Below, piece after piece: positions 1-64,000 of a stretch of 64,000 nucleotides of DNA. Under the pieces are notes generated by a model. It worked only from the letters and a program-made list of their open reading frames with translations. It did not search any database and was not told the origin of the DNA. The stretch is from assembly GCA_964652685.1 (NCBI GenBank), contig CAZZBS010000001.1, positions 1,298 to 65,297 of the forward strand. Direction: 5' to 3'. The stretch is from an uncultured Lentimicrobiaceae bacterium. Lineage in GTDB: Bacteria; Bacteroidota; Bacteroidia; Bacteroidales; SKPS01. A program made the position numbers and the translations under genes. The stretch's first letter is position 1, and each line of letters starts with the position of its first letter.

Positions 1-1
1 T

Positions 2-652
2 CTCAATGACATCCTATACCGCGATATCGCCGTCAGATACCAGATCCGCAATGTAAAATCGCTGCTGCAACTTGTCACCTTTCTGGCAACTAACACCGCA
101 AAACCGGTCTCGGCCACCAAGCTTACCAGGGTCCTTGAGCTGAAAAGCACCGCCACCATTCTGGAGTACCTCAGTCACCTCGAAAATGCCTGGCTGATTC
201 ACCTGCTGCCCAAATTCTCATTCTCGTACAAAGTGCAACTGGCCAATGCACGCAAAGTCTATTTTGCCGATCCGGCGCTACAACAGGCCATCACAGGCAG
301 CTTTTTCGATGACCATGGAAGAAAGCTTGAAACCATGGTCTTCTGGGAATTGCGCCGTAAATATAAACAGTTGTATTACTTCAACGAAAATGGTCACGAA
401 TGCGACTTTGTGGTAATGGAACAAAAACGCCCCAAATCATTGATCCAGGTGTGCCATACCCTCAACCACGACAACGAAGCCCGCGAGGTGTCCGGGTTGC
501 TGGAGGCGATGAAACACCTGGACACCAACAAGGGTATGCTCCTGTCCTTCGACCAAAAAGACACCATAGTGCAGGGCAACTGCAGAATAGATGTGGTTCC
601 TGTATATGAATGGTTGTCTGAGCGTTTAATCGGTGAAGCGGTGAAGCGGTGA
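2..652 (+). CDS. AAA+ ATPase with DUF4143-type C-terminal region (COG1373-like); 5' end lies outside the window
   Basis: Frame 2 is open from the window edge (LNDILYRDIAVRYQIRNVKSLLQLVTFLATNTAKPVSATKL...) and runs into listed ORF 233..652. The pattern matches the DUF4143 part of COG1373 ATPases. The stop codon (650-652) lies inside the octamer array. Confidence 0.7.
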   Translation, partial: LNDILYRDIAVRYQIRNVKSLLQLVTFLATNTAKPVSATKLTRVLELKSTATILEYLSHLENAWLIHLLPKFSFSYKVQLANARKVYFADPALQQAITGSFFDDHGRKLETMVFWELRRKYKQLYYFNENGHECDFVVMEQKRPKSLIQVCHTLNHDNEAREVSGLLEAMKHLDTNKGMLLSFDQKDTIVQGNCRIDVVPVYEWLSERLIGEAVKR

Positions 653-680
653 AGCGGTGAATCGGTGAATCGGTGAATCG
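631..680. repeat. Tandem octamer array CGGTGAAK, 6.25 copies
   Basis: Read directly: cggtgaag x3 then cggtgaat x3 then cg. The period is 8 nt, not a multiple of 3. Confidence 0.95.
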
Positions 681-688
681 TGTGCAGA

Positions 689-728
689 TGACATGAATTT
701 TCAAGCTTGCGACGAAAATTCATTGTCA
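689..728. other. Strong hairpin between the two octamer arrays
   Basis: atgaattttc (693-702) pairs perfectly with gaaaattcat (714-723) over an 11-nt loop. The stem extends to 689/728 with one bulged T. No T-tract follows. Confidence 0.7.
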
Positions 729-762
729 GATGCCATCCCGGATCGTTCGAAGAACGAGACGG

Positions 763-874
763 GGGTGAAGCGGGAAGCGGGAAGCGGTGAATCGGTGAAT
801 CGGAGAAGCGGTGAAGCGGTGAATCGCAAAGTCGCCCAGTCGTATCGTCGTAAAGTCGCCCAGTCGTAAAGTCG
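763..874. repeat. Composite octamer array: (C/G)GGTGAAK-type units (763-826) followed by NNNAGTCG-type units (827-874)
   Basis: gggtgaag cgggaag cgggaag cggtgaat cggtgaat cggagaag cggtgaag cggtgaat cg, then caaagtcg cccagtcg tatcgtcg taaagtcg cccagtcg taaagtcg. Confidence 0.95.
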
Positions 875-975
875 TAAACTCTAAACAACATCAATATCCT
901 CAACATAGACCTGGGTAGATCAGTTCTATACAGAATCAACTTGCATAACATAAAAATTATTATCTTAGCCCCCTG

Positions 976-2442
976 ATGAACACAACAGATAGAAGCTGGG
1001 GTTTTTATGGCCGGCGAGAAGAGCTGAGTGCCTTAACGGGTGTATTGAACCGGAGGCGATGGTTTTTCGTGAAGATCACCGGACGCCGCCGTATTGGCAA
1101 GACCACCCTGATACAGCAGGCACTGCAGGTTTCGGATCGTCAAAAAAAACTATACATTCAGATACCCGATTCGGATCCATCGGGAGTGCTGGCAGCGGCT
1201 AATAACTACCTCCGGTTGTTCGGAATCAACTTAACCGTAGCTAATCTGCTTGAATTTGCCGGTTGTATTGGCCAACTTATTCGCGAAGGCTATGTGGTGG
1301 CTTTGGATGAATTCCAGTATTTCAACAGAAAACATCTTTACGAATTCAACTCTTTCCTGCAGTACGAAGTGGATCAGCTGGCCAACTCATCAGAGAATAT
1401 CCCGGGCGGGTTGATCGTACTGGGCTCATTGCATGCCGAAATGGCAGCATTGGTAGATGGTCGTAATGCCCCATTGTACAACAGGGTTACAGATAGTGTG
1501 GAACTGCATCATCTGGATTTCGAATCTGTCCTGGAGATGATGCACCAGCACGGAAAAGTCAAGGCAGAGCACCTGCTGTTCTTATGGAATCTTTTTGAAG
1601 GGGTGCCAAAGTTTTATCGCGACACATTTGAACAGGGTGTTTTCAGTGCTGAAAGGAAAGCATTGCTCCACAAAATGTTCTTTACCAGCTCCTCACCCCT
1701 GCGTGGTGAGGCTGACAACTGGTTCCTCAGTGAACTGAGAGGTAGGTACGATGCAATGCTTCAACTCATTGCCAATAAACCTGGCTGCTCCCATGCTGAA
1801 ATTCTCGATGCCACCAGAACCTATTATGGCGATGATACACGACAGATTGGTGCCTATCTGAAAATCCTCTCTGATCGTTATGGCATGATTGAACGGAAAT
1901 TGCCCGTATTTTCACCACCTAAAGCGCGTGCCGGAAGATACTATATCAACGACAATTTCCTGCGCAGCTGGCTTTCGGCACTTAAGCTCCCGGTTTCAGC
2001 CGTCAACTTCAGACCCGTTGATGATTTGGTAGATATGGCCGACCAGAGATTGATCACGACAGAAGGTTATGGCTTCGAAAAAATGGTGTGCAACATGTAT
2101 GAAGAGTTAAGTCGCAAAAACAAAGGGGATTTTCAACTCACACAAAGAATATCCGGGTACTGGGACAGACAAGATACTGAAATCGATTTGGTTGCGATCA
2201 ATGAAATCTCAAAAACCATCCGCTTCGGCAGTTGCAAACGGAATCAACATAGGTTGGTAAGAAGCTTACCTGAGCTCTTCAAATCTGCTGAAACCTTTTT
2301 GCATGTACACCGGCAATTCAACGACTTCAAGAAAGAATACCTGGTTATTGCTCCGGAAGTTTCAGACAAAACCCGCGGGGATGTAGAGAGCAAAGGAATT
2401 CTCTGTCAGTCATTAAGTGACTTAATAAAACAGCTTGAGTAG
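976..2442 (+). CDS. AAA+ ATPase (archaeal-type ATPase domain plus DUF234-like C-terminus)
   Basis: 488-aa ORF with ATG start. N-terminal FYGRREELSALTGVL...ITGRRRIGKTTLIQQAL (P-loop) and DEFQY (Walker B-like). Length and layout are typical of the PF01637/DUF234 family. Confidence 0.85.
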   Translation: MNTTDRSWGFYGRREELSALTGVLNRRRWFFVKITGRRRIGKTTLIQQALQVSDRQKKLYIQIPDSDPSGVLAAANNYLRLFGINLTVANLLEFAGCIGQLIREGYVVALDEFQYFNRKHLYEFNSFLQYEVDQLANSSENIPGGLIVLGSLHAEMAALVDGRNAPLYNRVTDSVELHHLDFESVLEMMHQHGKVKAEHLLFLWNLFEGVPKFYRDTFEQGVFSAERKALLHKMFFTSSSPLRGEADNWFLSELRGRYDAMLQLIANKPGCSHAEILDATRTYYGDDTRQIGAYLKILSDRYGMIERKLPVFSPPKARAGRYYINDNFLRSWLSALKLPVSAVNFRPVDDLVDMADQRLITTEGYGFEKMVCNMYEELSRKNKGDFQLTQRISGYWDRQDTEIDLVAINEISKTIRFGSCKRNQHRLVRSLPELFKSAETFLHVHRQFNDFKKEYLVIAPEVSDKTRGDVESKGILCQSLSDLIKQLE

Positions 2443-2502
2443 AGAGTCGGGAGTGAGCAGGCAACCCTTCAGCAAGCTCAGTGACCGGGGCACCGGGTAT
2501 TG

Positions 2503-2633
2503 CTGGTGAATCGGTGAATCGTACAGTCGCAAAGTCGTATCGTCGTAAAGTCATATAGTCGCCCCGTCGTACAGTCGTATCGTCGTACAGTCGCCCAGTC
2601 GTATAGTCTCCCAGTCGTTCAGTCGTTCAGTCG
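2503..2633. repeat. Composite octamer array: GGTGAAT units (2503-2521) followed by 14 NNNAGTCG units (2522-2633)
   Basis: ctggtgaat cggtgaat cg, then tacagtcg caaagtcg tatcgtcg taaagtca tatagtcg ccccgtcg tacagtcg tatcgtcg tacagtcg cccagtcg tatagtct cccagtcg ttcagtcg ttcagtcg. Same composition and order as 763-874. Confidence 0.95.
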
Positions 2634-2654
2634 CAAAATGGCTTCCCCGGTCTT

Positions 2655-2873
2655 CTATTCCTCAGCTTTCGTGGGAGCGGCAGGTGCGGGGGCGCCCTTT
2701 TTCTTTGCCAGCATCATAACCACGGCGATAATGATCAGGATGGCACCTACGATGGTTCCGATGATCTGTACCGTACCAAATCCCTCCTGTGTATTCTTCA
2801 GTCCGATGACATCGAGGATCAGGGAGAGTACCAGGACAATGATGCCCACGATCAGGATCAAAGCGTTTCTCAT
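2655..2873 (-). CDS. Small membrane protein, two hydrophobic helices, Lys/Ala/Pro-rich tail
   Basis: 72-aa ORF with ATG start. MRNALILIVGIIVLVLSLILDVIG ... IIGTIVGAILIIIAVVMMLAKKKGAPAPAAP. A TAnnTTTG box lies 36 nt upstream. Confidence 0.5.
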   Translation of the reverse strand: MRNALILIVGIIVLVLSLILDVIGLKNTQEGFGTVQIIGTIVGAILIIIAVVMMLAKKKGAPAPAAPTKAEE

Positions 2874-2908
2874 ATTGTTTCCTCCGTAAATTTTGGTGAA
2901 AGAGGTTT

Positions 2909-2916
2909 CAAATATA
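2909..2916 (-). promoter_or_regulatory. Candidate Bacteroidota -7 box (TATATTTG on minus strand)
   Basis: Plus strand reads caaatata. 36 nt upstream of the 2873 start. Confidence 0.3.
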
Positions 2917-3031
2917 CGTTAAAAAATCTTTCATATCACCGACACATGTTGTAGGATTTTTTTTCCGAAATTTGCATTGGCGGGTGATGGTTCTTTTTCC
3001 ATCTGTCATCTGCCGGTTTTCAACGGCTTTT

Positions 3032-4132
3032 ATGATAAAGGTAGCCATCCTGGGTTCACGTGGTATTCCTAACCGGTACGGCGGTTTTGAGGAGTTTGCC
3101 GAGCATTTGTCGCTGGGGCTTGTAGCGCGGGGCATGGAGGTATGGGTATATTGTTCACACTATCATCCTTATCGTGGAGGGATATATCATGGTGTGCATC
3201 GGATTTCATGTATTGATCCGGAGCGCCGGCTGGGTACAGCGGGGCAGTTTCTGTATGATCTGCGCTGCATCTGTGACAGCCATCGACGGGATTTCGACGT
3301 GATACTACAGCTTGGCTACACCAGCAGCAGCATCTGGCACCGGTTTCTGCCGCGTGGGGCCGGTATCATCACGAACATGGACGGGCTTGAGTGGAAGCGG
3401 AGCAAGTACAATGCACCTGTGCGCAGGTTCCTGCGTTATGCCGAGCGGCTTGCTATGAGAAGCAGTCATGCTCTGGTGGCTGATTCTGAGGCGATACAGC
3501 AATACCTTTCGGATACTTACGACTGTCCTTCCGTCTTCATCCCTTACGGGGCTGTGCCCTGCGGGGCTCCCGGCCCCGAAAGCCCCCGCGAAATGGGCCT
3601 TGAACCCGGGAGCTACTTCCTGGTGATCGCACGGATGCAACCCGACAACCACATCGAAGAGGTGATCCGGGGGGTGCTGAACTCCCGCTCCCCCTTCCCC
3701 CTGGTGGTGGTGGGCAACACCGCCAACAGTTACGGAAACAGACTTATGGCGCAGTACAACACCTCCCGCATACGCTTTGCCGGAAGCCTCTTCGACCGGC
3801 AACTGCTCAACGGGCTTCGCCATCACTGCTCCCTCTATTTCCATGGCCACTCCGCAGGCGGCACCAACCCCTCCCTGCTTGAAGCCATGGCCTCCTCCGC
3901 TCCCGTATGCGCTCATGACAATCCCTTTAACCGGTCGGTGCTGGATACCGATGCCCTTTGGTTCAGCCATGCCGATGACATCGCAAACCATATCGACAAC
4001 ATGCCCGGATCCCAGTGGCGCCAGGAAATCATCCATAATAACCTGGAAAAAATACGGACGAAATACAACTGGGACAACGTCATTGACAACTATGAAACCC
4101 TGATCAGACAGACCGGACAGAGAAAAAAGTAA
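3032..4132 (+). CDS. Glycosyltransferase family 4 with DUF1972-type N-terminus
   Basis: MIKVAILGSRGIPNRYGGFEEFAEHLSLGL is the hallmark DUF1972 start. C-terminal HGHSAGGTNPSLLEAM is GT4-like. The ATG at 3032 is preferred over the longer listed ORF from 2972. Confidence 0.85.
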   Translation: MIKVAILGSRGIPNRYGGFEEFAEHLSLGLVARGMEVWVYCSHYHPYRGGIYHGVHRISCIDPERRLGTAGQFLYDLRCICDSHRRDFDVILQLGYTSSSIWHRFLPRGAGIITNMDGLEWKRSKYNAPVRRFLRYAERLAMRSSHALVADSEAIQQYLSDTYDCPSVFIPYGAVPCGAPGPESPREMGLEPGSYFLVIARMQPDNHIEEVIRGVLNSRSPFPLVVVGNTANSYGNRLMAQYNTSRIRFAGSLFDRQLLNGLRHHCSLYFHGHSAGGTNPSLLEAMASSAPVCAHDNPFNRSVLDTDALWFSHADDIANHIDNMPGSQWRQEIIHNNLEKIRTKYNWDNVIDNYETLIRQTGQRKK

Positions 4133-4222
4133 TTCTTCTTTCACATGATCCGGTGCTTGTTTGGATTTCTTTCCTACTTTTAACCGGCCAATACAAGGGC
4201 AACAGCTCAAAAAAACCGACCC

Positions 4223-5626
4223 ATGCCTCAACGCTACTCACGATTCATCCCTGTCATCTCCCTGACCGGGGATTTCATCCTTCTGAACCTTTTCCTTGTG
4301 GCAGGATTCTGCTGGCTTGAGGGTGTGGACCGATGCTTTGAATCCTACCATATTGCATTCTATATCTATCTGAACATCATCTGGTACATCCTGGTTTTTG
4401 TGTTCGGTGCACACAGCATCGACAGGAATGTTCGCCCAAAAGCATTTTTGCTGACCTATATCCAGATTATCGTCTTTTTCTTCTTTTTCTTCCTGATGTA
4501 TTTTCAGGTAAAACCTTTTGCGTATTATCCGAGGGATTGGTGGAAATATCTGTTCCCGGCTTTTTTCCTGGTGCTCATCACCTGGAAGATGTTGTTGTAC
4601 TATGCTTTTGTATTATACCGCAGGTTGGGCTTCAATTTCCGCCATGCAGTGATTGTAGGTTACGACCGGAACAGCAGGTTGTTGCAGCATTATATCATGA
4701 CCAATCCATGGCATGGCCTCCGGCTGGCCGGATGGTTCTGCGATCCGAAGCCGGTTGAAGAGGGAGATCATGATGCCTTACGTGACCGGATAACCGGAAC
4801 GCTGGATGATCTGGGCAGTCATCTGGAGCAGCACCACATTGATGAGGTGTTCATTGCCTGGAGCAGCATCCCCCGCAAACGGCTGGATCATGTTTTTGAG
4901 GTGCTGGACAATTTCCCGGTAAAGGTACGGGTGATACCGGATCTTCAGGACTTCTCGTTCCGCAGCGCGAAGATTTTAAATTACGGGATGATCCCTGTCA
5001 TTCAGATTTATCCCGGACCGTTGAGTTATTGGCACAACCGGGTGGTGAAACGAATCGTAGATCTTGGCATTTCGCTGATGGTCATTGCGGGTGTGATGTC
5101 ATGGTTAACATTGTTTTTATGGATGGCTTCGCTGTTGGGGTCACGGGAAGGTGTTTTTTTCCGGCAGTTGCGTACGGCGGCTGATGGTCGGGAGTTCACC
5201 TGTCTGAAATACCGCAGCATGCGCAGGAACCGGGATGCTGACCTTGTGCAGGCGTCGAAGGATGACAAGCGGATCACCCCGGTAGGGCGGTTTTTACGCC
5301 GCACCAGCCTGGATGAGATACCTCAGTTTATCAATGTGCTCAAGGGTGAGATGTCGGTTGTGGGGCCAAGGCCGCACATGTTAAAACATACAGAGGAATA
5401 CCGCCGGCTGATCAAACGTTTTATGCTGCGGCACACGGTAAAGCCGGGACTTACGGGCCTTGCACAGGTGAACGGTTACAGGGGGGAGATCACCAATCTG
5501 CAGGATATCGAAAAGCGGGTTGAGCTGGATGTGAAATACATCGAAAACTGGTCACTGAACCTCGACTTCAGGATCATCATCCGTACCGTCTGGGTATTGT
5601 TCAAAGGCCAGGAAAAAGCTTACTGA
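4223..5626 (+). CDS. Polyprenyl-phosphate hexose/hexosamine-1-phosphate transferase (bacterial sugar transferase, WcaJ/EpsB-like priming enzyme)
   Basis: 467 aa with N-terminal TM segments. The C-terminal domain has DEIPQFINVLKGEMSVVGPRP and KPGLTGLAQV motifs. Confidence 0.9.
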   Translation: MPQRYSRFIPVISLTGDFILLNLFLVAGFCWLEGVDRCFESYHIAFYIYLNIIWYILVFVFGAHSIDRNVRPKAFLLTYIQIIVFFFFFFLMYFQVKPFAYYPRDWWKYLFPAFFLVLITWKMLLYYAFVLYRRLGFNFRHAVIVGYDRNSRLLQHYIMTNPWHGLRLAGWFCDPKPVEEGDHDALRDRITGTLDDLGSHLEQHHIDEVFIAWSSIPRKRLDHVFEVLDNFPVKVRVIPDLQDFSFRSAKILNYGMIPVIQIYPGPLSYWHNRVVKRIVDLGISLMVIAGVMSWLTLFLWMASLLGSREGVFFRQLRTAADGREFTCLKYRSMRRNRDADLVQASKDDKRITPVGRFLRRTSLDEIPQFINVLKGEMSVVGPRPHMLKHTEEYRRLIKRFMLRHTVKPGLTGLAQVNGYRGEITNLQDIEKRVELDVKYIENWSLNLDFRIIIRTVWVLFKGQEKAY

Positions 5627-5662
5627 TGTGAGGATGTGAGGATTGAATCATCAGCACATCAA

Positions 5663-7831
5663 CTAATCATCCCATTTCTCTTTCACCACTTCAATCAGTT
5701 CGGGAAGGTCCATTCCGATATTTCTGAGGTGCTCGAGGGTGGGAACGCCATTGCGGTTCCACCCTCTTCTTTTATATACGGCATCGATAAGTTTTTCAAA
5801 GCGATCTTCCCTGTACCTGCGCATGGCGGCCACTTTTTCCACGGTTGACATCCCTTCCGGATTGATCCCGACCAGTTCTCTGAGTTGTGTATCATACCGT
5901 TCCGCCCTGGATTCGTACTCTTCAACCGTCACGGGTCCTGCGGCACGGTAAGGCTGCCTGTCGTGCACCCGCAGGCCGTAACCTCTCCGGATGTTGAAGA
6001 TGCGCTGGAAGTTATACACCCGTTCGCTCTGGCGGATCAGCTCCGCCTTGTCGAAAGGTTTTCCGGTAACAGCTTTATAGATGGTGACATAGTTATCAAC
6101 ATGTTCCGGCACTTTGGCGGGTTCATCGGTTTCTGCGTTATTGGTCGGCTCCACATCGTTCCAGGGCAGTTTGCACAATCCCACCAGCCCGAACCATGTC
6201 CTGAACATCGGGAAATAGTGCAATGCTTCAGCTTTGTCTTCGAAGGTAGGTATCTGGTTGTTCACCATATCCATAAAGATGAGCCATGCTTCATCATGCT
6301 GGGGCCCTTTGTTGGTCAGGGCAAATCCACCCTGCTGCGCAAGTGACTCTTTGGAGACATACTCCGAATATTCCAGCCCTTTGTTTTCCATCCCGATATC
6401 TTCCAGGAAGGCAGGATCCCCCCAGCCATTCTCAATGAAGCGTTTCTTCATGATCCTCACGCCCTGACCTGCCATTTTCCCGAATCCTTCGCCACGGGCG
6501 AGCTGATGGAGCAACTCCATGGCTGAATCAGCATTGCCGAAGTTCAGCTTCAGGCCACCGGTACGCTGCTCATTCAGGATACCGTTTTCGTAACACTCCA
6601 TGATGAAAGCCACCAGGGTACCCCATGTGATCGTGCAGATCCCGTAGGTGTCACAATAGAAGTTGGCTTCAATGATATAATCGGGATTAAAGATCCCGCA
6701 GTTTGAACCCAATCCGCCGGCATTTTCATACTCCGGGCCGTCAACAATCACCTTTTGCCCTGCATAGGGGCCTGTCCTCAGTTCATACTCATCCACCCCT
6801 TTTGCACAGGACATATTACAGCCGATCCAGCAGCCATCCGGGATCCCCTGGGTAAACAGCCTTTTCCAAACATCCCCGTGGATGGCATCTGCATCTTTAT
6901 GGCTGCCGTATTTGTAGTTGTGTACCGGGAGCAGGTCATAATCGTTCATGATGTTCACCAGGTGGGCAGTACCTTTGGTCCTCATTTCCGCCTGGCTGTC
7001 GTCCAGTTCACGCATCTCCTTGTTGAAACGTTGGCCCCGTTCCATGATCGCTTCAAGGTTAACCACGTTGTTGAGGTTCCCTTTCACCCCTTCGATTTTG
7101 GCCACGATGGCCCTGATGTTTTTGTTCCTGAACACCGAACCGATCCCCCCGCGGCCGGCCTGCTTCAGCCTTACCTTTTTGCGTTTGGAGTCGTAAAAAC
7201 TGAAATTTAGCATCCCGATCAGGGAATGGTCAGCGGCTGCCCCGCTGGAGACGACTGCCACATTGCGCTTCCCTTTCTCATCATCGGCATAGATCTCTGT
7301 GAGCACCTCTGCAAGCTCATGGCTGTCAACCGGGTAATCGGCAGGCACCTCCTCAAACCTGATTTTCCCGGTGGTGCTGTCGATCAGGATGATCAACTCC
7401 CGATCCGATTTGTTCTGCAACTCCAGCGCATCAAACCCGCTGAACTTCAGGAACGGGCCGAAAAATCCACCCACATTGCTGTCAATCGGAATATCTGTCT
7501 GTGGGGAGATGGAAACACAGATCGACTTACCTGTCCCGGAATACTGCGTGATACCGGCGATCGGGCCCGATGAAATGACGATCTCATTCTCCGGGTCATT
7601 CCATTTCGTTTCGGGTCTTGTTGCATCCCAGAGCAACCTCAATCCATATCCCCTCCCTCCGATGAATTTCTCCTTCATCAGCGGGGGTACATCCTTGATC
7701 CTGTATTCCAGCGATGCAACGTCAATGTAAAGGATCTTGTCGGTATAACCCTTCACGAGAGGTGTTCTGTCATACGTAACCTCCTTCAGCAACCTGTGCT
7801 TTTTCTTCAGCTCTTCGATGTTGATTGTCAT
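5663..7831 (-). CDS. Aldehyde:ferredoxin oxidoreductase (AOR) family protein, long YdhV-like form
   Basis: About 722 aa from the ATG at 7831 (MTINIEELKK...). N-terminal GYTDKILYIDV...FIGGRGYGLRLLWD is typical of the AOR N-domain. The listed ORF start at 7870 is a TTG that falls inside the candidate promoter. Confidence 0.85.
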   Translation of the reverse strand: MTINIEELKKKHRLLKEVTYDRTPLVKGYTDKILYIDVASLEYRIKDVPPLMKEKFIGGRGYGLRLLWDATRPETKWNDPENEIVISSGPIAGITQYSGTGKSICVSISPQTDIPIDSNVGGFFGPFLKFSGFDALELQNKSDRELIILIDSTTGKIRFEEVPADYPVDSHELAEVLTEIYADDEKGKRNVAVVSSGAAADHSLIGMLNFSFYDSKRKKVRLKQAGRGGIGSVFRNKNIRAIVAKIEGVKGNLNNVVNLEAIMERGQRFNKEMRELDDSQAEMRTKGTAHLVNIMNDYDLLPVHNYKYGSHKDADAIHGDVWKRLFTQGIPDGCWIGCNMSCAKGVDEYELRTGPYAGQKVIVDGPEYENAGGLGSNCGIFNPDYIIEANFYCDTYGICTITWGTLVAFIMECYENGILNEQRTGGLKLNFGNADSAMELLHQLARGEGFGKMAGQGVRIMKKRFIENGWGDPAFLEDIGMENKGLEYSEYVSKESLAQQGGFALTNKGPQHDEAWLIFMDMVNNQIPTFEDKAEALHYFPMFRTWFGLVGLCKLPWNDVEPTNNAETDEPAKVPEHVDNYVTIYKAVTGKPFDKAELIRQSERVYNFQRIFNIRRGYGLRVHDRQPYRAAGPVTVEEYESRAERYDTQLRELVGINPEGMSTVEKVAAMRRYREDRFEKLIDAVYKRRGWNRNGVPTLEHLRNIGMDLPELIEVVKEKWDD

Positions 7832-7867
7832 AAGTTTTATATTTTGTAATGATTTCTTCGACGATGG

Positions 7868-7875
7868 CAAAGTTA
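7868..7875 (-). promoter_or_regulatory. Candidate -7 box (TAACTTTG on minus strand)
   Basis: Plus strand reads caaagtta. 37 nt upstream of the ATG at 7831. Confidence 0.3.
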
Positions 7876-8026
7876 GGCATTATGCCCTTTGATCAAAACC
7901 AAATTCATAAAAATCAGATATGTATCATTCTGCATATCGTCAAATATTTTTTATCTACTGATACCAAAAGCATAAATTAAACGTAATTTATTTGTTGCTT
8001 TATACTCCTTATAATTTCCCTGTCGC

Positions 8027-11000
8027 ATGAATAAAAAAGTTATCCGTTTTGGTATTCCTGCTGCCATTGTGGCGGTGGTCCTGGTTCTGATCCTTGCGAG
8101 GGCCGGTGGCCCTTTGACGTTGCTCAAGCCAGACCCGGCATTCCGGGATTACATCAATGCCTACACCTCAGGAGTCATCTCGGTTGAGGCTGCCATCAAG
8201 ATCAGGTTGACCCATCCTTTTGCCGATTCGCTGATGATCGGGAAAAAAGCAGATCCTTCCTTGTTCGGGTTCAGTCCTTCCCTGGCCGGTGATGTTTACT
8301 GGTCCGACAGCCGCACCATTGAGTTCAGGCCGGAAGGTGCCATGAAGCCCAACACGACCTATACCTGTACATTCAGCCTTGGAGGATTGAAAAGTGTACC
8401 TGAACGTTTCAAAGAGTTTGTCTTCCAGTTTCATACGATCAAACAGAACTATGAGATCCGGGTCAACACGCCGGTCATTATGAATGACAACCCTTCACTT
8501 TACAGTGTCACCGGAATCATTTCCACGGCTGACATTGCAGATCCGGCAAGGATCAGGGAGATGATTGAAGCGGTATATGAAGACAAACAGGTTGAAATCT
8601 TCTGGTTGGAGCCGGCAGGAAGGAACCGTTACCCTTTCCGCGTTGACAGTCTTGTGCGAAGTGTCCAGACAGCGACGCTGGTCTTGTCCCACGACGGTAA
8701 ACCGATCCGGGTGAATAAAAATGGGGAGCAATCGGTCAGGATCGCGGGTACCGCCGAATTTTCGGTAGTGGAGGCCCAGGTTGTTGACGAACCGGACCAG
8801 TGTGTGGTGATCACCTTCACTGACTTGCTGGACCCGTCAATGGATTTTGACGGGCTGGTCAGGATCGGGAACCTGAGAAACCTTCGCTTTACAGTAGACG
8901 GGAACCGCCTGAAAGTTTACCCCGGTTACAGCCAATCCGGCGAGATGACGCTGGTGGTTGAGTCATCGGTGAAAAACATCGACGGTAAAAGCCTGGGGAC
9001 ACTCTATTCCCAAAGCATTGGTTTTGAATCGTTGAAGCCGGCGGTCAGGATGGTGGGTGAAGGAACGGTCCTTCCGAGTACCAACGGGTTACTCTTCCCT
9101 TTCGAAGCGGTCAACCTGCATACCGTGGATGTGATGATCCAGAAGATTTACGAGAAGAACGTTCCCCAGTTTCTCCAGGTAAACGACCTTGGGGGTTCGG
9201 ATGAGATGTACCGGGTAGCCACAACGGTTTATGACAAGAGGGTAGATTTGCGACAGACCACCAGTAATGTGGCAGACTTCGGGCAATGGAACCGGTATGC
9301 CCTTGACCTGTCAAAGCTGATCAGTCCCGAACGGGGGGCTATTTATCGTGTGATCTTATCTTTCAAAAAGGAATATTCAACCTATCCCTGTGATGATACA
9401 CCTGAAGATGCTGAAAGCAGCCTGGTGCCTGTTGATGAGAAAGAAGAGGAAGAGGCAGGGGGGGGAGACTGGAGCTATATGGGTGATTATGAAGATGACT
9501 GGTATGGTTATTATGATTACGACTGGGACGAGCGTAACAATCCCTGTTCTAAATCCTATTACTATTACCGGTCGGTATCCAGGAACATACTGAGTTCAGA
9601 CATAGGGATCATCGCCAAGGCGGGCACCGACGGGGAACTCATCTGTTTCACCACCGACATCATTACGGCACTCCCGTTGAAAGGGCTTCAGGTACAGGTG
9701 CTTGATTATCAGTTGCAGGTGCTGGCAGAGGGGATCACAGATGAAGACGGCAAATGGGTAATACCGCTCAGGAGGAAGCCCTTTCTGATCATTGCCAAAC
9801 GGGGGGAAGAGCGAGGGTACCTGAAGTTGCTTGACGGGAATGCCCTGAGCATGAGTCTTTTTGATGTGGATGGGGAGAAGGTTCGCAGGGGGATCAAGGG
9901 ATTTCTTTATGCAGAGCGGGGTGTATGGCGTCCCGGGGATACGTTGTTCATTCATTTCATCCTGGAAGACAAGCAGAAACAGTTGCCACAGGATGTACCG
10001 GTGTTGTTTGAGCTTTCTGATCCACAGGGAAACATCATCCGGAGGAAGGTGGCTAACGCTTCGGTCCGTGGAATTTACGAATTCCACACCACGACCGATG
10101 AGAGTGCCATCACGGGAAACTACCTTGGAAGGGTAATGATCGGGAATCTTGTATTTTCGAGGTATTTCAAAGTGGAGACTATAAAGCCCAACCGGTTAAA
10201 GATAGAGTTGAGGTTTCCCGGTGACAGGATCACTGCCGGGCAGGAGGGAACCGGCACCCTAGAGGCGAGGTGGCTGCATGGAGCCCTGGCTCCCGGGCTG
10301 AAGGCCAGTGTGTCCATGACCATGGAAAAAGGGAAGACCCAATACCAGGGTTTTGAGGGATATCAATTTGATGATCCCATGGCCTCCTTTTACACCGAGA
10401 CTTCAGAGGTCTTTGAAGGGAATCTTGATCAGGCAGGCCGTTGCGTCATTGATCCGGGCATTGAGCTGGAGGAGAATGCGCCCGGGGTATTGAGGGCCAC
10501 CTTCAGCACCAAGGTTTTTGAACCGGGAGGTGACTTCAGCATCAATACAACGACTGTACCCTATTATCCATTCAACAGTTATGCAGGTCTTTGGGTGCCC
10601 AGAGGCACTGGTTGGTGGGACATGTTAGAGTCGGGCAGAAGACATACGTTCAAGGTAGCCAACGTGACCCTTGAAGGGAAAAGTATCTCTTCAGCCAGGT
10701 TGAAAGTTGAGGTGTACAAGATCGACTGGCGGTGGTGGTGGCAGAACACCGAAAGGGGTCTCCCCTATTTCTTGTCCAACACCCAGGCGGTACCGGTTCA
10801 TAAGACCGAGGTGACCATCTCCGGTGGGCGCGGGCAGTTCACCTGGGGTGTAGGGGAAAAGGACTGGGGCCGGTATCTTATCCGGGTGACGGATCCCCGG
10901 AGCGGACATGCCACGGGGAAGGTGGTGTACATGGATTATCCCGGTTGGGGCAGGCGGTCCGGACAGATGCGGGAGGGGGCCTCGATGCTCACCATTTCAA

Positions 11001-13591
11001 CCGACAAAGGCCGTTACCAAACCGGAGAAAAGGTAGTTGTTACGATACCCTCTTCGCCGCTGGGAAGGGCACTTGTAAGCATCGAAACCGGCACGAAGGT
11101 GTTACGGACAGAATGGATGCCTACTGACAGCGGCACCACCCGGTTCGATTTCACCGTCACGCCGGAAATGGCTCCGAATGTATATGTACATATCACCCTT
11201 TTGCAACCTCACCGTCAGACCATTAACGATATGCCCATCCGTATGTACGGGGTGGTCCCGGTACTGGTGGAGGATCCTGGCACTTTCCTGAAGCCGGTGA
11301 TCACCACTGCTGCCACATGGGAATCCGAATCGGAGGTTTCCATCAGCGTCCATGAACAGAGCGGGAGGCCCATGGCATACACCCTTGCGGTTGTGGACGA
11401 TGGGCTGCTGGATCTGACCGGTTTCAAAACGCCCGATCCCTGGAAGTATTTCTATGGGAAAGAGGCGCTGGGTGTCAAGAGCTGGGACCTGTTTTCGGAG
11501 GTGATCGGGGCCATGGCAGGTGGATTTGAGAGGCTTCTGAGCATCGGGGGTGGTGACACCCGGATCAACTACGACAAGCAGAAGACCCGGCGGTTTGCCC
11601 CGGTGGTGAGGTCTTTCGGGCCTTTCTTCCTGGAGGGTGGCAAGAGGGGTACACACCGGTTCACGATGCCGCAGTATGTAGGCTCCGTGCGGGTCATGGT
11701 GGTGGCAGCCCATGAAGGAGCTTATGGAAATACTGAGAAAACGGTCACTGTAAAAAGCCCGTTGATGGTGCTGGGGACCCTTCCCCGTGTTGCAGGTCCG
11801 GGTGAAGAAATCCATCTGCCCGTCAGTGTTTTTGCCATGGAGAAAGAGATAAAGAATGTCCAGGTGAAGATCACCCCGGGCGGACTCTTTGAAACGATGG
11901 ATGCCTCCGCCAAAAACCTCACCTTTAACCAGACCGGTGACCAGTTGGTCAATTTCAGGCTGAAGGTAAAAAACCAGACGGGACCAGCTTCGGTGGAGAT
12001 CGTGGCGGCAAGCAGGGGCAGGACCGCCCGTCATACCATCCATCTGGAAGTCAGGAATCCAAATCCACCGGAAACAGCTGTCATCGAGGCAACCCTTCAA
12101 CCGGGCGAACAGTGGAATGGAGAGCTGGCTTTCACCGGAATAACCGGCACCAACAGGGCAGAAATCGAACTTTCAGCCATTCCGCCCCTGAACCTCGCAG
12201 AAAGACTTGACTACCTCATCACCTATCCCCATGGGTGCCTGGAGCAGATCATTTCATCGGCCTTCCCCCAACTGATGATCCGCGATCTCATTTATCTCGA
12301 TAAGCGCTCATTGCTTGAAACCGATGCCCACATCAGGGCAGCCCTCGACAGAATAATCCAATATATGGCTGCTGACGGGACACTCTCCTACTGGCCAAAC
12401 GGGAGCTATTACAACGACTGGTCGCAGAGCTATGCGGGACATTTCATGATCGAAGCTGAAAAAAAAGGTTTCGTTCTGCCACCGGGTATCAAGAAGCGCT
12501 GGCTGGGCACCCAGAAGAGGATAGCCGGCAACTGGAAAGCATCTGCCACCTACCGGCAGGATGATTTTATCCAGGCCTACCGCCTTTACACCATGGCCCT
12601 GGCGGGCGAGCCCGAAATCGGCGCCATGAACCGGTTACGAAACACGCCCAACCTCTCGGTACAGGCGAAATGGCGACTTGCTGCTGCCTACCTTCTGGCA
12701 GGGAAACACAAAACAGGGCAGAACCTCGTGGCAGGTATCCCTGAAACTGTCGCACCCTACCATGAATACGGATATACTTTCGGCACGGAACTCAGAGATA
12801 AAGCCATGATCCTTGAAACAAAACTATTGATGAATGAGACAGTTTCGGTTGGTGATGCCGTTAAGCACATCGTCACCAACCTTAACAGCCAGCAGTGGTA
12901 TAACACCCAGACCACTGCCTATGCTCTCATCGCCCTCTCCGGTTACTATGCAAAAAACAAAGCTGCAGAAGGGCTCGACTGCCACTACCAATACAACGGT
13001 AAAACGGTAACGGTTAAAACTGACCGTGCCTTGTTTACCAATGCAATACCGGGCCTTGAAAGCGGAGGCACAAAAAATATCGTTGTGAAAAACAACAGCC
13101 GCAGTACCCTGTATGCGAAAATCAGGATGACAGGGATACCGATGCCGGGCACCGAAACACCCGTCAGCAGAAAACTCATCATGACAGTTGAATACCTCAC
13201 CCTGTCAGGGAAAAAGATCGATCCCGCAAAAATCACCCAGGGAAGCGACTTCATGGCAAGGATTACCATCACCAATACTTCACCCGATAACATCGAGGAA
13301 CTGGCACTGACCCATATCATCCCTTCAGGATGGCAGATCCATAACACCCGTTTGACAGGTGCCACAGATACACGTGCAGGCAACCAGGGTCAGATGAATT
13401 ACCAGGATATCAGGGATGACAGGATCCTGACCTATTTCAACCTGATGGCCATGAAATCGAAAACCTTCACCATCATGCTCAATGCCACCTATGCCGGTCG
13501 ATTCTATATGCCGGCCATCCAGTGTGAAGCAATGTATGTAAAAGATGTCTTTGCAAGAACCAAAGGGCAATGGGTTGAAATCGTCAAATGA
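8027..13591 (+). CDS. Bacterial alpha-2-macroglobulin family protein (YfhM-like), thioester-containing
   Basis: 1854 aa with an N-terminal signal/anchor. Thioester motif YPHGCLEQIISSAFPQL (CLEQ codons at 12236-12247). Size and MG-domain-like repeats are typical of bacterial A2M. Confidence 0.9.
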   Translation: MNKKVIRFGIPAAIVAVVLVLILARAGGPLTLLKPDPAFRDYINAYTSGVISVEAAIKIRLTHPFADSLMIGKKADPSLFGFSPSLAGDVYWSDSRTIEFRPEGAMKPNTTYTCTFSLGGLKSVPERFKEFVFQFHTIKQNYEIRVNTPVIMNDNPSLYSVTGIISTADIADPARIREMIEAVYEDKQVEIFWLEPAGRNRYPFRVDSLVRSVQTATLVLSHDGKPIRVNKNGEQSVRIAGTAEFSVVEAQVVDEPDQCVVITFTDLLDPSMDFDGLVRIGNLRNLRFTVDGNRLKVYPGYSQSGEMTLVVESSVKNIDGKSLGTLYSQSIGFESLKPAVRMVGEGTVLPSTNGLLFPFEAVNLHTVDVMIQKIYEKNVPQFLQVNDLGGSDEMYRVATTVYDKRVDLRQTTSNVADFGQWNRYALDLSKLISPERGAIYRVILSFKKEYSTYPCDDTPEDAESSLVPVDEKEEEEAGGGDWSYMGDYEDDWYGYYDYDWDERNNPCSKSYYYYRSVSRNILSSDIGIIAKAGTDGELICFTTDIITALPLKGLQVQVLDYQLQVLAEGITDEDGKWVIPLRRKPFLIIAKRGEERGYLKLLDGNALSMSLFDVDGEKVRRGIKGFLYAERGVWRPGDTLFIHFILEDKQKQLPQDVPVLFELSDPQGNIIRRKVANASVRGIYEFHTTTDESAITGNYLGRVMIGNLVFSRYFKVETIKPNRLKIELRFPGDRITAGQEGTGTLEARWLHGALAPGLKASVSMTMEKGKTQYQGFEGYQFDDPMASFYTETSEVFEGNLDQAGRCVIDPGIELEENAPGVLRATFSTKVFEPGGDFSINTTTVPYYPFNSYAGLWVPRGTGWWDMLESGRRHTFKVANVTLEGKSISSARLKVEVYKIDWRWWWQNTERGLPYFLSNTQAVPVHKTEVTISGGRGQFTWGVGEKDWGRYLIRVTDPRSGHATGKVVYMDYPGWGRRSGQMREGASMLTISTDKGRYQTGEKVVVTIPSSPLGRALVSIETGTKVLRTEWMPTDSGTTRFDFTVTPEMAPNVYVHITLLQPHRQTINDMPIRMYGVVPVLVEDPGTFLKPVITTAATWESESEVSISVHEQSGRPMAYTLAVVDDGLLDLTGFKTPDPWKYFYGKEALGVKSWDLFSEVIGAMAGGFERLLSIGGGDTRINYDKQKTRRFAPVVRSFGPFFLEGGKRGTHRFTMPQYVGSVRVMVVAAHEGAYGNTEKTVTVKSPLMVLGTLPRVAGPGEEIHLPVSVFAMEKEIKNVQVKITPGGLFETMDASAKNLTFNQTGDQLVNFRLKVKNQTGPASVEIVAASRGRTARHTIHLEVRNPNPPETAVIEATLQPGEQWNGELAFTGITGTNRAEIELSAIPPLNLAERLDYLITYPHGCLEQIISSAFPQLMIRDLIYLDKRSLLETDAHIRAALDRIIQYMAADGTLSYWPNGSYYNDWSQSYAGHFMIEAEKKGFVLPPGIKKRWLGTQKRIAGNWKASATYRQDDFIQAYRLYTMALAGEPEIGAMNRLRNTPNLSVQAKWRLAAAYLLAGKHKTGQNLVAGIPETVAPYHEYGYTFGTELRDKAMILETKLLMNETVSVGDAVKHIVTNLNSQQWYNTQTTAYALIALSGYYAKNKAAEGLDCHYQYNGKTVTVKTDRALFTNAIPGLESGGTKNIVVKNNSRSTLYAKIRMTGIPMPGTETPVSRKLIMTVEYLTLSGKKIDPAKITQGSDFMARITITNTSPDNIEELALTHIIPSGWQIHNTRLTGATDTRAGNQGQMNYQDIRDDRILTYFNLMAMKSKTFTIMLNATYAGRFYMPAIQCEAMYVKDVFARTKGQWVEIVK

Positions 13592-13691
13592 CCTGTGTTT
13601 CATATCGGAAAAGGGGTTACATTTGCACGTCTGGTGCGGTATAACCCCATCTTTCAATAAATAATTGTTCATACTTAAATTCCTCTCATTG

Positions 13692-14981
13692 ATGAAAAAG
13701 CACTGCTGGCTTGTAACCATGACCATCTTCATGACCATTGCTTTATCTGCACAGGAGGTTTCCGTCCTGGCAAAAATTCCCGGTTCCTGCCTGCCGGGGG
13801 ATAGTTTTACCGTTGAATTGCACATCTGGAAAACGGGTATTGAAGGTTTTGCGAGGTTACAGCAACAGCTTCCCGCAGGATTTTCTGCCATAGTTGCGGA
13901 TGCTGCGGGGGGCGATTTCACTTTCGACAAGCAGAAGGCATCTTTCATCTGGCTGAAGATACCCGATCAGGATACGATAACCGTAAGTTACACGGTTACG
14001 TCAGGGCAAGGGCTTTCCGGCACCTTCGCAATCGGGGAAGGTGTTTTTTCCTATCTTTCAGAAAACAAAATCCAAAAACATCTTATACCTCCCACTTCCC
14101 TAACCATTGAAGGCCAGGAGCCGGTCATCGCTGAAGCCGAAACAACGGAACCCCGGCCAGAGATAGCTGAAGCAGATTCTGAGCTGCTGGAGGTGATACA
14201 GGAGCCGGAAGAGGTAATTCCCGAACCGGAGGAGGTAGTACAGGAACCACAGGAGGTAATTCCCGAACCGGAGGAGGTAATTCCCGAACCGGAGGAGGTA
14301 ATTCAGAAACCGGAAGAGGAAATTCCCGAACTGCAGGAAGTAATTCAGAAACCGGAAGAGGAAATTCCCGAACCGCAGGAGATGGTACAGGAAGTTATCA
14401 CCGTAGTACCTGAGGCAGAATCCGAATTGGGGGTGGTCATCAAAGAAACAGTCGTGACTGAACCAGAAATTCCGGACGAGATCAAGGAAACGATCGCCGG
14501 CCAGTCTGAGGTGCCGCAAACCCAAATTCAGCCGGCAAAGGAGGAGCCACCGGTTAATGAGCCTTTGCCTGTTCATAGGGATGTTCCGGCTAAACCGGAC
14601 CCTGAAAAAGATGCTTTACCACCGGCCCAGGTTGAAAAAGCTGTTAAAGAAGATATCGGGCCTGCCGTCACCAAGCAACAAATCCTTTTCAGGGTTCAAT
14701 GCTGTGCATTGAAACAATTCAAAGAGGCAGAACATATCAGGAATTATTATCAACTGAAGGAGGAGGTGCATCACGAATATATTGACGGCTGGTACAAATA
14801 TACGTACGGTACTTTTGCCACCTATGAAGAAGCAAAGAGGGCGAGCAGGCATTTCCGCCAACAGCATCCGGAGGCCTCTTTTGTCGTAGGGTATGAAAAC
14901 GGTAAGCGGATAGACATCCGGTATGCGATCGAAAAAAGCAATCCGGGGAAATTGATCACTTTGTTTCCATCACTCCAATGA
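13692..14981 (+). CDS. Secreted protein with acidic PE-rich repeat linker and C-terminal SPOR-like domain
   Basis: Signal peptide MKKHCWLVTMTIFMTIALSAQE from the ATG at 13692. Ten 7-aa EEVIPEP-type repeats. C-terminal ILFRVQCCALKQFKEAEHI...YKYTYGTFATYEEAKRA resembles SPOR. Confidence 0.65.
   Translation: MKKHCWLVTMTIFMTIALSAQEVSVLAKIPGSCLPGDSFTVELHIWKTGIEGFARLQQQLPAGFSAIVADAAGGDFTFDKQKASFIWLKIPDQDTITVSYTVTSGQGLSGTFAIGEGVFSYLSENKIQKHLIPPTSLTIEGQEPVIAEAETTEPRPEIAEADSELLEVIQEPEEVIPEPEEVVQEPQEVIPEPEEVIPEPEEVIQKPEEEIPELQEVIQKPEEEIPEPQEMVQEVITVVPEAESELGVVIKETVVTEPEIPDEIKETIAGQSEVPQTQIQPAKEEPPVNEPLPVHRDVPAKPDPEKDALPPAQVEKAVKEDIGPAVTKQQILFRVQCCALKQFKEAEHIRNYYQLKEEVHHEYIDGWYKYTYGTFATYEEAKRASRHFRQQHPEASFVVGYENGKRIDIRYAIEKSNPGKLITLFPSLQ
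14190..14399 (+). repeat. In-frame 21-bp tandem repeat, about 10 copies (gaggtaattcccgaaccggag consensus)
   Basis: Read directly. Encodes EVIPEPE/EVIQKPE/EEIPEPQ units. Confidence 0.9.
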
Positions 14982-16081
14982 TCTGCGGATTATCTTTGAT
15001 TAGAAAACGCCATTTTCTTTTCCTGGTTTTGATGATACCGGTCATGACAGGTATATCACCTGTTTTCGGGCAAGACACCCTTGAACCTATCGAAGAGGAC
15101 AGCCTGATCGTCCGGAAATACCTGAACCTGGGCGCTAATGCCGGATTTATCGGCTATTTCGGCGAGCTCCCCAACCATTACACTGCCAATCCTTTTGAAA
15201 GGCTGAGTGGACAGTTGTTTTTCAACTACGGGGTAAGTCCCTCTTTTACCCTGGGTGTTGCCTTTACCAGCGGGAGTTTTATCGGTCAGATCCGCTCCAA
15301 CGGATCCGACGCTTTGTTTTCCAATCTTAATGTAAAGACCACCCTGCTGGTGCCACAGCTCCGGATCACCTATCATACCGGAAGCCTGTTCAGGTATAAC
15401 CTGCCAGGCATCTTTCAGCCCTGGGCATATACCGGAATGGAAGCAGTCTTCTTCAACCCCCTGGGTGACCTTACCGCCGCAGACGGTTCAATCTACCATT
15501 ACTGGAAGGACGGCTCCATCAGGAATCTGCCTGAAACACCCGAAAATCTTGACAAAGCAAAACAGCTCCAACGCGATTATTTCTACGAAACCCTCCTGCG
15601 GGAGGCTGACCTTGATTCGATGGGAAGCTACCCGTTAGCAACACCCGCCATCCCTCTTGGCCTTGGTTTCGACATCAACCTGAACCGCTCTTTCACACTT
15701 TCCTTTGGTGCTTCTTACCATTTCACCTTCACCGACCACCTGGATGATATTACCTATAAAAGCGGGGCGCTGGATCCGACAAGGGCTATCGGAGATAAAC
15801 GCACAGATTCATGGTTTTATATCCATGCCGGCCTTACCTTTAAGTATTATGAAATACAAAAGGTAAAAACCCTGAAGATCATTGTACCACCCATGGCCCC
15901 GCTTCCGGACGATTTCGTCCCCTTCGACCTGAACAACGACCGGATTATCCAGCGGGATGAGGTCATTCAGGCCATCAACGACCTCTTCAACGGGGAAAGC
16001 GAATTTGACACAGAATTGGTAGAACTGCTGGTTGATTTTTATAATGTGCAGGAAACAACACGCGAGAAGATACGGTTTTGA
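14978..16081 (+). CDS. Putative outer-membrane beta-barrel protein with C-terminal EF-hand-like calcium loop
   Basis: ATGA overlap with the upstream stop. Signal peptide, then alternating aromatic/Gly beta-strand-like segments (FTLGVAFTSGSF, LGLGFDINL, FTLSFGASYHFTF, YIHAGLTFKY). DLNNDRIIQRDE fits DxNxDxxxxxxE. Confidence 0.5.
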   Translation: MICGLSLIRKRHFLFLVLMIPVMTGISPVFGQDTLEPIEEDSLIVRKYLNLGANAGFIGYFGELPNHYTANPFERLSGQLFFNYGVSPSFTLGVAFTSGSFIGQIRSNGSDALFSNLNVKTTLLVPQLRITYHTGSLFRYNLPGIFQPWAYTGMEAVFFNPLGDLTAADGSIYHYWKDGSIRNLPETPENLDKAKQLQRDYFYETLLREADLDSMGSYPLATPAIPLGLGFDINLNRSFTLSFGASYHFTFTDHLDDITYKSGALDPTRAIGDKRTDSWFYIHAGLTFKYYEIQKVKTLKIIVPPMAPLPDDFVPFDLNNDRIIQRDEVIQAINDLFNGESEFDTELVELLVDFYNVQETTREKIRF

Positions 16082-16183
16082 TAGCGGCAGGTTGTTTTAC
16101 CTGAAAAATTACCCTGAGACAATGCCAATCATTACGTACAATTGTATACTTTTATACCCATGATCATTCACCCCAATACAACG

Positions 16184-18292
16184 ATGAAAAAGATACCTTT
16201 TATATTCATATTGACAGCATTGCATCTGCCTGCAATGCTACAGCCCCTGCCTTCGACCTATGACCTGAGAAACGTCCAGGCTGTTAATTATGTCACTTCC
16301 GTAAAAAACCAGCAGGGGGGAACCTGCTGGACACATGGTGCCATGGCGGCCATGGAAGGCAACCTGCGGATGACGGGTAACTGGACTGCAGCCGGTGAGA
16401 CCGGTGAACCCAACCTCGCAGAGTATCACCTTGACTGGTGGAACGGCTTTAACGAACATTACAACAAGGATGTCAATCCACCCACCGGAAGCGGTCTCGT
16501 TGTGCATAACGGAGGTGATTACCGTGTGACTTCGGCCTACCTTTCCAGAGGTGACGGGGCCGTCAGGGATATCGACGGGCAATCCTACAACACTTCGCCA
16601 CTTTTTTACGCCTCTACCTATCACAAATACTATCCCCGTCATATCGAATGGTACTATATGACGAGCGGCCTCACCGGGATCAACACCATCAAACAAAAGG
16701 TCATTGACTACGGGGTGATGGGCACCTGCATGGATTATAACAATGCATTCCTTGTTTCGGGGTATATCCATTATCAGCCCCCTTCCAGCCTCGAAGATCC
16801 GAACCATGCAGTGGCCATCATCGGATGGGATGATTCCAAGGTTACCCAGGCCCCCTATCCCGGGGCATGGCTCTGCAAAAACAGCTGGGGCACCGGATGG
16901 GGCAATGCGGGTTACTTCTGGATATCTTATTATGACAAGCACTGTGGACGCCACCCGGAAATGGGGGCTATCTCATTCATCGACGTGATACCATACCCCT
17001 ATTACCAGGTGCATTATCACGATTATCATGGCTGGCGCGATACGAAAGATTCTGTTTATGAAGCTTTTAATGCTTTTCAATCCGATAATCCGGAGGTGAT
17101 ATCATCCGTGAGTTTCTACACCGCTGCCGACTCAGTAGATTACAAGGTAACGATCTTTGATTCTTTCTCCGGAGGTATTCTTACCGACACCCTGTCGGTC
17201 AAAGAGGGCTTTTTTGCCCACACAGGTTTTCACACGGTGGACCTGAGCAACACAGTCAAACGTTTTCCCGGTGATGATTTTTACGTATATCTGTGGTTAA
17301 GCGACGGAGGGCATCCTTATGACTGCACTTCAGACGTACCGGTACTCCTTGGGGGGGATACACGAACCACCGTTTCCAGCAGCGCCAAACCGGGCGAAAG
17401 TTTTTTCTTCCACAATGGAGCATGGACCGACCTGACCACATTGGATACTACGGCCAACTTCTGCATCAAAGCGCTGAGCGTCGGGCCGCTGCCGGCACAG
17501 CCAGGTATGCCCACCGGCGCACTTCCCGTATACTGCAATCCAACCGATACCATACACCTCGCCGTCCAATCGGTTCCCCTGGCAGACTCCCTGCTTTGGA
17601 CCATCTCCCCGGCCGGTGCCGGTACCATCCTGCCGGGTATAAACAGCGCCAACCTTATCATCAATCCATCATACCAGGGGACCATTGCTGTGAACGTGGC
17701 CGGTGTCAACGACCATGGATCAGGCCAATGGTCTGATACACTCTCTATCCTTACATTCCCCAAACAACACCTAGGCAACATTACCGGTGACACGATGTAT
17801 GTATATGTTTCTTCTATCCATTCGTACCAGGTGCAGGATATCCCCACCTACCAGTATTTCTGGAACGTAAGCGGTGGCAATATCGTAACTGGTACCGGCA
17901 CCCATGCCATTGATGTGCAATGGTTTAATCCCTACTCCAACCTGATCGTGGTGTATGCTGAGAATACCTACGGATGCCAGAGTGATACATCGCAACTGGT
18001 AGTGCCTGTTACCAACGTCGGTTTGGATGAACCTGAAAACACCTGTCTGAATGTCCATCCGAATCCCGCAACCCATGAATGCTTCATTACCGGGCTTCCG
18101 GCAAGTGAAGGGCTTTACAGGATAACCATGACCGATATGGCAGGAAGAAGAATCAAAATATCAGCAAAAGAGATAGATTCAGGTACATATAATATTTCGC
18201 TGAATGCCATCCCGGAGGGCATTTACATGTTGAACGTATCCACAATCGGTATGAACCTTAAAACCATGCTGGTTGTTCAAAACAAAAAATAG
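16184..18292 (+). CDS. Papain-family (C1) cysteine peptidase with T9SS C-terminal sorting domain
   Basis: Catalytic motifs [18 protein letters not shown] (Cys), [11 protein letters not shown] (His) and [18 protein letters not shown] (Asn/Trp). C-terminus [17 protein letters not shown]...GIYMLNV...LVVQNKK is T9SS CTD-like. The ATG at 16184 gives signal peptide [13 protein letters not shown]. Confidence 0.85.
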
Positions 18293-18315
18293 AAACCTTA
18301 TCAAAACATCCTATT

Positions 18316-19125
18316 ATGAAGAATATATTCAGATTATCATGTTATGCATTCCTGGTCACGATGCTGTTGCTTTCCCTTGGATGTACCAAGGACGATAAAA
18401 CCATCAACATCTTCACCATCCAGGACGACATTGACCTGGGCAACCAGATTGCCGCAGAGATTGCCGCTGACCCTGCCAATTACCCAATATTGAGCAGGAC
18501 CCAGTATGCTACGGCTTACGAGCACCTTGACAGGGTGATGAATACCATACTGGCCACCGGCAAGGTCCTCTATGACTCCACCTTCCCCTGGACAGCCTAC
18601 ATCATCCAGAACGACACAATAGTGAATGCATTTGCTACACCCGGAGGACACCTGTATTTTTATACCGGTCTTATCAAAACCCTTGACAATGAGGCCCAGT
18701 TTGCCGGTGTGATGGCCCACGAGATGGCCCATTGTGCACGGCGCCATACCACCGATCAGCTCACCAGGGCTTACGGATTGTCTGTTCTGATGTCCATTGT
18801 CCTGGGGGATAATCCTTCGATGCTGGCTCAGCTGGCTGCCGACATTGCAGGGGGATTGACTACCCTGGCCTTCAGCAGGAATATGGAATATGAAGCCGAC
18901 CGGTTTGCCATCCGGTATCTGAGCAGTACCGATTATCATCCGCTTGGATTGGCCGATTTTTTCACCAAAATCGAAGGATTGCCCCAACCGCCCACATTCC
19001 TGAGCACCCATCCATCACCTGAGGACCGGATTGCCAAGATCCAGGAAGAATGGGTTGCCAATGGTTCCAAGGTGGGAGATTATTACGAAACCAGATACCT
19101 GGATTTTAAAGCTGCCCTTCCATAA
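18316..19125 (+). CDS. M48-family zinc metallopeptidase, lipoprotein
   Basis: Lipobox LLLSLGC. HEMAH zinc motif (MAHEMAHCARRH) and downstream EYEADRF. Confidence 0.85.
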   Translation: MKNIFRLSCYAFLVTMLLLSLGCTKDDKTINIFTIQDDIDLGNQIAAEIAADPANYPILSRTQYATAYEHLDRVMNTILATGKVLYDSTFPWTAYIIQNDTIVNAFATPGGHLYFYTGLIKTLDNEAQFAGVMAHEMAHCARRHTTDQLTRAYGLSVLMSIVLGDNPSMLAQLAADIAGGLTTLAFSRNMEYEADRFAIRYLSSTDYHPLGLADFFTKIEGLPQPPTFLSTHPSPEDRIAKIQEEWVANGSKVGDYYETRYLDFKAALP

Positions 19126-19133
19126 ACAGGGTT

Positions 19134-21560
19134 ATGCTTTTTTTGAAGAGAATCGGAACCGCCGGAGCAACTTTTATCTTTGGGTTGAGAAAGCATCCGG
19201 GACTCATCAGGTTTATACCGGCCATTATGATGCTCGGTGTATGGTTCTATCTCGCCTTGCCGCGGCCACTTTTCCACACGACATACTCTACCGTGGTTGT
19301 TGATGCCGATGGCAGGCTTTTGAGTGCCAGGGTGGCCGGTGATGAACAGTGGCGCTTCCCTGTACCGGACAGCCTCCCGGCAAAATATATTGCTGCACTG
19401 GTCATCTCCGAAGACCGACATTTCTTTCTGCACAACGGCGTTTATTTCCCTTCGTTGCTTAAAGCGTTGTATGACAACATCAGGTCCGGAACCATCAGGA
19501 GGGGGGGCAGCACCCTTTCCATGCAGGTGATCCGGCTTTCACAGGGTAATCCTCCGCGGACGGTACCCGCAAAACTGGCAGAGATACTACTTGCTTTCCG
19601 GTTGGAACTGACATCCAACAAGGAGGAGATACTGAAACTCTATGCATCCCATGCTCCATTCGGCAGCAATGTGGTAGGGCTGGAGGCGGCCTCCTGGCGT
19701 TACTACGGTAAGAGTTCCGATCGTTTATCCTGGGCAGAATGTGCAACCCTGGCTGTGTTGCCAAACAATCCGGGCATGATTTTTCCCGGGCGCAATCAGG
19801 CGATGCTGAAGGTAAAACGCGACAGGTTGCTGAAGAAGCTTTGCTCCTTTGATCTCATAACGGAAGAGATGTGCGACCTTTCGATGATGGAGCCCCTGCC
19901 AAGGGCACCGGAAATACTTCCTGACCTGGCGCCCCACCTCCTTAACCGCCTTGTGAAAGAGGGTAACCGTGGCCGGATGTGTCATACGACCATCCAGGCA
20001 GCCCTGCAGGAGCAGGTTGCCGGCATTGTTTCCCGGCACCATGAGATGCTGTCAGGAAGTTCTATCCACAACCTGGCTGTTCTTGTCCTTGATACCCGGA
20101 CCGGGGCTGTCAGGGCTTATGTGGGCAATGCCCGTGAAGCCGGGGATGAACATGGTGCTTATGTGGATGTGATACCAGCCAGACGAAGCAGCGGCAGCAT
20201 CCTGAAGCCTTTCCTCTATGCCATGATGCTCGACGACGGTTTGATCCTGCCGGGGATGCTGGTGAGGGACGTGCCGGTCCAGGTGGGCAACTTCAGGCCG
20301 CTTAACTACAACAGAAACTATAGTGGTGCTATCCCGGCGAGAAAGGCACTGGCACGCTCGCTGAATATCCCGGCGGTGCTGATGTTGAAAGACTACGGCA
20401 CAGCAAGGTTCTGCGACAGGATGCGAAAAATGGGGATGAGTACCCTGGAGAGGCCTGCTTCCCACTATGGGCTTTCGGTGATCCTTGGGGGTGCCGAGGC
20501 CCGCCTCTGGGAACTGTGCAGCTTCTATGCATCCATGGGCCGGACCCTGATGCATTTCACCGAATACGACAGCCGGTATGTGAAAGGGGATTTCCACCCG
20601 CCGATCATCCTGTATGATGAATACAAGCAGGATGTGGAGCGTAAACCCCGGCCGGACAAGCACCCGGTGATACTACATGCCTCTTCGATATGGTTGACCT
20701 TCAATGCCATGATGGAGGTTGCCCGCCCCGATGAGGAGGCCAACTGGTCATGGTTCAGCTCTATGCCCGCCATCGCCTGGAAAACAGGTACCAGCTTTGG
20801 CAACAGGGATGCCTGGGCCATTGGTGTCAGCCCCAGCTATATCGTTGGGGTATGGGCCGGCAACGCCAATGGCGAAGGAAGACCCAGTCTCACCGGAACC
20901 GGAGTGGCAGCCCCCGTGATGTTCGATGTATTCAGCCGTCTGCAAACCGGCGGATGGTTCGATACCCCATGGGACGAACTGACACCCGTGAAGGTGTGCC
21001 GCCACAGCGGACACCCTGCATCACCATTCTGCGACGTAACAGATACACTGTACACTGCAGCTGTGACCCTCAGGGTGCCTCCATGCCCCTACCATCAAAT
21101 CGTGCATCTTGACCCGTCAGAAAAGTACCAGGTTAACAACAGTTGCATGGATCCCTCGGGAATGATACACAAAACGTGGTTCATCCTGCCACCCCTTGTG
21201 GAATACTACTTTAAACCCCTGAATCCCTTTTACAGATCATTGCCTCCCCTGCGGGACGACTGCAAGAAAGGATTGCAGGAAAGGGCTGTGATGGAGATCA
21301 TCTACCCGGTTGACCTTGGAGAGATCCTTATTCCGGTGGATGTCTCCGGACAGAAAGAAAAGGTGATCTTCGAGGTTGCCCACCAGCAGAAAAACAGCAG
21401 GATATACTGGTACCTTGACGAAGCATTCATCGGTACCACCACAGGCGACCACAAAAAAAGCCTCGCACCGGAATCCGGGTGGCACACCCTTACCCTCACC
21501 GATGATAAAGGATTCCGTGTTTCCAGGAAATTCCGGATCATGGCACCGCGGAGGGAGTGA
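19134..21560 (+). CDS. pbpC: Penicillin-binding protein 1C (bifunctional GT51 transglycosylase/transpeptidase-like)
   Basis: 808 aa. GT51 motifs EDRHFFLHNG and GGSTLSMQV. Transpeptidase-type SGSILKP (SxxK) and WKTGTS (KTG). Long C-terminal extension as in PBP1C. Confidence 0.9.
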   Translation: MLFLKRIGTAGATFIFGLRKHPGLIRFIPAIMMLGVWFYLALPRPLFHTTYSTVVVDADGRLLSARVAGDEQWRFPVPDSLPAKYIAALVISEDRHFFLHNGVYFPSLLKALYDNIRSGTIRRGGSTLSMQVIRLSQGNPPRTVPAKLAEILLAFRLELTSNKEEILKLYASHAPFGSNVVGLEAASWRYYGKSSDRLSWAECATLAVLPNNPGMIFPGRNQAMLKVKRDRLLKKLCSFDLITEEMCDLSMMEPLPRAPEILPDLAPHLLNRLVKEGNRGRMCHTTIQAALQEQVAGIVSRHHEMLSGSSIHNLAVLVLDTRTGAVRAYVGNAREAGDEHGAYVDVIPARRSSGSILKPFLYAMMLDDGLILPGMLVRDVPVQVGNFRPLNYNRNYSGAIPARKALARSLNIPAVLMLKDYGTARFCDRMRKMGMSTLERPASHYGLSVILGGAEARLWELCSFYASMGRTLMHFTEYDSRYVKGDFHPPIILYDEYKQDVERKPRPDKHPVILHASSIWLTFNAMMEVARPDEEANWSWFSSMPAIAWKTGTSFGNRDAWAIGVSPSYIVGVWAGNANGEGRPSLTGTGVAAPVMFDVFSRLQTGGWFDTPWDELTPVKVCRHSGHPASPFCDVTDTLYTAAVTLRVPPCPYHQIVHLDPSEKYQVNNSCMDPSGMIHKTWFILPPLVEYYFKPLNPFYRSLPPLRDDCKKGLQERAVMEIIYPVDLGEILIPVDVSGQKEKVIFEVAHQQKNSRIYWYLDEAFIGTTTGDHKKSLAPESGWHTLTLTDDKGFRVSRKFRIMAPRRE

Positions 21561-21570
21561 AGGGCTTCGG

Positions 21571-23295
21571 CTACCGCATCAGGAACCTGTCATCGGTCTC
21601 TTCAACCAGCCGTTTCTTCCAGGAATCAGGATAGTCGAGGTGTTTCGGGGACATCGGAAATCCGTAAGGATTTCTGAGGAAGACACCCTCTTTTTCATGC
21701 TTGACGTTGCCATCAAGGTATTTCACCAGCAGAAAGTTACCAAGTTCACGCCATTGGTTCACCAGGTTATTGGCGGCATTGTGGGAGAAATCGGTGAGAA
21801 AAGGCCTGACAGCTTCTGGGTTCGAGTCGTATAGAAGCAGTGCTCCCGCATCGATGGCTGGCACAAAGGCATCGAACCGGCTTTCGATCTCCTGCTGTTT
21901 CTTCCGTACATCAGTGATGGCCCTGTCGTAAAACAGGTAAACGAACTGGGATACCCTGTTGAACACCCAAAAGGCGGAGTTGTCAACATACGTCAGGATG
22001 TCTCCGTTCCCTTCCGACCATGCAAGCGGCACATGGGTCATTCCGCAATAGAAAGGGACATGCACGGTCAGTCCTGCATCATCCACCCCATACCACAGGA
22101 TGCCGCCCACCGGGTTGGGAAGCCAGCTCCGCATCTGGGCCACCCAGGAAAATGCTGTTTGCTGGGTTGCCGTTACCCGTTCGTTAAAATAGGTCTTATC
22201 CTCAAATTTCCATTCCAGGGGCCTCCAGCGGTATGGCAAAGCCTGGGGGCCTGCCCCGAAATCCTTCGACATATCCAGTTCTGTTCCTTCAAGGGTATTG
22301 CGTTTGAAATGCATAAGATCGCGGGCTGTGAGTTTTCGGTTGGGCTTGATCCACAGTGGCATCCTGGGCCCTTTGCTCATGCCTGTGGCATAATCCCAGT
22401 AAGCATCCATATCATCCGCCGCCTGGTCAAACATAGCCCAAACCCTCAGTTCACAGAACCGGGCCGCACTGAAATCAAGCGGCGCATAAGTATCGGAGAA
22501 GCTGAAGTCAGATCCGTCACCTTTGTAGTAACCGCGGGTGCGGGCAAAGTCGATCACATCGTAGGCATACACCACCTCCACCTGAGGTTCATAGATCCTG
22601 TCAAGGTTCCTGCTGCTGATGCTCGTGCGCCCGTTCTCCCGCGGGAATGTCGTTATGCGGGGATGATTGGCATGGGCACTGATGTAGCCATCCGGAACAC
22701 GCATGGCAACCCATACGGCACCTTTATTTTCATTGTAACTCTTTCTGGTCTTTTTATCGGTTTTCATGCTGACACCCTTCCCGATGATCTCCAGGATCCA
22801 GGCCTCGTTGGGATCAGCCACCGAATAGGACTCGCCTGAACTGTAATAACCGAACGCTGCCACCAGCTCCACCATTACCTTAATTGCTTCACGTGCTGTT
22901 TTTGCCCTTTGTAATGCAAGGAACATGATGCTGCCCCAGTCGATGATGCCGGTGCTGTCATCCAGCCCACTCCTCCCTCCAAAGGTTGTCTCCCCAACAG
23001 CTACCTGGTATTCATTCATGAAACCGATCACCTGATAGGTCTCCCGCGGGACAGGAATCTGCCCCAGTGGTTTGTTGGAACTACGATCATAAACGGTCTG
23101 CATGCTCCCTTCAGGCCATGTCGTTCGGGGGATGAAATAAAGGTTGCCATACCGGATATGGGAATCCCCCGCATAACTGATCATGGTAGATCCATCGGCA
23201 GAAGCACCTTTGGTGATCAGGTAATTCGTACAGGCATCCACATCTGTTGCTACCAGCACTGTCAATACAAACAGTGAAAAAAACAATCGCTTCAT
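21571..23295 (-). CDS. C69-family dipeptidase
   Basis: Signal peptide followed by nucleophile Cys in DACTNYLITKGASADGSTMISY. 574 aa, typical for C69. Confidence 0.85.
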   Translation of the reverse strand: MKRLFFSLFVLTVLVATDVDACTNYLITKGASADGSTMISYAGDSHIRYGNLYFIPRTTWPEGSMQTVYDRSSNKPLGQIPVPRETYQVIGFMNEYQVAVGETTFGGRSGLDDSTGIIDWGSIMFLALQRAKTAREAIKVMVELVAAFGYYSSGESYSVADPNEAWILEIIGKGVSMKTDKKTRKSYNENKGAVWVAMRVPDGYISAHANHPRITTFPRENGRTSISSRNLDRIYEPQVEVVYAYDVIDFARTRGYYKGDGSDFSFSDTYAPLDFSAARFCELRVWAMFDQAADDMDAYWDYATGMSKGPRMPLWIKPNRKLTARDLMHFKRNTLEGTELDMSKDFGAGPQALPYRWRPLEWKFEDKTYFNERVTATQQTAFSWVAQMRSWLPNPVGGILWYGVDDAGLTVHVPFYCGMTHVPLAWSEGNGDILTYVDNSAFWVFNRVSQFVYLFYDRAITDVRKKQQEIESRFDAFVPAIDAGALLLYDSNPEAVRPFLTDFSHNAANNLVNQWRELGNFLLVKYLDGNVKHEKEGVFLRNPYGFPMSPKHLDYPDSWKKRLVEETDDRFLMR

Positions 23296-23558
23296 AAAGG
23301 TTTCTATTATTGTTGACCGGCAAAGATATCAGATTTACCGAAGGATACAAGAACCTGTTGGGTAGCAATATCCCGAAGGCCCCTCTTTTTTGTTGACAAT
23401 CATTTATTTAGCAGGATATCTATCATGGGGGGAGATGAATTTCCGATATATTTCCTGGTACTCTACAGGATATCGGAGATTCAAAGCCGTTGGGCGAATG
23501 TATAAGGGAGTTGGTATATTATCCCTCTTATCCATATACAAATAGCTCGATAATACCT

Positions 23559-23566
23559 TATTTTTG
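23559..23566 (+). promoter_or_regulatory. Candidate -7 box TATTTTTG
   Basis: 15 nt upstream of the ATG at 23581. Confidence 0.3.
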
Positions 23567-23580
23567 AAAAAAATATCCCC

Positions 23581-24630
23581 ATGTTCTTCTTCGAATACCG
23601 CAGCAAAGCCCACCGGATCCTCGTACATCTAATCTTCTGGGTTGTTTACCTTGCATTTTTCACCATCCTTTCCTTTGTAAATCCGAGTGTTAAAATTGGT
23701 TTTTTTGAAATAGGATTTCGGGGGCTGATTTACCTGCCAGTTGATATCAGTGCCACCTATTTCACAATTTATTTTCTTTTACCACGATTTTTCCTGAAAA
23801 AGGAATATCTGACATTCGCTCTCCTCTTTACCCTATTGGGATTTGTCACCATCTTCGTGAACCAGTCTATATCTTACTATATTACTTACCCTCTACTTGA
23901 GCAAAAGGTACCCCCCGTCAGTTTTTTCGATTTCAGTTTATGGGGCCTTTGGTACACGCTGGTGTCAACCTATGCTGTGGTAATCCTGGCTACTGGCATC
24001 AAGGTAGCCAAATTATGGCTGATGGAGGAACAGGCCAAGGCAAAGCTGGAGGCAGCCCGGGCACAAAGCGAGATCGCATTGCTCAAGTACCAGTTAAACC
24101 CCCATTTCATCTTTAACACCCTGAATAATATCGACACCCTCATTCATAAAAATCCGGTACAGGCCTCCCGGTGCATCATGAAATTATCGGAGATCATGCG
24201 GTATGTTGCGTATGAGTCGGAAGCCGATAAAGTGCCTGTTGAACGGGAAGTAAGTTATCTTCAGAGTTTTATTGATCTGCAGCAATTGCGGTTTGGCAGG
24301 AAACTGATCCATCTGGAGGTGGATATCAGGACACCCGGAAAGATGATCGCCCCCATGCTTTTCATCCCCCTGGTTGAGAATGCCATCAAACATGGGGATA
24401 AACATGGCAATACACCTACCATCCTGGTGAAGTTAACCGTGGACACTGCAGTGGATTTCTTAGTTAAGAATTCCCTTGCTTCAGAGATCACCCAAAAAGA
24501 TAAAATGGGAGGGATCGGCCTGAAAAACCTTCAACGCCGGCTGGACCTGATTTACCCCGGGACACATCTTTTTAAATGCTTGACCAGTGATGACCCGGCC
24601 ATCTATACAGCACATCTATGGATACAATGA
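23581..24630 (+). CDS. LytS/YehU-type sensor histidine kinase
   Basis: Five or more N-terminal TM segments, then LKYQLNPHFIFNTLNNI (His_kinase box) and a C-terminal ATPase-like GGIGLKNLQRRL. Confidence 0.85.
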   Translation: MFFFEYRSKAHRILVHLIFWVVYLAFFTILSFVNPSVKIGFFEIGFRGLIYLPVDISATYFTIYFLLPRFFLKKEYLTFALLFTLLGFVTIFVNQSISYYITYPLLEQKVPPVSFFDFSLWGLWYTLVSTYAVVILATGIKVAKLWLMEEQAKAKLEAARAQSEIALLKYQLNPHFIFNTLNNIDTLIHKNPVQASRCIMKLSEIMRYVAYESEADKVPVEREVSYLQSFIDLQQLRFGRKLIHLEVDIRTPGKMIAPMLFIPLVENAIKHGDKHGNTPTILVKLTVDTAVDFLVKNSLASEITQKDKMGGIGLKNLQRRLDLIYPGTHLFKCLTSDDPAIYTAHLWIQ

Positions 24631-25364
24631 AAATCAGATGCGTGGTGGTGGATGATGAACCGCTGGCCATTGAAAAACTCAAATCATTCATCACTAAAGT
24701 GCCCATGCTGGAACTTGCCGGCACATTCAGCAATGCCATTGATGCACTTCAGTTTATGAAGATAAACCAGGTGGACCTGCTTTTTCTCGACATCCAGATG
24801 GATGACCTCACCGGTATTCAATTACTCGAAATTATGACCCATAAGCCACAGGTCATTCTGACCACTGCTTACAGTGAGTTCGCCCTGAAAGGATATGAAT
24901 TCGATGTGGTTGATTACCTGTTGAAACCCATCTCCCTTGAACGATTCCTTCAGGCGGTAAACCGTGTGGCCGATAAGTTTGCCCTCTCCCGCCCACGGGT
25001 TGAGGTTAATCCGCAAAACTATACTGCTTCTGTTGCCGAAAAGGATTTCATCCTTGTAAAGGCAGACTATCATATGGAAAAAGTGACATTCAGGGATGTT
25101 CTGTATATCGAAGGGATGAAGGATTACCTCGGGATCGTAACCACCGATAAAAGGATCATGACCCTGATGAGTTTCAATACCCTTGAAGAGCTTCTACCGG
25201 CAAGAGGTTTTTGCCGGATCCATAAATCCTATATCATCGCCTTGGCAAAAATTGATAAGATTGATCGTAACCACGTGATCATCAACAAACAAAGGATTCC
25301 TATCGGAGATACTTATCGCAGGTCATTCTTTGACCTTCTGAAATCCATGGGGATCATTCAGTAA
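24627..25364 (+). CDS. LytTR-family response regulator
   Basis: MKIRCVVVDDEPLA receiver start, phospho-acceptor region LLFLDIQMDD, and a C-terminal LytTR domain (YIEGMKDYLGIVT...CRIHKSYIIAL). The ATG at 24627 overlaps the kinase stop (ATGA). An in-frame ATG at 24618 is also possible. Confidence 0.9.
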   Translation: MKIRCVVVDDEPLAIEKLKSFITKVPMLELAGTFSNAIDALQFMKINQVDLLFLDIQMDDLTGIQLLEIMTHKPQVILTTAYSEFALKGYEFDVVDYLLKPISLERFLQAVNRVADKFALSRPRVEVNPQNYTASVAEKDFILVKADYHMEKVTFRDVLYIEGMKDYLGIVTTDKRIMTLMSFNTLEELLPARGFCRIHKSYIIALAKIDKIDRNHVIINKQRIPIGDTYRRSFFDLLKSMGIIQ

Positions 25365-25690
25365 GACCAACACCCCGGTTTTCCCTACCAACAGGCTTAT
25401 AGAAACAGGTTTATTCTATATCATTAAATCTATTCTGTTTGTATATTTTATTTGACATTATATTGTAAGCGTTTCAATTTTGAGTCAGATTTTATTTTTG
25501 TTCAATCTGACAACAACATGAAACCCTTCATTGCTCTCCACATAACTGCATCCATCATCTCGTTATCATTCCCTGCAAAAGCCACAGCAAGGGTCTTCAG
25601 GGAGGTAGTCGGTTATCCTGCCTCCCTGAGTGGCTTTTTCAAGCAGGCATCATCGAAAGAAATCTTTCATCATTCTTAATATCCAAAGTC

Positions 25691-27352
25691 ATGAAACAAC
25701 TCATCTTCATCGCAGTCATCCTCTACCTGCTGCCCGGCATGATCATCGGGCAACCTCACCGAAAGGGGGTCCACATCAACAACCCCATTAACGCCGTTTG
25801 TGCCAGAGTACCCATCCATGACGTAAGAGGCGGGGAGATGTCCACAACTTTTGCATTAAGGCAGAGCACCCATGAAAATCCCATCATTCATCCACCACAC
25901 AACCTCAAGCAATGTCTTGATTCAATGATCGAGGAATACTTCAGCAACATTGCATCACAATGGATCAATGAATACAAAAAAGAATTCGGATATGATGCTG
26001 CCGGAAATGTGACCCGGTATATCTTATACCAATGGAATGAAATCAAGCATCTTTGGGACCTTTCGAGCAAAACCGAATATCAGTATGACAATAGTGGCAA
26101 TATCATCGAACAGGAACACAGCCAGTGGAATGCCATAACAATCCAATGGAACGCGGATTCCAGGGATATCTATTCATACAGTAGCACCGGCAATGTCACA
26201 GAACAATTCACCTATTTCTGGGATGCTTCCACCAGCACCTGGACCCCTTATGAACATCATGAATATATTTATCTTACCAGTGGAAATCTCTCACAATATA
26301 TCTACAGTCTCTGGGACCTGCCTTCCGGCCATTGGATCCCCGATTGCAAGGATGAATACCTGTATGATCTGAATGACCAGCTCATTACCTATAATTTTTA
26401 CGGATGGAATCCCATCTTAGGGCAATGGGTCCATTACAGGAAAGGGGAATTCACCTACGACACTGTCGGGAATCTTACGAAACAGGAGTATTCTGCCTGG
26501 AGTATATCTGCCTCTCAATGGATGGGGGAAACCAGGGATGAATTCTGGTATGATGCAAACAGCAACGTTACACAACACATATGCTCAGCCTGGCATAACG
26601 CTTCAAACCAATGGAATGAAGTCTTGAAAAATGAGTACCTTTATAATATTGCAGGCAATCTGGCACAGAGGACCTATTCAGAATGGAATCCTCTGCTGAG
26701 TGCATGGAAAGCTATCTGGAAGGAGGAATACATCTATAATACCATCGGATGTCAGACGCAATACTTCTATTATGAATGGGATGAAATCGCCAGTCTGTGG
26801 ACCCTTAATCAAAAACGGGAATCATTGTGGGACACCCATCAAAACCTGCTCAAAAGCCAGTTCTTTTTCAGGGATACCAATACAAACCAGTGGGTGGGAG
26901 ACATTCAGCAGGAATATGGTTACAACTACGCCTATACCAAATACGATCTGTATTATCCCTGCTGGCTCCCCTCCACCATGGTGCCATTTGAACATATGCT
27001 GACCAACAAAACCACGTCTGCCTGGGATTATAACACACAGTCATGGGAATATTCCGGCAATGTATTTCTTTATTATTCAGATGCCCATATCAGTGGCATC
27101 AACGAAAAGGAGCCTGACATGGAATGCAATGTTTATCCAAATCCAGCAAACGAATCTGTGGTCTTCCAGACAAGGGAAGGCACCGGACCGATATGGGTTG
27201 AGTTGTACAACCAGGATGGAAGACTTGTAATGAGAGAGCAACCGGATGCCGACAACCGTATCGTTACAGGAAGCCTTGATAATGGCACTTATTTCTACAA
27301 GGTAATCGGCAAAGAAGCCATCTCCAATGGTAAACTCATGATCCTGAAATAA
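25691..27352 (+). CDS. T9SS cargo protein built from about 9 YD-like repeats
   Basis: Repeats of about 46 aa: E(Y/F)xYDxxGNxxxxxxxxW(N/D). Examples are EYQYDNSGNIIEQEHSQWN, EFTYDTVGNLTKQEYSAWS and EFWYDANSNVTQHICSAWH. C-terminal CNVYPNPANESVVFQ...GTYFYKVIG...GKLMILK is a T9SS CTD. Confidence 0.75.
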   Translation: MKQLIFIAVILYLLPGMIIGQPHRKGVHINNPINAVCARVPIHDVRGGEMSTTFALRQSTHENPIIHPPHNLKQCLDSMIEEYFSNIASQWINEYKKEFGYDAAGNVTRYILYQWNEIKHLWDLSSKTEYQYDNSGNIIEQEHSQWNAITIQWNADSRDIYSYSSTGNVTEQFTYFWDASTSTWTPYEHHEYIYLTSGNLSQYIYSLWDLPSGHWIPDCKDEYLYDLNDQLITYNFYGWNPILGQWVHYRKGEFTYDTVGNLTKQEYSAWSISASQWMGETRDEFWYDANSNVTQHICSAWHNASNQWNEVLKNEYLYNIAGNLAQRTYSEWNPLLSAWKAIWKEEYIYNTIGCQTQYFYYEWDEIASLWTLNQKRESLWDTHQNLLKSQFFFRDTNTNQWVGDIQQEYGYNYAYTKYDLYYPCWLPSTMVPFEHMLTNKTTSAWDYNTQSWEYSGNVFLYYSDAHISGINEKEPDMECNVYPNPANESVVFQTREGTGPIWVELYNQDGRLVMREQPDADNRIVTGSLDNGTYFYKVIGKEAISNGKLMILK

Positions 27353-27382
27353 AAGAGAAACCAGGTATCTAAAAACACCCTG

Positions 27383-27420
27383 AAAACCTGTCACATACTT
27401 CATGTGGCAGGTTTTTATTT
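27383..27420 (+). terminator. Rho-independent terminator
   Basis: 14-bp stem aaaacctgtcacat / atgtggcaggtttt (one G-U pair), 5-nt loop, then T-rich tail tatttt. Confidence 0.75.
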
Positions 27421-27432
27421 TGATATTATCTG

Positions 27433-27440
27433 TACCTTTG
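27433..27440 (+). promoter_or_regulatory. Candidate -7 box TACCTTTG
   Basis: 79 nt upstream of the ATG at 27519, directly after the terminator. Confidence 0.3.
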
Positions 27441-27518
27441 CCAACCTTTTCATGGGGTAATCCCGGTTAAAATAAAACTTTCTTTAAGCCGTTTGCCTCT
27501 CTGAATTGACACGCCGAA

Positions 27519-28241
27519 ATGACTACAGGAAAATTCAGATATCTCATACCTGTACTGGTTTTTACAGCATTGCTGGGAAGCAGTGCACATGCCCAGCCTG
27601 CCAAGGTTGAAAACCTTGAAACATTTCCATACCGATCTTACTATTTTGGTTTTATGCTGGGTTTTAACAGCATGAATTTCATGGTACATCCAAACAGTGT
27701 AATCTACCCCAACGATTCGCTGTTTACACTTACCACGTACCCGGAATATGGTTTTCAGATCGGTATCCTGGCCAACAAGCGGATCAGAAACCAATTGCAC
27801 CTGCGGCTATCCACTGTACTTGCATTTGGGGAACGGTCCCTACATTACCGTATCCTGCACGAAGACAGTTTTTACGTAGCCCAGAAAAACATCGAATCCA
27901 CCTTCATCGAATTCCCCTTATCATTGAAGTATTCATCCCGCCGGCTCAACAACTTTGGCGCATACATACTGGGTGGTGCCAAATATGGCATTGACCTGGC
28001 CTCCCAGGCTGGCAAAAAAGAGCAGACCGAAGATTTGATCGTCAAGCTTAAGCCCAATGAGTTTTCGATGGAACTGGGGGTTGGATTGGACTTCTATCTG
28101 CCCTATTTCAAGTTCGGTATTGAGTTCAAGCGATCATTCGGTGTGAATGACCTGCTTGTGCGGGAAAATAATATTTATACCAGCGATATCCGGAAACTAA
28201 ATTCCAAAATTTATCAGCTTACTTTCACCTTTGAGGGGTAG
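27519..28241 (+). CDS. Outer-membrane beta-barrel protein (OMP_b-brl_2 / PorT-SprT-like)
   Basis: 240 aa. Signal peptide ending SAHAQP, alternating beta-strand pattern, C-terminal YQLTFTFEG. The PorT assignment is only a resemblance in size and pattern. Confidence 0.55.
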   Translation: MTTGKFRYLIPVLVFTALLGSSAHAQPAKVENLETFPYRSYYFGFMLGFNSMNFMVHPNSVIYPNDSLFTLTTYPEYGFQIGILANKRIRNQLHLRLSTVLAFGERSLHYRILHEDSFYVAQKNIESTFIEFPLSLKYSSRRLNNFGAYILGGAKYGIDLASQAGKKEQTEDLIVKLKPNEFSMELGVGLDFYLPYFKFGIEFKRSFGVNDLLVRENNIYTSDIRKLNSKIYQLTFTFEG

Positions 28242-28249
28242 TCCTCTCC

Positions 28250-29812
28250 ATGATCAAAGAGATTGAACTATCGGTAAAGCCTTCTGAAGCGGCCAGTGCA
28301 ACTGCGCTGAAAAAAGTTGTCGGCAGTCATATTGGGTTGCCTGCTGATGCGATATCCTGTTGCCATATTCTTCGTCGGTCTGTTGATGCGCGTCACAGGC
28401 CGGTATGGATCAGGTTGCAGATCAGGGTTTATACCCATTCTGACAGGCATCAGCCGTGGAAAAGCCCGTTTATCTTCAAAGAGGTATCCGGAAATGCAAG
28501 GGTTATCATTGCCGGAACGGGCCCGGCCGGAATGTTTGCAGCGCTGGAACTTTTACAGAAAGGCATGAAGCCGTTGCTTCTTGAGCGTGGCCGGGATATG
28601 GGTGAAAGAAAGCGCGACATTGCCCGGCTCAACAGGGAACATAAGGTGAATCCCGATTCGAACTATTGCTTTGGGGAGGGTGGTGCCGGCACCTTCAGCG
28701 ACGGAAAGCTATATACACGGTCCACAAAGCGGGGAAATGTACAGAGGGTGCTTGAGATGATGGTGCATCATGGCGCCAGCCCGGATATTCTGGTGGATGC
28801 CCATCCCCACATCGGAAGCGATAAACTGTTTCCCCTGATCACCAGCATCCGTCAGACCATCCTGGACCATGGCGGAGAGATCCTTTTCGGCCACCGTGTT
28901 ACTGACATCATTCACCATGATGGCCGGGTCACAGGCTTTAAGGACCAGTTCGGAAACCTGTTCGCAGGTGAGGAATATATCCTGGCGACAGGTCATTCTG
29001 CCAGGGAAATCTATCATCTGTTTCACCATAACGGCTGGCCGCTCCTCTTCAAACCTTTTGCCCTGGGTGTACGTGTTGAGCACCCGCAGGAGCTGATCAG
29101 TTCCATACAATACCACGCAAAGAGGCCCGATCCGCTGTTACCTGCGGCTACTTATTCCCTTACAGCACAATCGGGCGGTTATGGGGTTTTCTCTTTCTGT
29201 ATGTGCCCCGGCGGTACCATCGTCCCATCGGCCACCGGGCAAGATCACGTGGTAGTCAACGGTATGTCGAATTCCCGGAGGAATTCCCCCTGGGCCAATG
29301 CAGGCATTGTTACCGAGGTCAGGGAGGTGGATGTTGCGATGTACGGTCAGCATGGCCCACTGGCCGGATTGCTTTACCAGGAAGCTGTGGAAAGACAAAT
29401 GCGCATCGGAGGAGAATACAGCCAGAAAGCCCCTGCCCAACGATTGAATGACTTTTTGGAAAACCGCTATCCAACCGACCTGCCGGTTTCTTCCTACAAG
29501 CCGGGACTACAACCAGCTTCCCTGCATGAACTCCTGCCAAATGGCATCGTGGAACGGTTACAGGATGGATTCCGGCAGTTCGACAGAAAGATGGTAGGAT
29601 TCATCACCAGGGAAGCAATCGTGGTGGGTGGCGAATCCCGAACCTCATCCCCGGTGCGTATTCCCAGAGACACTGCCAACCTTGCATACCCGCTTTTCCC
29701 GAACCTTTACCCGTGCGGTGAAGGCTCCGGCTATGCCGGTGGCATTATCTCCTCCGCTATTGATGGACAAAATGCGGCACATGCCATCCTCGCCAAAAAA
29801 GGTGTAATTTAG
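28250..29812 (+). CDS. FAD-dependent oxidoreductase (COG2509-like)
   Basis: VIIAGTGPAGMFAALEL dinucleotide fold, GGAGTFSDGKLYTR, and C-terminal GEGSGYAGGIISSAIDG. Confidence 0.8.
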   Translation: MIKEIELSVKPSEAASATALKKVVGSHIGLPADAISCCHILRRSVDARHRPVWIRLQIRVYTHSDRHQPWKSPFIFKEVSGNARVIIAGTGPAGMFAALELLQKGMKPLLLERGRDMGERKRDIARLNREHKVNPDSNYCFGEGGAGTFSDGKLYTRSTKRGNVQRVLEMMVHHGASPDILVDAHPHIGSDKLFPLITSIRQTILDHGGEILFGHRVTDIIHHDGRVTGFKDQFGNLFAGEEYILATGHSAREIYHLFHHNGWPLLFKPFALGVRVEHPQELISSIQYHAKRPDPLLPAATYSLTAQSGGYGVFSFCMCPGGTIVPSATGQDHVVVNGMSNSRRNSPWANAGIVTEVREVDVAMYGQHGPLAGLLYQEAVERQMRIGGEYSQKAPAQRLNDFLENRYPTDLPVSSYKPGLQPASLHELLPNGIVERLQDGFRQFDRKMVGFITREAIVVGGESRTSSPVRIPRDTANLAYPLFPNLYPCGEGSGYAGGIISSAIDGQNAAHAILAKKGVI

Positions 29813-29826
29813 CCAAAAAACCAACC

Positions 29827-30510
29827 ATGGAACAACCGGGCAAAATTGAAAAAATCATCAAACTGCTGAACGAAAAATCGCAGGTGAAATTCCAGGTGCA
29901 CGAAAACACCCTCCAGGTTTATAAACTTTTCAAGAGCACCGCAAAGCAACTTTGCCAGGAAATCAAACCGAGAATAACCCTGATCCATAAGAACATGACC
30001 TGTGGTTACCGGGAAAAAGGGGATTTTGAAGCTGAGCTGAAAATTGCCAGCGACCTCATCCTGCTGACCATGCACACCAATACCTTCGAGTTCCCCCGTG
30101 ATCATTCCATCATGCAAACCTCCTATGTGAAAGAGGATGTCACCCGGTCGTTCTGTGGCATCATTTACATATACAATTACCTGGCTGACTCCTTCAAATA
30201 CAACAGGATAAACGATGTGGGATACCTTGTGGGGCGTATCTTCATCAACAGGGAAAAGCACTTCTTCGTGGAGGGGAAAAGGGAACTAGGCTTTCTCTTC
30301 AACAATTTCATGGACGCACCGATCAACGAGGATAAGGTAAAACAGATCCTTGAGTCTGCCATCCTTTACAGTATTGATTTTGATCTTCTTACACCTGCTT
30401 TTGACCAGGTAAAAGAGGTCAGTGTTGAGGAAATGCTGGATTATTCAAACAGTCTGAGCCTCAGAACAGGCAAGCGTTTAGGGTTTCGTTTCGAAGCAGA
30501 TAAGGATTAA
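29827..30510 (+). CDS. Hypothetical protein
   Basis: 227-aa ORF with ATG start, 15 nt after the upstream stop, with no overlapping competitor. No recognised motifs. Confidence 0.55.
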   Translation: MEQPGKIEKIIKLLNEKSQVKFQVHENTLQVYKLFKSTAKQLCQEIKPRITLIHKNMTCGYREKGDFEAELKIASDLILLTMHTNTFEFPRDHSIMQTSYVKEDVTRSFCGIIYIYNYLADSFKYNRINDVGYLVGRIFINREKHFFVEGKRELGFLFNNFMDAPINEDKVKQILESAILYSIDFDLLTPAFDQVKEVSVEEMLDYSNSLSLRTGKRLGFRFEADKD

Positions 30511-30556
30511 AAAAGGGCAAAACTGTACTTTTTCTTGGAGAATGTGATTTTTTCTC

Positions 30557-30564
30557 TAATTTTG
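30557..30564 (+). promoter_or_regulatory. Candidate -7 box TAATTTTG for the tRNA gene
   Basis: 33 nt upstream of the tRNA 5' end. Confidence 0.35.
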
Positions 30565-30596
30565 CAGTCCCGAAAAACCATCGTTCTTCACAATAC

Positions 30597-30670
30597 GGTC
30601 CATTCGTCTAGCCAGGTTAGGACGCCAGATTTTCATTCTGGTAACAGGGGTTCAAATCCCCTATGGACTA
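30597..30670 (+). tRNA. tRNA-Glu (anticodon TTC)
   Basis: Hand-folded cloverleaf. Acceptor ggtccat/atggact (G1-U72 wobble). D stem gtct/ggac. Anticodon stem ccaga/tctgg with loop ttTTCat. T arm agggg-ttcaaat-cccct. 74 nt with no encoded CCA. Confidence 0.9.
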
Positions 30671-30731
30671 CTTTATTTTATTATAAACAACTGACATATA
30701 GTTGTCTAAGATTGTCCCACATAGTGTTTGA

Positions 30732-30763
30732 TCCCACAAATGATCCCACTTGTGGGATTTTTT
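30732..30763 (+). terminator. Rho-independent terminator downstream of tRNA-Glu
   Basis: tcccacaa (30732-39) pairs with ttgtggga (30750-57), followed by tttttt. Confidence 0.6.
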
Positions 30764-31092
30764 ATGCTCTCTCAACAGGTTATACTTCGTTCCGCCAGGA
30801 CCGACAGCCATTGAAAAGTGAAATAGACGAAGGCCGTCTTCAGGTTTAATACGGATAATGCTTTTTTTTGGCTGTATGATTTTCAAAACAGCAAAAATTA
30901 TTGCGGTAAATTTTCGAAACTGAAAAAAAATGGTAAACCGAAACCTGAATTCCACACACAGGGATGTCCGATTCATTCCCATAGTGCTTGCTCCGAAAAT
31001 CGAGGCTGCAGCAAGATGACCGATACCCGGATTGTGCTTTATGATCTGGTAAAGAAACAGGGGCTGAACATAAAATAAACAGCCACAACTAT

Positions 31093-33363
31093 TTATGTAC
31101 CAGTGGTGGCTGATGATCTTTTAGAATACGCGATGGCGCCGATGATCACGATCAGGCAAACGATCCCTGTAAGGACCAGTCCGGCCGACAAATGTCCGGG
31201 CTTTCGGAACGCCATGATGACAGGAGCAGCCAGGAGCGAAACGAGGTTGATGACCTTGATCATGGGATTGAGTGCCGGGCCTGCCGTGTCTTTGAGGGGA
31301 TCCCCCACCGTATCGCCTACCACGGCGGCATGGTGGGCATCGGAGCCTTTACCGCCATAGAGCCCGTCTTCGATGGTCTTCTTGGCATTGTCCCAGGCGC
31401 CCCCCGCATCCGCCATGAAAACGGCCAGGAGCTGACCCGACAGGATCACCCCGGCGAGGAACCCCCCCAGTGCCTCCACCCCCAGGAGACTCCCGATGAT
31501 GATGGGTGAAAGTACGGAGATCAGCGCCAGCGGGATCAGTTCACGCTGGGCTGATTTGGTGCAGATGTCCACCGCCCTCTGGTAGTCGGGCTTTACCCTG
31601 CGTTCGATGACACCCGGGATCCTGAACTGTCTGCGGACCTCCTCCACGATCTGCGCTGCCGCCCTTGTGACCGCATTGATCGTGAGCGATGAGAAAAGGA
31701 ACGGGATGGCCCCCCCGATCAGCAGCCCGATGAAGACCACCGGCACCGAGATACGGATGCCCGTTTCGATGAGCTGGGCCGACTGTTCGATGCCCATCTG
31801 GATCTGTACCTTGCTTACGTCCGTGATGAAGGACCCGAACAGGGCCACGGCGGCGATGACCGCCGAACCGATGGCTACCCCCTTGGTGATGGCCTTGGTG
31901 GTGTTGCCCGTGGCATCCAGCGAATCCATGATCTTTCGGGAATCCTTGTCCAGGTGCGACAACTCCCCGATGCCGTTGGCATTGTCGGCGATCGGGCCGA
32001 AGGCATCCATGGCCACATTGTTCCCGGTCAGCGTCAGCATCCCGATGCCGGTCATGGCCACACCATAGAGGATATAGATGACGGGCTGCCCGTGATAGAT
32101 CAGGATGGAGAGGAAGATGGTGACGGCAATCACCAGGATTTGCCATACGGTGACTTCAAAGCCGTAGCTCAACCCTTTCAGGATCAGGGTGGCGGATCCG
32201 GTCCTGGAGCTCCTGGCGATGTCTTTCACCGGCCTGAACCTGCCGTCGGTGAAATGTTTGGTGATCTCGTCGAGCACGATAGCCAGAAGGATCCCGGCCA
32301 CCACTGAGCAGAATGAACGCCAATCGTGAAGATAAAAGAACGAAATTGCCCCGAAGGAAATGATACTGATAGCTGCGGAGGAATAAAATCCCTTGTTGAT
32401 GGATCTCAGGGCATTATAGTTCTTTCCTTTCTTTCCACCCCGGACCAGGTAGGTGCCGATGATGGAGGAAAACACGCCGATTCCCCTTACCAGCAAGGGG
32501 AAGATAATCCATGAGAGGTCATGGGTTTGCATGAAAAGCACCACTCCCAGGATCAAGGTGGAGACGATGGTCACCTCGTACGATTCGAATATGTCGGCGG
32601 CCATCCCCGCGCAATCCCCCACGTTGTCACCCACGAGATCGGCCACCACTGCGGCATTCCGTTCATCGTCCTCGGGAAGGCCTGCCTCGACTTTGCCCAC
32701 CAGGTCAGCCCCCACATCGGCAGCCTTGGTGTAAATGCCACCACCTACCCTCATGAACAGGGCGAGGAGGGTTCCTCCAAATCCGAATCCCAGCAGGGTG
32801 TCAGGTGACGCTACGCCGAAAATGATGAAGATGAGGGTTCCGCCCAGCAATCCCAGCCCGTCCGTGAGCATTCCCGTCACGGTCCCGGCCCGGTAGGCGA
32901 TCTTCAGGGCCTCGGTGAAACTGCGCCCTGATGCCGATGCGACCCTTACGTTTGCCTGTACGGCCATCCGCATTCCAAACTGGCCTACCATCAGGGAGAA
33001 GACAGAGCCCATAATGAAAGCTACTGCCCTGCCGGCTCCGATGATCAACTTCAGCGACTGGTCAGAGAAGCCTGCAAACCGGAGCCGGGATTCCGCCGTC
33101 GGGGGAACCACGTACACCGAAAAGAACAGGAGAACCATGAATACAAGGATCAGCGGAATGATGGTCCTTAGCTGCCGTTTAAGGTAAGCGTCGGCCCCTG
33201 AACGGATACCGTTCCAAACCTCCTGCATCTTGGCAGAACCCTTGTCGCATGCCATCACCTGCTTGCGCAACAGTACGGCATAGGCAAGTCCGAAAAAGGC
33301 AATCACCAGCACACCCCAGATTGCCATCACTTCAAAAGGGGAAGCCCCCGGTAAACTCATCAT
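31093..33363 (-). CDS. hppA: Membrane-bound H+/Na+-translocating pyrophosphatase
   Basis: 756 aa and polytopic. Diagnostic [40 protein letters not shown] and [12 protein letters not shown]. Confidence 0.95.
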
Positions 33364-33383
33364 TGGAAAAAGTTTTTAATGGA

Positions 33384-33977
33384 TTATGCGTTAAATGGAT
33401 CTGAAAAATCGTAATGGATACCCTCAAGCTCCTTCTTGTCGGGATACGGGTAGAAGAGCAGGTCGTCACCTGAACCGATGAAAAATCCCTGGCCGATGGT
33501 CCGGTACAGCAAGGAGCCAGAAAAATGCCTGCGGACGGTTTTCATCTGCTTTTGGTATTCGTTCTTGAGTATTTCGAGGCAATCCTTCAGGTGCGCGATG
33601 GTGGTATGCGGCAGGTGTTCGGCAGAGCCATTGAGCGGATTGTCTGCCAGTTCTCCCAGCTTGAGGTCCACGAAAATGGCCTGCCCCCGGTTTCTTTTTT
33701 TGATGCCCATCGACAGGTAAGCGCCAAATTCTTCCGGAGAGAGCATCGAAGTGATCAGTGCTTCAGGGGTGGCTGACAAGTAAATGTAGGTATCCATGGT
33801 GACCAATGTTATTGTCATACAAACTGAAAGACCGTCATGGAAGCGATCCTTCACGAATGGCAATGTCCGCGCAAATTTAATGCAATCCATGGTTATTTGT
33901 TTCCTATCTCTATCACTTTTATCTTTTTTTACGAACCAAAACAGTAGAAACCTCATGACCTGACGCCCTATTCTCAC
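33384..33977 (-). CDS. Hypothetical protein (true start uncertain; may begin at an internal Met such as MDTYIYLSATPE)
   Basis: ORF ends 20 nt upstream of the hppA start. The listed start is a GTG overlapping the upstream stop (GTGA). No recognised motifs. Confidence 0.4.
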   Translation of the reverse strand: MRIGRQVMRFLLFWFVKKDKSDRDRKQITMDCIKFARTLPFVKDRFHDGLSVCMTITLVTMDTYIYLSATPEALITSMLSPEEFGAYLSMGIKKRNRGQAIFVDLKLGELADNPLNGSAEHLPHTTIAHLKDCLEILKNEYQKQMKTVRRHFSGSLLYRTIGQGFFIGSGDDLLFYPYPDKKELEGIHYDFSDPFNA

Positions 33978-34162
33978 TTTTCCTTAAAGGCATGCAAAGT
34001 CTTACAATTTGATTTACCGACATATACGCTATACCCGAACCTCTCTGCACACATCTTCACCCACTTCGTAAAGGTCTGTTGCCTGAGATCCAAATCGGGC
34101 ATGTATGCCTTTGATGGCTCATGAAACCTGTCATGTGCCCGGAGCTGGGCATATGCTTTCAC
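33974..34162 (-). CDS. Small hypothetical protein
   Basis: 62-aa ORF whose stop overlaps the next start. No motif support. Confidence 0.25.
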   Translation of the reverse strand: MKAYAQLRAHDRFHEPSKAYMPDLDLRQQTFTKWVKMCAERFGYSVYVGKSNCKTLHAFKEK

Positions 34163-34333
34163 AAGGTGCCGGCTGAACGGTAGCAGAAAAAAGAGGGCAA
34201 CAGTTGCAACCTTTCAGGCCCTGGATCATCATCACTCTTACAGGAATTAAAAAATCAGGTAATTATTCGTATCTTTATACCTGGTTTTCAAGGCATCCTG
34301 CTATAGGTTATCCACAATCAATCCATGTAGAAT

Positions 34334-34816
34334 ATGAAAAAGATCCTAACACTTGGCTGCATCCTGCTGGGGGTCGGGGTGTTGATCCAGGGCTGCCACA
34401 AAGAAAAGCCTCTTGATCACTCAGATTGTAAAACATTTGGCTCCAAGTCAGGCCTGCAGACCATCGGACCCGACACCAGTTGCCTTTGTTACTCCTATGA
34501 TCAACAGAAGAAAGAACTGAAGCTAAACCACATCAATGCCGGTTTCAATTGCTGTCCGGGGGAACTTTACTGCGACATTGAGATCCGGGACGATATAATC
34601 TTTCTGAAGGAAAAGGAGAAGGAAGCCGGATGCGATTGCAACTGCCTGTTCGACATTGACATCATGGTTACCGATGTCGAAAAGCAGGCATATTTCATCT
34701 CGCTGGTTGAGCCCTATGCCCTTACCCAGCAGAAGATCGCATTTGCCATCGACCTGGCACAGCAGCCATCAGGCTGCTACTGTGTGCCCCGGACAGATTA
34801 TCCCTGGGGGTTGTAG
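34334..34816 (+). CDS. Cysteine-rich lipoprotein, unknown function
   Basis: Lipobox LIQGC after MKKILTLGCILLGVGV. The mature part has paired-Cys motifs (CLC, NCCPGELYC, CDCNC, CYC). Confidence 0.6.
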   Translation: MKKILTLGCILLGVGVLIQGCHKEKPLDHSDCKTFGSKSGLQTIGPDTSCLCYSYDQQKKELKLNHINAGFNCCPGELYCDIEIRDDIIFLKEKEKEAGCDCNCLFDIDIMVTDVEKQAYFISLVEPYALTQQKIAFAIDLAQQPSGCYCVPRTDYPWGL

Positions 34817-34967
34817 CCCAGCCTGTTACTGCAATCCATAACATCCGGCCTCCTCAATCCATATGAAACTTTTCCCCGGCAGGCCGCAGGTCACCAGTTG
34901 CCGGAGAAGGTGAAAAGGTTCAGGATATGGTCTGCTACCTTCAGCAAAGGAGAGGGGCTCCCTTCCT

Positions 34968-35462
34968 TTATTTCTTCTTCTTTTTTAAAATACCGTTTAC
35001 GATTTTATTCCATTTCTCTAAAAGCTGAAGTTCACCGGATAGTTGCATCTTCTCCTCCTCATTGTAAAACTCAAAAACAACCTCATGTTGATTGGGGTCT
35101 GTTTTCGTGAATCCCAGCGCCAGCCTCTCGATGGTGTTGATGGTGTTCCCAGCCTGTTTCAAGGTATGATACTGTTCAATCAGTCTGCAGGCCTTCACCT
35201 CTTTGAGGTCCACATACTGTTCCTTCATTTCTTCCTTATGTTTCTTGATAAAAAACGTATATTGGGATTCCTCGTCGACACCGATGACGAATCCCCTTCC
35301 GAATTCATGCCGGGTGATCCGGCAATGGTTCCGGGTAGCCAATCCGGTCAGTTCTTTCAGTATTTTTTTCTCACGTCTTACGCGGAATCGTGTGATCAGG
35401 ATAAAAGGTGCCACACAAATGGTAATGATCACAATTGCGGTAATTAATGTTCCATGATCCAT
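34968..35462 (-). CDS. Membrane-anchored hypothetical protein
   Basis: 164 aa with ATG start. One N-terminal TM (LITAIVIITICVAPFILI), a charged soluble domain and a poly-Lys tail. Confidence 0.5.
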   Translation of the reverse strand: MDHGTLITAIVIITICVAPFILITRFRVRREKKILKELTGLATRNHCRITRHEFGRGFVIGVDEESQYTFFIKKHKEEMKEQYVDLKEVKACRLIEQYHTLKQAGNTINTIERLALGFTKTDPNQHEVVFEFYNEEEKMQLSGELQLLEKWNKIVNGILKKKKK

Positions 35463-35688
35463 TCTTATATGTTTTTAATGATATCATTTAAAGACTTTTA
35501 ACTACTTCATAACACCTTACCCATTGAGAGTCAGGTTGTTCTGTTCCATCCACCGGTCATTGTCCGGTTTTCGTTCCCGGACGAGTTTCCAGACGGATCG
35601 ACGCTTGCTGGCTGTTAGCCAGAAGCCTGCCTTGCTTCGGCATACATGGGTAATAAAAAATATGAGAAACAGGAAGGGTGATCCAGGG

Positions 35689-36060
35689 TCACCAGAAATA
35701 CTGAAAGGGGAAGATGATCGTTGTTGCGCGGAAACGGATCAGCAATTTTTCCGCGAAGGCAAAGTAACCGCAAGAGACTGCAACCAGTTGCTGTTCAAGG
35801 CCAATCCCGGGATCCACCTCTTTTGCCGGGAATTTTTTATCCAAAGGGATATACAGTAGTTGTACCTCCGGTCCTGATATTTCATTGGGTAGTGTATGAC
35901 ATAACAGGTTGCCATAAACGGCAGTAAGAAAACGCTCCTGCCCCGGGTCCGTAAGCCTGCGGAAATCAAGGTTCACCAGGTGTGAATGGACCAAGCTTAT
36001 CACCATGCAATACAGCAAGGTGAGCGCAGTCATGCCCGGCACTTTCCAGTTGATTTTCAT
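35689..36060 (-). CDS. Hypothetical protein
   Basis: 123-aa ORF with ATG start. Overlapping alternative ORFs exist and there is no motif support. Confidence 0.25.
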   Translation of the reverse strand: MKINWKVPGMTALTLLYCMVISLVHSHLVNLDFRRLTDPGQERFLTAVYGNLLCHTLPNEISGPEVQLLYIPLDKKFPAKEVDPGIGLEQQLVAVSCGYFAFAEKLLIRFRATTIIFPFQYFW

Positions 36061-36112
36061 GTTGTAAAGATAACACAGAAAAAAAACACACCGGATGATC
36101 CAACAACCTACG

Positions 36113-37387
36113 TCAATCTTTCAGGCATCTCACGGCAAATCCATTGCCTTTATTAAGGCCTCCGCCGGTGAGTTTGCGATTGTCGTATGCAAGGGAATGG
36201 CAATAAGCGAATGAAGTTGAATAATCATTGGAGGTCCAGAAATATCCGTAATGCCCCATATCCTGGAAGTTCCCGGTTCCCACAAAGCGCATACCTCCGG
36301 GCAGGCCGGTAAATCCTGTTTCATTGGTAGCACCGACGTTCAAACTATCCCAATGGACAAAGCCGGTCTCTTTCAGCTTTCCTCCGGCAAGGGTATCGCC
36401 TCCCAGTAAAGTTCTCAGCACCAGCCATTCAGGTTGGGTGGGCATATGCCAGCCAACCGGGCACAGGTTACCTGTGGCACCTACATACCACTTATACATC
36501 GCCCCGTAAGTATCAGCATAGGTAGCTGAATCATTGTTAAACCAGCAATAAGCCGGGGTTGTGAAATTCATCCATGTATTGCCGTCCGTAATGATAGGAA
36601 TGGTTGTACCATTGTTATATTTGGTGGCTTTCAGGTTCTTTGCCATCCAGGTCTGGGTGCCGATTGTCACTACCGGGTAGTGTTTTCCATTGCCATCAGT
36701 ACAGGCAATAAATTCAAAATCAACGGCCTGGCTCTGTGTGGGCACCATTGTCAGCATACGTGAATAATTACTGTACACTCCCCTGAACAGTAATCGTTCA
36801 CCGTTTTCATACGCCATCAGGATGGTATTCTTATCCCCGGCCAGTTTCCCTTGTGGCAAGTCTGTTTTTTCATGGCTGACAAGGGTTGCCCATGGCTTTG
36901 CAACATGGCTGCCAAGCACTGCAATACGTTCATCATACAACTTCCCGGATGCAGTAATCTGAAAGATGTACACCCCCTCCTTCAGGCCACCTGCCCTGAA
37001 CTGACAGCTACCCTTCGAACATTGCCATTCTTCACGCAGAAGCCGCTTGCCTGTGACTTCAAAGATCTCGAAAACAACCTGCCCCGAAGCTGGATTAATG
37101 AACCCGACCTGACATTCATCCTGCAATGGGTTCGGATAAACCTTCACACTTCCCCTTGCCCCGTCAGGCCCCTCTTCATGGATGCCACTGGTGGAAAACA
37201 GATGTAGCGTGTCTGTCCCTGCCAACGTCACAGTTGTGCCCTGGTCCAGGTTTGTAACATATACCGTCGTCACAGCTGTGCTTAGACCTGATCCGGTAAA
37301 ATGGATCAGGTAATTCTGTGCATACAGTCCATGGAAACCCACTGTAAAACAGATCAAACAAGCCGTAAAGTACACTTTTGATTTCAT
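36113..37387 (-). CDS. FISUMP-domain protein (Fibrobacter succinogenes major paralogous domain) with an internal T9SS-CTD-like module
   Basis: C-terminal YPVVTIGTQTWMAKNL...YGAMYKWY...CPVGWHMPTQPEW...GGKLKETG...TGFTGLPGG...GYFWTS...GFAVRCLKD matches the FISUMP pattern. Residues 81-158 (VKVYPNPLQDECQVGF...GVYIFQI...) look like a Por secretion tail. Confidence 0.85.
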   Translation of the reverse strand: MKSKVYFTACLICFTVGFHGLYAQNYLIHFTGSGLSTAVTTVYVTNLDQGTTVTLAGTDTLHLFSTSGIHEEGPDGARGSVKVYPNPLQDECQVGFINPASGQVVFEIFEVTGKRLLREEWQCSKGSCQFRAGGLKEGVYIFQITASGKLYDERIAVLGSHVAKPWATLVSHEKTDLPQGKLAGDKNTILMAYENGERLLFRGVYSNYSRMLTMVPTQSQAVDFEFIACTDGNGKHYPVVTIGTQTWMAKNLKATKYNNGTTIPIITDGNTWMNFTTPAYCWFNNDSATYADTYGAMYKWYVGATGNLCPVGWHMPTQPEWLVLRTLLGGDTLAGGKLKETGFVHWDSLNVGATNETGFTGLPGGMRFVGTGNFQDMGHYGYFWTSNDYSTSFAYCHSLAYDNRKLTGGGLNKGNGFAVRCLKD

Positions 37388-37614
37388 AATGGTACTGTTT
37401 TTTATGGTTTAACAAAGTTCTCATGTTCATTGGCTTCCGTGCCTCCCGACAACAGGTAACCCATCCCACGGAAATCCAGTCATTATGAATCAAGGCAGAA
37501 ATCCTCAACAATCATTGCCGATTGTAAACCCATCCATTCTGAATCCTGCCAATTCGATAGGTAAAGATACAAAATTCTTCACCATAATAAAACAGGAAAA
37601 AAAGCATTCCAATT

Positions 37615-39024
37615 TCATTTGCTTCTGATGTTTTTTTCAGACCCAAAAGAGGTAAACCTGAATCCGGACTGCCTCTTGAATGAAATCCCTGTGCATGCAA
37701 ATACCACCGGCAGGATCATGATCCACAACAAACGACTTTGGTAACGGGGATCTACTGTTGACAAAGAACTGCAAACAAATGCATTCACGATCAGAGTGCC
37801 TAAAACATAGATCCCAAACAACCGTGTTTTTAATGACATCTTCATAAAAGGCAATATCAAAAGAAAGCATAAAGCCGGGAAAAAAGCCAGCATCTGCAGC
37901 TTATTTTGCCATTTAACAATAGGATCCAGGTCTTTTTTGTTCTGAAGGGACGACCGGTATTGATTTTTATACACGGGATATAAAGAGGTGAACACAGAAT
38001 CGGGGAAAGGTATTTCTGCAATACAGGGGATGGTATCAACATTAAAGCTAAAAAACTGCTCAGCGGTACCCTCAAGCGATTTCATCACATATTCTGTGAG
38101 ATACTTTGGTGTAGTGAGAATATCAAGGTTGATGGCATTGTATTCCTTTCGGTTTGCATACCACCCGCCGGTTTTGTGCAGCGGGCTATACTTCTTCCAG
38201 ATAAAGTCAAGGTTTGATGGCAGGCTATCCTTGTAGCGACATAGTTTATAATCCTTTTCATGACAACAGTTGTCCAGGTATTTTTTAAGGATCCCTTCCT
38301 GATTCAGTTTTGCGATCAGAAATACATACCCACCCGGTCCGGTTGTAAAACTTCGTTTATAAACCCATTCTCCTGTCCGCGGAAACATATAATGAATCGA
38401 ACTGCTCAACAGGAATGCTACCAGAAAGGCAGCCCAGATGTGCATCAACCTGAAGGGGTAAACTTTCAACAGTGAACGGAACTTGTTAAATATCAGCAAA
38501 ACAGAAAAAACAACCAGTACAATTCCCATGATAACGAAATGGGAGTTGTGAACGGTCAGACCCAGCATAAAAACCATGGTGATGATCCCTGCATCCCATT
38601 TGTTCAGTCTATCTGTAAATATCAGGAGACCGAGGTTCAGGATGGTGAGTGAAATAAAGATATCCGGAAGGATCATGCTCACATAGACAGAAACATATGA
38701 AAAAAGGGCAATTAAAAAAATGGTGATCAGAAAGAATAAATAGATACGCTTTGTTTGGAATACATACCTGAAATAGAAGAAAATGGTAAGTGCGGTCAGA
38801 AAGCCCTGACACAAAATTGTGAGCCAAAGGGTATGATTAAGACTGCTAAGCCTTACGAACAGTCCATAAATTACCGGCCGGTCGACAGGGACATAATATT
38901 GAAAAGCAGGGTAAATATAAACGGCTGAATCCCAATGAAGGAGGGGGAACCTATTATACCATCCGAAAAAACACAGCAGGATGGATGCGATGATCAGCAC
39001 ACCAATAGTTTTCAGGTTCTTCAT
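37615..39024 (-). CDS. Polytopic integral membrane protein, possibly a GT-C-type glycosyltransferase
   Basis: 469 aa with many hydrophobic segments in the first 230 or so and last 100 or so residues, around a soluble loop. It sits at the edge of the glycan island. The GT-C call is a resemblance only. Confidence 0.6.
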   Translation of the reverse strand: MKNLKTIGVLIIASILLCFFGWYNRFPLLHWDSAVYIYPAFQYYVPVDRPVIYGLFVRLSSLNHTLWLTILCQGFLTALTIFFYFRYVFQTKRIYLFFLITIFLIALFSYVSVYVSMILPDIFISLTILNLGLLIFTDRLNKWDAGIITMVFMLGLTVHNSHFVIMGIVLVVFSVLLIFNKFRSLLKVYPFRLMHIWAAFLVAFLLSSSIHYMFPRTGEWVYKRSFTTGPGGYVFLIAKLNQEGILKKYLDNCCHEKDYKLCRYKDSLPSNLDFIWKKYSPLHKTGGWYANRKEYNAINLDILTTPKYLTEYVMKSLEGTAEQFFSFNVDTIPCIAEIPFPDSVFTSLYPVYKNQYRSSLQNKKDLDPIVKWQNKLQMLAFFPALCFLLILPFMKMSLKTRLFGIYVLGTLIVNAFVCSSLSTVDPRYQSRLLWIMILPVVFACTGISFKRQSGFRFTSFGSEKNIRSK

Positions 39025-39127
39025 GACGATTTTCCTTACTCCATCATTGATACCTCAAAAATAAGCTACTTTCTCCGACTGTTATAAAAAAACGATGGGA
39101 TATCCTTCAAGGCCTGCAATTATTCCA

Positions 39128-39135
39128 TAGTTTTG
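39128..39135 (+). promoter_or_regulatory. Candidate -7 box TAGTTTTG
   Basis: 32 nt upstream of the ATG at 39167, in a divergent intergenic region. Confidence 0.3.
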
Positions 39136-39166
39136 GGCAGGTCAAATCAATCAATGATCATTTTGG

Positions 39167-40759
39167 ATGGAAATTGCCGACACTGAAAAAAGGGTTTGCG
39201 AAACAGGGGAACAAAAGGCAGTCATCATAGGTGCAGGGCCAGCGGGGCTTACAGCAGCCTACGAATTGTTAAAGGAAACGACCGTACGGCCGGTGGTCTT
39301 TGAAGCCAATGGCCAACCTGGAGGCATTGCCTGTACAATAAAAGTGGAGAAGAATCTGATAGACATCGGGCCGCACAGGTTTTTCTCCAAAAATGCACAC
39401 ATAATAGGTTGGTGGAATGGCATACTGCCCATACAAGGAGCGGGATCCAACACCTATAATCATGACCTGCCACCGGAACTCTTTCATGGTGACGGACCGG
39501 ACCCGGATAAGATCCAGGAGGTTATGCTGGTCAGAAAAAGGCAAACGCGGATATTTTACCGGGGGGCCTTTTTTAAATACCCTGTAAAGCTTGATTTACA
39601 GACCATAAGAAACCTGGGTTTATTCACTTCCATAAGTGCCGGATTCCGGTATGTCCATGCCATTTGTTTCAAACGTCAGGAAAAGAACCTTGAAGATTTC
39701 TTTATCAACCGGTTCGGGGAAAGAATATACCACATGTTTTTTGAGCATTACACGGAAAAAGTCTGGGGCAGGCACCCTTCTCAACTGGATCACAACTGGG
39801 GTGCCCAAAGAATAAAAAACATTTCCCTAAAAAACATCTTAAAAGAGATAGCCTGGTCCTGGATTGCATTACTAAAGCTTAACAGGAATCAGAATGGCGC
39901 TAAAAGACTCGTAGAGGAATTCTTTTATTTCCCCAAATACGGTGCAGGACAGATGTGGGAAACCGTTGCCGGAAAAATCGTTGCACAGGGGGGAGAGATA
40001 TTCTATAATAAAAGAGTTACCAGGATCAATATTGAAAATGATAGGGCTGTATCGATACAAACCCATGACGATGACACACCTCAACCATGCGATTTTGTGT
40101 TCTCTTCCATGCCCTTTGCTAACCTTTTTCATGCATTGAAGGGCATTGATATTCCTGATGATATCATGAAAACTGCACATGATCTTCCGTATCGTGCTTA
40201 TCTTTCAGCAGGGATACTGCTGGACCGGCTCGAATTGCAAAAAAATCCCAGGATTAGAAGGGGTCATGGGATGATCCGTGACAACTGGATGTACATTCAG
40301 GATCCCAAGGTCAGGGTAGGCCGTGTCTATTTTATGCATAACTTTTCTCCCTATATGCTTTATGACAAGGATAAATTCCTGATCGGAGCAGAATATTTCT
40401 GCGATGAAGGGGATGCATTATGGAATATGGAAGAGGGGGCTTTTACCAGTATGGCCATCGTGGAGCTTGAAAAAATAGGGATCCTGAGGAAGGAGGATGT
40501 TTGTCATGCATTTCAGATCAGGCAGGCAAAAGCCTATCCGGCTTATTATGGCAGTTATTATAAATTAGCTGACCTGACCGCTTTTCTCGATCGGATTGAA
40601 AACCTATACTGTATCGGAAGAAACGGACAGCACCGTTATAACAACATGGATCATGCTATGCTTACTGCCATCGAAGCGGTCAGACACCTGAAATCATTTC
40701 CACCAGATGATAAGTCGAAGATCTGGAAAGTAAATGTAACACCTGAATATCACGAATAA
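39167..40759 (+). CDS. NAD(P)/FAD-dependent oxidoreductase (amine-oxidase / HemY-like fold)
   Basis: KAVIIGAGPAGLTAAYELLKE Rossmann motif plus C-terminal YCIGRNGQHRYNNMDHAM. 530 aa. Confidence 0.8.
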   Translation: MEIADTEKRVCETGEQKAVIIGAGPAGLTAAYELLKETTVRPVVFEANGQPGGIACTIKVEKNLIDIGPHRFFSKNAHIIGWWNGILPIQGAGSNTYNHDLPPELFHGDGPDPDKIQEVMLVRKRQTRIFYRGAFFKYPVKLDLQTIRNLGLFTSISAGFRYVHAICFKRQEKNLEDFFINRFGERIYHMFFEHYTEKVWGRHPSQLDHNWGAQRIKNISLKNILKEIAWSWIALLKLNRNQNGAKRLVEEFFYFPKYGAGQMWETVAGKIVAQGGEIFYNKRVTRINIENDRAVSIQTHDDDTPQPCDFVFSSMPFANLFHALKGIDIPDDIMKTAHDLPYRAYLSAGILLDRLELQKNPRIRRGHGMIRDNWMYIQDPKVRVGRVYFMHNFSPYMLYDKDKFLIGAEYFCDEGDALWNMEEGAFTSMAIVELEKIGILRKEDVCHAFQIRQAKAYPAYYGSYYKLADLTAFLDRIENLYCIGRNGQHRYNNMDHAMLTAIEAVRHLKSFPPDDKSKIWKVNVTPEYHE

Positions 40760-40798
40760 AGATCCACTTCCCGGCTCATTCATCCTATTACTGTTAAC

Positions 40799-41662
40799 TC
40801 ATCCTTTTTCGCACAGGAATATCTTTTCAAACGGATCAAATCCGAAGTATGCGATTTCTTCCGGGGTAAACGTGTTCACATAACCGATTTCCGAGACATG
40901 AAAACCTGCACCGGAAATTCTTTGCCCGTAATCCTGTCCGTATTTACGCACATGGTCTCTTTGCCCGAACAATTTTTCACGCTCCTCCGGTGTTGTGACA
41001 GCCGGATCTTCCAGGGTAGTTTCAAGGTTATAGAATACCGGTGACTGGAAGATACCCCATCCCCCTCTGGCCATCACCCTGTACATTTCTGCCATGGCCA
41101 TGTGATCATTCACCACATGCTCAAGCACATGACTGCATAAGATCACATCAAAGGAATCATCGTCAAAGGGAAGATTACAAAGGTCGGCTTTCAGGATTTT
41201 TCCCGGGTAACCCTGGTAATGGGATTGCTCCGGATTCAGATCACACGGATAATAAAGGATAAAGGGCAACCCGGAAAAGAAAGTAAAAAATGGCTTGATG
41301 GGCGCTATTTCGAGCAATTTCCAGTGGATCCCGTCGAAGAGCTTCGTATGGTCATGCAGGTAATGCCAAAGGAGCCTGTGCCTGGGTAGCGATCCGCAGT
41401 TGGGACATCTGCCCGTCGGAGATTCCACCTTGCATTCCAGTCCGGATGGGGATATGCCGTGGGATTCCAAAATCCATTTATACACCGGGGCAAATGAGGA
41501 AAATTCCTGGTTGCATACCGTACAGTTCACCCCTTTGCCCCGGTATTGCTGTAACTCCATGTCGCGGATGACATGTAGGATATGCTCCTGGTTCTTTTTA
41601 ACCAGTTGGAATGCTTTTCGCCGGACTTTCCCGTTTTCTCCCGATGTATCATTCATGATCAT
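40799..41662 (-). CDS. Class I SAM-dependent methyltransferase with N-terminal zinc-ribbon-like Cys pairs
   Basis: CTVCNQEF...CPNCGSLPRHR, then LLEIAPIKPF and DVILCSHVLEHVVNDHMAMAEMYRVMARGGWGIF (Methyltransf_11-like). Confidence 0.8.
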   Translation of the reverse strand: MIMNDTSGENGKVRRKAFQLVKKNQEHILHVIRDMELQQYRGKGVNCTVCNQEFSSFAPVYKWILESHGISPSGLECKVESPTGRCPNCGSLPRHRLLWHYLHDHTKLFDGIHWKLLEIAPIKPFFTFFSGLPFILYYPCDLNPEQSHYQGYPGKILKADLCNLPFDDDSFDVILCSHVLEHVVNDHMAMAEMYRVMARGGWGIFQSPVFYNLETTLEDPAVTTPEEREKLFGQRDHVRKYGQDYGQRISGAGFHVSEIGYVNTFTPEEIAYFGFDPFEKIFLCEKG

Positions 41663-42573
41663 ACGGTGTTTCGGGTCAAATACCGGTATTGTTTCCAGTA
41701 CTTTTTCAAGGGCATGAAAATGCTGACAAGCCAGATCTTCTTCCTCAACTTAAAGAAATTCAAAAGGATAAAGAGTTTGATTTCCGATTTTCGCAATTGC
41801 CAGACCCCAGCCCAATGGATCAGGAAAACCTCCCGCCATAGCCCATGATGGAAGATTTTCAAGCCCTTTTTCAGGTTTTTTCTTCCATTGCCCGCCCAGT
41901 ATTCCACATAGTTCTGCGGATAATATGCTGTATCGATCAGATTCCACAAACTCGAATGCCTCAATCCGGAGGTAACGATGAGATAATTCAACAGCGGCTG
42001 CTCCAGGCAATACAACTCCATATGTGGGGAGAGTGCCTGCGCTTCAACGGCCCTCTGCCAAAGGGTATCAGCAGAAATATTGTTTTTTGCTGATACAATG
42101 AATCCGGTATTTGCCGCATACCGGATCTGTTCCGGTGTCAGTTTTCCTGTATCATATATGGATGGTTTCCATACCCATTTTTCAGCTTCTGAAATGTTGG
42201 AAGTGGAGGTAATGAAATCAAAATGTTCAAGCAGTTCAAATGCGAATTCAATATTCTTAAGAACGATCATATCCACATCCATATACACAAATTCATCAAA
42301 AATACCCTGCCAACAGGCCAGTTTGCGGTAATGTCCGGTCACTTCGGCATGAAACAACAAACTGATACGGTCACACAAGGACAGCATGGTTGAATCCCGG
42401 TAAACTGAAAAATGGTATTCCTCCTGTAATGCCTCCAGTTTCTCCGCATCCTTCCTGAAAGGGATAAGGCACAAGGGCAGATCGGGATGATACACCCTGA
42501 AACTGTTCAGGAAGGCAACTGTCAGATCAAGGATCCTGTCGTTGGCAAGGAAATATACGCCTCGTGTTTTCAT
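41659..42573 (-). CDS. Putative nucleotide-sugar glycosyltransferase (GT8-like fold)
   Basis: MKTRGVYFLANDRILDLTVAFLNSF start and YMDVDMIVL (DxD). ATGA overlaps on both sides. Confidence 0.5.
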   Translation of the reverse strand: MKTRGVYFLANDRILDLTVAFLNSFRVYHPDLPLCLIPFRKDAEKLEALQEEYHFSVYRDSTMLSLCDRISLLFHAEVTGHYRKLACWQGIFDEFVYMDVDMIVLKNIEFAFELLEHFDFITSTSNISEAEKWVWKPSIYDTGKLTPEQIRYAANTGFIVSAKNNISADTLWQRAVEAQALSPHMELYCLEQPLLNYLIVTSGLRHSSLWNLIDTAYYPQNYVEYWAGNGRKNLKKGLKIFHHGLWREVFLIHWAGVWQLRKSEIKLFILLNFFKLRKKIWLVSIFMPLKKYWKQYRYLTRNTV

Positions 42574-43529
42574 GTGCCTGGCTTCCCGGTATTCTTAAAC
42601 TTACCTTCATTTTGTTTCGGTATCAGCTCCGTGAATCCATATGGGTCAATCCGCATGTCGTTACCGTAATGTTCCGGATTTATATGGACAACAGAGGACA
42701 TCCCATCCCAGAAAGCTTTCCGTCCATAGGCCGGGCTCATATACCTGGCGTGTTTGAAATTCATGAAATGGAGATAAAGAAACCTTTCATCCCCATCCCT
42801 ATCATTGGTAATATGCCCGTCTTTCCAGTACCATACCGTCGGATGCAATGGATTCCCATCTTTCCACCTGCCTGGTGTCAACGGGGTGGTGTGTTGTTCC
42901 ACAAAATAAACATTCTTTCTGTACCTGACGGATGAGGGGTGGCTCCAGTCATACATCCGGTGCAACCCTCGGGGAATTTTCGCAGGATATAGGAAAAGCG
43001 AAGAAAAATAATCCTCATCAAACCGCTGATTGTGTTGCTTTTCCAGAATTTCCTGCCAGTTACTGATCCTGTAGAACGCTTTTCTCAGCCATTCTTCATT
43101 TCTGATCAGCGCCAGATGTCCTGATATGCACCAGGTATGGGTACTGATGATATTGTAATGATTAAGAATGTCATCTGTATAAAAATCCCTGATGCGGCCA
43201 TAAATCACATCGATATCACCATATCCGAAGAAATCATAGTCCTTGATCTCTTCTTCATACAAAACACCATAGGCAGGACGCAGATCGCAGAGTTTATACG
43301 GATCGGCCGTATCAAAACGGACATTAAGCTTCTGGTTGACTGTCCGGATATAATCTTCCCTTGTACAAGGCTTGAACATGATATTACCGGCATCCAAACC
43401 TTCTACAGGGCAATCTGTATGGAACAGCCAGTTGATATCAGGATTCTTTCTGCAGCTTTCAAGGAATAGCGGGAACCATTCAGGCCAATGCTCTCCGAGG
43501 AAATCAATGATGATGATGATCGATTTCAT
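42570..43529 (-). CDS. Capsule-locus-type hypothetical protein (resembles DUF6625 family)
   Basis: SIIIIIDFLGEHWPEWFPLFLESCRKNPDINWLFHTD resembles the N-terminus of a family seen in EPS loci. The family name is from memory. Confidence 0.5.
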   Translation of the reverse strand: MKSIIIIIDFLGEHWPEWFPLFLESCRKNPDINWLFHTDCPVEGLDAGNIMFKPCTREDYIRTVNQKLNVRFDTADPYKLCDLRPAYGVLYEEEIKDYDFFGYGDIDVIYGRIRDFYTDDILNHYNIISTHTWCISGHLALIRNEEWLRKAFYRISNWQEILEKQHNQRFDEDYFSSLFLYPAKIPRGLHRMYDWSHPSSVRYRKNVYFVEQHTTPLTPGRWKDGNPLHPTVWYWKDGHITNDRDGDERFLYLHFMNFKHARYMSPAYGRKAFWDGMSSVVHINPEHYGNDMRIDPYGFTELIPKQNEGKFKNTGKPGT

Positions 43530-43538
43530 AACATCCGG

Positions 43539-46040
43539 CTAATCACGACCTCCTCTTTCCCGATGCAGTTTTTCCCTGAGAACGGTTGTGAAATCCTTCA
43601 TGTGCTGCTTTTTCATGAGCCCCTGGTTTGCATCATGGATGCGTCTTTTATAGACCACCTTTTTGACTGACAGGATGGTCAGTCCTATGTGTTCAACCCT
43701 GGTAAACCAGTCAACAACTTCGGCAAGCTGCAGTTTCTCGTTCAGCGGGCCGACTTTATCAAGCAGTTCACGTTTTATGAGCAAACAACCCAGATGATAT
43801 CCCGGCATTGTTTTCAACTCCTCCCTCAGCAGGTGATGATGGGTAACTGCCAGTTCAGGGGAGACAAACTGTTCAATATCCCCCATGACCAGATCATATC
43901 CCGGGTTTTCCTCCAGGGCGTGCAGAAGTATTGAGGTATGCCCCGGCAACCAGATATCATCGGCATCAAGAAAGGCAATGTATCTGCCACACGACTCACC
44001 TATCCCTGTATTGCGGGCTGCGGCAGCACCCCTGTTTTCCTGCCTCACAATCCTTATCAGCGGCACAAAACGTTCGGCGATTTTTACTGTGTTGTCTGTC
44101 GATCCGTCATCAACGACCAATACCTCCGTATAGGCTGTATCCTGGCTTAATACGCTGTGGATTGCTTCGGCAATGTATTTTTCCCCGTTGTGCACCGGGA
44201 TGATGACGCTTACATCCACCCGTTCCTTTTTCTCCTGATAGGGATTTCGTATCCGGTCGAGTGACCTTTTGAACACTTTCAGCGCATTCAGTTCCACCAG
44301 CGTCTTTCCGCCGGTCATGTTGGCATTGTGCCTGCGGACATACAGGGTTACCTCCTCAAGCTTCTTCAGGTTGATATCCATTTCAGAAGCTCGTTTATAC
44401 CAGTCACTGTCCTCTCCGGTGTAAGCAAAAAGTGCATCAAACATGCCCACCACACTGAATGCCTCTTTCCGGTACAGTCCGGCGCCAAGGTATCCGGGAA
44501 AGGACTCCAACGGATTGCCGATATACTCATACAAACCTGTCTGAAGGTTCCGTTCCGTGTGTTGGGCATACCCCTGGACAACCAGGATGTCATCCTCTGC
44601 CAGAAGTTCATCCATCAGGTGGTTCAGGTTGTTTTCCGGCCACAGGTCGTCCACATCCAGCAAAGCGATAAAGTCACCCGTAGCTTCCATGATCCCCCGG
44701 TTCCTGGCAACCGCCGGGCCCTGGTTTTCCTGGAAGAAATACCTGTAATCAATTTTAAGCTCCTTGATTACTTCTTCGGAATTGTCGGTTGAACCATCGT
44801 TGACAAAGATGATCTCAAGGGAGGGATAATTCTGCGCTATAATGTTTTCTATGGCATCATGGATAAAATTAGCCCCGTTATATACGGGTACGATAACACT
44901 GATCAGCGGCCTGAATGATGATTTTTCCAGGTCCGGTTCCCTGGGGATGGGATGAATCCTACCGGCAAGGTACTCCTTCAGAAGGTGGGGCGCTGTATCG
45001 GTATCCTGCCCAAGCGTTAGCAAATAACATGGAAGTTCCCGGATGAGATCCGTGATGAAATTCTGTGTGTATTCACCTGCATAAGGAAGTTGTGACATGG
45101 TGGTGAATGAAAGGGCACCCAGGATCTTCCTGAAAGGTATTTCCGAAAGGATACTTATATCAGATGTGCCAATTTCAGGTTTTACGATAGCTTTTAAAGG
45201 CAATTCACCTATGATCCTGTTTTTTAATGCAGGATACAGAAAAAACAGCAGTTTTTCATACGACAGGTCCTCTTGTCTCTGTATATAGGGCGCAAATTCA
45301 GGGAAACGGTTCAGGTCATCAGGGAGGAGTTTGGCTGTGCAGTAAAGGCTTTGAACAACCGGTTCAGGCTTACGCCTGATGATCAGATAATCATCAGCAA
45401 GGTAATACAGTCCGTTTTTTAAACTTGAAAGAGCGGTGGTTGATTTGCCACTTCCCCCTTTTCCGGTGATAACAACAGCCCCGTCACTGGTGCCCACAGC
45501 AGCAGCATGCAGAAGCTGGCCGTTGTTTTTTTCCATCCACCAGTGGAACAGGGTGCGGAGGGGAGCTGCAAACACCCACATAGGAAGGTATTCCACGGTT
45601 TTCACCCAATAGAAGCCCGTGTTTGTTTCAAGGTCCATCAGGTTGAGTGAAAAATCGCTCCAGTGAAAGGCAGTCCTGATCCGTTTGCTGTTGAATCCCC
45701 AGAAATCACCCCTCTCGGTAAAATTGGCACGCTCACATGGTGGTGGCAACATCTCAACAGATGTACTCCTGCTATCCCAAATCAGGATCTCCAGATCGGC
45801 TGTCAATGGCTCTTCACTCTCCAGATGCATCAAAGCAGTCGTAAGATAAGGAACAAGTTCATCTCCTGCAAAGACAAGGCAAACAGAAGTATCCCCTATC
45901 CGGTAATAACGTTTTATCTCTCCGGTAACTGAAACAGCTTCCCTGAACCGGTCAACACTACGGTTGAAAAAATCGAGCTGTTCGGCTTCGCTCTTCTTGG
46001 GTGCATCGATACGGGGCTTATCTATTTGGGTGTTGTCCAT
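43539..46040 (-). CDS. Three-domain fusion: HPr-kinase-like P-loop domain + GT2 + GT2
   Basis: Residues about 180-225 read HAAAVGTSDGAVVITGKGGSGKSTTALSSLKNGLYYLADDYL (compare HprK ITGxSGxGKSxxAL...ADD). GT2a: ISVIVPVYNGANFI...IIFVNDGSTDNS...LLDVDDLW. GT2b: VSVIIPVHNGEKYI...VLVVDDGSTDNT...FLDADDIW. The ATG at 46040 lies one codon inside the listed TTG start. Confidence 0.85.
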   Translation of the reverse strand: MDNTQIDKPRIDAPKKSEAEQLDFFNRSVDRFREAVSVTGEIKRYYRIGDTSVCLVFAGDELVPYLTTALMHLESEEPLTADLEILIWDSRSTSVEMLPPPCERANFTERGDFWGFNSKRIRTAFHWSDFSLNLMDLETNTGFYWVKTVEYLPMWVFAAPLRTLFHWWMEKNNGQLLHAAAVGTSDGAVVITGKGGSGKSTTALSSLKNGLYYLADDYLIIRRKPEPVVQSLYCTAKLLPDDLNRFPEFAPYIQRQEDLSYEKLLFFLYPALKNRIIGELPLKAIVKPEIGTSDISILSEIPFRKILGALSFTTMSQLPYAGEYTQNFITDLIRELPCYLLTLGQDTDTAPHLLKEYLAGRIHPIPREPDLEKSSFRPLISVIVPVYNGANFIHDAIENIIAQNYPSLEIIFVNDGSTDNSEEVIKELKIDYRYFFQENQGPAVARNRGIMEATGDFIALLDVDDLWPENNLNHLMDELLAEDDILVVQGYAQHTERNLQTGLYEYIGNPLESFPGYLGAGLYRKEAFSVVGMFDALFAYTGEDSDWYKRASEMDINLKKLEEVTLYVRRHNANMTGGKTLVELNALKVFKRSLDRIRNPYQEKKERVDVSVIIPVHNGEKYIAEAIHSVLSQDTAYTEVLVVDDGSTDNTVKIAERFVPLIRIVRQENRGAAAARNTGIGESCGRYIAFLDADDIWLPGHTSILLHALEENPGYDLVMGDIEQFVSPELAVTHHHLLREELKTMPGYHLGCLLIKRELLDKVGPLNEKLQLAEVVDWFTRVEHIGLTILSVKKVVYKRRIHDANQGLMKKQHMKDFTTVLREKLHRERGGRD

Positions 46041-46069
46041 CAATCGGTTTTTTTCCTGGAGGTATGTTT

Positions 46070-47758
46070 CTATTCACAAGCCGTAAGAACACCATCATTC
46101 AGATGATAGATCTTTTCAGCAAAATTAATAACATTCCTTTCATGACTAATGATAAGGATAGCAGGTAACGGCTGGATTGAGCCCAGGTTGTCCATAATTT
46201 TACCGATGGCATTGCTGTCGAGGTGGTTGCCGGGTTCATCGAGGATTAGCAATTTAGGATTACGGTACAAAGCACGTGCGATGGCAATGCGTTGTCCCTC
46301 CCCGCCACTGAGCAAAACACCCTCATCCCCGATCGGTGTGTTATATCCTTCCGGAAGCTTCGCTACAAAGTCATCCGCCAGTGCGAGACTGGCAACATGC
46401 CTGAGTTGATCCATATCCACCTTTTCAGCACCATAAACAATGTTCTCAAGTATGCTGCCCGGAAAAAGGGGAGGGTGCTGGGCAACCACTCCAAGATGCT
46501 TACGGAACTCAACCATATCAAGCACCGGATAATGGCATCCTGACGCTTTTATTTCACCCCTCAGCGGCACCAGTAAACCACAGATCAGATTCAGGATAGT
46601 GGTTTTACCCGAGCCGTTGGCTCCGACGATGGCGACCCTCTCCCCCGGCCTGATCTGAAATTCCATACCCTTCAACACAAGGTTGTCGTCATAGGCAAAT
46701 GAAATCCCTTTCATTGTGATCTCACCGTCGAAATCGATTGTCTTCGCTCCTGTGTACAGGCTTCCCTTATGAATGGAGAAAAGTTCAAACAAAGTGTTCA
46801 GTGATACGTTCCCGGCAATGATGTCCGGAATGGAGGTCGTGATCATGTTCACATATTTATTCAGGTACATAGCAGCCAGGTAAAACGACAGGAAATCTCC
46901 AAGTGTCATGGATTTCACAGCTACAGAAATCCCACCGATAATGATGATGACAATAGCGGTCAGCCCGGTCAGGATCTCCTGCAACTGCAGGTTGACAGCA
47001 AAAATATCAGCCATGCGGCTGGTCTTTTGCTGCAGATCGACAAGGACACCCTTCTGATGGGCCATCTCCTCTTTCTGGGCCGACTGTATGGTGGTAAGGG
47101 GCATATACCTGAGGACAAAATAAATCCCTTTACTGAATTCCTCAAAAGCGCGTTGAAAAACAAAGACCCGTCGTTTGATCTTTTCCCCCATGAAACGGTT
47201 GGCAAAGATCAGTATGGGAAAAAGAGAAACAATGATAAGCAACAGATACCAGTTCAGGATAAAACAGGCAATCAAGAGCCCAAGACCGATAATGACCGAT
47301 GGTAACAACCTGGAAATAAGGGCCGTGCTCATGTTGCACAACCTCTCAGTGTCCTGTACAATGCGGGTGTGTAAAATCCTCAAATCTGATTTCGCATAAA
47401 AGAGATAAGAAAATCCATAGAGTTTCTTCAGAAGGCTTTCACGAAGGTCAAAAACAGCCTGGTTGATGATCCGTATATGGTATTTCCTTAATATTACCGA
47501 TAACACTGAATTCATCAGTCGCAGAAGAAAAATGGCAATGCCGATCCATATCAGCAGGGAAATATCATGATCAGGGATCACGACATCAAAGGCATGTTTG
47601 ACAAGCAGAAGAGACGGGATGATGATCAGGGTTTGCCCGACTGACGCAAAGGTTGTCCAGAAAATCTTGCCATATTGTCCAGAAAAGAAACCTGCATAAT
47701 ACCTCCAGGCCTTTTTTGAGAACTTTGGAAAAGAATTGACCCTGTTGTTTTGAGACAT
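46070..47758 (-). CDS. ABC exporter, fused permease + ATPase half-transporter (MsbA/McjD-like), no C39 peptidase domain
   Basis: 562 aa with six N-terminal TM segments. Walker A GANGSGKTT, signature LSGGEGQR, Walker B LLILDEP. Confidence 0.9.
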   Translation of the reverse strand: MSQNNRVNSFPKFSKKAWRYYAGFFSGQYGKIFWTTFASVGQTLIIIPSLLLVKHAFDVVIPDHDISLLIWIGIAIFLLRLMNSVLSVILRKYHIRIINQAVFDLRESLLKKLYGFSYLFYAKSDLRILHTRIVQDTERLCNMSTALISRLLPSVIIGLGLLIACFILNWYLLLIIVSLFPILIFANRFMGEKIKRRVFVFQRAFEEFSKGIYFVLRYMPLTTIQSAQKEEMAHQKGVLVDLQQKTSRMADIFAVNLQLQEILTGLTAIVIIIIGGISVAVKSMTLGDFLSFYLAAMYLNKYVNMITTSIPDIIAGNVSLNTLFELFSIHKGSLYTGAKTIDFDGEITMKGISFAYDDNLVLKGMEFQIRPGERVAIVGANGSGKTTILNLICGLLVPLRGEIKASGCHYPVLDMVEFRKHLGVVAQHPPLFPGSILENIVYGAEKVDMDQLRHVASLALADDFVAKLPEGYNTPIGDEGVLLSGGEGQRIAIARALYRNPKLLILDEPGNHLDSNAIGKIMDNLGSIQPLPAILIISHERNVINFAEKIYHLNDGVLTACE

Positions 47759-47790
47759 AATGGCTTTACCTGTTTGAGGCCTACCCCCTG

Positions 47791-48255
47791 CTATTTTATT
47801 TTTGGCTCAGGCCATCCTTTTTCGTCAACGTCATGGATCGGGTCCAGCAGCAGAACATCACGCATATCGGCGTACCGGCGAAACAATGGTTTTTTGACTA
47901 AAATTTCCGAATAAACTTTTTCTGCCTTCAGTCCCTCGGGGGTTAGTGCCGGTCTATCCTGCCCGGTGGGATCTTTTTCGAGAATGATCTCATTGGCTCT
48001 GAGTTCATCGATGAATTCAATGATATACTTTTCCATATTCTGTGCGGCATCACCAAAGATCTCTTGTAGCAGGTGAATGATCTGTAAAGAATGGGCACCC
48101 TTCACGATCAGGTCCCAGATAACCGGTCCGATGCCGTCAAAGCTGTAATAGAAACCGTTTTTAAGGTTCATGATAATGGTTTCCCCCTCAATGGTTTCAT
48201 GAATCACATAGGGAGCATTTAGCTCATATAGTTTGTTTTGAAGCGAGGTGTCCAT
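47791..48255 (-). CDS. PqqD-family protein (RiPP-recognition-element-like)
   Basis: 154 aa. VIHETIEGETIIMNLKNGFYYSFDGIGPVIWDLIVKGAHSLQIIHLLQEIFGDAAQNMEKYIIEFIDELRANEIILE follows the PqqD beta-strands plus helical-bundle pattern. Confidence 0.75.
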   Translation of the reverse strand: MDTSLQNKLYELNAPYVIHETIEGETIIMNLKNGFYYSFDGIGPVIWDLIVKGAHSLQIIHLLQEIFGDAAQNMEKYIIEFIDELRANEIILEKDPTGQDRPALTPEGLKAEKVYSEILVKKPLFRRYADMRDVLLLDPIHDVDEKGWPEPKIK

Positions 48256-48306
48256 GGCAGAATGAGAATTTCCTGAGTACGAACTTTTATAATTACTGAT
48301 TTATTT

Positions 48307-49284
48307 TCATTCACACGCGATAAGCATTCTTACATGATTCATTTCCAGGTGTGAGAACTTCTTTTCCTTCAGCGCAGAGATCAGATTCAGAAGACCGGTT
48401 TCCAGTGCGGTTTCATGTCGCCATCCAAGGATCCTCTCAGCGCGTTCGGGAGAGCCATAGAAACGACCGACATCATATTGCCGGGGGTTGGCCATCACGA
48501 TATCTGAATGGCTGCTGGTCAGGTCAAGGATCATGTGTGCCAGTTCCAACAGGGTTGTCGGCCGACCGGTGACGAAATGAACCGGTTCCAGGCTTATTTC
48601 CTGATGCCACAGGAATTTCATCGTCATAAGAATACCTCTCAGCACCTCATTCAGGTAAGTAAAATCAAATGTGTTTTCACCACCATCCACTCTGAGGGGG
48701 CTCCCTGCAAGGGCTGCAAGAATAAACGCGGGTACCACCCGGTCATGGTAATCATTGGTCCCGCCGAATACATTGGAAAAGCGGAGAATGGCTGCTTGCA
48801 AGCCTTCTGATCTTACAGCTTCAGTGACCGCTACCTCACTTTGGGCTTTGGTTTCACCGTACAGATTGATGGGAGCCAGGGGTTGTGTTTCCGAAACCGG
48901 CAGCACCGGAACATTACCATATACTTCACGGCTGCTGGAGAATATAAGCCATGGCCTCTCCTTTTGCCGGAGAATAGCATGGATGACATTGTGAATGCCT
49001 TTCAGGTTAACATCCTGACATAGTTCCGGATTCATCTCGCCATAGATTACCCTGGAGATTGCTGCCAGGTGGACCACCCCGGAGCAACCCCTGACAGCCT
49101 GTTCAACGGCGTCGGCATCCCGGATGTCTCCAAAGGCCGGTCCTGTTTCCAGGATATCAAATCCTTTTACAGAAATACCCTGCTTCTGAAGCATGTCCAG
49201 CAACGCCACGCCGATAAGGCCACAGGAACCGGTAACCAAGACCGGCTTCCCATTATTTCCCCGGTAATTGTGAGTATAGGTCAT
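48307..49284 (-). CDS. NAD-dependent sugar epimerase/dehydratase (extended SDR)
   Basis: VLVTGSCGLIGVAL (GxxGxxG) and catalytic YGETK. Confidence 0.85.
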   Translation of the reverse strand: MTYTHNYRGNNGKPVLVTGSCGLIGVALLDMLQKQGISVKGFDILETGPAFGDIRDADAVEQAVRGCSGVVHLAAISRVIYGEMNPELCQDVNLKGIHNVIHAILRQKERPWLIFSSSREVYGNVPVLPVSETQPLAPINLYGETKAQSEVAVTEAVRSEGLQAAILRFSNVFGGTNDYHDRVVPAFILAALAGSPLRVDGGENTFDFTYLNEVLRGILMTMKFLWHQEISLEPVHFVTGRPTTLLELAHMILDLTSSHSDIVMANPRQYDVGRFYGSPERAERILGWRHETALETGLLNLISALKEKKFSHLEMNHVRMLIACE

Positions 49285-49393
49285 TGAATGGTTGTTAATG
49301 CTGATTACGGCTTTTTCTCCGAGATGACATTCAACCGTATGATTCTAATAGTGGATTTCCTGTTGAACTGCCAACCGGCCGGATCTCGTTTTG

Positions 49394-49401
49394 CAAATGT
49401 A
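49394..49401 (-). promoter_or_regulatory. Candidate -7 box (TACATTTG on minus strand)
   Basis: Plus strand reads caaatgta. It lies in the only large (161 bp) gap of the minus-strand operon, about 110 nt upstream of the epimerase start. Confidence 0.25.
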
Positions 49402-49445
49402 TCATTTTATTCGGGATTCTTCCATGACCCACCGCGAATTTTCCT

Positions 49446-51446
49446 CTATTCCTGGCTTTCAGGAGGATAAAGCTTCAGCGCAACCGCCTGGATCAAAGTA
49501 TCAATTTCCGGATTTGGCTGGTCAGTTAAACAGCGGTAATAACAATTGACAGCCTCTTCATATTCACCCATGGCATAATAGGTCATCCCAAGTATCTTTA
49601 ACGAACTTCTGAACAAGGGGTAAATCCTGAGCGCCTCCTGGAAAAGCTTCACAGCTCCGGGGTAATCCTCCTGCATATAATGTACGGTTGCCAGGTCATG
49701 CAACACCGGAACCGACCAGGGATTCTGTTCTAAAGCATGTTCGAGATCCCTTCTGGCCTCTCCGAATATTACCTGGCGCATACTGCTGTCAACCTGAGAA
49801 GTGCCAGTCTGCATCAGACTGTCTATCCTTTCCATACCCAACCGCATGTTGGCATTTCCCCTGAACCATAAAAGGGGCTTATTGGTTTGGTCAAGCGGGG
49901 CCCATTGGCTGTAACCAAGGTCAATGGCAAGTATGACGGTGCGCCACTGACCGGACATCTGCGCCGCATAAGCATAATTTGTATAGGTCTCTGCTTTGAT
50001 CATTTTCCGGGCTGTATGGAGCCCAAACACCAGGAATATGGCGGCAACCAGCAGAAACCACTTCCCGGTGGTTCTTAACGGCTTAATCTCCCTGCCGGAT
50101 ACTGTCAGCTGTATCCATAGAATTACAGAAACAAAGAACATCATAAACATCTGAATATCTACCCGCTCATACGGAAACGAAAAGGAGGCATCCACACAGT
50201 ACCCGGCCAGACCGGCCATCATCATGATAACCAGTATCTTTTGCCCAGGCTGTATGGATTTCCGCAAGACACCAAGAGAGGTTATTAGTACGGTGATAAA
50301 AAATCCAAGATAGAGCAGTAGCCCCGGAACGCCCTTTTCCACCAAAACCCAGATATAATCATTATGCGGCCGACGCCAGTTGTGATAATAACTCTCATCC
50401 GGATTGGGCTGATAGTAATCAGGCACACAGATCTTCCAGTTGCCGGCCCCGACCCCCAGTACCGGGTGTTCTGCAACCATGTTCAGGGTTTGCTCCCAAA
50501 TGTCCAACCTCTTGATCCTGGTTGGGGAGGAGGTGCTAAAAATCGAAGCAGCCCGCTTACCCAGGTTATCTGTTTTTTCCAAGGTCCTTGGAGGCGCTGT
50601 CCTTAAAGGATTCCTGGTGGAAAAACTGCTGACGAGAAATGCGAAAATGAACGCCGCCAATAGTATGCCCACCCCCAGAAACAGGCTCCGTCTTAATTCC
50701 AGGTTATGCTTCAGTTTGATATCCTGACGAAAAATAAAACCCAAAACAGCACTTATCAGCATAAAAACAAATAATGCAAGCCAGATCGACCTTGTCTGTA
50801 TGATCATTAAAAGAGAGATACTGAGGAACATTGCCATGCCGGTAATGATCCGAAGGCCTTTGACAGAAGTCAGCAATGCATAACCCAGGATCGGTATGAC
50901 CAGGTAGAGAATCCCGGAAAATACATTTTTATGGGACATGAGGCCGTTTACCTTGTACATCATACTGAAATCTGTCTGACGGAAGGCATGGGTGAAGTAC
51001 TGGTAATACCCGATGGTTGCAAAAGCAAGGGTCAACAGGATGGCCGATATGATGAAGGGCCGGATATTGTTTGTCCTGAAGAGGATGGCAGCCGTTATGA
51101 CAAGATAAAGCAATGACAGGGTAAGCCGCAGAATATCGAACCAGCCTTCAAGCGGATTGATGGCCGCAAACAAGGAGATGACCGATAGAATGATGAAGCC
51201 GGTCCAGAACCACACTGGCCACGACCTGAACAAGACGCCGACCTGCATCTGCAACTTCCTGAAAACAAGAAAGACCAGGACATAAAACAGCATCAAAATG
51301 GCCAGCGCCATGAATTTTGGCACCAGGGTGGGATCTACCACCGGTTTATAATAAAAAAAAGGGATAAACAAAAAGGAGGACAATGCATATAACCAGGTCA
51401 GCCATGCCGGAAATTTTACCTCCTGACTTTTCTTTTGTTTTGCCAT
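49446..51446 (-). CDS. O-antigen ligase/polymerase-like (Wzy_C) membrane protein fused to C-terminal TPR repeats
   Basis: At least 10 TM segments. IIQTRSIWLALFVFMLI is Wzy_C-like. The C-terminal 170 or so residues have TPR signatures (YPGAVKLFQEALRIYP, MGEYEEAVNCYYRCL). Confidence 0.8.
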   Translation of the reverse strand: MAKQKKSQEVKFPAWLTWLYALSSFLFIPFFYYKPVVDPTLVPKFMALAILMLFYVLVFLVFRKLQMQVGVLFRSWPVWFWTGFIILSVISLFAAINPLEGWFDILRLTLSLLYLVITAAILFRTNNIRPFIISAILLTLAFATIGYYQYFTHAFRQTDFSMMYKVNGLMSHKNVFSGILYLVIPILGYALLTSVKGLRIITGMAMFLSISLLMIIQTRSIWLALFVFMLISAVLGFIFRQDIKLKHNLELRRSLFLGVGILLAAFIFAFLVSSFSTRNPLRTAPPRTLEKTDNLGKRAASIFSTSSPTRIKRLDIWEQTLNMVAEHPVLGVGAGNWKICVPDYYQPNPDESYYHNWRRPHNDYIWVLVEKGVPGLLLYLGFFITVLITSLGVLRKSIQPGQKILVIMMMAGLAGYCVDASFSFPYERVDIQMFMMFFVSVILWIQLTVSGREIKPLRTTGKWFLLVAAIFLVFGLHTARKMIKAETYTNYAYAAQMSGQWRTVILAIDLGYSQWAPLDQTNKPLLWFRGNANMRLGMERIDSLMQTGTSQVDSSMRQVIFGEARRDLEHALEQNPWSVPVLHDLATVHYMQEDYPGAVKLFQEALRIYPLFRSSLKILGMTYYAMGEYEEAVNCYYRCLTDQPNPEIDTLIQAVALKLYPPESQE

Positions 51447-51491
51447 TGTAAATCAATGTAAATGAAGGATATATGTACTTTAATGGTTGAA

Positions 51492-52484
51492 CTACCGTAC
51501 AGATTGTTTTGTCAAAAAAAGAATGGTTTTGAGCCGGAAACAGAAACCGGTCAAAAACAGGGCAGCCATGAGAAGAAACAGATTCCCCCTTGCTTTATAC
51601 ACCACTTTCATCCAGCGGTTAAGCAACACAGAAAACAAAGCCCATCTGTCAAACAACGGATTTCCTGCTGTGGCTGATGCAATACGTAACAACCAGGAGC
51701 GGTATTGCTTGATCTCTGAAAAGGAGGTTACCCTGTCCGCCCCTTTTAATGCAAGATGGATGGCAAGGTCTTCCGTCGAAGGTTCAATACCAATATCATT
51801 CAGGATAATTTGAAATACCCTCAGGTTGATCCTGTTAATGACTTCCGCATTCCGGATTATAATACTGCCTGTGTGTCTCCTGTACAAGGTAAGGTATTCC
51901 TGCATAATGCAGCCGGCACCGCTGTTGAGCATTTTCCACCACAACACATAGTCCTCCACCATGTCCAATCCCTCGGGAAACCTGAAGCCGTGTAATTTTT
52001 CCTGACGGAATACCACAGAGGAATTCACAAAACAATTATGGAAAATCATACGGGGCAACAACCTCTTCCTCCCGAAATGCATGGGCCATTTTCCGATTTC
52101 CCGATCCTTTTCATCGATTAATATCACAGAGGTGCCTGCAAATCCAAGCACAGGGTTTTTCCTGAGGAAATCAATCTGTTTCTGATATTTGGCGGGATGG
52201 GCAAGGTCATCCGAATCGAAAAATGAAATGAATTCTCCCTGTGCCATATCCAGGCCTGCATTCCTGCAATACACAATACCCCTGTTCCTTTCATTGTACC
52301 GGCAACAGATCCGTGGATCAAGAAAATCTTTCATGAGCTGAGGTGTCTGATCGGTGGAACCATCATCGATGATGATCAGCTCAAATTGCCTGAATGTCTG
52401 ATTCAACAAGGAATCAACAGCGGCCTGGATAAAATCCTGCACATTGTAAGCCAGCATAATAATACTCAAATCCACCCTGTTCAT
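51492..52484 (-). CDS. GT2 glycosyltransferase with C-terminal hydrophobic tail
   Basis: LSIIMLAYNVQDFIQAAVDSLLNQTFRQFELIIIDDGSTDQT and FFDSDDLAH. ATG at 52484. Confidence 0.85.
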   Translation of the reverse strand: MNRVDLSIIMLAYNVQDFIQAAVDSLLNQTFRQFELIIIDDGSTDQTPQLMKDFLDPRICCRYNERNRGIVYCRNAGLDMAQGEFISFFDSDDLAHPAKYQKQIDFLRKNPVLGFAGTSVILIDEKDREIGKWPMHFGRKRLLPRMIFHNCFVNSSVVFRQEKLHGFRFPEGLDMVEDYVLWWKMLNSGAGCIMQEYLTLYRRHTGSIIIRNAEVINRINLRVFQIILNDIGIEPSTEDLAIHLALKGADRVTSFSEIKQYRSWLLRIASATAGNPLFDRWALFSVLLNRWMKVVYKARGNLFLLMAALFLTGFCFRLKTILFLTKQSVR

Positions 52485-52635
52485 ACCGCGTTTCAACCAC
52501 AATGAATACCTGGGCTAAAGTACAACTTCTTGTCACATCCTGCCGGGTAGATCATATAATTGTCATACCTGTCCTGTGAGAACAACATTATTTGTAATTT
52601 AACACCCCCTTAAATAAAAAGCTACCAGGAAGCTT

Positions 52636-54678
52636 GTGAACAAGGAAATACTTGATATATCGGTTATTGCGGCAAATTTCAACAATGAGCCATTTCTGGA
52701 TGATTTTTTCAGCAGCATCCTTGATTCTTCTGTCAGACCCAAAGAACTGATCATTGTTGATGACGGATCTACAGACAAATCACTGGATGTCATTGGAAAA
52801 TATCTTTCTCATCCATTCATCAGACTGATCAGGCATGAAACGAACCTGGGCTTTGCCCATGCGCTTAATTCAGGCATCAGGGCGGCAACAGGCAAATACA
52901 TAGCCCGTATCGACCCGGATGATATCATGCTGCCCGACCGCCTGCAAAAACAATACGACTTCCTTGAGCAACACCCTGATATCGACCTTGTTGGGGGTAA
53001 TGTGATATATTTCAACAGTACATCTGGTAAAGACATCTCTGTATCAAACTTCCCAATCGGTCATAAACGGATTTTGGCAGCCTACCATGCCGGTGACCAC
53101 GGAGTTCAGCACCCAACCATCTTTGTCAGAACAGAGACTTTAGTGAAATATATCTATAACCAGGAAACCTATCCTGCAGAAGATTATAACTTGTTAGCCA
53201 CAATGATACGGGATGGCTGCAGATTCGCTAATCTGAAAGAACCTGTCAACCGAATGAGGATTCATGCCGGTAGCATCTCCAGTAAGATCAGTTATGAAAC
53301 GATTGAGAGTACCTTCGCCATGAGGGACGAGATCTTCAACATGAAATCCACAACCTGGCGTAAAAAACAGTATTTCAGGTTCATTATCAATTATCGCAGA
53401 TATCTCCTTTCCGAAAATCCCCTGATGCGGTTATTTTATGTCTCAAAGGCCGCTTTCTTCCATCCTGAAAAAGCAATACAAAGGTTCTTGTCCGATATCC
53501 CGTTCGGCATCAGGTTCTCATACTACCTGTTCCTCCTCCTTTTTTTTACCGATGAAATTGTGCGTTTTTTTGTAAAGGCCCCTGTCTTCGTTTCCGGTGG
53601 TCTGATACTGCTTATCTATCATCTGATCCTCATCAAACAATCAAAGCAATTCGATTGGAAACCATTTGCGGCTATTGCAGCCTTCCTTGTCGTTGCCACC
53701 TTTCATCTGTTCTATTCTGGTTTTCACCAGAGAAATATCTCCGACCTTTTCTTTATCCTGTTGTTCTTCACAAGTTACCTCCTTTACAGCAGGTATCCTG
53801 AAGCCCTGTCGAAAAAGATGGTTTTGGCATTTTTCGCCTGCAGCCTGATCCTTTTCATCCCTGCTTTCTTCGGAGTCAATCCCAGGCAGACACATATCTG
53901 GATTGATCCCAACAACCTTGAATCCTACAGGAAATATTTCCAGGGATTCTTCTGTCAACCTCATATCGGATCCTATTTCTTTGGTTTTCTTGGGCTGTTC
54001 TTTGGCTATCAGTATACCCGGTCTAAAACAATCAAGTGGTTGGCAATGATGCTGTTCTGCTTCATTATCAGCTTCTGGACAGGCTCAAGAACTTTCCTGG
54101 CAGCTGCAGCCCTGCCAACGATCTTCCTACTCATTATCCGGAAGAAATGGATCATCATCGCCGCTTTGACAGTCATCGGCATATCTGTGATCGCCTTGAT
54201 CGATCCATTGCTTAAACTGACCTATGACACCGTGTTTTTTCAATATTTCACCTTTGTTAAAACCTCTCTTAACCATCCGGAGAATTTATCAAGGATCATG
54301 ATCTGGAGATCATGGTTCGGTGAGATAGGAAAGTTTAATATCCTTGACTGGCTCACCGGCAAATCGTTCATTGCCTCCATATATGCCAATCAGGCAAATC
54401 CTGTGATCTGGGCAAAAGATGCCTGGTTTCATAACGATTTCCTGAGTATCCTTTTTTCATATGGCATTGTCTGTTTCGCACTGTATGTGGCATTTATCAT
54501 CCGTATTTATACCAGGTACAAAGAGGCAATTCGGACATCAGCCTTCATCTTCATCTTTTACTTCGCCATGGTGCTGACAGCATTTATTAACGGCCTGTAT
54601 TATTATTACCCTGTATTCCTGCTGGTCCTGTTCATTGAAATGGCAAACCGTCAGCACGTTAAACTCCGCAGACCTTGA
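52636..54678 (+). CDS. Fusion of a GT2 glycosyltransferase to a polytopic Wzy_C/O-antigen-polymerase-like domain
   Basis: GTG start. ISVIAANFNNEPFLDDFFSSIL...LIIVDDGSTDKS...RIDPDDIM. From about residue 290 there are 10 or more TM segments, including FWTGSRTFLAAAALPTIFLLII. Confidence 0.8.
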   Translation: MNKEILDISVIAANFNNEPFLDDFFSSILDSSVRPKELIIVDDGSTDKSLDVIGKYLSHPFIRLIRHETNLGFAHALNSGIRAATGKYIARIDPDDIMLPDRLQKQYDFLEQHPDIDLVGGNVIYFNSTSGKDISVSNFPIGHKRILAAYHAGDHGVQHPTIFVRTETLVKYIYNQETYPAEDYNLLATMIRDGCRFANLKEPVNRMRIHAGSISSKISYETIESTFAMRDEIFNMKSTTWRKKQYFRFIINYRRYLLSENPLMRLFYVSKAAFFHPEKAIQRFLSDIPFGIRFSYYLFLLLFFTDEIVRFFVKAPVFVSGGLILLIYHLILIKQSKQFDWKPFAAIAAFLVVATFHLFYSGFHQRNISDLFFILLFFTSYLLYSRYPEALSKKMVLAFFACSLILFIPAFFGVNPRQTHIWIDPNNLESYRKYFQGFFCQPHIGSYFFGFLGLFFGYQYTRSKTIKWLAMMLFCFIISFWTGSRTFLAAAALPTIFLLIIRKKWIIIAALTVIGISVIALIDPLLKLTYDTVFFQYFTFVKTSLNHPENLSRIMIWRSWFGEIGKFNILDWLTGKSFIASIYANQANPVIWAKDAWFHNDFLSILFSYGIVCFALYVAFIIRIYTRYKEAIRTSAFIFIFYFAMVLTAFINGLYYYYPVFLLVLFIEMANRQHVKLRRP

Positions 54679-54789
54679 TTTAGCTGGCATTAAGAAAAGG
54701 GTAGCTTTTCAGGCTCCTGGTTAAAGGATCTTCTCTTTGATGTGATCATCCTGAAAGTCCCAGCCACCTGATCCGGGATGGTTGTCTGG

Positions 54790-55935
54790 TCATGACCGGG
54801 AATGCTTGTACCTGATTCTCCTGGTAAGATAATACCAAACGATGATGATACGGTTTTTCCCTTTTGTCCGGAACCGTATAAATTGCAAAAAACCAAACAT
54901 CTGCCGGAAAAAACCCTTTTTATCAGATTGTCGCAGATACTCTACCAACAGCAGGTGGATCTTACCCCGGAAACCTTCAGGGATCATATCCGGGTTCTTT
55001 TGGTCATAACGATAGATCAAACGTTCAGCAAAGGTTATGGGTATCATTTCAAGATCATCCATGACCCTGGCAGGGATGGGTGCTTTGAAATGGCAGAGAA
55101 GATAATCCAGCGCTTCCCTGATCTGTAATACAACTTTATACTTTCTAACCTGCTGTGCAAACCTGTTCCAGTCTATCGGATATTCTTCCGAACGAAGCAT
55201 GACCAGTGCATCGGCGATCCACCGGATGGGTGGCTCCGGATTCCATTTCAGTCCGTGAAGGATCACATGTAACAGGTTGTCCGCAGAGCCAAGGGCATGT
55301 GTCTGTATCTCCATAAAATTCAACGGAATGGCATGGTCCCAGAAATCACGGTCATTGCCCTGCCCAAGCGACTCGAAAAAGGGATACCAGTGCAGATCAA
55401 ACTCAACTCCCTCTTCATTGTAAAACATCATACTCCTGCCATAGCGAAGGTTGTATTCAATATACTCTTCATAATCAGCCTTCCAACCCGCTGTATGCAA
55501 TAATGCGATCCCATCGGTGGCCCTATTCCTGGGGATCAGTACATCAATATCTGCCATCGGCCTTGCCCCGAGGTCTTTATAGTATTGTAAAGCCAGAACA
55601 GGCCCTTTCAGCAACAGGGTTGGGATTCCATCATCATGGAAGAGATTCAGGAATTGCCTGGATCGATGGAACAGGTTTACATTTTTATACCAGGCATGCC
55701 GGTAGATGCCTTTCAGCTTCATCATGCGCGGGTCCCCGACACCAAGCCTTGCAAGATTCCGATACAGGAGCGGCAACAAACGGAATGAACCGTGATCAAG
55801 AAACGCTTCCTCATTCCATGATTCAATCCATTGCTTCCAGGCCGACCGTGCTTCATCACCATTCAGCAGAGCCGCTTTGAGCAACCATTCCTGATGCTCA
55901 TCCGGCCAGGGAGCCACTCCTTTGGGTATCGTCAT
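54790..55935 (-). CDS. Nucleotidyltransferase family protein (NTP_transf_5 / PF14907-like)
   Basis: LLLKGPVLALQYYKDLGARPMADIDVLIPRNRA, then FDLHW and LLHVILHGLKWN. ATG at 55935; the listed GTG at 55959 is also possible. Confidence 0.8.
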   Translation of the reverse strand: MTIPKGVAPWPDEHQEWLLKAALLNGDEARSAWKQWIESWNEEAFLDHGSFRLLPLLYRNLARLGVGDPRMMKLKGIYRHAWYKNVNLFHRSRQFLNLFHDDGIPTLLLKGPVLALQYYKDLGARPMADIDVLIPRNRATDGIALLHTAGWKADYEEYIEYNLRYGRSMMFYNEEGVEFDLHWYPFFESLGQGNDRDFWDHAIPLNFMEIQTHALGSADNLLHVILHGLKWNPEPPIRWIADALVMLRSEEYPIDWNRFAQQVRKYKVVLQIREALDYLLCHFKAPIPARVMDDLEMIPITFAERLIYRYDQKNPDMIPEGFRGKIHLLLVEYLRQSDKKGFFRQMFGFLQFIRFRTKGKNRIIIVWYYLTRRIRYKHSRS

Positions 55936-56007
55936 AAACCAGATCTTTATTGCCTGCACGGATTGGAGATGGAATGCAAATCATCAGCTCCTGCAGGATC
56001 AGGTGCA

Positions 56008-56015
56008 CAAAAATA
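56008..56015 (-). promoter_or_regulatory. Candidate -7 box (TATTTTTG on minus strand)
   Basis: Plus strand reads caaaaata. 49-73 nt upstream of the two candidate starts. Confidence 0.3.
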
Positions 56016-56060
56016 CAATAAACTTCGCTTACCCCGGGCACTGACCTGTCAAAAAGCATG

Positions 56061-57239
56061 TTACTCCTTTTCCCGATCCTGCAACAACTCACCGCCAAGG
56101 TATTCAGCAAGCAGCCGGTAGGTCGCTCCGTTGGGATGCCTGTCATACCGGCCTATCCTGTGCTGCATGTTGGTCTGATAATCAGGGATGATCTGCTTGA
56201 TATCATGGATTATGATGCCCTCTCTTCGCATTGCATCAAAAATAAACGTGTCTTCACCCATTGACCAATCCCAAAGTAATATATGAAAATCTGCTCCCGG
56301 AAATTTCCTGTCTACCCATCTTTTCGACTGCCTGACAACGGTTAGGAAAAGTTGCTTTTCCTCTTCATGCAATGCCCGTTGGTAATTAAAAATCTTCCTG
56401 CAGAACGCCGACCGGCCCAGAATTCCGGTCCGTAGCCTGTATCGTTTTATATTACGATTGAAATTGCCAGCATGAACCGCATTCCCTTTTTCATCCAACA
56501 CATACATGGGTCCACTGATATCCCAACTCCAGTAGCCGATCACACGGTAGGCATGTTCAGGATAATTCATGAGCAGGATAATGTGTTCAGGGTCTTCATC
56601 AATCAAGGTATCCACCATCCCAAATTCCAGTAATGCAAGCATATGCTGCGGACCATAGCCGTACACCCCGAAATTGTAAACCCTGTACCGGTCACCTGTC
56701 ACGTTCTTGAACTGGTACGGCAAGGTCAGACTGTCATCCACACCTTCCCCATAAGTGAGCGAATTACCGAAAAACAGAACAGATCGCGGACAGGAAGCGG
56801 AACATCTCGGAGTAATACGCAACCCCATACTGTCAACAGTGATCCTCGCTTCATACACCCGTTCACCATTAACCATTTTCCTGGCCAGACGGGATGTATT
56901 CCGGGTGAGCTTCCACCCAAGGATGGAATCCGGCTCAGATTCATACACATCTTCGAGCACCTCAGAGCGGATAAAGGTGCCATGCCTCTTCTCAAGGTAA
57001 ATACAACCCCCTTCAACAAACCCAATGATCAGGAAGATGACACCCAGGTTGAATCCAACAATCCTGTACCTTTTGTCCTTTCCGGTAAAAAGCAGAAACC
57101 AGCAAGGGACAGAGAGAAGAACCGGGCTGATAAGAAAGGGTATTACGGTCAGAGAAAAAGATAGCACCGATAGTACAATCATTACCAATAACAACCCTAT
57201 AAACCCCCACCCCACTCTGAAACCTCTGATATTCTTCAT
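56061..57239 (-). CDS. Membrane-anchored SGNH/AlgJ-DltD-like esterase or O-acyltransferase
   Basis: Three N-terminal TM segments. VLFFGNSLTYGEG (block I-like), YNFGVYGYG, and C-terminal YDRHPNGATYRLLAEYL (D-x-H as in AlgJ/AlgX-type SGNH). Confidence 0.5.
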   Translation of the reverse strand: MKNIRGFRVGWGFIGLLLVMIVLSVLSFSLTVIPFLISPVLLSVPCWFLLFTGKDKRYRIVGFNLGVIFLIIGFVEGGCIYLEKRHGTFIRSEVLEDVYESEPDSILGWKLTRNTSRLARKMVNGERVYEARITVDSMGLRITPRCSASCPRSVLFFGNSLTYGEGVDDSLTLPYQFKNVTGDRYRVYNFGVYGYGPQHMLALLEFGMVDTLIDEDPEHIILLMNYPEHAYRVIGYWSWDISGPMYVLDEKGNAVHAGNFNRNIKRYRLRTGILGRSAFCRKIFNYQRALHEEEKQLFLTVVRQSKRWVDRKFPGADFHILLWDWSMGEDTFIFDAMRREGIIIHDIKQIIPDYQTNMQHRIGRYDRHPNGATYRLLAEYLGGELLQDREKE

Positions 57240-57263
57240 GTTAAAACATCATGCAATGGGTGT

Positions 57264-57271
57264 CAAAATTA
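57264..57271 (-). promoter_or_regulatory. Candidate -7 box (TAATTTTG on minus strand)
   Basis: Plus strand reads caaaatta. 25 nt upstream of the ATG at 57239. Confidence 0.3.
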
Positions 57272-57402
57272 GTAATTAACCGTTAAAATACAGGCAAAAG
57301 ATTCTTTTGTACTTTTATGCCAGAAGACTTACTTGTGCAATTATAGTGAAAGCTTTCAAAATCAATGAAATATTTTCCAGACGCTTTTTTCTATACAATC
57401 TT

Positions 57403-58869
57403 ATGCTGTGGATTGGGATAGTCCTTGCATACCTGTTGGCCTGTTCATGGATCCACACACTCCAGCGAAATGGCAACTGGACGAGCACCAAAACCAGCCT
57501 TGAAAAAGGGGTCATGGGTGCCTGGTCGTTCATGCTTACCCACCGGGCACTGGCAAACAGCCATCTTGACCTGGGTACCTGGCATGGATTCCAGGAGGTG
57601 TTTTATCATCAACCGATCCAATATCAACAACTTCAGTTCGATTTTAAACTTGCAGAAAACAGTTGTCTTATCTGCTATTATGCCGGTAAATCCGACACGT
57701 TATTTGCTGTCAGGATCTCGAATCATCCTGTTTATGTACCTGCAACCCTGACAATCGTTAACAGTGCTTTCATCAAGAAAACACCGATTCATCTTTCTGA
57801 CCTGAAAGCAGACTGGAACACCTTTTCAATCAGTAATCTCCATGACACCCTGATACTGTCCCTGAATCATGGTATCGGCCTGAAGGTCCCAATTCCCTCA
57901 GATATCACCACCAACAGGATCGGATTCAGAGGATATGAAAATCCGGTTTGGATCGATAACATCGTGGCAACAGATCCGAACGGCAAGGCTCTCTTCAGAG
58001 AAAAATTCCGCATGCCCTTCCCACACTGGCCGGTAATCATTCTCTTAATACTGTGTGCCAATCTATTGTATCTATTCCTGCCGCGCCTGAGGCCACTGTT
58101 GCTGATTGCTGTGGTCAATATTTCCCTGATCCTGACCTTTATTGCCTTATTTTATTTCTTCCGCGGCCAAAATCTGTATCCACAGGAATGGATGATCAAC
58201 TGGCAACAAAAAACCACCACCATTGAAACCAAAGCTGAAGCAAACAAAGCTATCGAAGGAAAGATGAAAGGCTGGAAACAGACCGGTAAAACCATGATCA
58301 TGTTTTTGGGCACCTCACAGACCTGGGGTGCAGGAGCTACCACTGAAAACATGGCATTCACAGAAAGGTTCTGTCAAATGGCCAACCAGAATGAAAACCT
58401 GAATGTTACCTGTATTAACACGGGTATCTCAGGAATAAACTCCGATACCATTATCTCCTATTATCAAAACCTGTGGATACAACATGAACCGGATATCTGC
58501 ATTATAAACCTTTCGGTGAACGATGCAGGCAATCCCCGATTTGCTGCAAACCTGGAGAGAATAACAGATATCAACCGGTCATCCGGTATAACAACCGTAC
58601 TGATCCCTGAGCCAATATACGGATCTGTTAAGGAGATTACGTTGAATCATAAAATCATTGCCTACCTTGCCGCCAAAAACCAGCTGCCATTAATTGATGT
58701 ATCTGTTCACCTGCAAAAACATGCGGATGATGGTTTTCTCTACTGGGACTTCGTTCACCTGACCGACTTTGGCCATGCTTTGTTTGCAGAAAAACTTTAT
58801 CAGGAAATATCTGAATTATTAAAAGAAACGACCAGTCAAAATAAATCATCATGTCTTCCAAATCATTGA
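57403..58869 (+). CDS. Membrane protein with jelly-roll (DUF1080/LamG-like) domain and C-terminal SGNH/GDSL hydrolase domain
   Basis: SGNH blocks: IMFLGTSQTWGAG (I), NTGISGINSD (II), IINLSVNDAG (III), DFVHLTDFGH (V). The preceding domain ends IGFRGYENPVWIDNIVATD. Two TM segments. The ATG at 57403 is preferred to the listed TTG at 57307. Confidence 0.65.
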   Translation: MLWIGIVLAYLLACSWIHTLQRNGNWTSTKTSLEKGVMGAWSFMLTHRALANSHLDLGTWHGFQEVFYHQPIQYQQLQFDFKLAENSCLICYYAGKSDTLFAVRISNHPVYVPATLTIVNSAFIKKTPIHLSDLKADWNTFSISNLHDTLILSLNHGIGLKVPIPSDITTNRIGFRGYENPVWIDNIVATDPNGKALFREKFRMPFPHWPVIILLILCANLLYLFLPRLRPLLLIAVVNISLILTFIALFYFFRGQNLYPQEWMINWQQKTTTIETKAEANKAIEGKMKGWKQTGKTMIMFLGTSQTWGAGATTENMAFTERFCQMANQNENLNVTCINTGISGINSDTIISYYQNLWIQHEPDICIINLSVNDAGNPRFAANLERITDINRSSGITTVLIPEPIYGSVKEITLNHKIIAYLAAKNQLPLIDVSVHLQKHADDGFLYWDFVHLTDFGHALFAEKLYQEISELLKETTSQNKSSCLPNH

Positions 58870-59249
58870 TAAGATTGACCTTCAACCGGAAACAGAACAC
58901 GGATGCCGGAATGGCCCTGGTACTCCTGATGCTGTTAACAGGGTATTTCACCGGCAATACAGTCTGGTATATCGTTTCCATTCCGGTGCTTTTCATCACC
59001 ATGGCACTACCGGGAACCTTGTACCCGTTCTCTGTCATCTGGTTTAACCTGTCGGAACTTGCAGGGAACATCCTGTCAAAAGCGGTGCTGACGCTGGTTT
59101 ATTGCCTGCTGGTTGTTCCGGTTGGGATCATCCGTCGTATGACCGGCCGGGATGTATTAAAACTGAAACAGTTTAAAAGGAATGACCATTCGGTATTGTT
59201 AACCCGAAATATTGAATATTCAAGGGATGATATCATCCATCCTTTTTAA
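58851..59249 (+). CDS. SxtJ-family small membrane protein
   Basis: 132 aa and polytopic. It precedes the DUF5989-like peptide and the carbamoyltransferase, as in sxtI-J-K-type trios. Confidence 0.65.
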   Translation: MSSKSLIRLTFNRKQNTDAGMALVLLMLLTGYFTGNTVWYIVSIPVLFITMALPGTLYPFSVIWFNLSELAGNILSKAVLTLVYCLLVVPVGIIRRMTGRDVLKLKQFKRNDHSVLLTRNIEYSRDDIIHPF

Positions 59250-59264
59250 CGCACTTATTTTACA

Positions 59265-59414
59265 ATGGAAACATTAAGAGATATCTGGGGATTCGTGAAA
59301 GCCAGAAGAAAATACTGGCTCCTTCCGTTGATCTTTTTATTGCTCCTGCTTGGTTTTCTGATTATCCTATCAACGGGATCGGCAGTTGCACCTTTCATCT
59401 ATTCACTCTTCTGA
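59265..59414 (+). CDS. DUF5989-family small membrane protein (49 aa; not in the supplied ORF track)
   Basis: Translated by hand: METLRDIWGFVKARRKYWLLPLIFLLLLLGFLIILSTGSAVAPFIYSLF. This closely follows the family pattern ...W.F...RKKWWLLPI...LL.G.L......SA.APFIY.LF. Confidence 0.75.
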   Translation: METLRDIWGFVKARRKYWLLPLIFLLLLLGFLIILSTGSAVAPFIYSLF

Positions 59415-59423
59415 AAAGCCATC

Positions 59424-61289
59424 ATGAGCAAATCCATCGTTATCCTTGGCATCTCAGCTTTTTACCATGATAGTGCAGCAGCCATTCTCGTTGACGGGAA
59501 AATCATAGCTGCAGCCCAGGAAGAGAGATTCACACGAAAAAAGCATGATGCTTCCTTCCCTGTGAACGCAGTCAGATATGTACTGGATGAAGCCGGTGTT
59601 TCATTTGACCAACTTTCATGTGTGGTGTTTTATGACAAACCCCTTATCAAATTTGAACGCCTCCTGGAAACCTTCCACGCATTTGCACCGAAAGGATTAA
59701 GGGTATTTGCTACCGCCATGCCAGTCTGGATCAGGGAGAAGCTCTTTTTGAAACACCTATTGCGCAAGGAACTTGCCCGGTTTGGCAAAAAAAAGATACC
59801 GGTACTATTCCCTGAACATCATCTTTCCCATGCTGCAAGTGCGTTTTATCCTTCCCCATTCAGAAAGGCAGCCATTCTGACCCTGGACGGAGTAGGCGAA
59901 TGGGCAACCACGACGATTGGCATCGGAGAAGGGAATAGCATAAAGATTCTTAACGAGCTGCACTTTCCACACTCTCTGGGTTTATTATATTCTGCCTTTA
60001 CCTATTATTTGGGATTCACCGTTAACAGCGGGGAATACAAGCTGATGGGACTGGCACCCTACGGTCATCCTGATGCGGATGAAACGAAAAGTTTTATAAA
60101 GATCATAAAGAGCCAACTGGTTGATATTCGGAAAGATGGTTCTTTTTTAATGAATATGAAACATTTCCGTTTCCCCACCGGTTTTTATATGGTCAATCAC
60201 AGGTCATGGGCTAAACTGTTTGGTATCCCTCCAAGGGCACCTGAATCTGAAATAGGGCAGGTTCATATGAACCTTGCGTCTGCTATTCAGCAAGTAACAG
60301 AAGAGATCGTGATGAAGCTTGCTGAAACGGCCAGGATACTTACCGGTTGCGAAAATCTGGTCATGGCCGGGGGGGGTGCCCTAAACAGTGTTGCAAACGG
60401 AAAGCTGCTGAAAAGTGGCCTGTACAAGGAAGTATGGATCCAGCCTGCGGCAGGAGACGCTGGAGGTGCTCTGGGAGCAGCGCTAACCGGCTGGCATATC
60501 TGGTTAGGCCATGAAAGGCCCCATCCAGATCAGCCTGATGCTATGAGCGGGGCATTGCTGGGCCCGGCATTTTCTGAAAAACAAATTCTTGATGTGGCAC
60601 ACCGATATGGTGCTCCTTACCGGAAATTTGATGTCAGCGGGGAACTGGAAAGGAGGGTTGCAGAAAAAATCGCTGAAGGAAAGGTCATCGGTTGGTTTCA
60701 GGGCAGGATGGAATTTGGCCCCCGCGCTCTGGGAAACAGAAGTATCCTGGGAGATCCCAGAAACCCCGAGATGCAGAAACGACTTAACCTGAAGATCAAA
60801 TTCCGTGAAGGATTCCGGCCCTTTGCACCTTCGGTTCTCGAGGAAGACATTGCAATGTGGTTCGGGTGCGACGTACCCTCCCCTTATATGCTCCACGTGG
60901 TCCCTGTAAAAAACAATATATTGAAACCCATCCCACCCCCCAACCGGGATATGAGCCTCCTCGAAAGACTGTACCTCCAACGTTCAGATCTGCCTGCCAT
61001 CACCCACGTTGACAACTCCGCCCGTATTCAGACTGTCAGCCAACATACCAACGAGCGTTATTGGCGTCTGTTAAATGAGTTCAAGAAGCTGACCGGTTAT
61101 GGTGTCCTGATCAACACCAGCTTTAATGTACGTGGTGAACCCATCGTCTGCTCCCCCGAAGAGGCATTCCGGTGCTTCATGCGTACCGACATGGATCTGC
61201 TGGTCATGGGAAACCTTCTGTTCGATAAAGCCGATTTAGGTGAACTGCTCAAAGATTCAGACTGGAAAGAGGAATTCGGCAGAGATTGA
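59424..61289 (+). CDS. Carbamoyltransferase (NodU/CmcH/SxtI family)
   Basis: ILGISAFYHDSAAAILVDGKIIAAAQEERFTRKKHDASFP N-terminus and C-terminal NTSFNVRGEPIVCSPEEA. 621 aa. Confidence 0.9.
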   Translation: MSKSIVILGISAFYHDSAAAILVDGKIIAAAQEERFTRKKHDASFPVNAVRYVLDEAGVSFDQLSCVVFYDKPLIKFERLLETFHAFAPKGLRVFATAMPVWIREKLFLKHLLRKELARFGKKKIPVLFPEHHLSHAASAFYPSPFRKAAILTLDGVGEWATTTIGIGEGNSIKILNELHFPHSLGLLYSAFTYYLGFTVNSGEYKLMGLAPYGHPDADETKSFIKIIKSQLVDIRKDGSFLMNMKHFRFPTGFYMVNHRSWAKLFGIPPRAPESEIGQVHMNLASAIQQVTEEIVMKLAETARILTGCENLVMAGGGALNSVANGKLLKSGLYKEVWIQPAAGDAGGALGAALTGWHIWLGHERPHPDQPDAMSGALLGPAFSEKQILDVAHRYGAPYRKFDVSGELERRVAEKIAEGKVIGWFQGRMEFGPRALGNRSILGDPRNPEMQKRLNLKIKFREGFRPFAPSVLEEDIAMWFGCDVPSPYMLHVVPVKNNILKPIPPPNRDMSLLERLYLQRSDLPAITHVDNSARIQTVSQHTNERYWRLLNEFKKLTGYGVLINTSFNVRGEPIVCSPEEAFRCFMRTDMDLLVMGNLLFDKADLGELLKDSDWKEEFGRD

Positions 61290-61412
61290 TTCACAGTTCA
61301 TGACTACCGGCTAACAACCCGGAAAAACCGAGCACTTCCTCATCCTGTAAATCCTGTAACCCTGTCTGAAAATTGATGTACAGGATCAACCTGAAAGGGA
61401 AAAATGACCGGT

Positions 61413-62066
61413 TCAGATAATCCTGTACACCAGCCATGCATAGAGGTAAAAACGTACAATCCTGGATAAAGCCCAGAAAAGGTAGCGCTTGTAATCATAC
61501 TCAATAAGGCCTGCAACCATGCTGGCAATTGAGAATGGAAGCGGTAGAAAAGCACTTGAGACAATCATGAATCCACCCCAACGTCGAAGGTTACGAATAT
61601 GCTTCGCCCACGTAAGCTTTACATACCGTGTGACAGCCGGAATTGTCAGGATCATCCGCCCGATATAGTAAGAAACTGATCCCCCCATATAGGCCAGTAA
61701 GGCAAGTCCGGTAAGATGAACCCATGGTGCATCAGCTTTGGCGCTCCAGGCTATGAATATCTCAGGAGGCAGAAGACCCAGCAATGATTCTGAGATGAAA
61801 AAGACAGTGAAGACCAGAAAGGCGGAAAGGGTGTCAGTGGCATTTTCAAGGACAAGATTAAGATCTACAATGAATCGGTCAACAATAAAAACCAGCAATA
61901 ACAATCCCGCTACAGGCAGTACCGCATTTCTTAGCGTTTTTATGATAAAAGAATAGAATCCCGTATAGTTATAATACTGGTGTAGAAGTTTTAACCTCGA
62001 CTTCTGCCTCTTTGGCCTGCCGTTCTTCTGCTTTAATGGCAGTACTGATCCCCGCACCGTTCCCAT
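61413..62066 (-). CDS. DedA/YqaA-like (VTT-domain) membrane protein
   Basis: Polytopic. LLGLLPPEIFIAW ... FLPLPFSIASMVAGLIEYDYKRYLFWALSRIVRFYLYAWLVY. ATG at 62066; the listed GTG is at 62075. Confidence 0.6.
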   Translation of the reverse strand: MGTVRGSVLPLKQKNGRPKRQKSRLKLLHQYYNYTGFYSFIIKTLRNAVLPVAGLLLLVFIVDRFIVDLNLVLENATDTLSAFLVFTVFFISESLLGLLPPEIFIAWSAKADAPWVHLTGLALLAYMGGSVSYYIGRMILTIPAVTRYVKLTWAKHIRNLRRWGGFMIVSSAFLPLPFSIASMVAGLIEYDYKRYLFWALSRIVRFYLYAWLVYRII

Positions 62067-62333
62067 CGTTAACACGCTGTTAACACCTTAATTTCGTTCA
62101 TTCTTCTGCAAAATTACCTGTTATCATGTTTAGCCGTCGGATATAGAGTTTTCTTATGAATTTTTAACATTTTCCCTGCCCGGCCCAATGACTCCAGGAA
62201 TAACGCCTGACGGCTATGAATGTTCGGTCAGTTCTATAACAGCATTAAAAGGGAAAAATTGTAGCACACCGATTTTAACAGGACAATGTGGATAATTGCT
62301 CCATCGGGAACAGATGCCCATCCCGCTGAAGCC

Positions 62334-62341
62334 TATTTTTG
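62334..62341 (+). promoter_or_regulatory. Candidate -7 box TATTTTTG
   Basis: 18 nt upstream of the ATG at 62359. Confidence 0.3.
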
Positions 62342-62358
62342 CATAAAACTCAGGTGAA

Positions 62359-63315
62359 ATGAGATGGGCTCCTTTCCTTTTCTGCTTGCTTCTGATCGCT
62401 AATCCAGGCTATGCCGGATCTTCAAGCCATGATTCTCTGAAGAACATGACCACGGAAGAATACATCATCAGGTATAGTCCTATTGCAATAAAACACATGA
62501 AGGAATATGGCATACCAGCCAGCATCACCCTGGCACAGGGGATCCTTGAGTCAGCATCCGGAAATAGCGATCTGGCCATGAATGCCAATAACCATTTTGG
62601 TATAAAATGCCATAAAGACTGGGGTGGGGATACATACCATAAAGATGATGATGAAAAAAATGAATGTTTCAGAAAATACAAAAATCCTGAAGCCTCATTC
62701 ACCGACCATGCCCTCTTCCTGTCCACACGCAGCCGTTATGCCACTCTCTTTGAACTCAGCTTAACCGACTATAAAGGATGGGCCCACGGACTCAAAGCTG
62801 CCGGCTATGCTACCAATCCCACCTATGCCGAACGGCTTATCAACCTTATTGAAAAGTATGAACTTTATCAATATGATTCCGGAACAAAAAAGAAAAAGCG
62901 TCTGTTCAACAGACACCAAAAAAGGCCTCATGTAAATCCCGGTAAAGATGAAACGGCTCAGGCGACCGGTCAGGGCCCCAGGGAAATAAAGATCAACAAT
63001 GGCGTGAAATACATTGTGGTACAACCAGGTGATCAAATTCAGACACTCTCGCAATTATTGGATATCCGCCCGTGGATGCTCAGGAAATATAACGACCTGC
63101 CGAAAGATACCGCCGTCAATGCAGGTGATATAATCTATTTACAAAGTAAAAAGCGGAAAGGTGCAGTGCAGGATCATATTGTGAAAGAGGGTGAGACCTT
63201 ACATTCCATATCACAGTTGTATGGTATCAGACTGTCAGACCTGTGTGCTAAAAACAACCTGGAAACCGATGACACATTAATTCCCGGAACAAGACTTAAG
63301 CTTCGGAAAAAGTAG
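62359..63315 (+). CDS. Secreted N-acetylglucosaminidase-domain protein with two LysM repeats
   Basis: IPASITLAQGILESASGNSDLAMNANNHFGIKC (glucosaminidase). LysM-like YIVVQPGDQIQTLSQLL... and HIVKEGETLHSISQLYGIRLSDL... Confidence 0.85.
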   Translation: MRWAPFLFCLLLIANPGYAGSSSHDSLKNMTTEEYIIRYSPIAIKHMKEYGIPASITLAQGILESASGNSDLAMNANNHFGIKCHKDWGGDTYHKDDDEKNECFRKYKNPEASFTDHALFLSTRSRYATLFELSLTDYKGWAHGLKAAGYATNPTYAERLINLIEKYELYQYDSGTKKKKRLFNRHQKRPHVNPGKDETAQATGQGPREIKINNGVKYIVVQPGDQIQTLSQLLDIRPWMLRKYNDLPKDTAVNAGDIIYLQSKKRKGAVQDHIVKEGETLHSISQLYGIRLSDLCAKNNLETDDTLIPGTRLKLRKK

Positions 63316-63328
63316 CTCCACCGATAAA

Positions 63329-64000
63329 TCAGATGGAGGGTATACTTTGCTTTTTTTCTGTGCGCCCGATCAGCCAATTTACCCCTGTCAGAAATCCGAA
63401 CTGCTTTGATGATAATGGATCCACAAAGAAAAGGATATTATCGGAGATCAGGTAATACTGCATAGGACCCAGTTTAAGGGCTATGCCAGCTCCCACATTG
63501 CGATAATTTCCCCGTTCGATCCCATAATTGGCCGAAAGGCTTAATACCCTTCCAAAGCGATGATTGTAGGAAAGGGTTACCCTGGGGAACCATCCCCCAT
63601 GATAGAACTGGTTCTGCCATAATAGTCCCACCACATCATCCCGCGTCAGATAGAATCCGAAACCAGCATTCCATGAAGTTTGCAGCCGCTGACTATATGA
63701 CTGATAGGTAGTATCAACCTTGAATATGTCTGCAATGGAATCAAGCAGTTCCTCGAAATCCGGCTCCGAAGCGGTGTCCCCAATGACCATACTGCTAAAG
63801 TCAAAACCATCAAACGTAAAGGTACCTGTAGATTGCAGATTGGTGGGGTTGCCCTGCCATCTGATGTAGCCAATGTCATTGACAGATGCTGAAAAAAGAA
63901 ATCGCTCCATAAACAGATAACTGACCCCAAGATCGAAACCCAGGCCCCTGTTTTTATTCACATAAGCCAATCCCTCCTTCTTCAACATGTCTGCATCATA
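63329..64000 (-). CDS. Outer-membrane beta-barrel-like hypothetical protein; N-terminus lies outside the window
   Basis: The frame stays open upstream of the listed Met to the window edge (YDADMLKKEG...). Gly/aromatic beta-strand pattern (LGFDLGVSYLF, NAGFGFYL, VGAGIALKLG). Confidence 0.5.
   Translation of the reverse strand, partial: YDADMLKKEGLAYVNKNRGLGFDLGVSYLFMERFLFSASVNDIGYIRWQGNPTNLQSTGTFTFDGFDFSSMVIGDTASEPDFEELLDSIADIFKVDTTYQSYSQRLQTSWNAGFGFYLTRDDVVGLLWQNQFYHGGWFPRVTLSYNHRFGRVLSLSANYGIERGNYRNVGAGIALKLGPMQYYLISDNILFFVDPLSSKQFGFLTGVNWLIGRTEKKQSIPSI

Follow-up and report, generated by a model that had tools for sequence, protein, structure and literature searches.

Why should genes of the kind used to decorate lasso peptides lie among genes for sugar-adding enzymes, with no lasso cyclase, leader protease or precursor beside them? 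The question is raised by a locus within a 64,000-nucleotide stretch of DNA (here, the window) from an uncultured Lentimicrobiaceae bacterium (GCA_964652685.1, contig CAZZBS010000001.1). A preliminary description made from the sequence alone reported a PqqD-like protein, a half ABC exporter without a C39 peptidase domain, an HprK-like domain fused to two GT2 domains and a nearby NTP_transf_5 gene, and noted the absence of lasso core genes. We find that this observation holds, and that these genes are one copy of an uncharacterised cassette found in bacteria of more than ten phyla. The interpretation then offered is only partly supported, as set out below.

Gene content of the locus

All four genes lie where they were first placed. 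The identity of the PqqD protein is secure at the Pfam level (36.8 bits against a gathering score of 23.4), although its best NCBIfam hit, lasso_PqqD_Bac at 42 bits, falls below that model's cut-off of 80. The exporter has ABC_membrane at residues 35-300 and ABC_tran at 362-509, with no peptidase C39 hit. Its earlier label of 'McjD-like' is not specifically supported, since its best solved relatives are P-glycoprotein halves, BmrA, TM288 and MsbA, and McjD is not among the top 60.

The GT2 region of the 834-aa protein is clear (domains at about residues 376-600 and 605-833; 234.9 bits), whereas the N-terminal 370 residues give only weak HprK matches: Hpr_kinase_C at 21.3 bits (cut-off 33.3), TIGR04355 at 27.6 bits and TIGR04352 at 23.3 bits (cut-offs 200). 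The kinase assignment is nevertheless sound on two grounds. First, residues H178, G193, G196, G198, K199, S200, D216 and D217 are invariant in the family. Second, the AlphaFold model (pLDDT 87) matches ATP-PEP carboxykinases (E 8e-10), which share a SCOP fold class with HprK.

A Pfam sweep of the window ORFs of at least 150 aa, which left out 34334-34816 and 63329-63988, found no Asn_synthase, Transglut_core3 or radical SAM protein. The intergenic gaps in the operon run from -4 to 161 bp and hold no credible small ORF.

Table. Features of the cassette copy and its surroundings (window coordinates)
Coordinates	Strand	Feature	Supporting observations
47791..48255	-	Lasso-B1-type RRE (PqqD) protein, 154 aa: RRE domain, variable linker, conserved C-terminal tail	AlphaFold pLDDT 82.6; best PDB match TbiB1 with leader peptide, TM 0.83
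47974..48231	-	RRE (winged-helix PqqD) domain, residues about 9-94	Pfam match over residues 25-91; predicted strands 9-40 and helices 43-87
47809..47898	-	Conserved C-terminal tail, residues 120-149: VKKPLFRRYADMRDVLLLDPIHDVDEKGWP	Most conserved part of the family
46070..47758	-	ABCB-type (type IV) half exporter, TMD-NBD, no C39 domain, 562 aa	Cassette orthologues score 400-605 bits against it, versus about 175 bits for MsbA or BmrA
43539..46043	-	Kinase-GT2-GT2 protein, 834 aa	
44931..46007	-	HprK/lasso-kinase-like P-loop kinase domain (residues about 12-370)	Invariant motif; predicted PEPCK-like fold
44241..44915	-	First GT2 domain, fused to the kinase domain	Pfam Glycos_transf_2 and Glyco_tranf_2_2 from residue 381
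43542..44228	-	Second GT2 domain; in most relatives a separate downstream gene	Pfam Glycos_transf_2 at 612-763
54790..55959	-	NTP_transf_5 nucleotidyltransferase, displaced here by 6.5 kb	Pfam PF14907, 143 bits; clusters with the cassette nucleotidyltransferases of 57 of 58 loci; conserved LLKG...RPMAD137-I-D139VL...EFDLHW signature
48307..54678	.	Lineage-specific insertion between the nucleotidyltransferase and PqqD: NAD epimerase/dehydratase (48307-49284 -), Wzy_C+TPR membrane protein (49446-51446 -), GT2 (51492-52502 -), GT2-Wzy_C fusion (52636-54678 +)	Pfam; Wzy_C-TPR in 4 related loci, epimerase in 6
40799..43529	-	Downstream operon genes: DUF6625 (42570-43529), 304-aa protein with weak GT-A-like matches (41659-42573), SAM methyltransferase (40799-41662)	Pfam; gaps or overlaps of 9, -4 and -4 bp indicate translational coupling to the kinase-GT2 gene; 304-aa protein and methyltransferase recur after the kinase-GT2 gene in one related locus (L036)
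37615..39024	-	469-aa polytopic membrane protein, recurrent accessory gene of the cassette	No Pfam or PDB match; homologues follow the GT2 genes in 11 loci from Smithella, Syntrophaceae, Nitrospiraceae, Lentisphaeria and Alphaproteobacteria
56061..61289	.	Probable glycan-decorating enzymes: two SGNH/GDSL-like proteins (56061-57239 -, 57307-58869 +), NodU/CmcH-type carbamoyltransferase (59424-61289 +)	Pfam and NCBIfam; same trio next to the cassette in a Bacteroidetes MAG (L045)

A conserved cassette in about a dozen phyla

The preliminary description placed these genes inside a glycan operon. Comparison with related loci shows instead that they are not lasso leftovers in such an operon but the window's copy of an autonomous cassette with the order PqqD > NTP_transf_5 > (ABC) > kinase-GT2 > 1-6 small GT2s. 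Of 58 loci with at least 5 kb upstream, 58 have PqqD, 57 the nucleotidyltransferase and 38 the exporter, all on the same strand in a fixed order, and these loci come from about a dozen phyla. The association is far beyond chance, recurring in 58 of 58 related loci. The nucleotidyltransferase normally lies directly after PqqD, and the exporter, where present, is always between the nucleotidyltransferase and the kinase gene. The cassette is found even as a six-to-seven-gene island between transposases (locus L084), and the same set occurs with a stand-alone kinase (locus L086). Cassette-bearing genomes include Rhodohalobacter sp. 614A, Polymorphobacter NZ_CP180346.1 and Crocinitomicaceae OZ260085.1. 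The window's Wzy_C, epimerase, methyltransferase, carbamoyltransferase and SGNH genes are lineage-specific additions.

Kinase and glycosyltransferase are physically coupled, with a kinase-GT2 fusion in 71 of 72 complete family members in the loci and the kinase plus two GT2 architecture in 14 of 72. GT2-kinase and epimerase-kinase fusions and one ABC-kinase fusion protein (P0355) also exist. A profile of the kinase domain hits 6364 50%-identity clusters, 2001 of them at E<=1e-30.

The RRE protein is closest to lasso B1 proteins both by fold and by profile, with all 38 homologues scanned hitting lasso_PqqD_Bac. None of the 38 gave a listed match to any PqqD model other than the lasso, ScmD, WgkC, GeoRSP and PQQ types. 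The preliminary description was right that an RRE of this type, an HprK-like domain and an NTP_transf_5 gene belong together, and that cyclase, protease and precursor are absent; our literature searches, in line with its statement, yielded no characterised example. Its appeal to the TIGRFAM HprK-related kinase A/B families is not supported, as these match only far below their cut-offs.

The preliminary description also missed an unexpected feature, which is the best candidate for the missing peptide. Every PqqD protein carries on a variable linker a nearly invariant C-terminal tail (DMxDLLLLDPIHDVDExGWP), in which D, LLL, DPIH, V, D and GWP are at or above 90% in 175 unique homologues. A lasso-leader-like [FY]xxPx[LVIMF] motif precedes it at fixed distance in 121 of 175 (69%), although the window copy has V at the aromatic position. 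AlphaFold predicts a confident strand at 124-128 and a helix at 131-135, while 136-154 has low confidence.

A possible peptide-guided phospho-glycosylation pathway

What the analysis establishes is that a lasso-B1-type RRE protein, a PF14907 nucleotidyltransferase, an HprK/lasso-type kinase domain fused to GT2, further small soluble GT2s and, in two thirds of loci, a dedicated ABCB-type exporter are inherited together across about a dozen phyla without a lasso cyclase, leader protease or separately encoded precursor; the function of the cassette, and each step of the pathway that follows, we infer from sequence and by analogy. We tentatively read the cassette as a peptide-guided phospho-glycosylation machine built from lasso-peptide tailoring parts. 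In this view the RRE protein would present a peptide segment and the kinase domain would phosphorylate a hydroxyl on it, as the RRE-accelerated kinases BsfK and PadeK do on lasso precursors. The nucleotidyltransferase would convert the phosphate into a phosphodiester-linked sugar, as PsmN does on pseudomycoidin, and the fused and neighboring GT2s would extend this into a defined oligosaccharide, decorated by lineage-specific enzymes (methyl, carbamoyl and acyl groups in the window, sulfate elsewhere) and moved out by the ABC exporter. This is close to the first of two options in the preliminary description, that the RRE presents a peptide or protein to a kinase/glycosyltransferase enzyme for export.

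Several lines of evidence favor a peptide substrate. The kinase motif H-x14-G-x2-G-x-G-K-S-x15-D-D is invariant and identical in spacing to that shown by mutagenesis to be needed in BsfK, whose activity the RRE BsfB1 accelerates (PMC10368454). PsmK and PsmN give a phosphate and then 1-2 hexoses on a peptide serine, with PsmN D134/D136 essential (PMC6993621), and the window enzyme has D137-x-D139 in a conserved motif. This link with PsmN rests on Pfam family naming, the catalytic motif and general background rather than on direct sequence comparison. True lasso clusters of Butyrivibrio carry nucleotidyltransferase, HPr kinase and GT2 together (PMC7533575).

Within this reading the most likely peptide is the RRE protein's own tail, the only peptide-like element conserved in every locus, with an unlinked peptide or protein as second option. 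The tail begins with the leader-like segment, which the model suggests packs against the RRE domain, a cis-docking inferred from secondary structure and pLDDT only, and ends in its nearly invariant portion, taken to be exposed and flexible. Searches within +/-10 kb in 80 loci revealed no conserved small ORF and no enrichment of YxxPxL ORFs on the operon strand (0.70% against 0.65%). The minimal loci have no initiating phosphoglycosyl transferase, Wzx or Wzy, so the kinase/nucleotidyltransferase pair is the obvious primer. Other observations count against this reading. The tail has no invariant Ser or Thr: Tyr at -10 is 93% and Ser/Thr at -9 is 83%, the window copy has Tyr-Ala, and 5 of 175 tails have no hydroxyl at either position, whereas known lasso kinases target Ser. 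A nearly invariant 'core' is unlike normal RiPP cores and fits a docking motif equally well, and the window's tail lacks the aromatic residue of the leader-like motif. In addition, 20 of 58 loci have no exporter, and export of a 150-aa glycoprotein by an MsbA-like half transporter would be unusual.

The main alternative, in our view somewhat less likely, is a non-peptide glycan or glycolipid pathway. Here the kinase and nucleotidyltransferase would make or activate an unusual sugar phosphate or prime a lipid carrier, the GT2s would build a lipid-linked or free oligosaccharide flipped or exported by the MsbA/PglK-like ABC protein, and the PqqD protein would be a scaffold holding the enzymes together through its tail. 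Everything else in the cassette is carbohydrate chemistry, with 2-7 GT2 domains, Stf0-like sulfotransferases and GT1-like, rhamnosyltransferase-like and PMT_2-like proteins in relatives, the epimerase-kinase fusion, and the additional glycan genes of the window. The exporter's nearest solved half-transporters include the lipid flippase MsbA, and NCBIfam lists PglK and HepA among its hits. The tail has no invariant hydroxyl residue and looks like a docking motif. A kinase followed by a nucleotidyltransferase is the classical route to an NDP-sugar. Against this reading, all characterised PqqD/RRE domains bind peptides, and the present one is closest to lasso B1 and found in every locus. The kinase motif is that of protein/peptide Ser kinases (HprK, BsfK) and not of sugar kinases, PF14907 has the polymerase-beta-like nucleotidyltransferase signature (G[GS]...DxD) rather than the GT-A-like fold of sugar-1-phosphate nucleotidylyltransferases, and minimal loci lack a priming phosphoglycosyl transferase.

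The second option of the preliminary description, that the RRE/HprK module was co-opted to control polysaccharide assembly, appears doubtful. In this model the PqqD protein and kinase domain would sense or transmit a signal and switch the attached glycosyltransferases on or off by phosphorylation without taking part in the chemistry. HprK itself is a regulatory kinase, the domain is fused to the enzyme it could regulate, and the tail could be a regulated docking or phospho-acceptor site. However, the nucleotidyltransferase is as universal as the kinase and has no role in the model, the kinase domain is also fused to the ABC exporter or occurs alone, the nearest functional relatives are tailoring enzymes and not regulators (PMC10368454, PMC6993621), and a regulator would not be expected to travel with its own GT2s as a minimal mobile island.

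Least likely is an orphan tailoring and export module for a true lasso peptide whose precursor, B2 protease and cyclase lie elsewhere in the genome. The RRE, kinase, nucleotidyltransferase, GT2 and ABC exporter are all gene types found in phosphorylated or glycosylated lasso clusters (PMC6993621, PMC7533575, PMC8498205). Yet neither the Pfam-annotated loci nor the ORFs scanned in the window contain Asn_synthase or Transglut_core3, the small-ORF searches above were negative, and the RRE carries its own leader-like segment. Consistent separation from the core genes across a dozen phyla would be unprecedented for lasso clusters.

Comparison with known systems

The closest known systems are the pseudomycoidin (psm) and paeninodin (pade) lasso clusters, with the HprK-like kinase PsmK/PadeK, the nucleotidyltransferase PsmN, a B1 RRE and a D exporter (PMC6993621, PMC9266682, PMC8498205). 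The same four accessory gene types occur together, the kinase has the H/K/D/D catalytic residues, the nucleotidyltransferase has an essential D-x-D near residue 135, and hexoses on a peptide-borne phosphate would give GT2s something to extend. The present cassette differs in having no precursor gene, B2 protease or cyclase, in the fusion of the kinase to GT2 followed by up to six more GT2s, in the invariant tail of the RRE protein, in the absence of any conserved C-terminal Ser, and in its distribution in Gram-negative and environmental phyla rather than Firmicutes.

In the Bradymonas bsf lasso cluster (PMC10368454) the kinase motif H148-G163-G166-G168-K169-S170-D186-D187 has exactly the spacing of the window enzyme, the leader motif YxxPxL resembles the [FY]xxPxL segment at the start of the tail, and N and D genes are also present. 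BsfK, however, acts on Ser3 of a free precursor that is then cleaved and cyclised, whereas here the leader-like motif is part of the RRE protein and no cleavage or cyclisation enzymes exist.

The uncharacterised HprK-related kinase A/B cassette (TIGR04352, TIGR04355) and the SynChlorMet cassette (ScmC HprK-like, ScmD PqqD-like) both pair an HprK-like P-loop protein with a PqqD-like protein. All 15 kinase domains tested hit HprK_rel_B, HprK_rel_A (TIGR04355 and TIGR04352) and hpr-ser weakly, and 15 of 38 PqqD proteins hit ScmD weakly, but scores of 17-28 bits against cut-offs of 125-200 indicate different families, and the GT2 fusion, NTP_transf_5 and tail that define the present cassette are not part of those models.

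The mycofactocin pathway (MftB RRE, MftC radical SAM/SPASM, MftF GT2) likewise combines an RRE with a GT2 that glycosylates a peptide-derived product, some relatives of the present cassette have radical SAM/SPASM genes, and the peptide end is invariant as in cofactor-type RiPPs. There is no MftA, MftC, MftD or MftE in the window, the GT2 similarity to MftF is generic (125.8 bits against a cut-off of 280), and the kinase and nucleotidyltransferase have no counterpart in mycofactocin synthesis. In ABC-transporter-dependent glycan pathways (MsbA, PglK), finally, a TMD-NBD half transporter of the same superfamily sits next to glycosyltransferases, but the cassette exporter forms its own orthologous group, is absent from a third of loci, and is not accompanied by a priming transferase in minimal loci.

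Gene content of the locus and its surroundings

The genes of the set lie on the minus strand as the preliminary description had them, and its observation of lasso-type accessory genes without a cyclase, leader protease or precursor holds. The PqqD protein matches the Pfam PqqD family above its gathering score (36.8 against 23.4 bits), and the exporter is a TMD-NBD half ABC transporter without a C39 domain. In the 834-aa protein two GT2 domains follow an N-terminal region of about 370 residues that gives only weak HprK-type matches (Hpr_kinase_C 21.3 bits, TIGR04355 27.6 bits, TIGR04352 23.3 bits and ScmC 16.9 bits), all far below their cut-offs. The nucleotidyltransferase is a clear member of NTP_transf_5 (PF14907, 143 bits). 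A Pfam sweep of the window ORFs of at least 150 aa, leaving out those at 34334-34816 and 63329-63988, found no Asn_synthase (cyclase), Transglut_core3 (B2 leader peptidase) or radical SAM protein. Likewise, Asn_synthase was not hit in five Pfam-annotated related loci (L001, L002, L084, L085 and L086), nor Transglut_core3 in the same searches of the window and of L001, L002, L084 and L085. The operon is tightly packed, with gaps from -4 to 161 bp, and has no credible small ORF.

One label of the preliminary description fails, in that the exporter is not specifically McjD-like. McjD is not among its 60 best solved relatives, the top hits being P-glycoprotein (ABCB1) halves, BmrA, TM288 and MsbA.

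Coordinates of the genes and features discussed, in the window and in related loci
Sequence	Position	Strand	Feature
Window	47791-48255	-	PqqD protein, 154 aa
Window	46070-47758	-	Half ABC exporter, 562 aa
Window	43539-46043	-	HprK-like kinase domain plus two GT2 domains, 834 aa
Window	54790-55959	-	NTP_transf_5 nucleotidyltransferase
Window	52502 down to 40799		Operon
Window	37615-39024		469-aa membrane protein
Window	52636-54678	+	680-aa protein, GT2 domain (residues 9-138) fused to a Wzy_C (O-antigen ligase/polymerase-like) membrane domain (residues 471-618)
Window	2972-5626	+	WbaP-like Bac_transf priming transferase (4223-5626) and GT4/DUF1972 glycosyltransferase
Window	5663-7870 and 31093-33363	- and -	Aldehyde:ferredoxin oxidoreductase and membrane H+-pyrophosphatase
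Window	8027-13591	+	Bacterial alpha-2-macroglobulin, 1854 aa
Window	13665-16081		Two ORFs without clear domains
Window	16142-18292		T9SS-sorted C1 peptidase with a lectin domain
Window	19134-21560	+	PBP1c-type penicillin-binding protein (Transgly, Transpeptidase, BiPBP_C)
Window	30597-30670		tRNA
Window	36113-37387	-	Por_Secre_tail match (residues 83-150) upstream of Fib_succ_major (residues 240-423)
L084	3885-15076		Minimal cassette and its mobile-element flanks
L085	15754-21830		Continuation of the cassette with radical SAM/SPASM genes
L001	7980-8243		tRNA gene and Bacteroidales-type small SRP RNA

The wider window contains a number of further features. The alpha-2-macroglobulin and the PBP1c-type protein lie 5.5 kb apart and are separated by the two ORFs without clear domains, the C1 peptidase and an M48 peptidase; the macroglobulin/Pbp1C pairing is known, but the inserted proteases are not typical. 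The position of the Por_Secre_tail (T9SS C-terminal sorting) match ahead of the Fib_succ_major domain is odd for a C-terminal signal, and the ORF call may have merged two genes. The aldehyde:ferredoxin oxidoreductase and the H+-pyrophosphatase, together with three T9SS sorting domains, point to an anaerobic Bacteroidota host. An Rfam search found no riboswitch or other RNA in the window cluster, and only the tRNA elsewhere in the window.

A conserved cassette across phyla

We find that the set is a conserved cassette and not an accident of the one glycan operon in which the preliminary description placed it. The N-terminal kinase domain alone has more than 600 detectable homologues and, of the best 120, 116 are proteins of 550-650 aa, that is, this domain plus one GT2; they come from Planctomycetota, Syntrophales, Nitrospirota, Balneolaceae, Dadabacteria and others. 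A profile of the domain hits 6364 clusters at 50% identity, 2001 of them at E<=1e-30, many of which are stand-alone proteins of about 350 aa. A genome scan with the full kinase-domain alignment, which relied on the generic P-loop pattern GKGG[VIS]GKST, returned 600 pattern matches and no relatives, but a sub-alignment lacking the P-loop gave 80 loci, nearly all from metagenome-assembled genomes. These represent Balneolota and Bacteroidota, Desulfobacterota (Smithella, Syntrophaceae, Desulfobacterales), Nitrospirota and Thermodesulfovibrionia, Gemmatimonadota, Lentisphaerae, Spirochaetia, Acidobacteriota, Candidatus Dadabacteria, Candidatus Eisenbacteria, and Alpha-, Beta- and Gammaproteobacteria.

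ORFs were called in all loci and searched with the window's proteins. Among the 58 loci with at least 5 kb upstream of the kinase gene, 58 have the PqqD gene, 57 the NTP_transf_5 gene and 38 the exporter, all on the same strand and nearly always in the order PqqD > NTP_transf_5 > (ABC) > kinase-GT2 > GT2 genes. Of 49 loci with flank on both sides, 45 have one to six further small GT2 genes. We considered a chance association or an annotation artefact, and rejected it on the 58 of 58 co-occurrence; anti-phage defence was also considered, but nothing pointed that way.

The cassette can stand alone. In L084 it comprises PqqD, nucleotidyltransferase, ABC, kinase-GT2, two GT2s and a short-chain dehydrogenase, with an IS91-type transposase and a phage-type integrase upstream, and a mutator-type transposase and a ParE/Phd toxin-antitoxin pair downstream, which suggests that the cassette moves as an island. 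In L001 (Rhodohalobacter sp. 614A) and L002 (a Deltaproteobacteria MAG) it is flanked by unrelated housekeeping genes; the L001 tRNA and SRP RNA, found by Rfam, lie directly upstream of the PqqD gene. In L086, where the kinase is a separate 351-aa protein, the neighbors are the same. Two loci, L015 and L040, carry a second, partial copy of cassette genes (an extra PqqD and a kinase fragment) a few kb from the complete one.

The window differs from this norm in three ways. A second GT2 is fused to the kinase protein, as in 14 of 72 complete members. The nucleotidyltransferase is separated from PqqD by 6.5 kb of inserted glycan genes, namely an epimerase, a Wzy_C-TPR protein, a GT2 and the GT2-Wzy_C fusion, the last transcribed divergently from the cassette operon. 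Finally, the window has its own decorating enzymes: DUF6625, a weak GT-A-like protein, a methyltransferase, two SGNH proteins and a carbamoyltransferase. L045, a Bacteroidetes MAG locus, shares the SGNH, carbamoyltransferase and Wzy_C-TPR neighbors.

Other accessory genes recur in relatives: Stf0-like sulfotransferases in 14 loci, often in tandem; radical SAM/SPASM proteins in 10 loci; the 469-aa membrane protein in 11 loci; and GT1-like, rhamnosyltransferase-like and PMT_2-like proteins. PDB sequence searches gave nothing for the 469-aa membrane protein or for the nucleotidyltransferase. In L085 the cassette continues with two radical SAM/SPASM genes and a GlcNAc 2-epimerase-like gene, and ends next to a PEP mutase. 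The only paper found to mention PF14907 notes it next to PEP mutase in a phosphonate gene family (PMC8942020), and a link to phosphonate-decorated glycans is possible.

The proteins and the chaperone tail

The PqqD protein is of the lasso B1 type. All 38 homologues scanned hit the NCBIfam model for lasso-peptide PqqD chaperones of the Bacillus type (lasso_PqqD_Bac), though below its curated cut-off, whilst 26 also hit the Streptomyces type, 15 hit ScmD weakly and only 2 hit true PqqD. The AlphaFold model (pLDDT 82.6) best matches the lasso B1 protein TbiB1 in complex with its leader (TM 0.83 on the target), followed by another B1-leader complex.

In an alignment of 15 members of the kinase family, H178, G193, G196, G198, K199, S200, D216 and D217 are invariant. 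The motif H148-G163-G166-G168-K169-S170-D186-D187 has been reported for the lasso kinase BsfK and its characterized relatives, with mutagenesis showing that most of these residues matter (PMC10368454), and the spacing here is identical (H+15, +18, +20, +21, +22, +38, +39). The same His-Lys-Asp-Asp set is summarized for PadeK and ThcoK (PMC9266682). The predicted model of the domain (pLDDT 87) matches ATP-dependent PEP carboxykinases (E 8e-10, TM about 0.55), which in the SCOP classification belong to the fold class that also holds the HprK catalytic domain.

The nucleotidyltransferase family keeps LLKG, RPMAD137-I-D139-VL and EFDLHW, the G[GS]...DxD signature of polymerase-beta-like nucleotidyltransferases; PsmN, with D134/D136, is described only as an 'uncharacterized nucleotidyltransferase' (PMC6993621). 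Cassette orthologues of the exporter score 400-605 bits against the window protein, versus about 175 bits for MsbA or BmrA, so it is a dedicated lineage. One database protein (P0355) fuses this type of exporter to the kinase domain, and others fuse GT2 or an epimerase in front of it, but among core genes within the 80 loci there is no fusion beyond kinase-GT2, the long 'ABC' ORFs of high-GC loci being probably start-codon artefacts.

An unexpected feature is that the PqqD proteins are about 150 aa, not about 90; the RRE domain is followed by a linker that varies in length and sequence and then by the most conserved part of the whole protein. Numbering from the Asp of DPIH as 0, in 175 of 181 unique homologues this tail reads P(-15) x [LFV](-13) N K Y(-10) [ST](-9) D(-8) M x D L L L L(-1) D P I H D V D(6) E x G W P, with D(-8), L(-3 to -1), D0, P1, I2, H3 and V5 at 98-100%. 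In 121 of 175 the segment starts with [FY]xxPx[LVIMF] at a fixed position, -18 to -13, which is the YxxPxL motif that lasso leaders use at -17 to -12 (PMC10368454). The window's copy is VKKPLFRRYADMRDVLLLDPIHDVDEKGWP (residues 120-149), which has the Pro and the hydrophobic residue but Val instead of the aromatic, and Ala at -9. AlphaFold gives the linker, the strand 124-128 and the helix 131-135 high confidence (block means 79-91), and the invariant DPIHDVDExGWP end low confidence (60, 51, 49). We infer, from these confidence values rather than from coordinates, that the leader-like segment packs on the RRE domain while the invariant end stays free.

No separately encoded peptide takes the place of a precursor. 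Clustering of small ORFs (12-100 aa, operon strand, +/-9 kb) found only groups limited to closely related Smithella loci, whose variable stops argue for conserved non-coding DNA. Six of these loci (L009, L012, L015, L021, L022 and L051) share a conserved stretch just upstream of PqqD, about 1.85 kb upstream of the kinase gene, that reads as a pseudo-ORF MTYKRNFPIFP and is probably a promoter or 5' leader rather than a peptide; Rfam, run on the related L002 but on none of these Smithella loci, matched nothing there. Likewise, a regular-expression search showed no enrichment of YxxPxL-containing small ORFs, which make up 0.70% on the operon strand and 0.65% on the opposite strand.

Interpretation and comparison with known systems

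In the nearest characterized systems, HprK-like kinases phosphorylate a Ser of lasso precursors, and the RRE BsfB1 greatly accelerates BsfK (PMC10368454, PMC9266682). In the pseudomycoidin cluster PsmN then adds one or two hexoses to that phosphate, with D134/D136 essential (PMC6993621). Butyrivibrio lasso clusters carry nucleotidyltransferase, HPr kinase and GT2 genes together (PMC7533575), and some Firmicutes clusters add a sulfotransferase (PMC8498205). The cassette is that tailoring and export set without the lasso core, permanently coupled to GT2s. We therefore propose, by analogy, that the RRE presents a peptide, the kinase domain phosphorylates it, the nucleotidyltransferase creates the first phosphate-linked sugar, the GT2s extend it, lineage-specific enzymes decorate it, and the exporter, where present, moves it out. 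The conserved gene set and the lack of lasso core genes in the contexts searched come directly from the sequence comparisons, but this pathway is a proposal, and every activity in it from phosphorylation onward is inferred. It would also explain why minimal cassettes need no polyprenyl-phosphate priming transferase. The interpretation in the preliminary description is supported in part.

In this view the peptide is either the chaperone's own tail or something encoded elsewhere. The tail is the only universally conserved candidate, it has the leader-like start, and 170 of 175 tails have Tyr and/or Ser/Thr at -10/-9. However, the proposal remains tentative, since the tail has no invariant Ser or Thr, the window itself has Tyr-Ala, and lasso kinases are Ser kinases. 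The near-invariance of the tail across phyla is the opposite of what RiPP cores show, and suits a docking motif. The relationship of the kinase and nucleotidyltransferase to PadeK, BsfK and PsmN does not rest on direct sequence comparison, and a third of loci lack the exporter.

The main alternative is a purely carbohydrate pathway in which the PqqD protein is only a scaffold. This is favored by the overwhelmingly glycan-type gene content and by the MsbA/PglK-like exporter, but is disfavored by the peptide-kinase motif, the B1-type RRE present in every locus and the non-sugar-nucleotidylyltransferase fold of PF14907. The window cluster has two Wzy_C proteins and an ABC exporter but no Bac_transf or WecA-type primer, and minimal cassettes (L001, L002, L084) have no initiating phosphoglycosyl transferase, flippase or polymerase. 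The nearest Bac_transf, 38 kb from the cassette, belongs with the GT4/DUF1972 glycosyltransferase to a second glycan-locus fragment, which could supply a lipid-linked primer if this alternative is right. Regulatory co-option, also raised in the preliminary description, leaves the universal nucleotidyltransferase unexplained. A remote lasso cluster is made unlikely by 58 loci, five Pfam-annotated contexts and a 64-kb window without any core gene.

If the tail's [FY]xxPxL is put in register with the lasso leader motif, a lasso 'core' would begin at L(-1), as L1-D2-P3-I4-H5-D6-V7-D8-E9-x-G11-W12-P13 plus 8-20 variable residues. The total length would be typical for lasso peptides, acidic residues would sit at 8/9, where lasso rings close, a bulky Trp would follow at 12, and a hydrophobic residue would sit at leader position -2, where Ile/Val variants are known (PMC10368454). 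With no cyclase in any of the contexts searched this cannot be a lasso peptide today, but it does suggest that the tail began as a precursor fused to its B1 protein. A more far-reaching possibility, which we consider unlikely but which is not excluded, is that the RRE protein is its own precursor, with a lasso-type B1 domain fused to a leader-like strand and an invariant core in lasso register, on which the kinase and nucleotidyltransferase would prime a phosphate-linked sugar and the GT2s build a decorated oligosaccharide. That would be a protein- or peptide-primed glycan made without a polyprenyl carrier, and a new RiPP-like class present in more than ten phyla.

If the favored reading is right, bacteria from at least a dozen phyla, most of them uncultured anaerobes and soil or sediment lineages, share a hitherto unnoticed way of making a glycoconjugate, in which a peptide chaperone would guide a kinase and a nucleotidyltransferase to lay down a phosphate-linked first sugar that soluble GT2s then extend. 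That would link RiPP biosynthesis and glycan assembly, two fields that rarely meet, would give a function to PF14907 and to a kinase-domain family of several thousand sequence clusters, and would explain what the kinase, nucleotidyltransferase and GT2 genes of many lasso clusters are derived from, or have given rise to. If the non-peptide reading is right, the cassette would still be the first case of an RRE domain serving a carbohydrate pathway.

The cassette is real and widespread, and its parts are of known kinds, but the arrangement (the tail, the kinase-GT2 fusion and the lack of a class-defining RiPP enzyme) and the product are new. Literature searches on PF14907, HprK-related kinases, SynChlorMet, and RRE-Finder with HPr kinase found no paper on it, and public names for its proteins are 'glycosyltransferase', 'PqqD family peptide modification chaperone' or 'hypothetical protein'. 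The cassette would work like, and is probably derived from or ancestral to, the kinase/nucleotidyltransferase tailoring branch of lasso clusters, yet it lacks the features that define a lasso cluster, having no cyclase, no B2 and no free precursor in the contexts searched. It is not a member of the curated HprK-related kinase A/B families (TIGR04352/TIGR04355, cut-offs of 200 bits), to which all 15 family members tested give only weak hits. Nor does it belong to the SynChlorMet cassette (ScmC cut-off 125 bits), whose ScmE/F radical SAM partners have no counterpart among the window ORFs scanned. Its scores are a tenth of these cut-offs, although it shares with these families the unexplained pairing of an HprK-like protein with a PqqD-like protein. 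It resembles mycofactocin synthesis only in combining an RRE with a GT2.

Follow-up and report, generated by a model that had tools for sequence, protein, structure and literature searches.

Within the window, the 64,000-nucleotide stretch of DNA that was analysed, a minus-strand gene encodes a kinase-like module followed by two tandem GT2 domains, in a cluster with genes for a PqqD-type RiPP recognition element (RRE), a nucleotidyltransferase and an exporter (Table 1). The coding sequence is an uninterrupted single ORF (43539-46043, minus strand) of 834 aa when read from a TTG at 46043; reading from the ATG at 46040 gives 833 aa, matching the identical database copy P0001 (833 aa), and the stop codon occupies 43539-43541. 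Full-length homologs (n > 50; 817-865 aa, 42-75% identity, 95-100% coverage) are found in independent assemblies of Bacteroidales/Lentimicrobiaceae, Crocinitomicaceae (including a 3.9 Mb chromosome), KSB1, Smithella and Lentisphaerae.

Table 1. Features of the fusion gene and of the surrounding cluster in the window
Feature	Position	Strand	Basis or remark
Kinase-like module + GT2 + GT2 fusion gene	43539-46040	-	ORF list, start region, identical database protein P0001
N-terminal kinase-like module, residues 1-373, two-lobed PEPCK/HprK-superfamily fold	44925-46040	-	AF2, Foldseek, PDB profile search
Catalytic core stretch, H179 to D217-D218 (LADD)	45390-45509	-	Translation and alignments
Walker A P-loop GKGGSGKS, residues 194-201	45441-45464	-	Translation, 28-homolog alignment, 1jb1 alignment
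GT2 domain 1, ~residues 377-603, NDGSTD/LDVDD/GEDSDW	44235-44915	-	Pfam, BLASTP, motifs
GT2 domain 2, ~residues 607-834, DDGSTD/LDADD/AEVVDW	43542-44225	-	Pfam, BLASTP, motifs, PDB match
469-aa polytopic membrane protein without family assignment	37615-39024	-	
SAM methyltransferase, downstream operon gene	40799-41662	-	
Npun_R2821/GT8-like sugar transferase, downstream operon gene	41659-42573	-	
DUF6625, downstream operon gene	42570-43529	-	
MsbA/PglK-like ABC exporter, TMD-NBD half-transporter without peptidase domain	46070-47758	-	26 nt upstream of fusion gene
PqqD-family RiPP recognition element, 154 aa	47791-48255	-	Pfam, NCBIfam, AF2 model
NAD-dependent sugar epimerase/dehydratase, first gene of apparent operon	48307-49284	-	
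Wzy_C+TPR protein	49446-51446	-	
GT2 gene	51492-52502	-	
GT2+Wzy_C gene	52636-54678	+	
PF14907 (NTP_transf_5) nucleotidyltransferase	54790-55959	-	Pfam 1.2e-41
SGNH-like, cluster-edge tailoring gene	56061-57239	-	
GDSL, cluster-edge tailoring gene	57307-58869	+	
SxtJ-like, cluster-edge tailoring gene	58851-59249	+	
Carbamoyltransferase, cluster-edge tailoring gene	59424-61289	+	

Architecture and linker lengths are identical across the more than 50 independent assemblies, which span several phyla and include Mb-scale contigs. Because the full-length homologs have these independent origins, the frameshift or misassembly that a preliminary description had named as a possible cause of the fusion is refuted, and the single polypeptide with an HprK-like P-loop domain and two GT2 domains described there is confirmed. 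The fusion is one genuine conserved gene. That it is nevertheless an artefact is scarcely credible given this shared architecture, and it is just as hard to credit the gene as the tailoring enzyme of a lasso-peptide cluster: the window cluster and related loci contain no lasso cyclase (Asn-synthase-like) and no B2 protease, and a lasso-peptide identity was rejected on these grounds. No evidence in favour of either reading was found.

The same description knew of no earlier account of the architecture. No paper on a kinase-like/GT2 fusion was found in the literature under PF14907, NTP_transf_5, TIGR04352/TIGR04355, DUF6625, or RRE with GT and HPr kinase. The architecture is, however, not rare, and a closely analogous gene set was reported in 2026 for the LPP (linear polyphosphorylated peptide) clusters of Bacillota (Popov et al., Nat Commun 2026; PMC13381572). 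Hundreds of such fusion proteins are present in public databases under the bare annotation 'glycosyltransferase', and several relatives carry the precomputed Pfam label 'ScmC (faint)'. The one-GT2 fusion of ~600 aa is commoner than the two-GT2 form, and the kinase-like module occurs most frequently by itself, as a protein of ~350 aa followed by separate GT2 genes, in the order PqqD, kinase-like gene, then GT2 genes. The module also occurs behind an N-terminal GT2 and in natural fusions with a PqqD protein (P0266), an ABC protein (P0221) and an epimerase (P0255). It forms ~2,100 clusters at 50% identity. The cassette is found in Bacteroidota, Desulfobacterota, Nitrospirota, Gemmatimonadota, Acidobacteriota, Proteobacteria and others, and Rhodohalobacter sp. 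614A is a cultured host of the family.

The neighbours of the fusion gene recur with it. Across the 89 loci sampled for co-occurrence, a PqqD protein is present in 72, NTP_transf_5 in 71, additional GT2 genes (about two per locus) in 58 and the ABC exporter in 54. In most related loci, the PF14907 gene lies directly between the PqqD gene and the fusion gene (order in L001-L004, L007 and L089). The position of the epimerase, the order of the downstream genes and the cluster-edge tailoring set are all repeated in loci L005 and L006. The family of the 469-aa polytopic protein adjoins the cassette in 10 loci, Wzy_C-TPR proteins recur in 11, rSAM/SPASM enzymes join it in 10 and a sulfotransferase is found in 14. 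Among the cluster genes scanned with Pfam and NCBIfam, no HPr or ptsH/ccpA-type gene was detected, and their setting is one of glycan biosynthesis. These data are consistent with the fusion gene encoding, with about an even chance, the enzyme at the centre of a conserved cassette that comprises a PqqD-type RRE, the PF14907 enzyme, a kinase-like::GT2(-GT2) protein, further GT2s and often an MsbA-like exporter.

The kinase-like module and the tandem GT2 domains

Translation of 45390-45509 on the minus strand gives HAAAVGTSDGAVVITGKGGSGKSTTALSSLKNGLYYLADD, which therefore places GKGGSGKS at residues 194-201 (45441-45464); LADD follows at residues 215-218, and both motifs are as first described. 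GKGGSGKS fits the Walker A consensus G-x-x-G-x-G-K-S. In a profile alignment to 1jb1, K200 falls on K161 and S201 on S162, and H179, D217 and D218 fall on H140, D178 and D179 (L. casei HprK/P numbering). Among 28 diverse homologs aligned, H179, G194-S201, D217 and D218 are invariant, as are the N-lobe polar residues R111, D113, H127 and R163. The G[KR]Gxx GK[ST] motif occurs in 118 of 120 homologs, and HprK/P E163 is Thr or Ser in the module family. By alignment, the module keeps the catalytic His, the P-loop Lys/Ser and the Asp-Asp pair of HprK/P.

The AF2 model of the module has a pLDDT of 89.8. ATP-dependent PEPCKs are at the top of the Foldseek matches listed (E 6e-11, query-normalised TM 0.55, ~410 aligned columns), and HprK/P entries are absent among the best 50 matches listed. 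HprK/P itself belongs to the PEPCK fold class. A profile search of the PDB returns HprK/P (1jb1, 1kkl, 1ko7) as the best matches, at E 4e-5. Kinase-family HMMs match mainly across the P-loop region and far under their curated cut-offs: 21.3 bits for PF07475 (Hpr_kinase_C; gathering score 33.3), 19.4 for TIGR00679 (cut-off 240), 27.6 for TIGR04355 and 23.3 for TIGR04352 (cut-off 200), and 16.9 for TIGR04249 (ScmC; cut-off 125). Stand-alone relatives likewise fall under the TIGR04352, TIGR04355 and ScmC cut-offs, and one of them has a weak FomB match. Membership of TIGR04352, TIGR04355 or ScmC was rejected on these scores.

The module is a large family of its own in the PEPCK/HprK superfamily, and goes beyond an HprK C-domain. 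The original HprK-like assignment holds for the superfamily and for the retained catalytic residues; what does not hold is the equation with the HprK C-domain, as this is a two-lobed family of ~370 aa that remains sub-threshold for Hpr_kinase_C and TIGR04352/TIGR04355. Structure prediction, proposed at that stage as a check, yielded a confident PEPCK-like model, with the catalytic His, Lys/Ser and Asp-Asp retained by alignment.

Pfam Glycos_transf_2 (PF00535) matches two stretches of the C-terminal part, starting at residues 382 and 612 (234.9 bits, E 6e-70, above threshold). Each domain has the nucleotide-sugar and metal motifs (DGSxD, DxD) of this inverting GT-A family, with an acidic motif further downstream. 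In domain 1, the motifs are NDGSTD (415-420), LDVDD (462-466) and GEDSDW (543-548); in domain 2, they are DDGSTD (645-650), LDADD (692-696) and AEVVDW (774-779). Both DGSxD and both DxDD motifs are kept in 55 of 56 long homologs, which bears out the earlier view of two complete GT2 cores, each with its own DGSTD and DxDD. Domain 1 is the GT2 retained in the ~600-aa homologs, the BLASTP match to P0060 spanning residues 15-599 at 56% identity. Domain 2 has 45-48% identity to free-standing cassette GT2 genes versus 34% to domain 1. The ranking within the cassette is mixed, with 48% to the second downstream gene of locus L004 and 45% to the remaining one in L001; domain 2 is therefore only called closer to the free-standing cassette GT2s than to domain 1, and its orthology to the GT2 gene that comes first downstream in the short form is unsupported. 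The best PDB match of domain 2 is the A2 domain of the chondroitin polymerase K4CP (2z86; E 1e-27), and the two top matches of domain 1 are K4CP (E 4e-20) and GalT1.

The PqqD-type protein and the search for a precursor

In the PqqD protein, a variable linker joins the RRE (residues 10-92) to a conserved C-terminal tail (residues 120-154; 47794-47898). It matches Pfam PqqD (5e-9) and lasso_PqqD_Bac (6e-11), and its AF2 model is closest to the lasso B1 proteins TbiB1 and FusB1. The tail is extremely conserved, with the last 24 residues predicted to be disordered. In the model, tail residues 124-128 form a confident extra beta strand of the RRE, suggesting that the RRE groove may be filled by a strand from the protein's own tail. 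Scattered Ser/Thr residues occur in the linkers. No Ser/Thr is conserved; the only Ser/Thr-rich conserved tail position is 129, which is Ser/Thr in 78% of sequences and Ala in the window protein and some close relatives. P0266, a natural PqqD::kinase fusion, has the tail inside the chain, immediately before the kinase-like module. Given the Ala at position 129 and this internal placement, a modified core in the tail is kept as no more than a minor alternative. The WPEPKI sequence ending the window PqqD protein fits a [Y/W]xxPx[L/V/I] leader by eye; it is not conserved in L001, L002 and L004, and the fit was put down to chance.

When every ORF up to 9 kb from the kinase-like gene was clustered, in the loci where that gene was found, no recurring small-ORF family emerged that could be a precursor, a result that leaves room for divergent or distant precursors. 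Nothing recurs upstream of PqqD (about 70 loci; small ORFs in L001, L002 and L004; isolate locus), and no candidate was found in the intergenic gaps (≤227 nt) of the window cluster or in nearby unassigned ORFs. The two small called genes that lie downstream in L001 and L002 show no mutual relationship. Pfam annotation of the window cluster, L001-L007 and L089-L091 shows no leader peptidase (B2 or SpI-like) and no lasso cyclase.

Proposed function

The fusions to glycosyltransferases, RRE, exporter and sugar epimerase serve as Rosetta-stone evidence for a physical partnership of the kinase-like enzyme with each of these. They point to a phosphate-linked glycoconjugate as the product, and the cassette probably builds one. 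The likeliest function, to which we give roughly even credence, is ATP-dependent phosphorylation of an acceptor that then has a glycan built on it and is exported. Kinase activity and acceptor are inferred here from the paeninodin and LPP kinases.

If the cassette works in this way, the RRE protein would dock on the kinase-like module via the conserved C-terminal tail and hold the acceptor. The PEPCK/HprK-type module would then phosphorylate a hydroxyl, most likely of Ser and possibly repeatedly, at the expense of ATP. Next, the PF14907 enzyme would place the first sugar onto the phosphate, as reported for pseudomycoidin, and the glycan would then be lengthened, with nucleotide sugars as donors, by both fused GT2 domains together with the neighbouring transferases. 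Its decoration may come from methyl-, carbamoyl- and acyl-transferases; the ABC exporter would carry the product over the inner membrane; and ligation or polymerisation may follow there, through the Wzy_C/TPR proteins and the polytopic membrane protein. The fusion would hard-wire phosphorylation to GT2 glycan extension, for which relatives use adjacent separate genes. Phosphorylation followed by two glycosyl transfers on one substrate, as the preliminary description envisaged, stays a proposal, since no substrate gene was found, and the nucleotidyltransferase probably acts between the two steps.

Several observations weigh against this function. A precursor gene was not found and a leader peptidase is absent in the loci examined; the kinase-family HMM matches are sub-threshold; the superfamily includes small-molecule kinases such as PEPCK, and a stand-alone member weakly matches FomB; the RRE groove is possibly self-occupied; and the window protein has Ala at position 129 of the tail. 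A possible, if somewhat unlikely, explanation is a polysaccharide or glycolipid pathway without a peptide, in which the module would act as a kinase on a sugar, a lipid carrier or a lengthening glycan, or form a P-O-P bond, and PqqD is a repurposed scaffold with its groove filled by the tail. Consistent with such a pathway, about 90 loci yielded neither precursor gene nor peptidase, the fold of the whole module comes closest to PEPCK, a small-molecule kinase, among the Foldseek matches listed, and the loci are full of glycan genes (Wzy_C, MBOAT/AlgX, carbamoyltransferase, SGNH, sulfotransferase). The weak FomB match, the extra strand that the PqqD tail adds to the RRE model and the retention of the tail as an internal segment in P0266 point the same way. 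Yet all characterised lasso-B1-type RREs bind peptide and all their characterised HprK-like partners phosphorylate peptide Ser (PMC13381572, PMC8498205), rSAM/SPASM enzymes, typical peptide maturases, accompany the cassette at 10 loci, and the best sequence-level matches are to the protein kinase HprK/P rather than PEPCK.

The missing precursor gene would also be accounted for if the PqqD-tail protein or the fusion enzyme were itself the acceptor, serving as the carrier protein for assembly of a Ser-phosphate-linked glycan before its transfer or export. The extreme conservation and predicted disorder of the tail are as expected of a presented segment, and the linkers offer scattered Ser/Thr. 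Against this stand the want of a conserved Ser/Thr, with Ala at position 129 in the window protein and some close relatives, and the arrangement in P0266: the tail is internal there, directly before the kinase-like module, a placement more in keeping with docking than with an acceptor role. A self-acceptor is quite improbable. More improbable again is a non-catalytic N-terminal module that binds nucleotide, regulates or oligomerises and so controls the GT2 domains. Sub-threshold kinase-family matches and the Thr or Ser in place of HprK/P E163 would fit such a role; the invariance of the catalytic His, P-loop Lys/Ser and Asp-Asp across phyla, the further invariant R111, D113, H127 and R163, and the prevalence of the module as a stand-alone protein rather than a GT appendage argue against it.

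Phosphorylation followed by glycan build-up remains the function we prefer. It may be taken further, speculatively and with a low likelihood, to a glycan assembly line anchored on peptide or protein rather than lipid, in which the RRE, by a leader-like tail of its own that docks the enzyme, would permanently recruit the kinase, Ser-(poly)phosphate would be the primer, PF14907 and the GT2s would build the glycan, the MsbA-like pump would export it and Wzy_C-type ligases would receive it. If true, phosphoserine would prime glycan synthesis across many Gram-negative phyla in a way analogous to undecaprenyl-diphosphate, and the cassette would descend from RiPP machinery repurposed for envelope glycoconjugate synthesis. 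Should the acceptor be a peptide or protein, the products would be a new abundant class of glycosylated RiPP-like compounds, or a new glycan-priming route. The chemistry is directly testable, because there is a cultured host, Rhodohalobacter sp. 614A, and the catalytic residues are defined.

Comparison with known systems

The trio of PqqD, HprK-like and PF14907 proteins has been in genome annotations for years, and LPP is the one system studied experimentally. The LPP core set consists of RRE, kinase, NTP-transferase and MsbA-like pump inside capsule loci, and its HprK-like kinase LppK polyphosphorylates peptide Ser (PMC13381572). This set matches the core of the cassette in gene content, and both lie in polysaccharide loci with many glycosyltransferases. 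LPP clusters differ in having an SpI-like leader peptidase and 1-3 precursor genes with a YxxPxVL... leader (PMC13381572), neither of which was found in the cassette. Only the cassette has a kinase-like module fused to, or directly before, GT2 enzymes, and an RRE with a conserved C-terminal tail. Whereas LPP is reported only from Bacillota (PMC13381572), the cassette is found here in Bacteroidota, Desulfobacterota and other phyla, widening the range of the system from Bacillota to at least 10 other phyla.

In lasso tailoring of the paeninodin and pseudomycoidin type (PadeK/ThcoK/PsmK, PsmN), an HprK-like kinase acts on peptide Ser and a nucleotidyltransferase adds hexoses; in pseudomycoidin, the kinase acts before the nucleotidyltransferase and the hexoses are added to the phosphate (PMC8498205). 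The partner set shared by lasso and LPP systems thus phosphorylates peptide Ser, then glycosylates the phosphate (PMC8498205, PMC13381572). As expected of RiPP-associated kinases such as LppK, PadeK, ThcoK and PsmK, the kinase-like module is co-located with a discrete lasso-type RRE, an NTP-transferase and an exporter resembling MsbA, and some lasso tailoring clusters include a sulfotransferase (PMC8498205), as do 14 loci here. In contrast to paeninodin and pseudomycoidin clusters, the cassette is without macrolactam cyclase, B2 protease and lasso precursor and has dedicated GT2 enzymes, of which two are joined to the kinase-like module.

With HprK/P (1jb1, 1kkl, 1ko7), the module shares an aligned and conserved P-loop, catalytic His (H140) and Asp-Asp (D178/D179). 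It differs in that only ~50 residues align, the score is under the Pfam gathering score and E163 is replaced; the N-terminal domain of HprK/P is absent, the conserved N-lobe is different, the overall fold is PEPCK-like and there is no HPr/CcpA carbon-regulation context of the kind in which HprK/P phosphorylates Ser46 of HPr. The best NCBIfam matches are the uncharacterised HprK-like proteins TIGR04352/TIGR04355 (HprK-related kinase A/B) and ScmC (TIGR04249/PF27840). At 17-37 bits against cut-offs of 125-200, the protein lies outside all three models. According to the TIGRFAMs descriptions, TIGR04352, TIGR04355 and ScmC proteins co-occur with PqqD-family proteins, and ScmC also with radical SAM/SPASM enzymes.

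K4 chondroitin polymerase (2z86) and heparosan synthase (8vh7) also carry two GT2 (GT-A) domains per polypeptide. The similarity is at family level, with no evidence of an alternating polymerase for the window protein, and neither enzyme has a kinase-like module or an RRE partner. Mycofactocin (MftB RRE, GT2 MftF, methyltransferase MftM) is likewise RRE-dependent, its product glycosylated by a GT2 and then methylated, and MftF is among the better NCBIfam matches of the window protein (2e-36, under cut-off). The likeness is in logic only: mycofactocin has no kinase step, and the cassette has no MftA/C/D/E equivalent.

Architecture and conservation of the fusion protein

The fusion gene is a single unbroken open reading frame at 43539..46043 on the minus strand, encoding 834 aa from a TTG start; an ATG start at 46040, the end point in the preliminary description, gives 833 aa, as in P0001, a database protein of identical sequence. 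The segment 45390-45509(-) translates to HAAAVGTSDGAVVITGKGGSGKSTTALSSLKNGLYYLADD. In translation, the P-loop GKGGSGKS occupies residues 194-201 (45441-45464) and LADD residues 215-218. Pfam assigns two Glycos_transf_2 domains, starting at residues 382 and 612 (E 6e-70), together with a weak Hpr_kinase_C match at residues 177-227 (21.3 bits against a gathering score of 33.3). The GT2 domains carry NDGSTD, LDVDD and GEDSDW in domain 1, and DDGSTD, LDADD and AEVVDW in domain 2; both DGSxD and both DxDD motifs are kept in 55 of 56 long homologs. The P-loop followed by LADD and the two GT2 cores with separate motif sets, as read in the preliminary description, are thus borne out.

The nearest solved structures for the GT2 domains are GalT1 (5hea), K4CP (2z86), a tandem-GT2 chondroitin polymerase, and heparosan synthase. 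Domain 2 shares 45-48% identity with the free-standing GT2 genes of the cassette and just 34% with domain 1; being nearer the former, it looks like an adjacent GT2 gene captured by the fusion.

The same description claimed a genuine fusion, and comparative data exclude a frameshift or assembly error as its origin. Among 5.8 billion proteins searched, over 50 that are 817-857 aa long match 94-100% of the query at 42-75% identity; their sources are Bacteroidales, Sphingobacteriales, KSB1 and Lentisphaerae. Homologs of ~600 aa, from Syntrophales/Smithella, Planctomycetota, Nitrospirota and Dadabacteria, are more numerous and comprise the N-terminal module (N-module) plus GT2 domain 1, with 56% identity across residues 15-599. 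A survey with one representative genome per species gave 80 loci, nearly all from MAGs and including Mb-scale contigs, the best match being from a Lentimicrobiaceae genome (72% identity), which points to a likely source of the window; the nearest relatives of the fusion gene are in MAGs of this family. Where the gene is readable (84 loci), the N-module is joined to one GT2 domain in 58, to two in 22, and stands alone in 3. The last locus, L088 (7154-11437, a Gemmatimonadota MAG), has a 1427-aa open reading frame in which a ~950-aa N-terminal extension precedes the N-module (kinase-like part at residues 950-1298) and one GT2 domain; this extension may be a further fusion or read-through of upstream genes.

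The N-terminal kinase-like module

An alignment of 28 diverse N-modules contains as invariant residues H179, G194-K-G-G-x-G-K-S201 and D217-D218-Y219. A further invariant set, in the first half, comprises P102-C103, F108-T-x-R-G-D113, H127, W146, R163 and F313-T-T315. Searched against the PDB, the alignment profile best matches HprK/P structures (1jb1/1kkl/2qmh, E 4e-5; also 1ko7, 3tqf and 1knx). Here, H179, K200/S201 and D217/D218 align with L. casei H140, K161/S162 and D178/D179, numbered via the chain offset; their roles are those established in the HprK/P literature. NCBIfam matches of the fusion protein are all sub-threshold: HprK-related kinase B (1.5e-6), kinase A (3e-5), HPr(Ser) kinase (5e-4) and ScmC (3e-3).

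The AlphaFold2 model built on this alignment is confident (pLDDT 89.8, pTM 0.89), and its best Foldseek matches are ATP-dependent PEP carboxykinases (E 6e-11, TM 0.55, ~410 aligned columns). On this basis the 370-aa unit as a whole is a two-lobed PEPCK/HprK-superfamily module. The original reading of an HprK-like domain therefore holds for the superfamily and the aligned catalytic residues and falls short in extent, as the modelled unit exceeds the HprK C-domain; the HprK/P profile matches and PEPCK-like model argue against an unrelated P-loop NTPase.

When 1.84 billion representatives were searched exhaustively with the N-module profile, 8,852 clusters matched at E<=1e-3 and 2,124 at E<=1e-30. 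Among the best 148 readable matches, 108 are stand-alone proteins (300-449 aa), 26 have one extra domain and 5 have two. Natural fusions of related database proteins join the module to an N-terminal GT2 (P0161, P0210), an epimerase (P0255), an MsbA-like ABC exporter (P0221) and a PqqD domain (P0266), the last retaining the tail of the recognition protein (RRE) between its PqqD and kinase-like parts. Together, these fusions link all cassette parts to one another.

The gene cluster and its counterparts

In the window, the fusion gene lies within a tight same-strand run of genes. Near this run lie Wzy_C+TPR, GT2, GT2+Wzy_C and SGNH/GDSL proteins, as well as SxtJ and a carbamoyltransferase.

Coordinates of features in the window
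Feature	Coordinates	Strand	Remark
WbaP-type phosphoglycosyltransferase (Bac_transf + CoA_binding_3)	4223-5626	+	window's only initiating sugar transferase seen; ~32 kb from cluster, unrelated genes in between
Por_Secre_tail protein	16142-18292		T9SS sorting domain
Por_Secre_tail protein	25691-27352		T9SS sorting domain
Por_Secre_tail protein	36113-37387		T9SS sorting domain
Polytopic membrane protein, 469 aa	37615-39024	-	no Pfam or NCBIfam match
Methyltransferase	40799-41662	-	same strand as fusion gene
GT8-like Npun_R2821-family protein	41659-42573	-	same strand as fusion gene
DUF6625	42570-43529	-	same strand as fusion gene
MsbA-like ABC exporter	46070-47758	-	same strand as fusion gene
PqqD (RRE)	47791-48255	-	same strand as fusion gene
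Epimerase	48307-49284	-	same strand as fusion gene
Wzy_C + C-terminal TPR repeats	49446-51446	-	unusual; O-antigen ligase/polymerase-like
N-terminal GT2 + Wzy_C	52636-54678	+	unusual; O-antigen ligase/polymerase-like
PF14907 nucleotidyltransferase	54790-55959		near fusion-gene run
SxtJ-like gene, then carbamoyltransferase	58851-61289	+	174-nt gap between

The three Por_Secre_tail proteins agree with an origin in Bacteroidota. The membrane protein of 469 aa could be a periplasmic-side glycan-handling enzyme. The gap between the SxtJ-like and carbamoyltransferase genes may hold a small DUF5989-type gene, and a trio of these three types is likewise annotated in the related loci L005 and L006; the SxtJ-like and carbamoyltransferase genes suggest that the glycan is carbamoylated. 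No initiating phosphoglycosyltransferase, Wzx or Wza/Wzc was found within the cluster (about 37.6-61.3 kb).

The 154-aa PqqD protein is modelled as a winged-helix RRE that most resembles TbiB1 (5v1v, target-normalised TM 0.85) and FusB1 (6jx3), both lasso B1 proteins. These B1 structures are ~85 aa long, whereas the window RRE continues through a variable linker into a strikingly conserved C-terminal tail (residues 120-154, 47794-47898 on the minus strand) with the consensus P123-x-[LF]-x-x-Y128-x-D-M-x-D-x-L-L-L-D-P-I-H-D-V-D-x-x-G-W-P149, a tail that they lack. Across 58 homologs, 11 of the 18 invariant columns fall within it. In the model, residues 124-128 confidently add one more beta strand to the RRE; residues 131-154 are modelled with low confidence, as disordered, as would be expected for a motif that folds solely on a partner. 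We read the tail as a putative enzyme-docking element, possibly leader-like.

The cassette takes a compact form in other phyla. There, PqqD is followed by NTP_transf_5 (PF14907), in some loci by an ABC exporter, and by the kinase-like::GT2(-GT2) gene, with one to four small GT2 genes behind it. A radical SAM/SPASM enzyme, sulfotransferases, Wzy_C or MBOAT/AlgX are present as well in some loci. Across 89 loci, neighbours include PqqD (72), NTP_transf_5 (71), extra ~238-aa GT2s (58, about two per locus), an ABC exporter (54), sulfotransferases (14), Wzy_C-TPR (11) and radical SAM/SPASM (10). A ~460-aa polytopic membrane protein occurs in 10, including the window and L002 (14322-15716). Stand-alone kinase-like members, too, lie between PqqD and GT2 genes. 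None of the loci examined showed a lasso cyclase, a B2 protease or an SpI peptidase.

The sulfotransferases are one to three tandem ~240-aa Sulfotransfer_3 genes after the cassette (for example L001, 13370-14119, and L012, L014, L037 and L065), and recall those noted in Firmicutes lasso clusters. In L089 (16713-19501), from Rhodohalobacter sp. 614A, four cassette GT2s are followed by a pair of paralogs without assigned function, 466 and 421 aa long, carrying H-I-R-Q-G-D-T, reminiscent of the fucosyltransferase HxRRGD motif. This strain is a cultured isolate, which opens the biochemistry of the cassette to experiment.

Proposed reaction sequence and known systems

The catalytic residues are conserved, the genes are very tightly associated and fusions are multiple. 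The chemistry and order that we infer would involve: recruitment of the acceptor, helped by the RRE; transfer of one or more phosphates from ATP to a hydroxyl, catalysed by the kinase-like module; placement of the first sugar on the phosphate by the PF14907 enzyme; extension of the glycan by the fused and neighbouring GT2s, then tailoring; and export of the product by the ABC pump. Taken whole, this model is the best supported, with about an even chance of being correct. The preliminary description had proposed sequential modification of one substrate. That reading is supported in part: its fusion, HprK-like domain and GT2 cores stand, and the genomic context sharpens it.

The acceptor is the weak point of the five-step model. 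A precursor gene was searched for and not found in the window and related loci, and the acceptor may therefore be something other than a genetically separate peptide. On this ground a sugar, glycan or lipid is a possible, though less likely, acceptor, and modification of the protein itself or of a carrier protein is improbable. The strongest hint of peptide involvement is the presence of radical SAM/SPASM enzymes, typical peptide maturases, beside the cassette; they directly follow its GT2s in L002 (13346-14317) and nine more loci, in Desulfobacterota/Nitrospirota.

Related systems have been described. Linear polyphosphorylated peptides (LPPs) were defined in 2026 in Bacillota, to which they are stated to be confined; besides the precursor, whose leader reads YxxPxVL..., their core genes encode an HprK-like kinase (LppK), an RRE (LppB), an NTP-transferase, an SpI-like peptidase and a pump of the MsbA-like kind (PMC13381572). 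LppK adds several phosphates to core-peptide Ser3, and the clusters often lie within capsule loci, the final product being unknown (PMC13381572). In lasso precursors of the paeninodin type, HPr-kinase homologs place a phosphate on the C-terminal Ser, and for pseudomycoidin a nucleotidyltransferase then puts one or two hexoses on that phosphate (reviewed in PMC8498205).

A literature search found no paper on a kinase-like::GT2 fusion, and public records label such proteins just 'glycosyltransferase' (e.g. HRZ43233.1, MFC1730874.1, HUN54985.1). The architecture is a common yet unstudied variant in the large family to which these kinase-like, PqqD-associated enzymes belong. The window cassette shares with LPP the set of RRE, kinase-like enzyme, NTP-transferase and MsbA-like pump. 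In contrast to LPP and lasso clusters, cassettes of this type have no peptidase and no detectable precursor, their RRE bears a tail, and their GT2 partners are obligatory and often fused. The fusion architecture is most fittingly classed as a variant of the LPP/lasso-tailoring type, itself of recent description.
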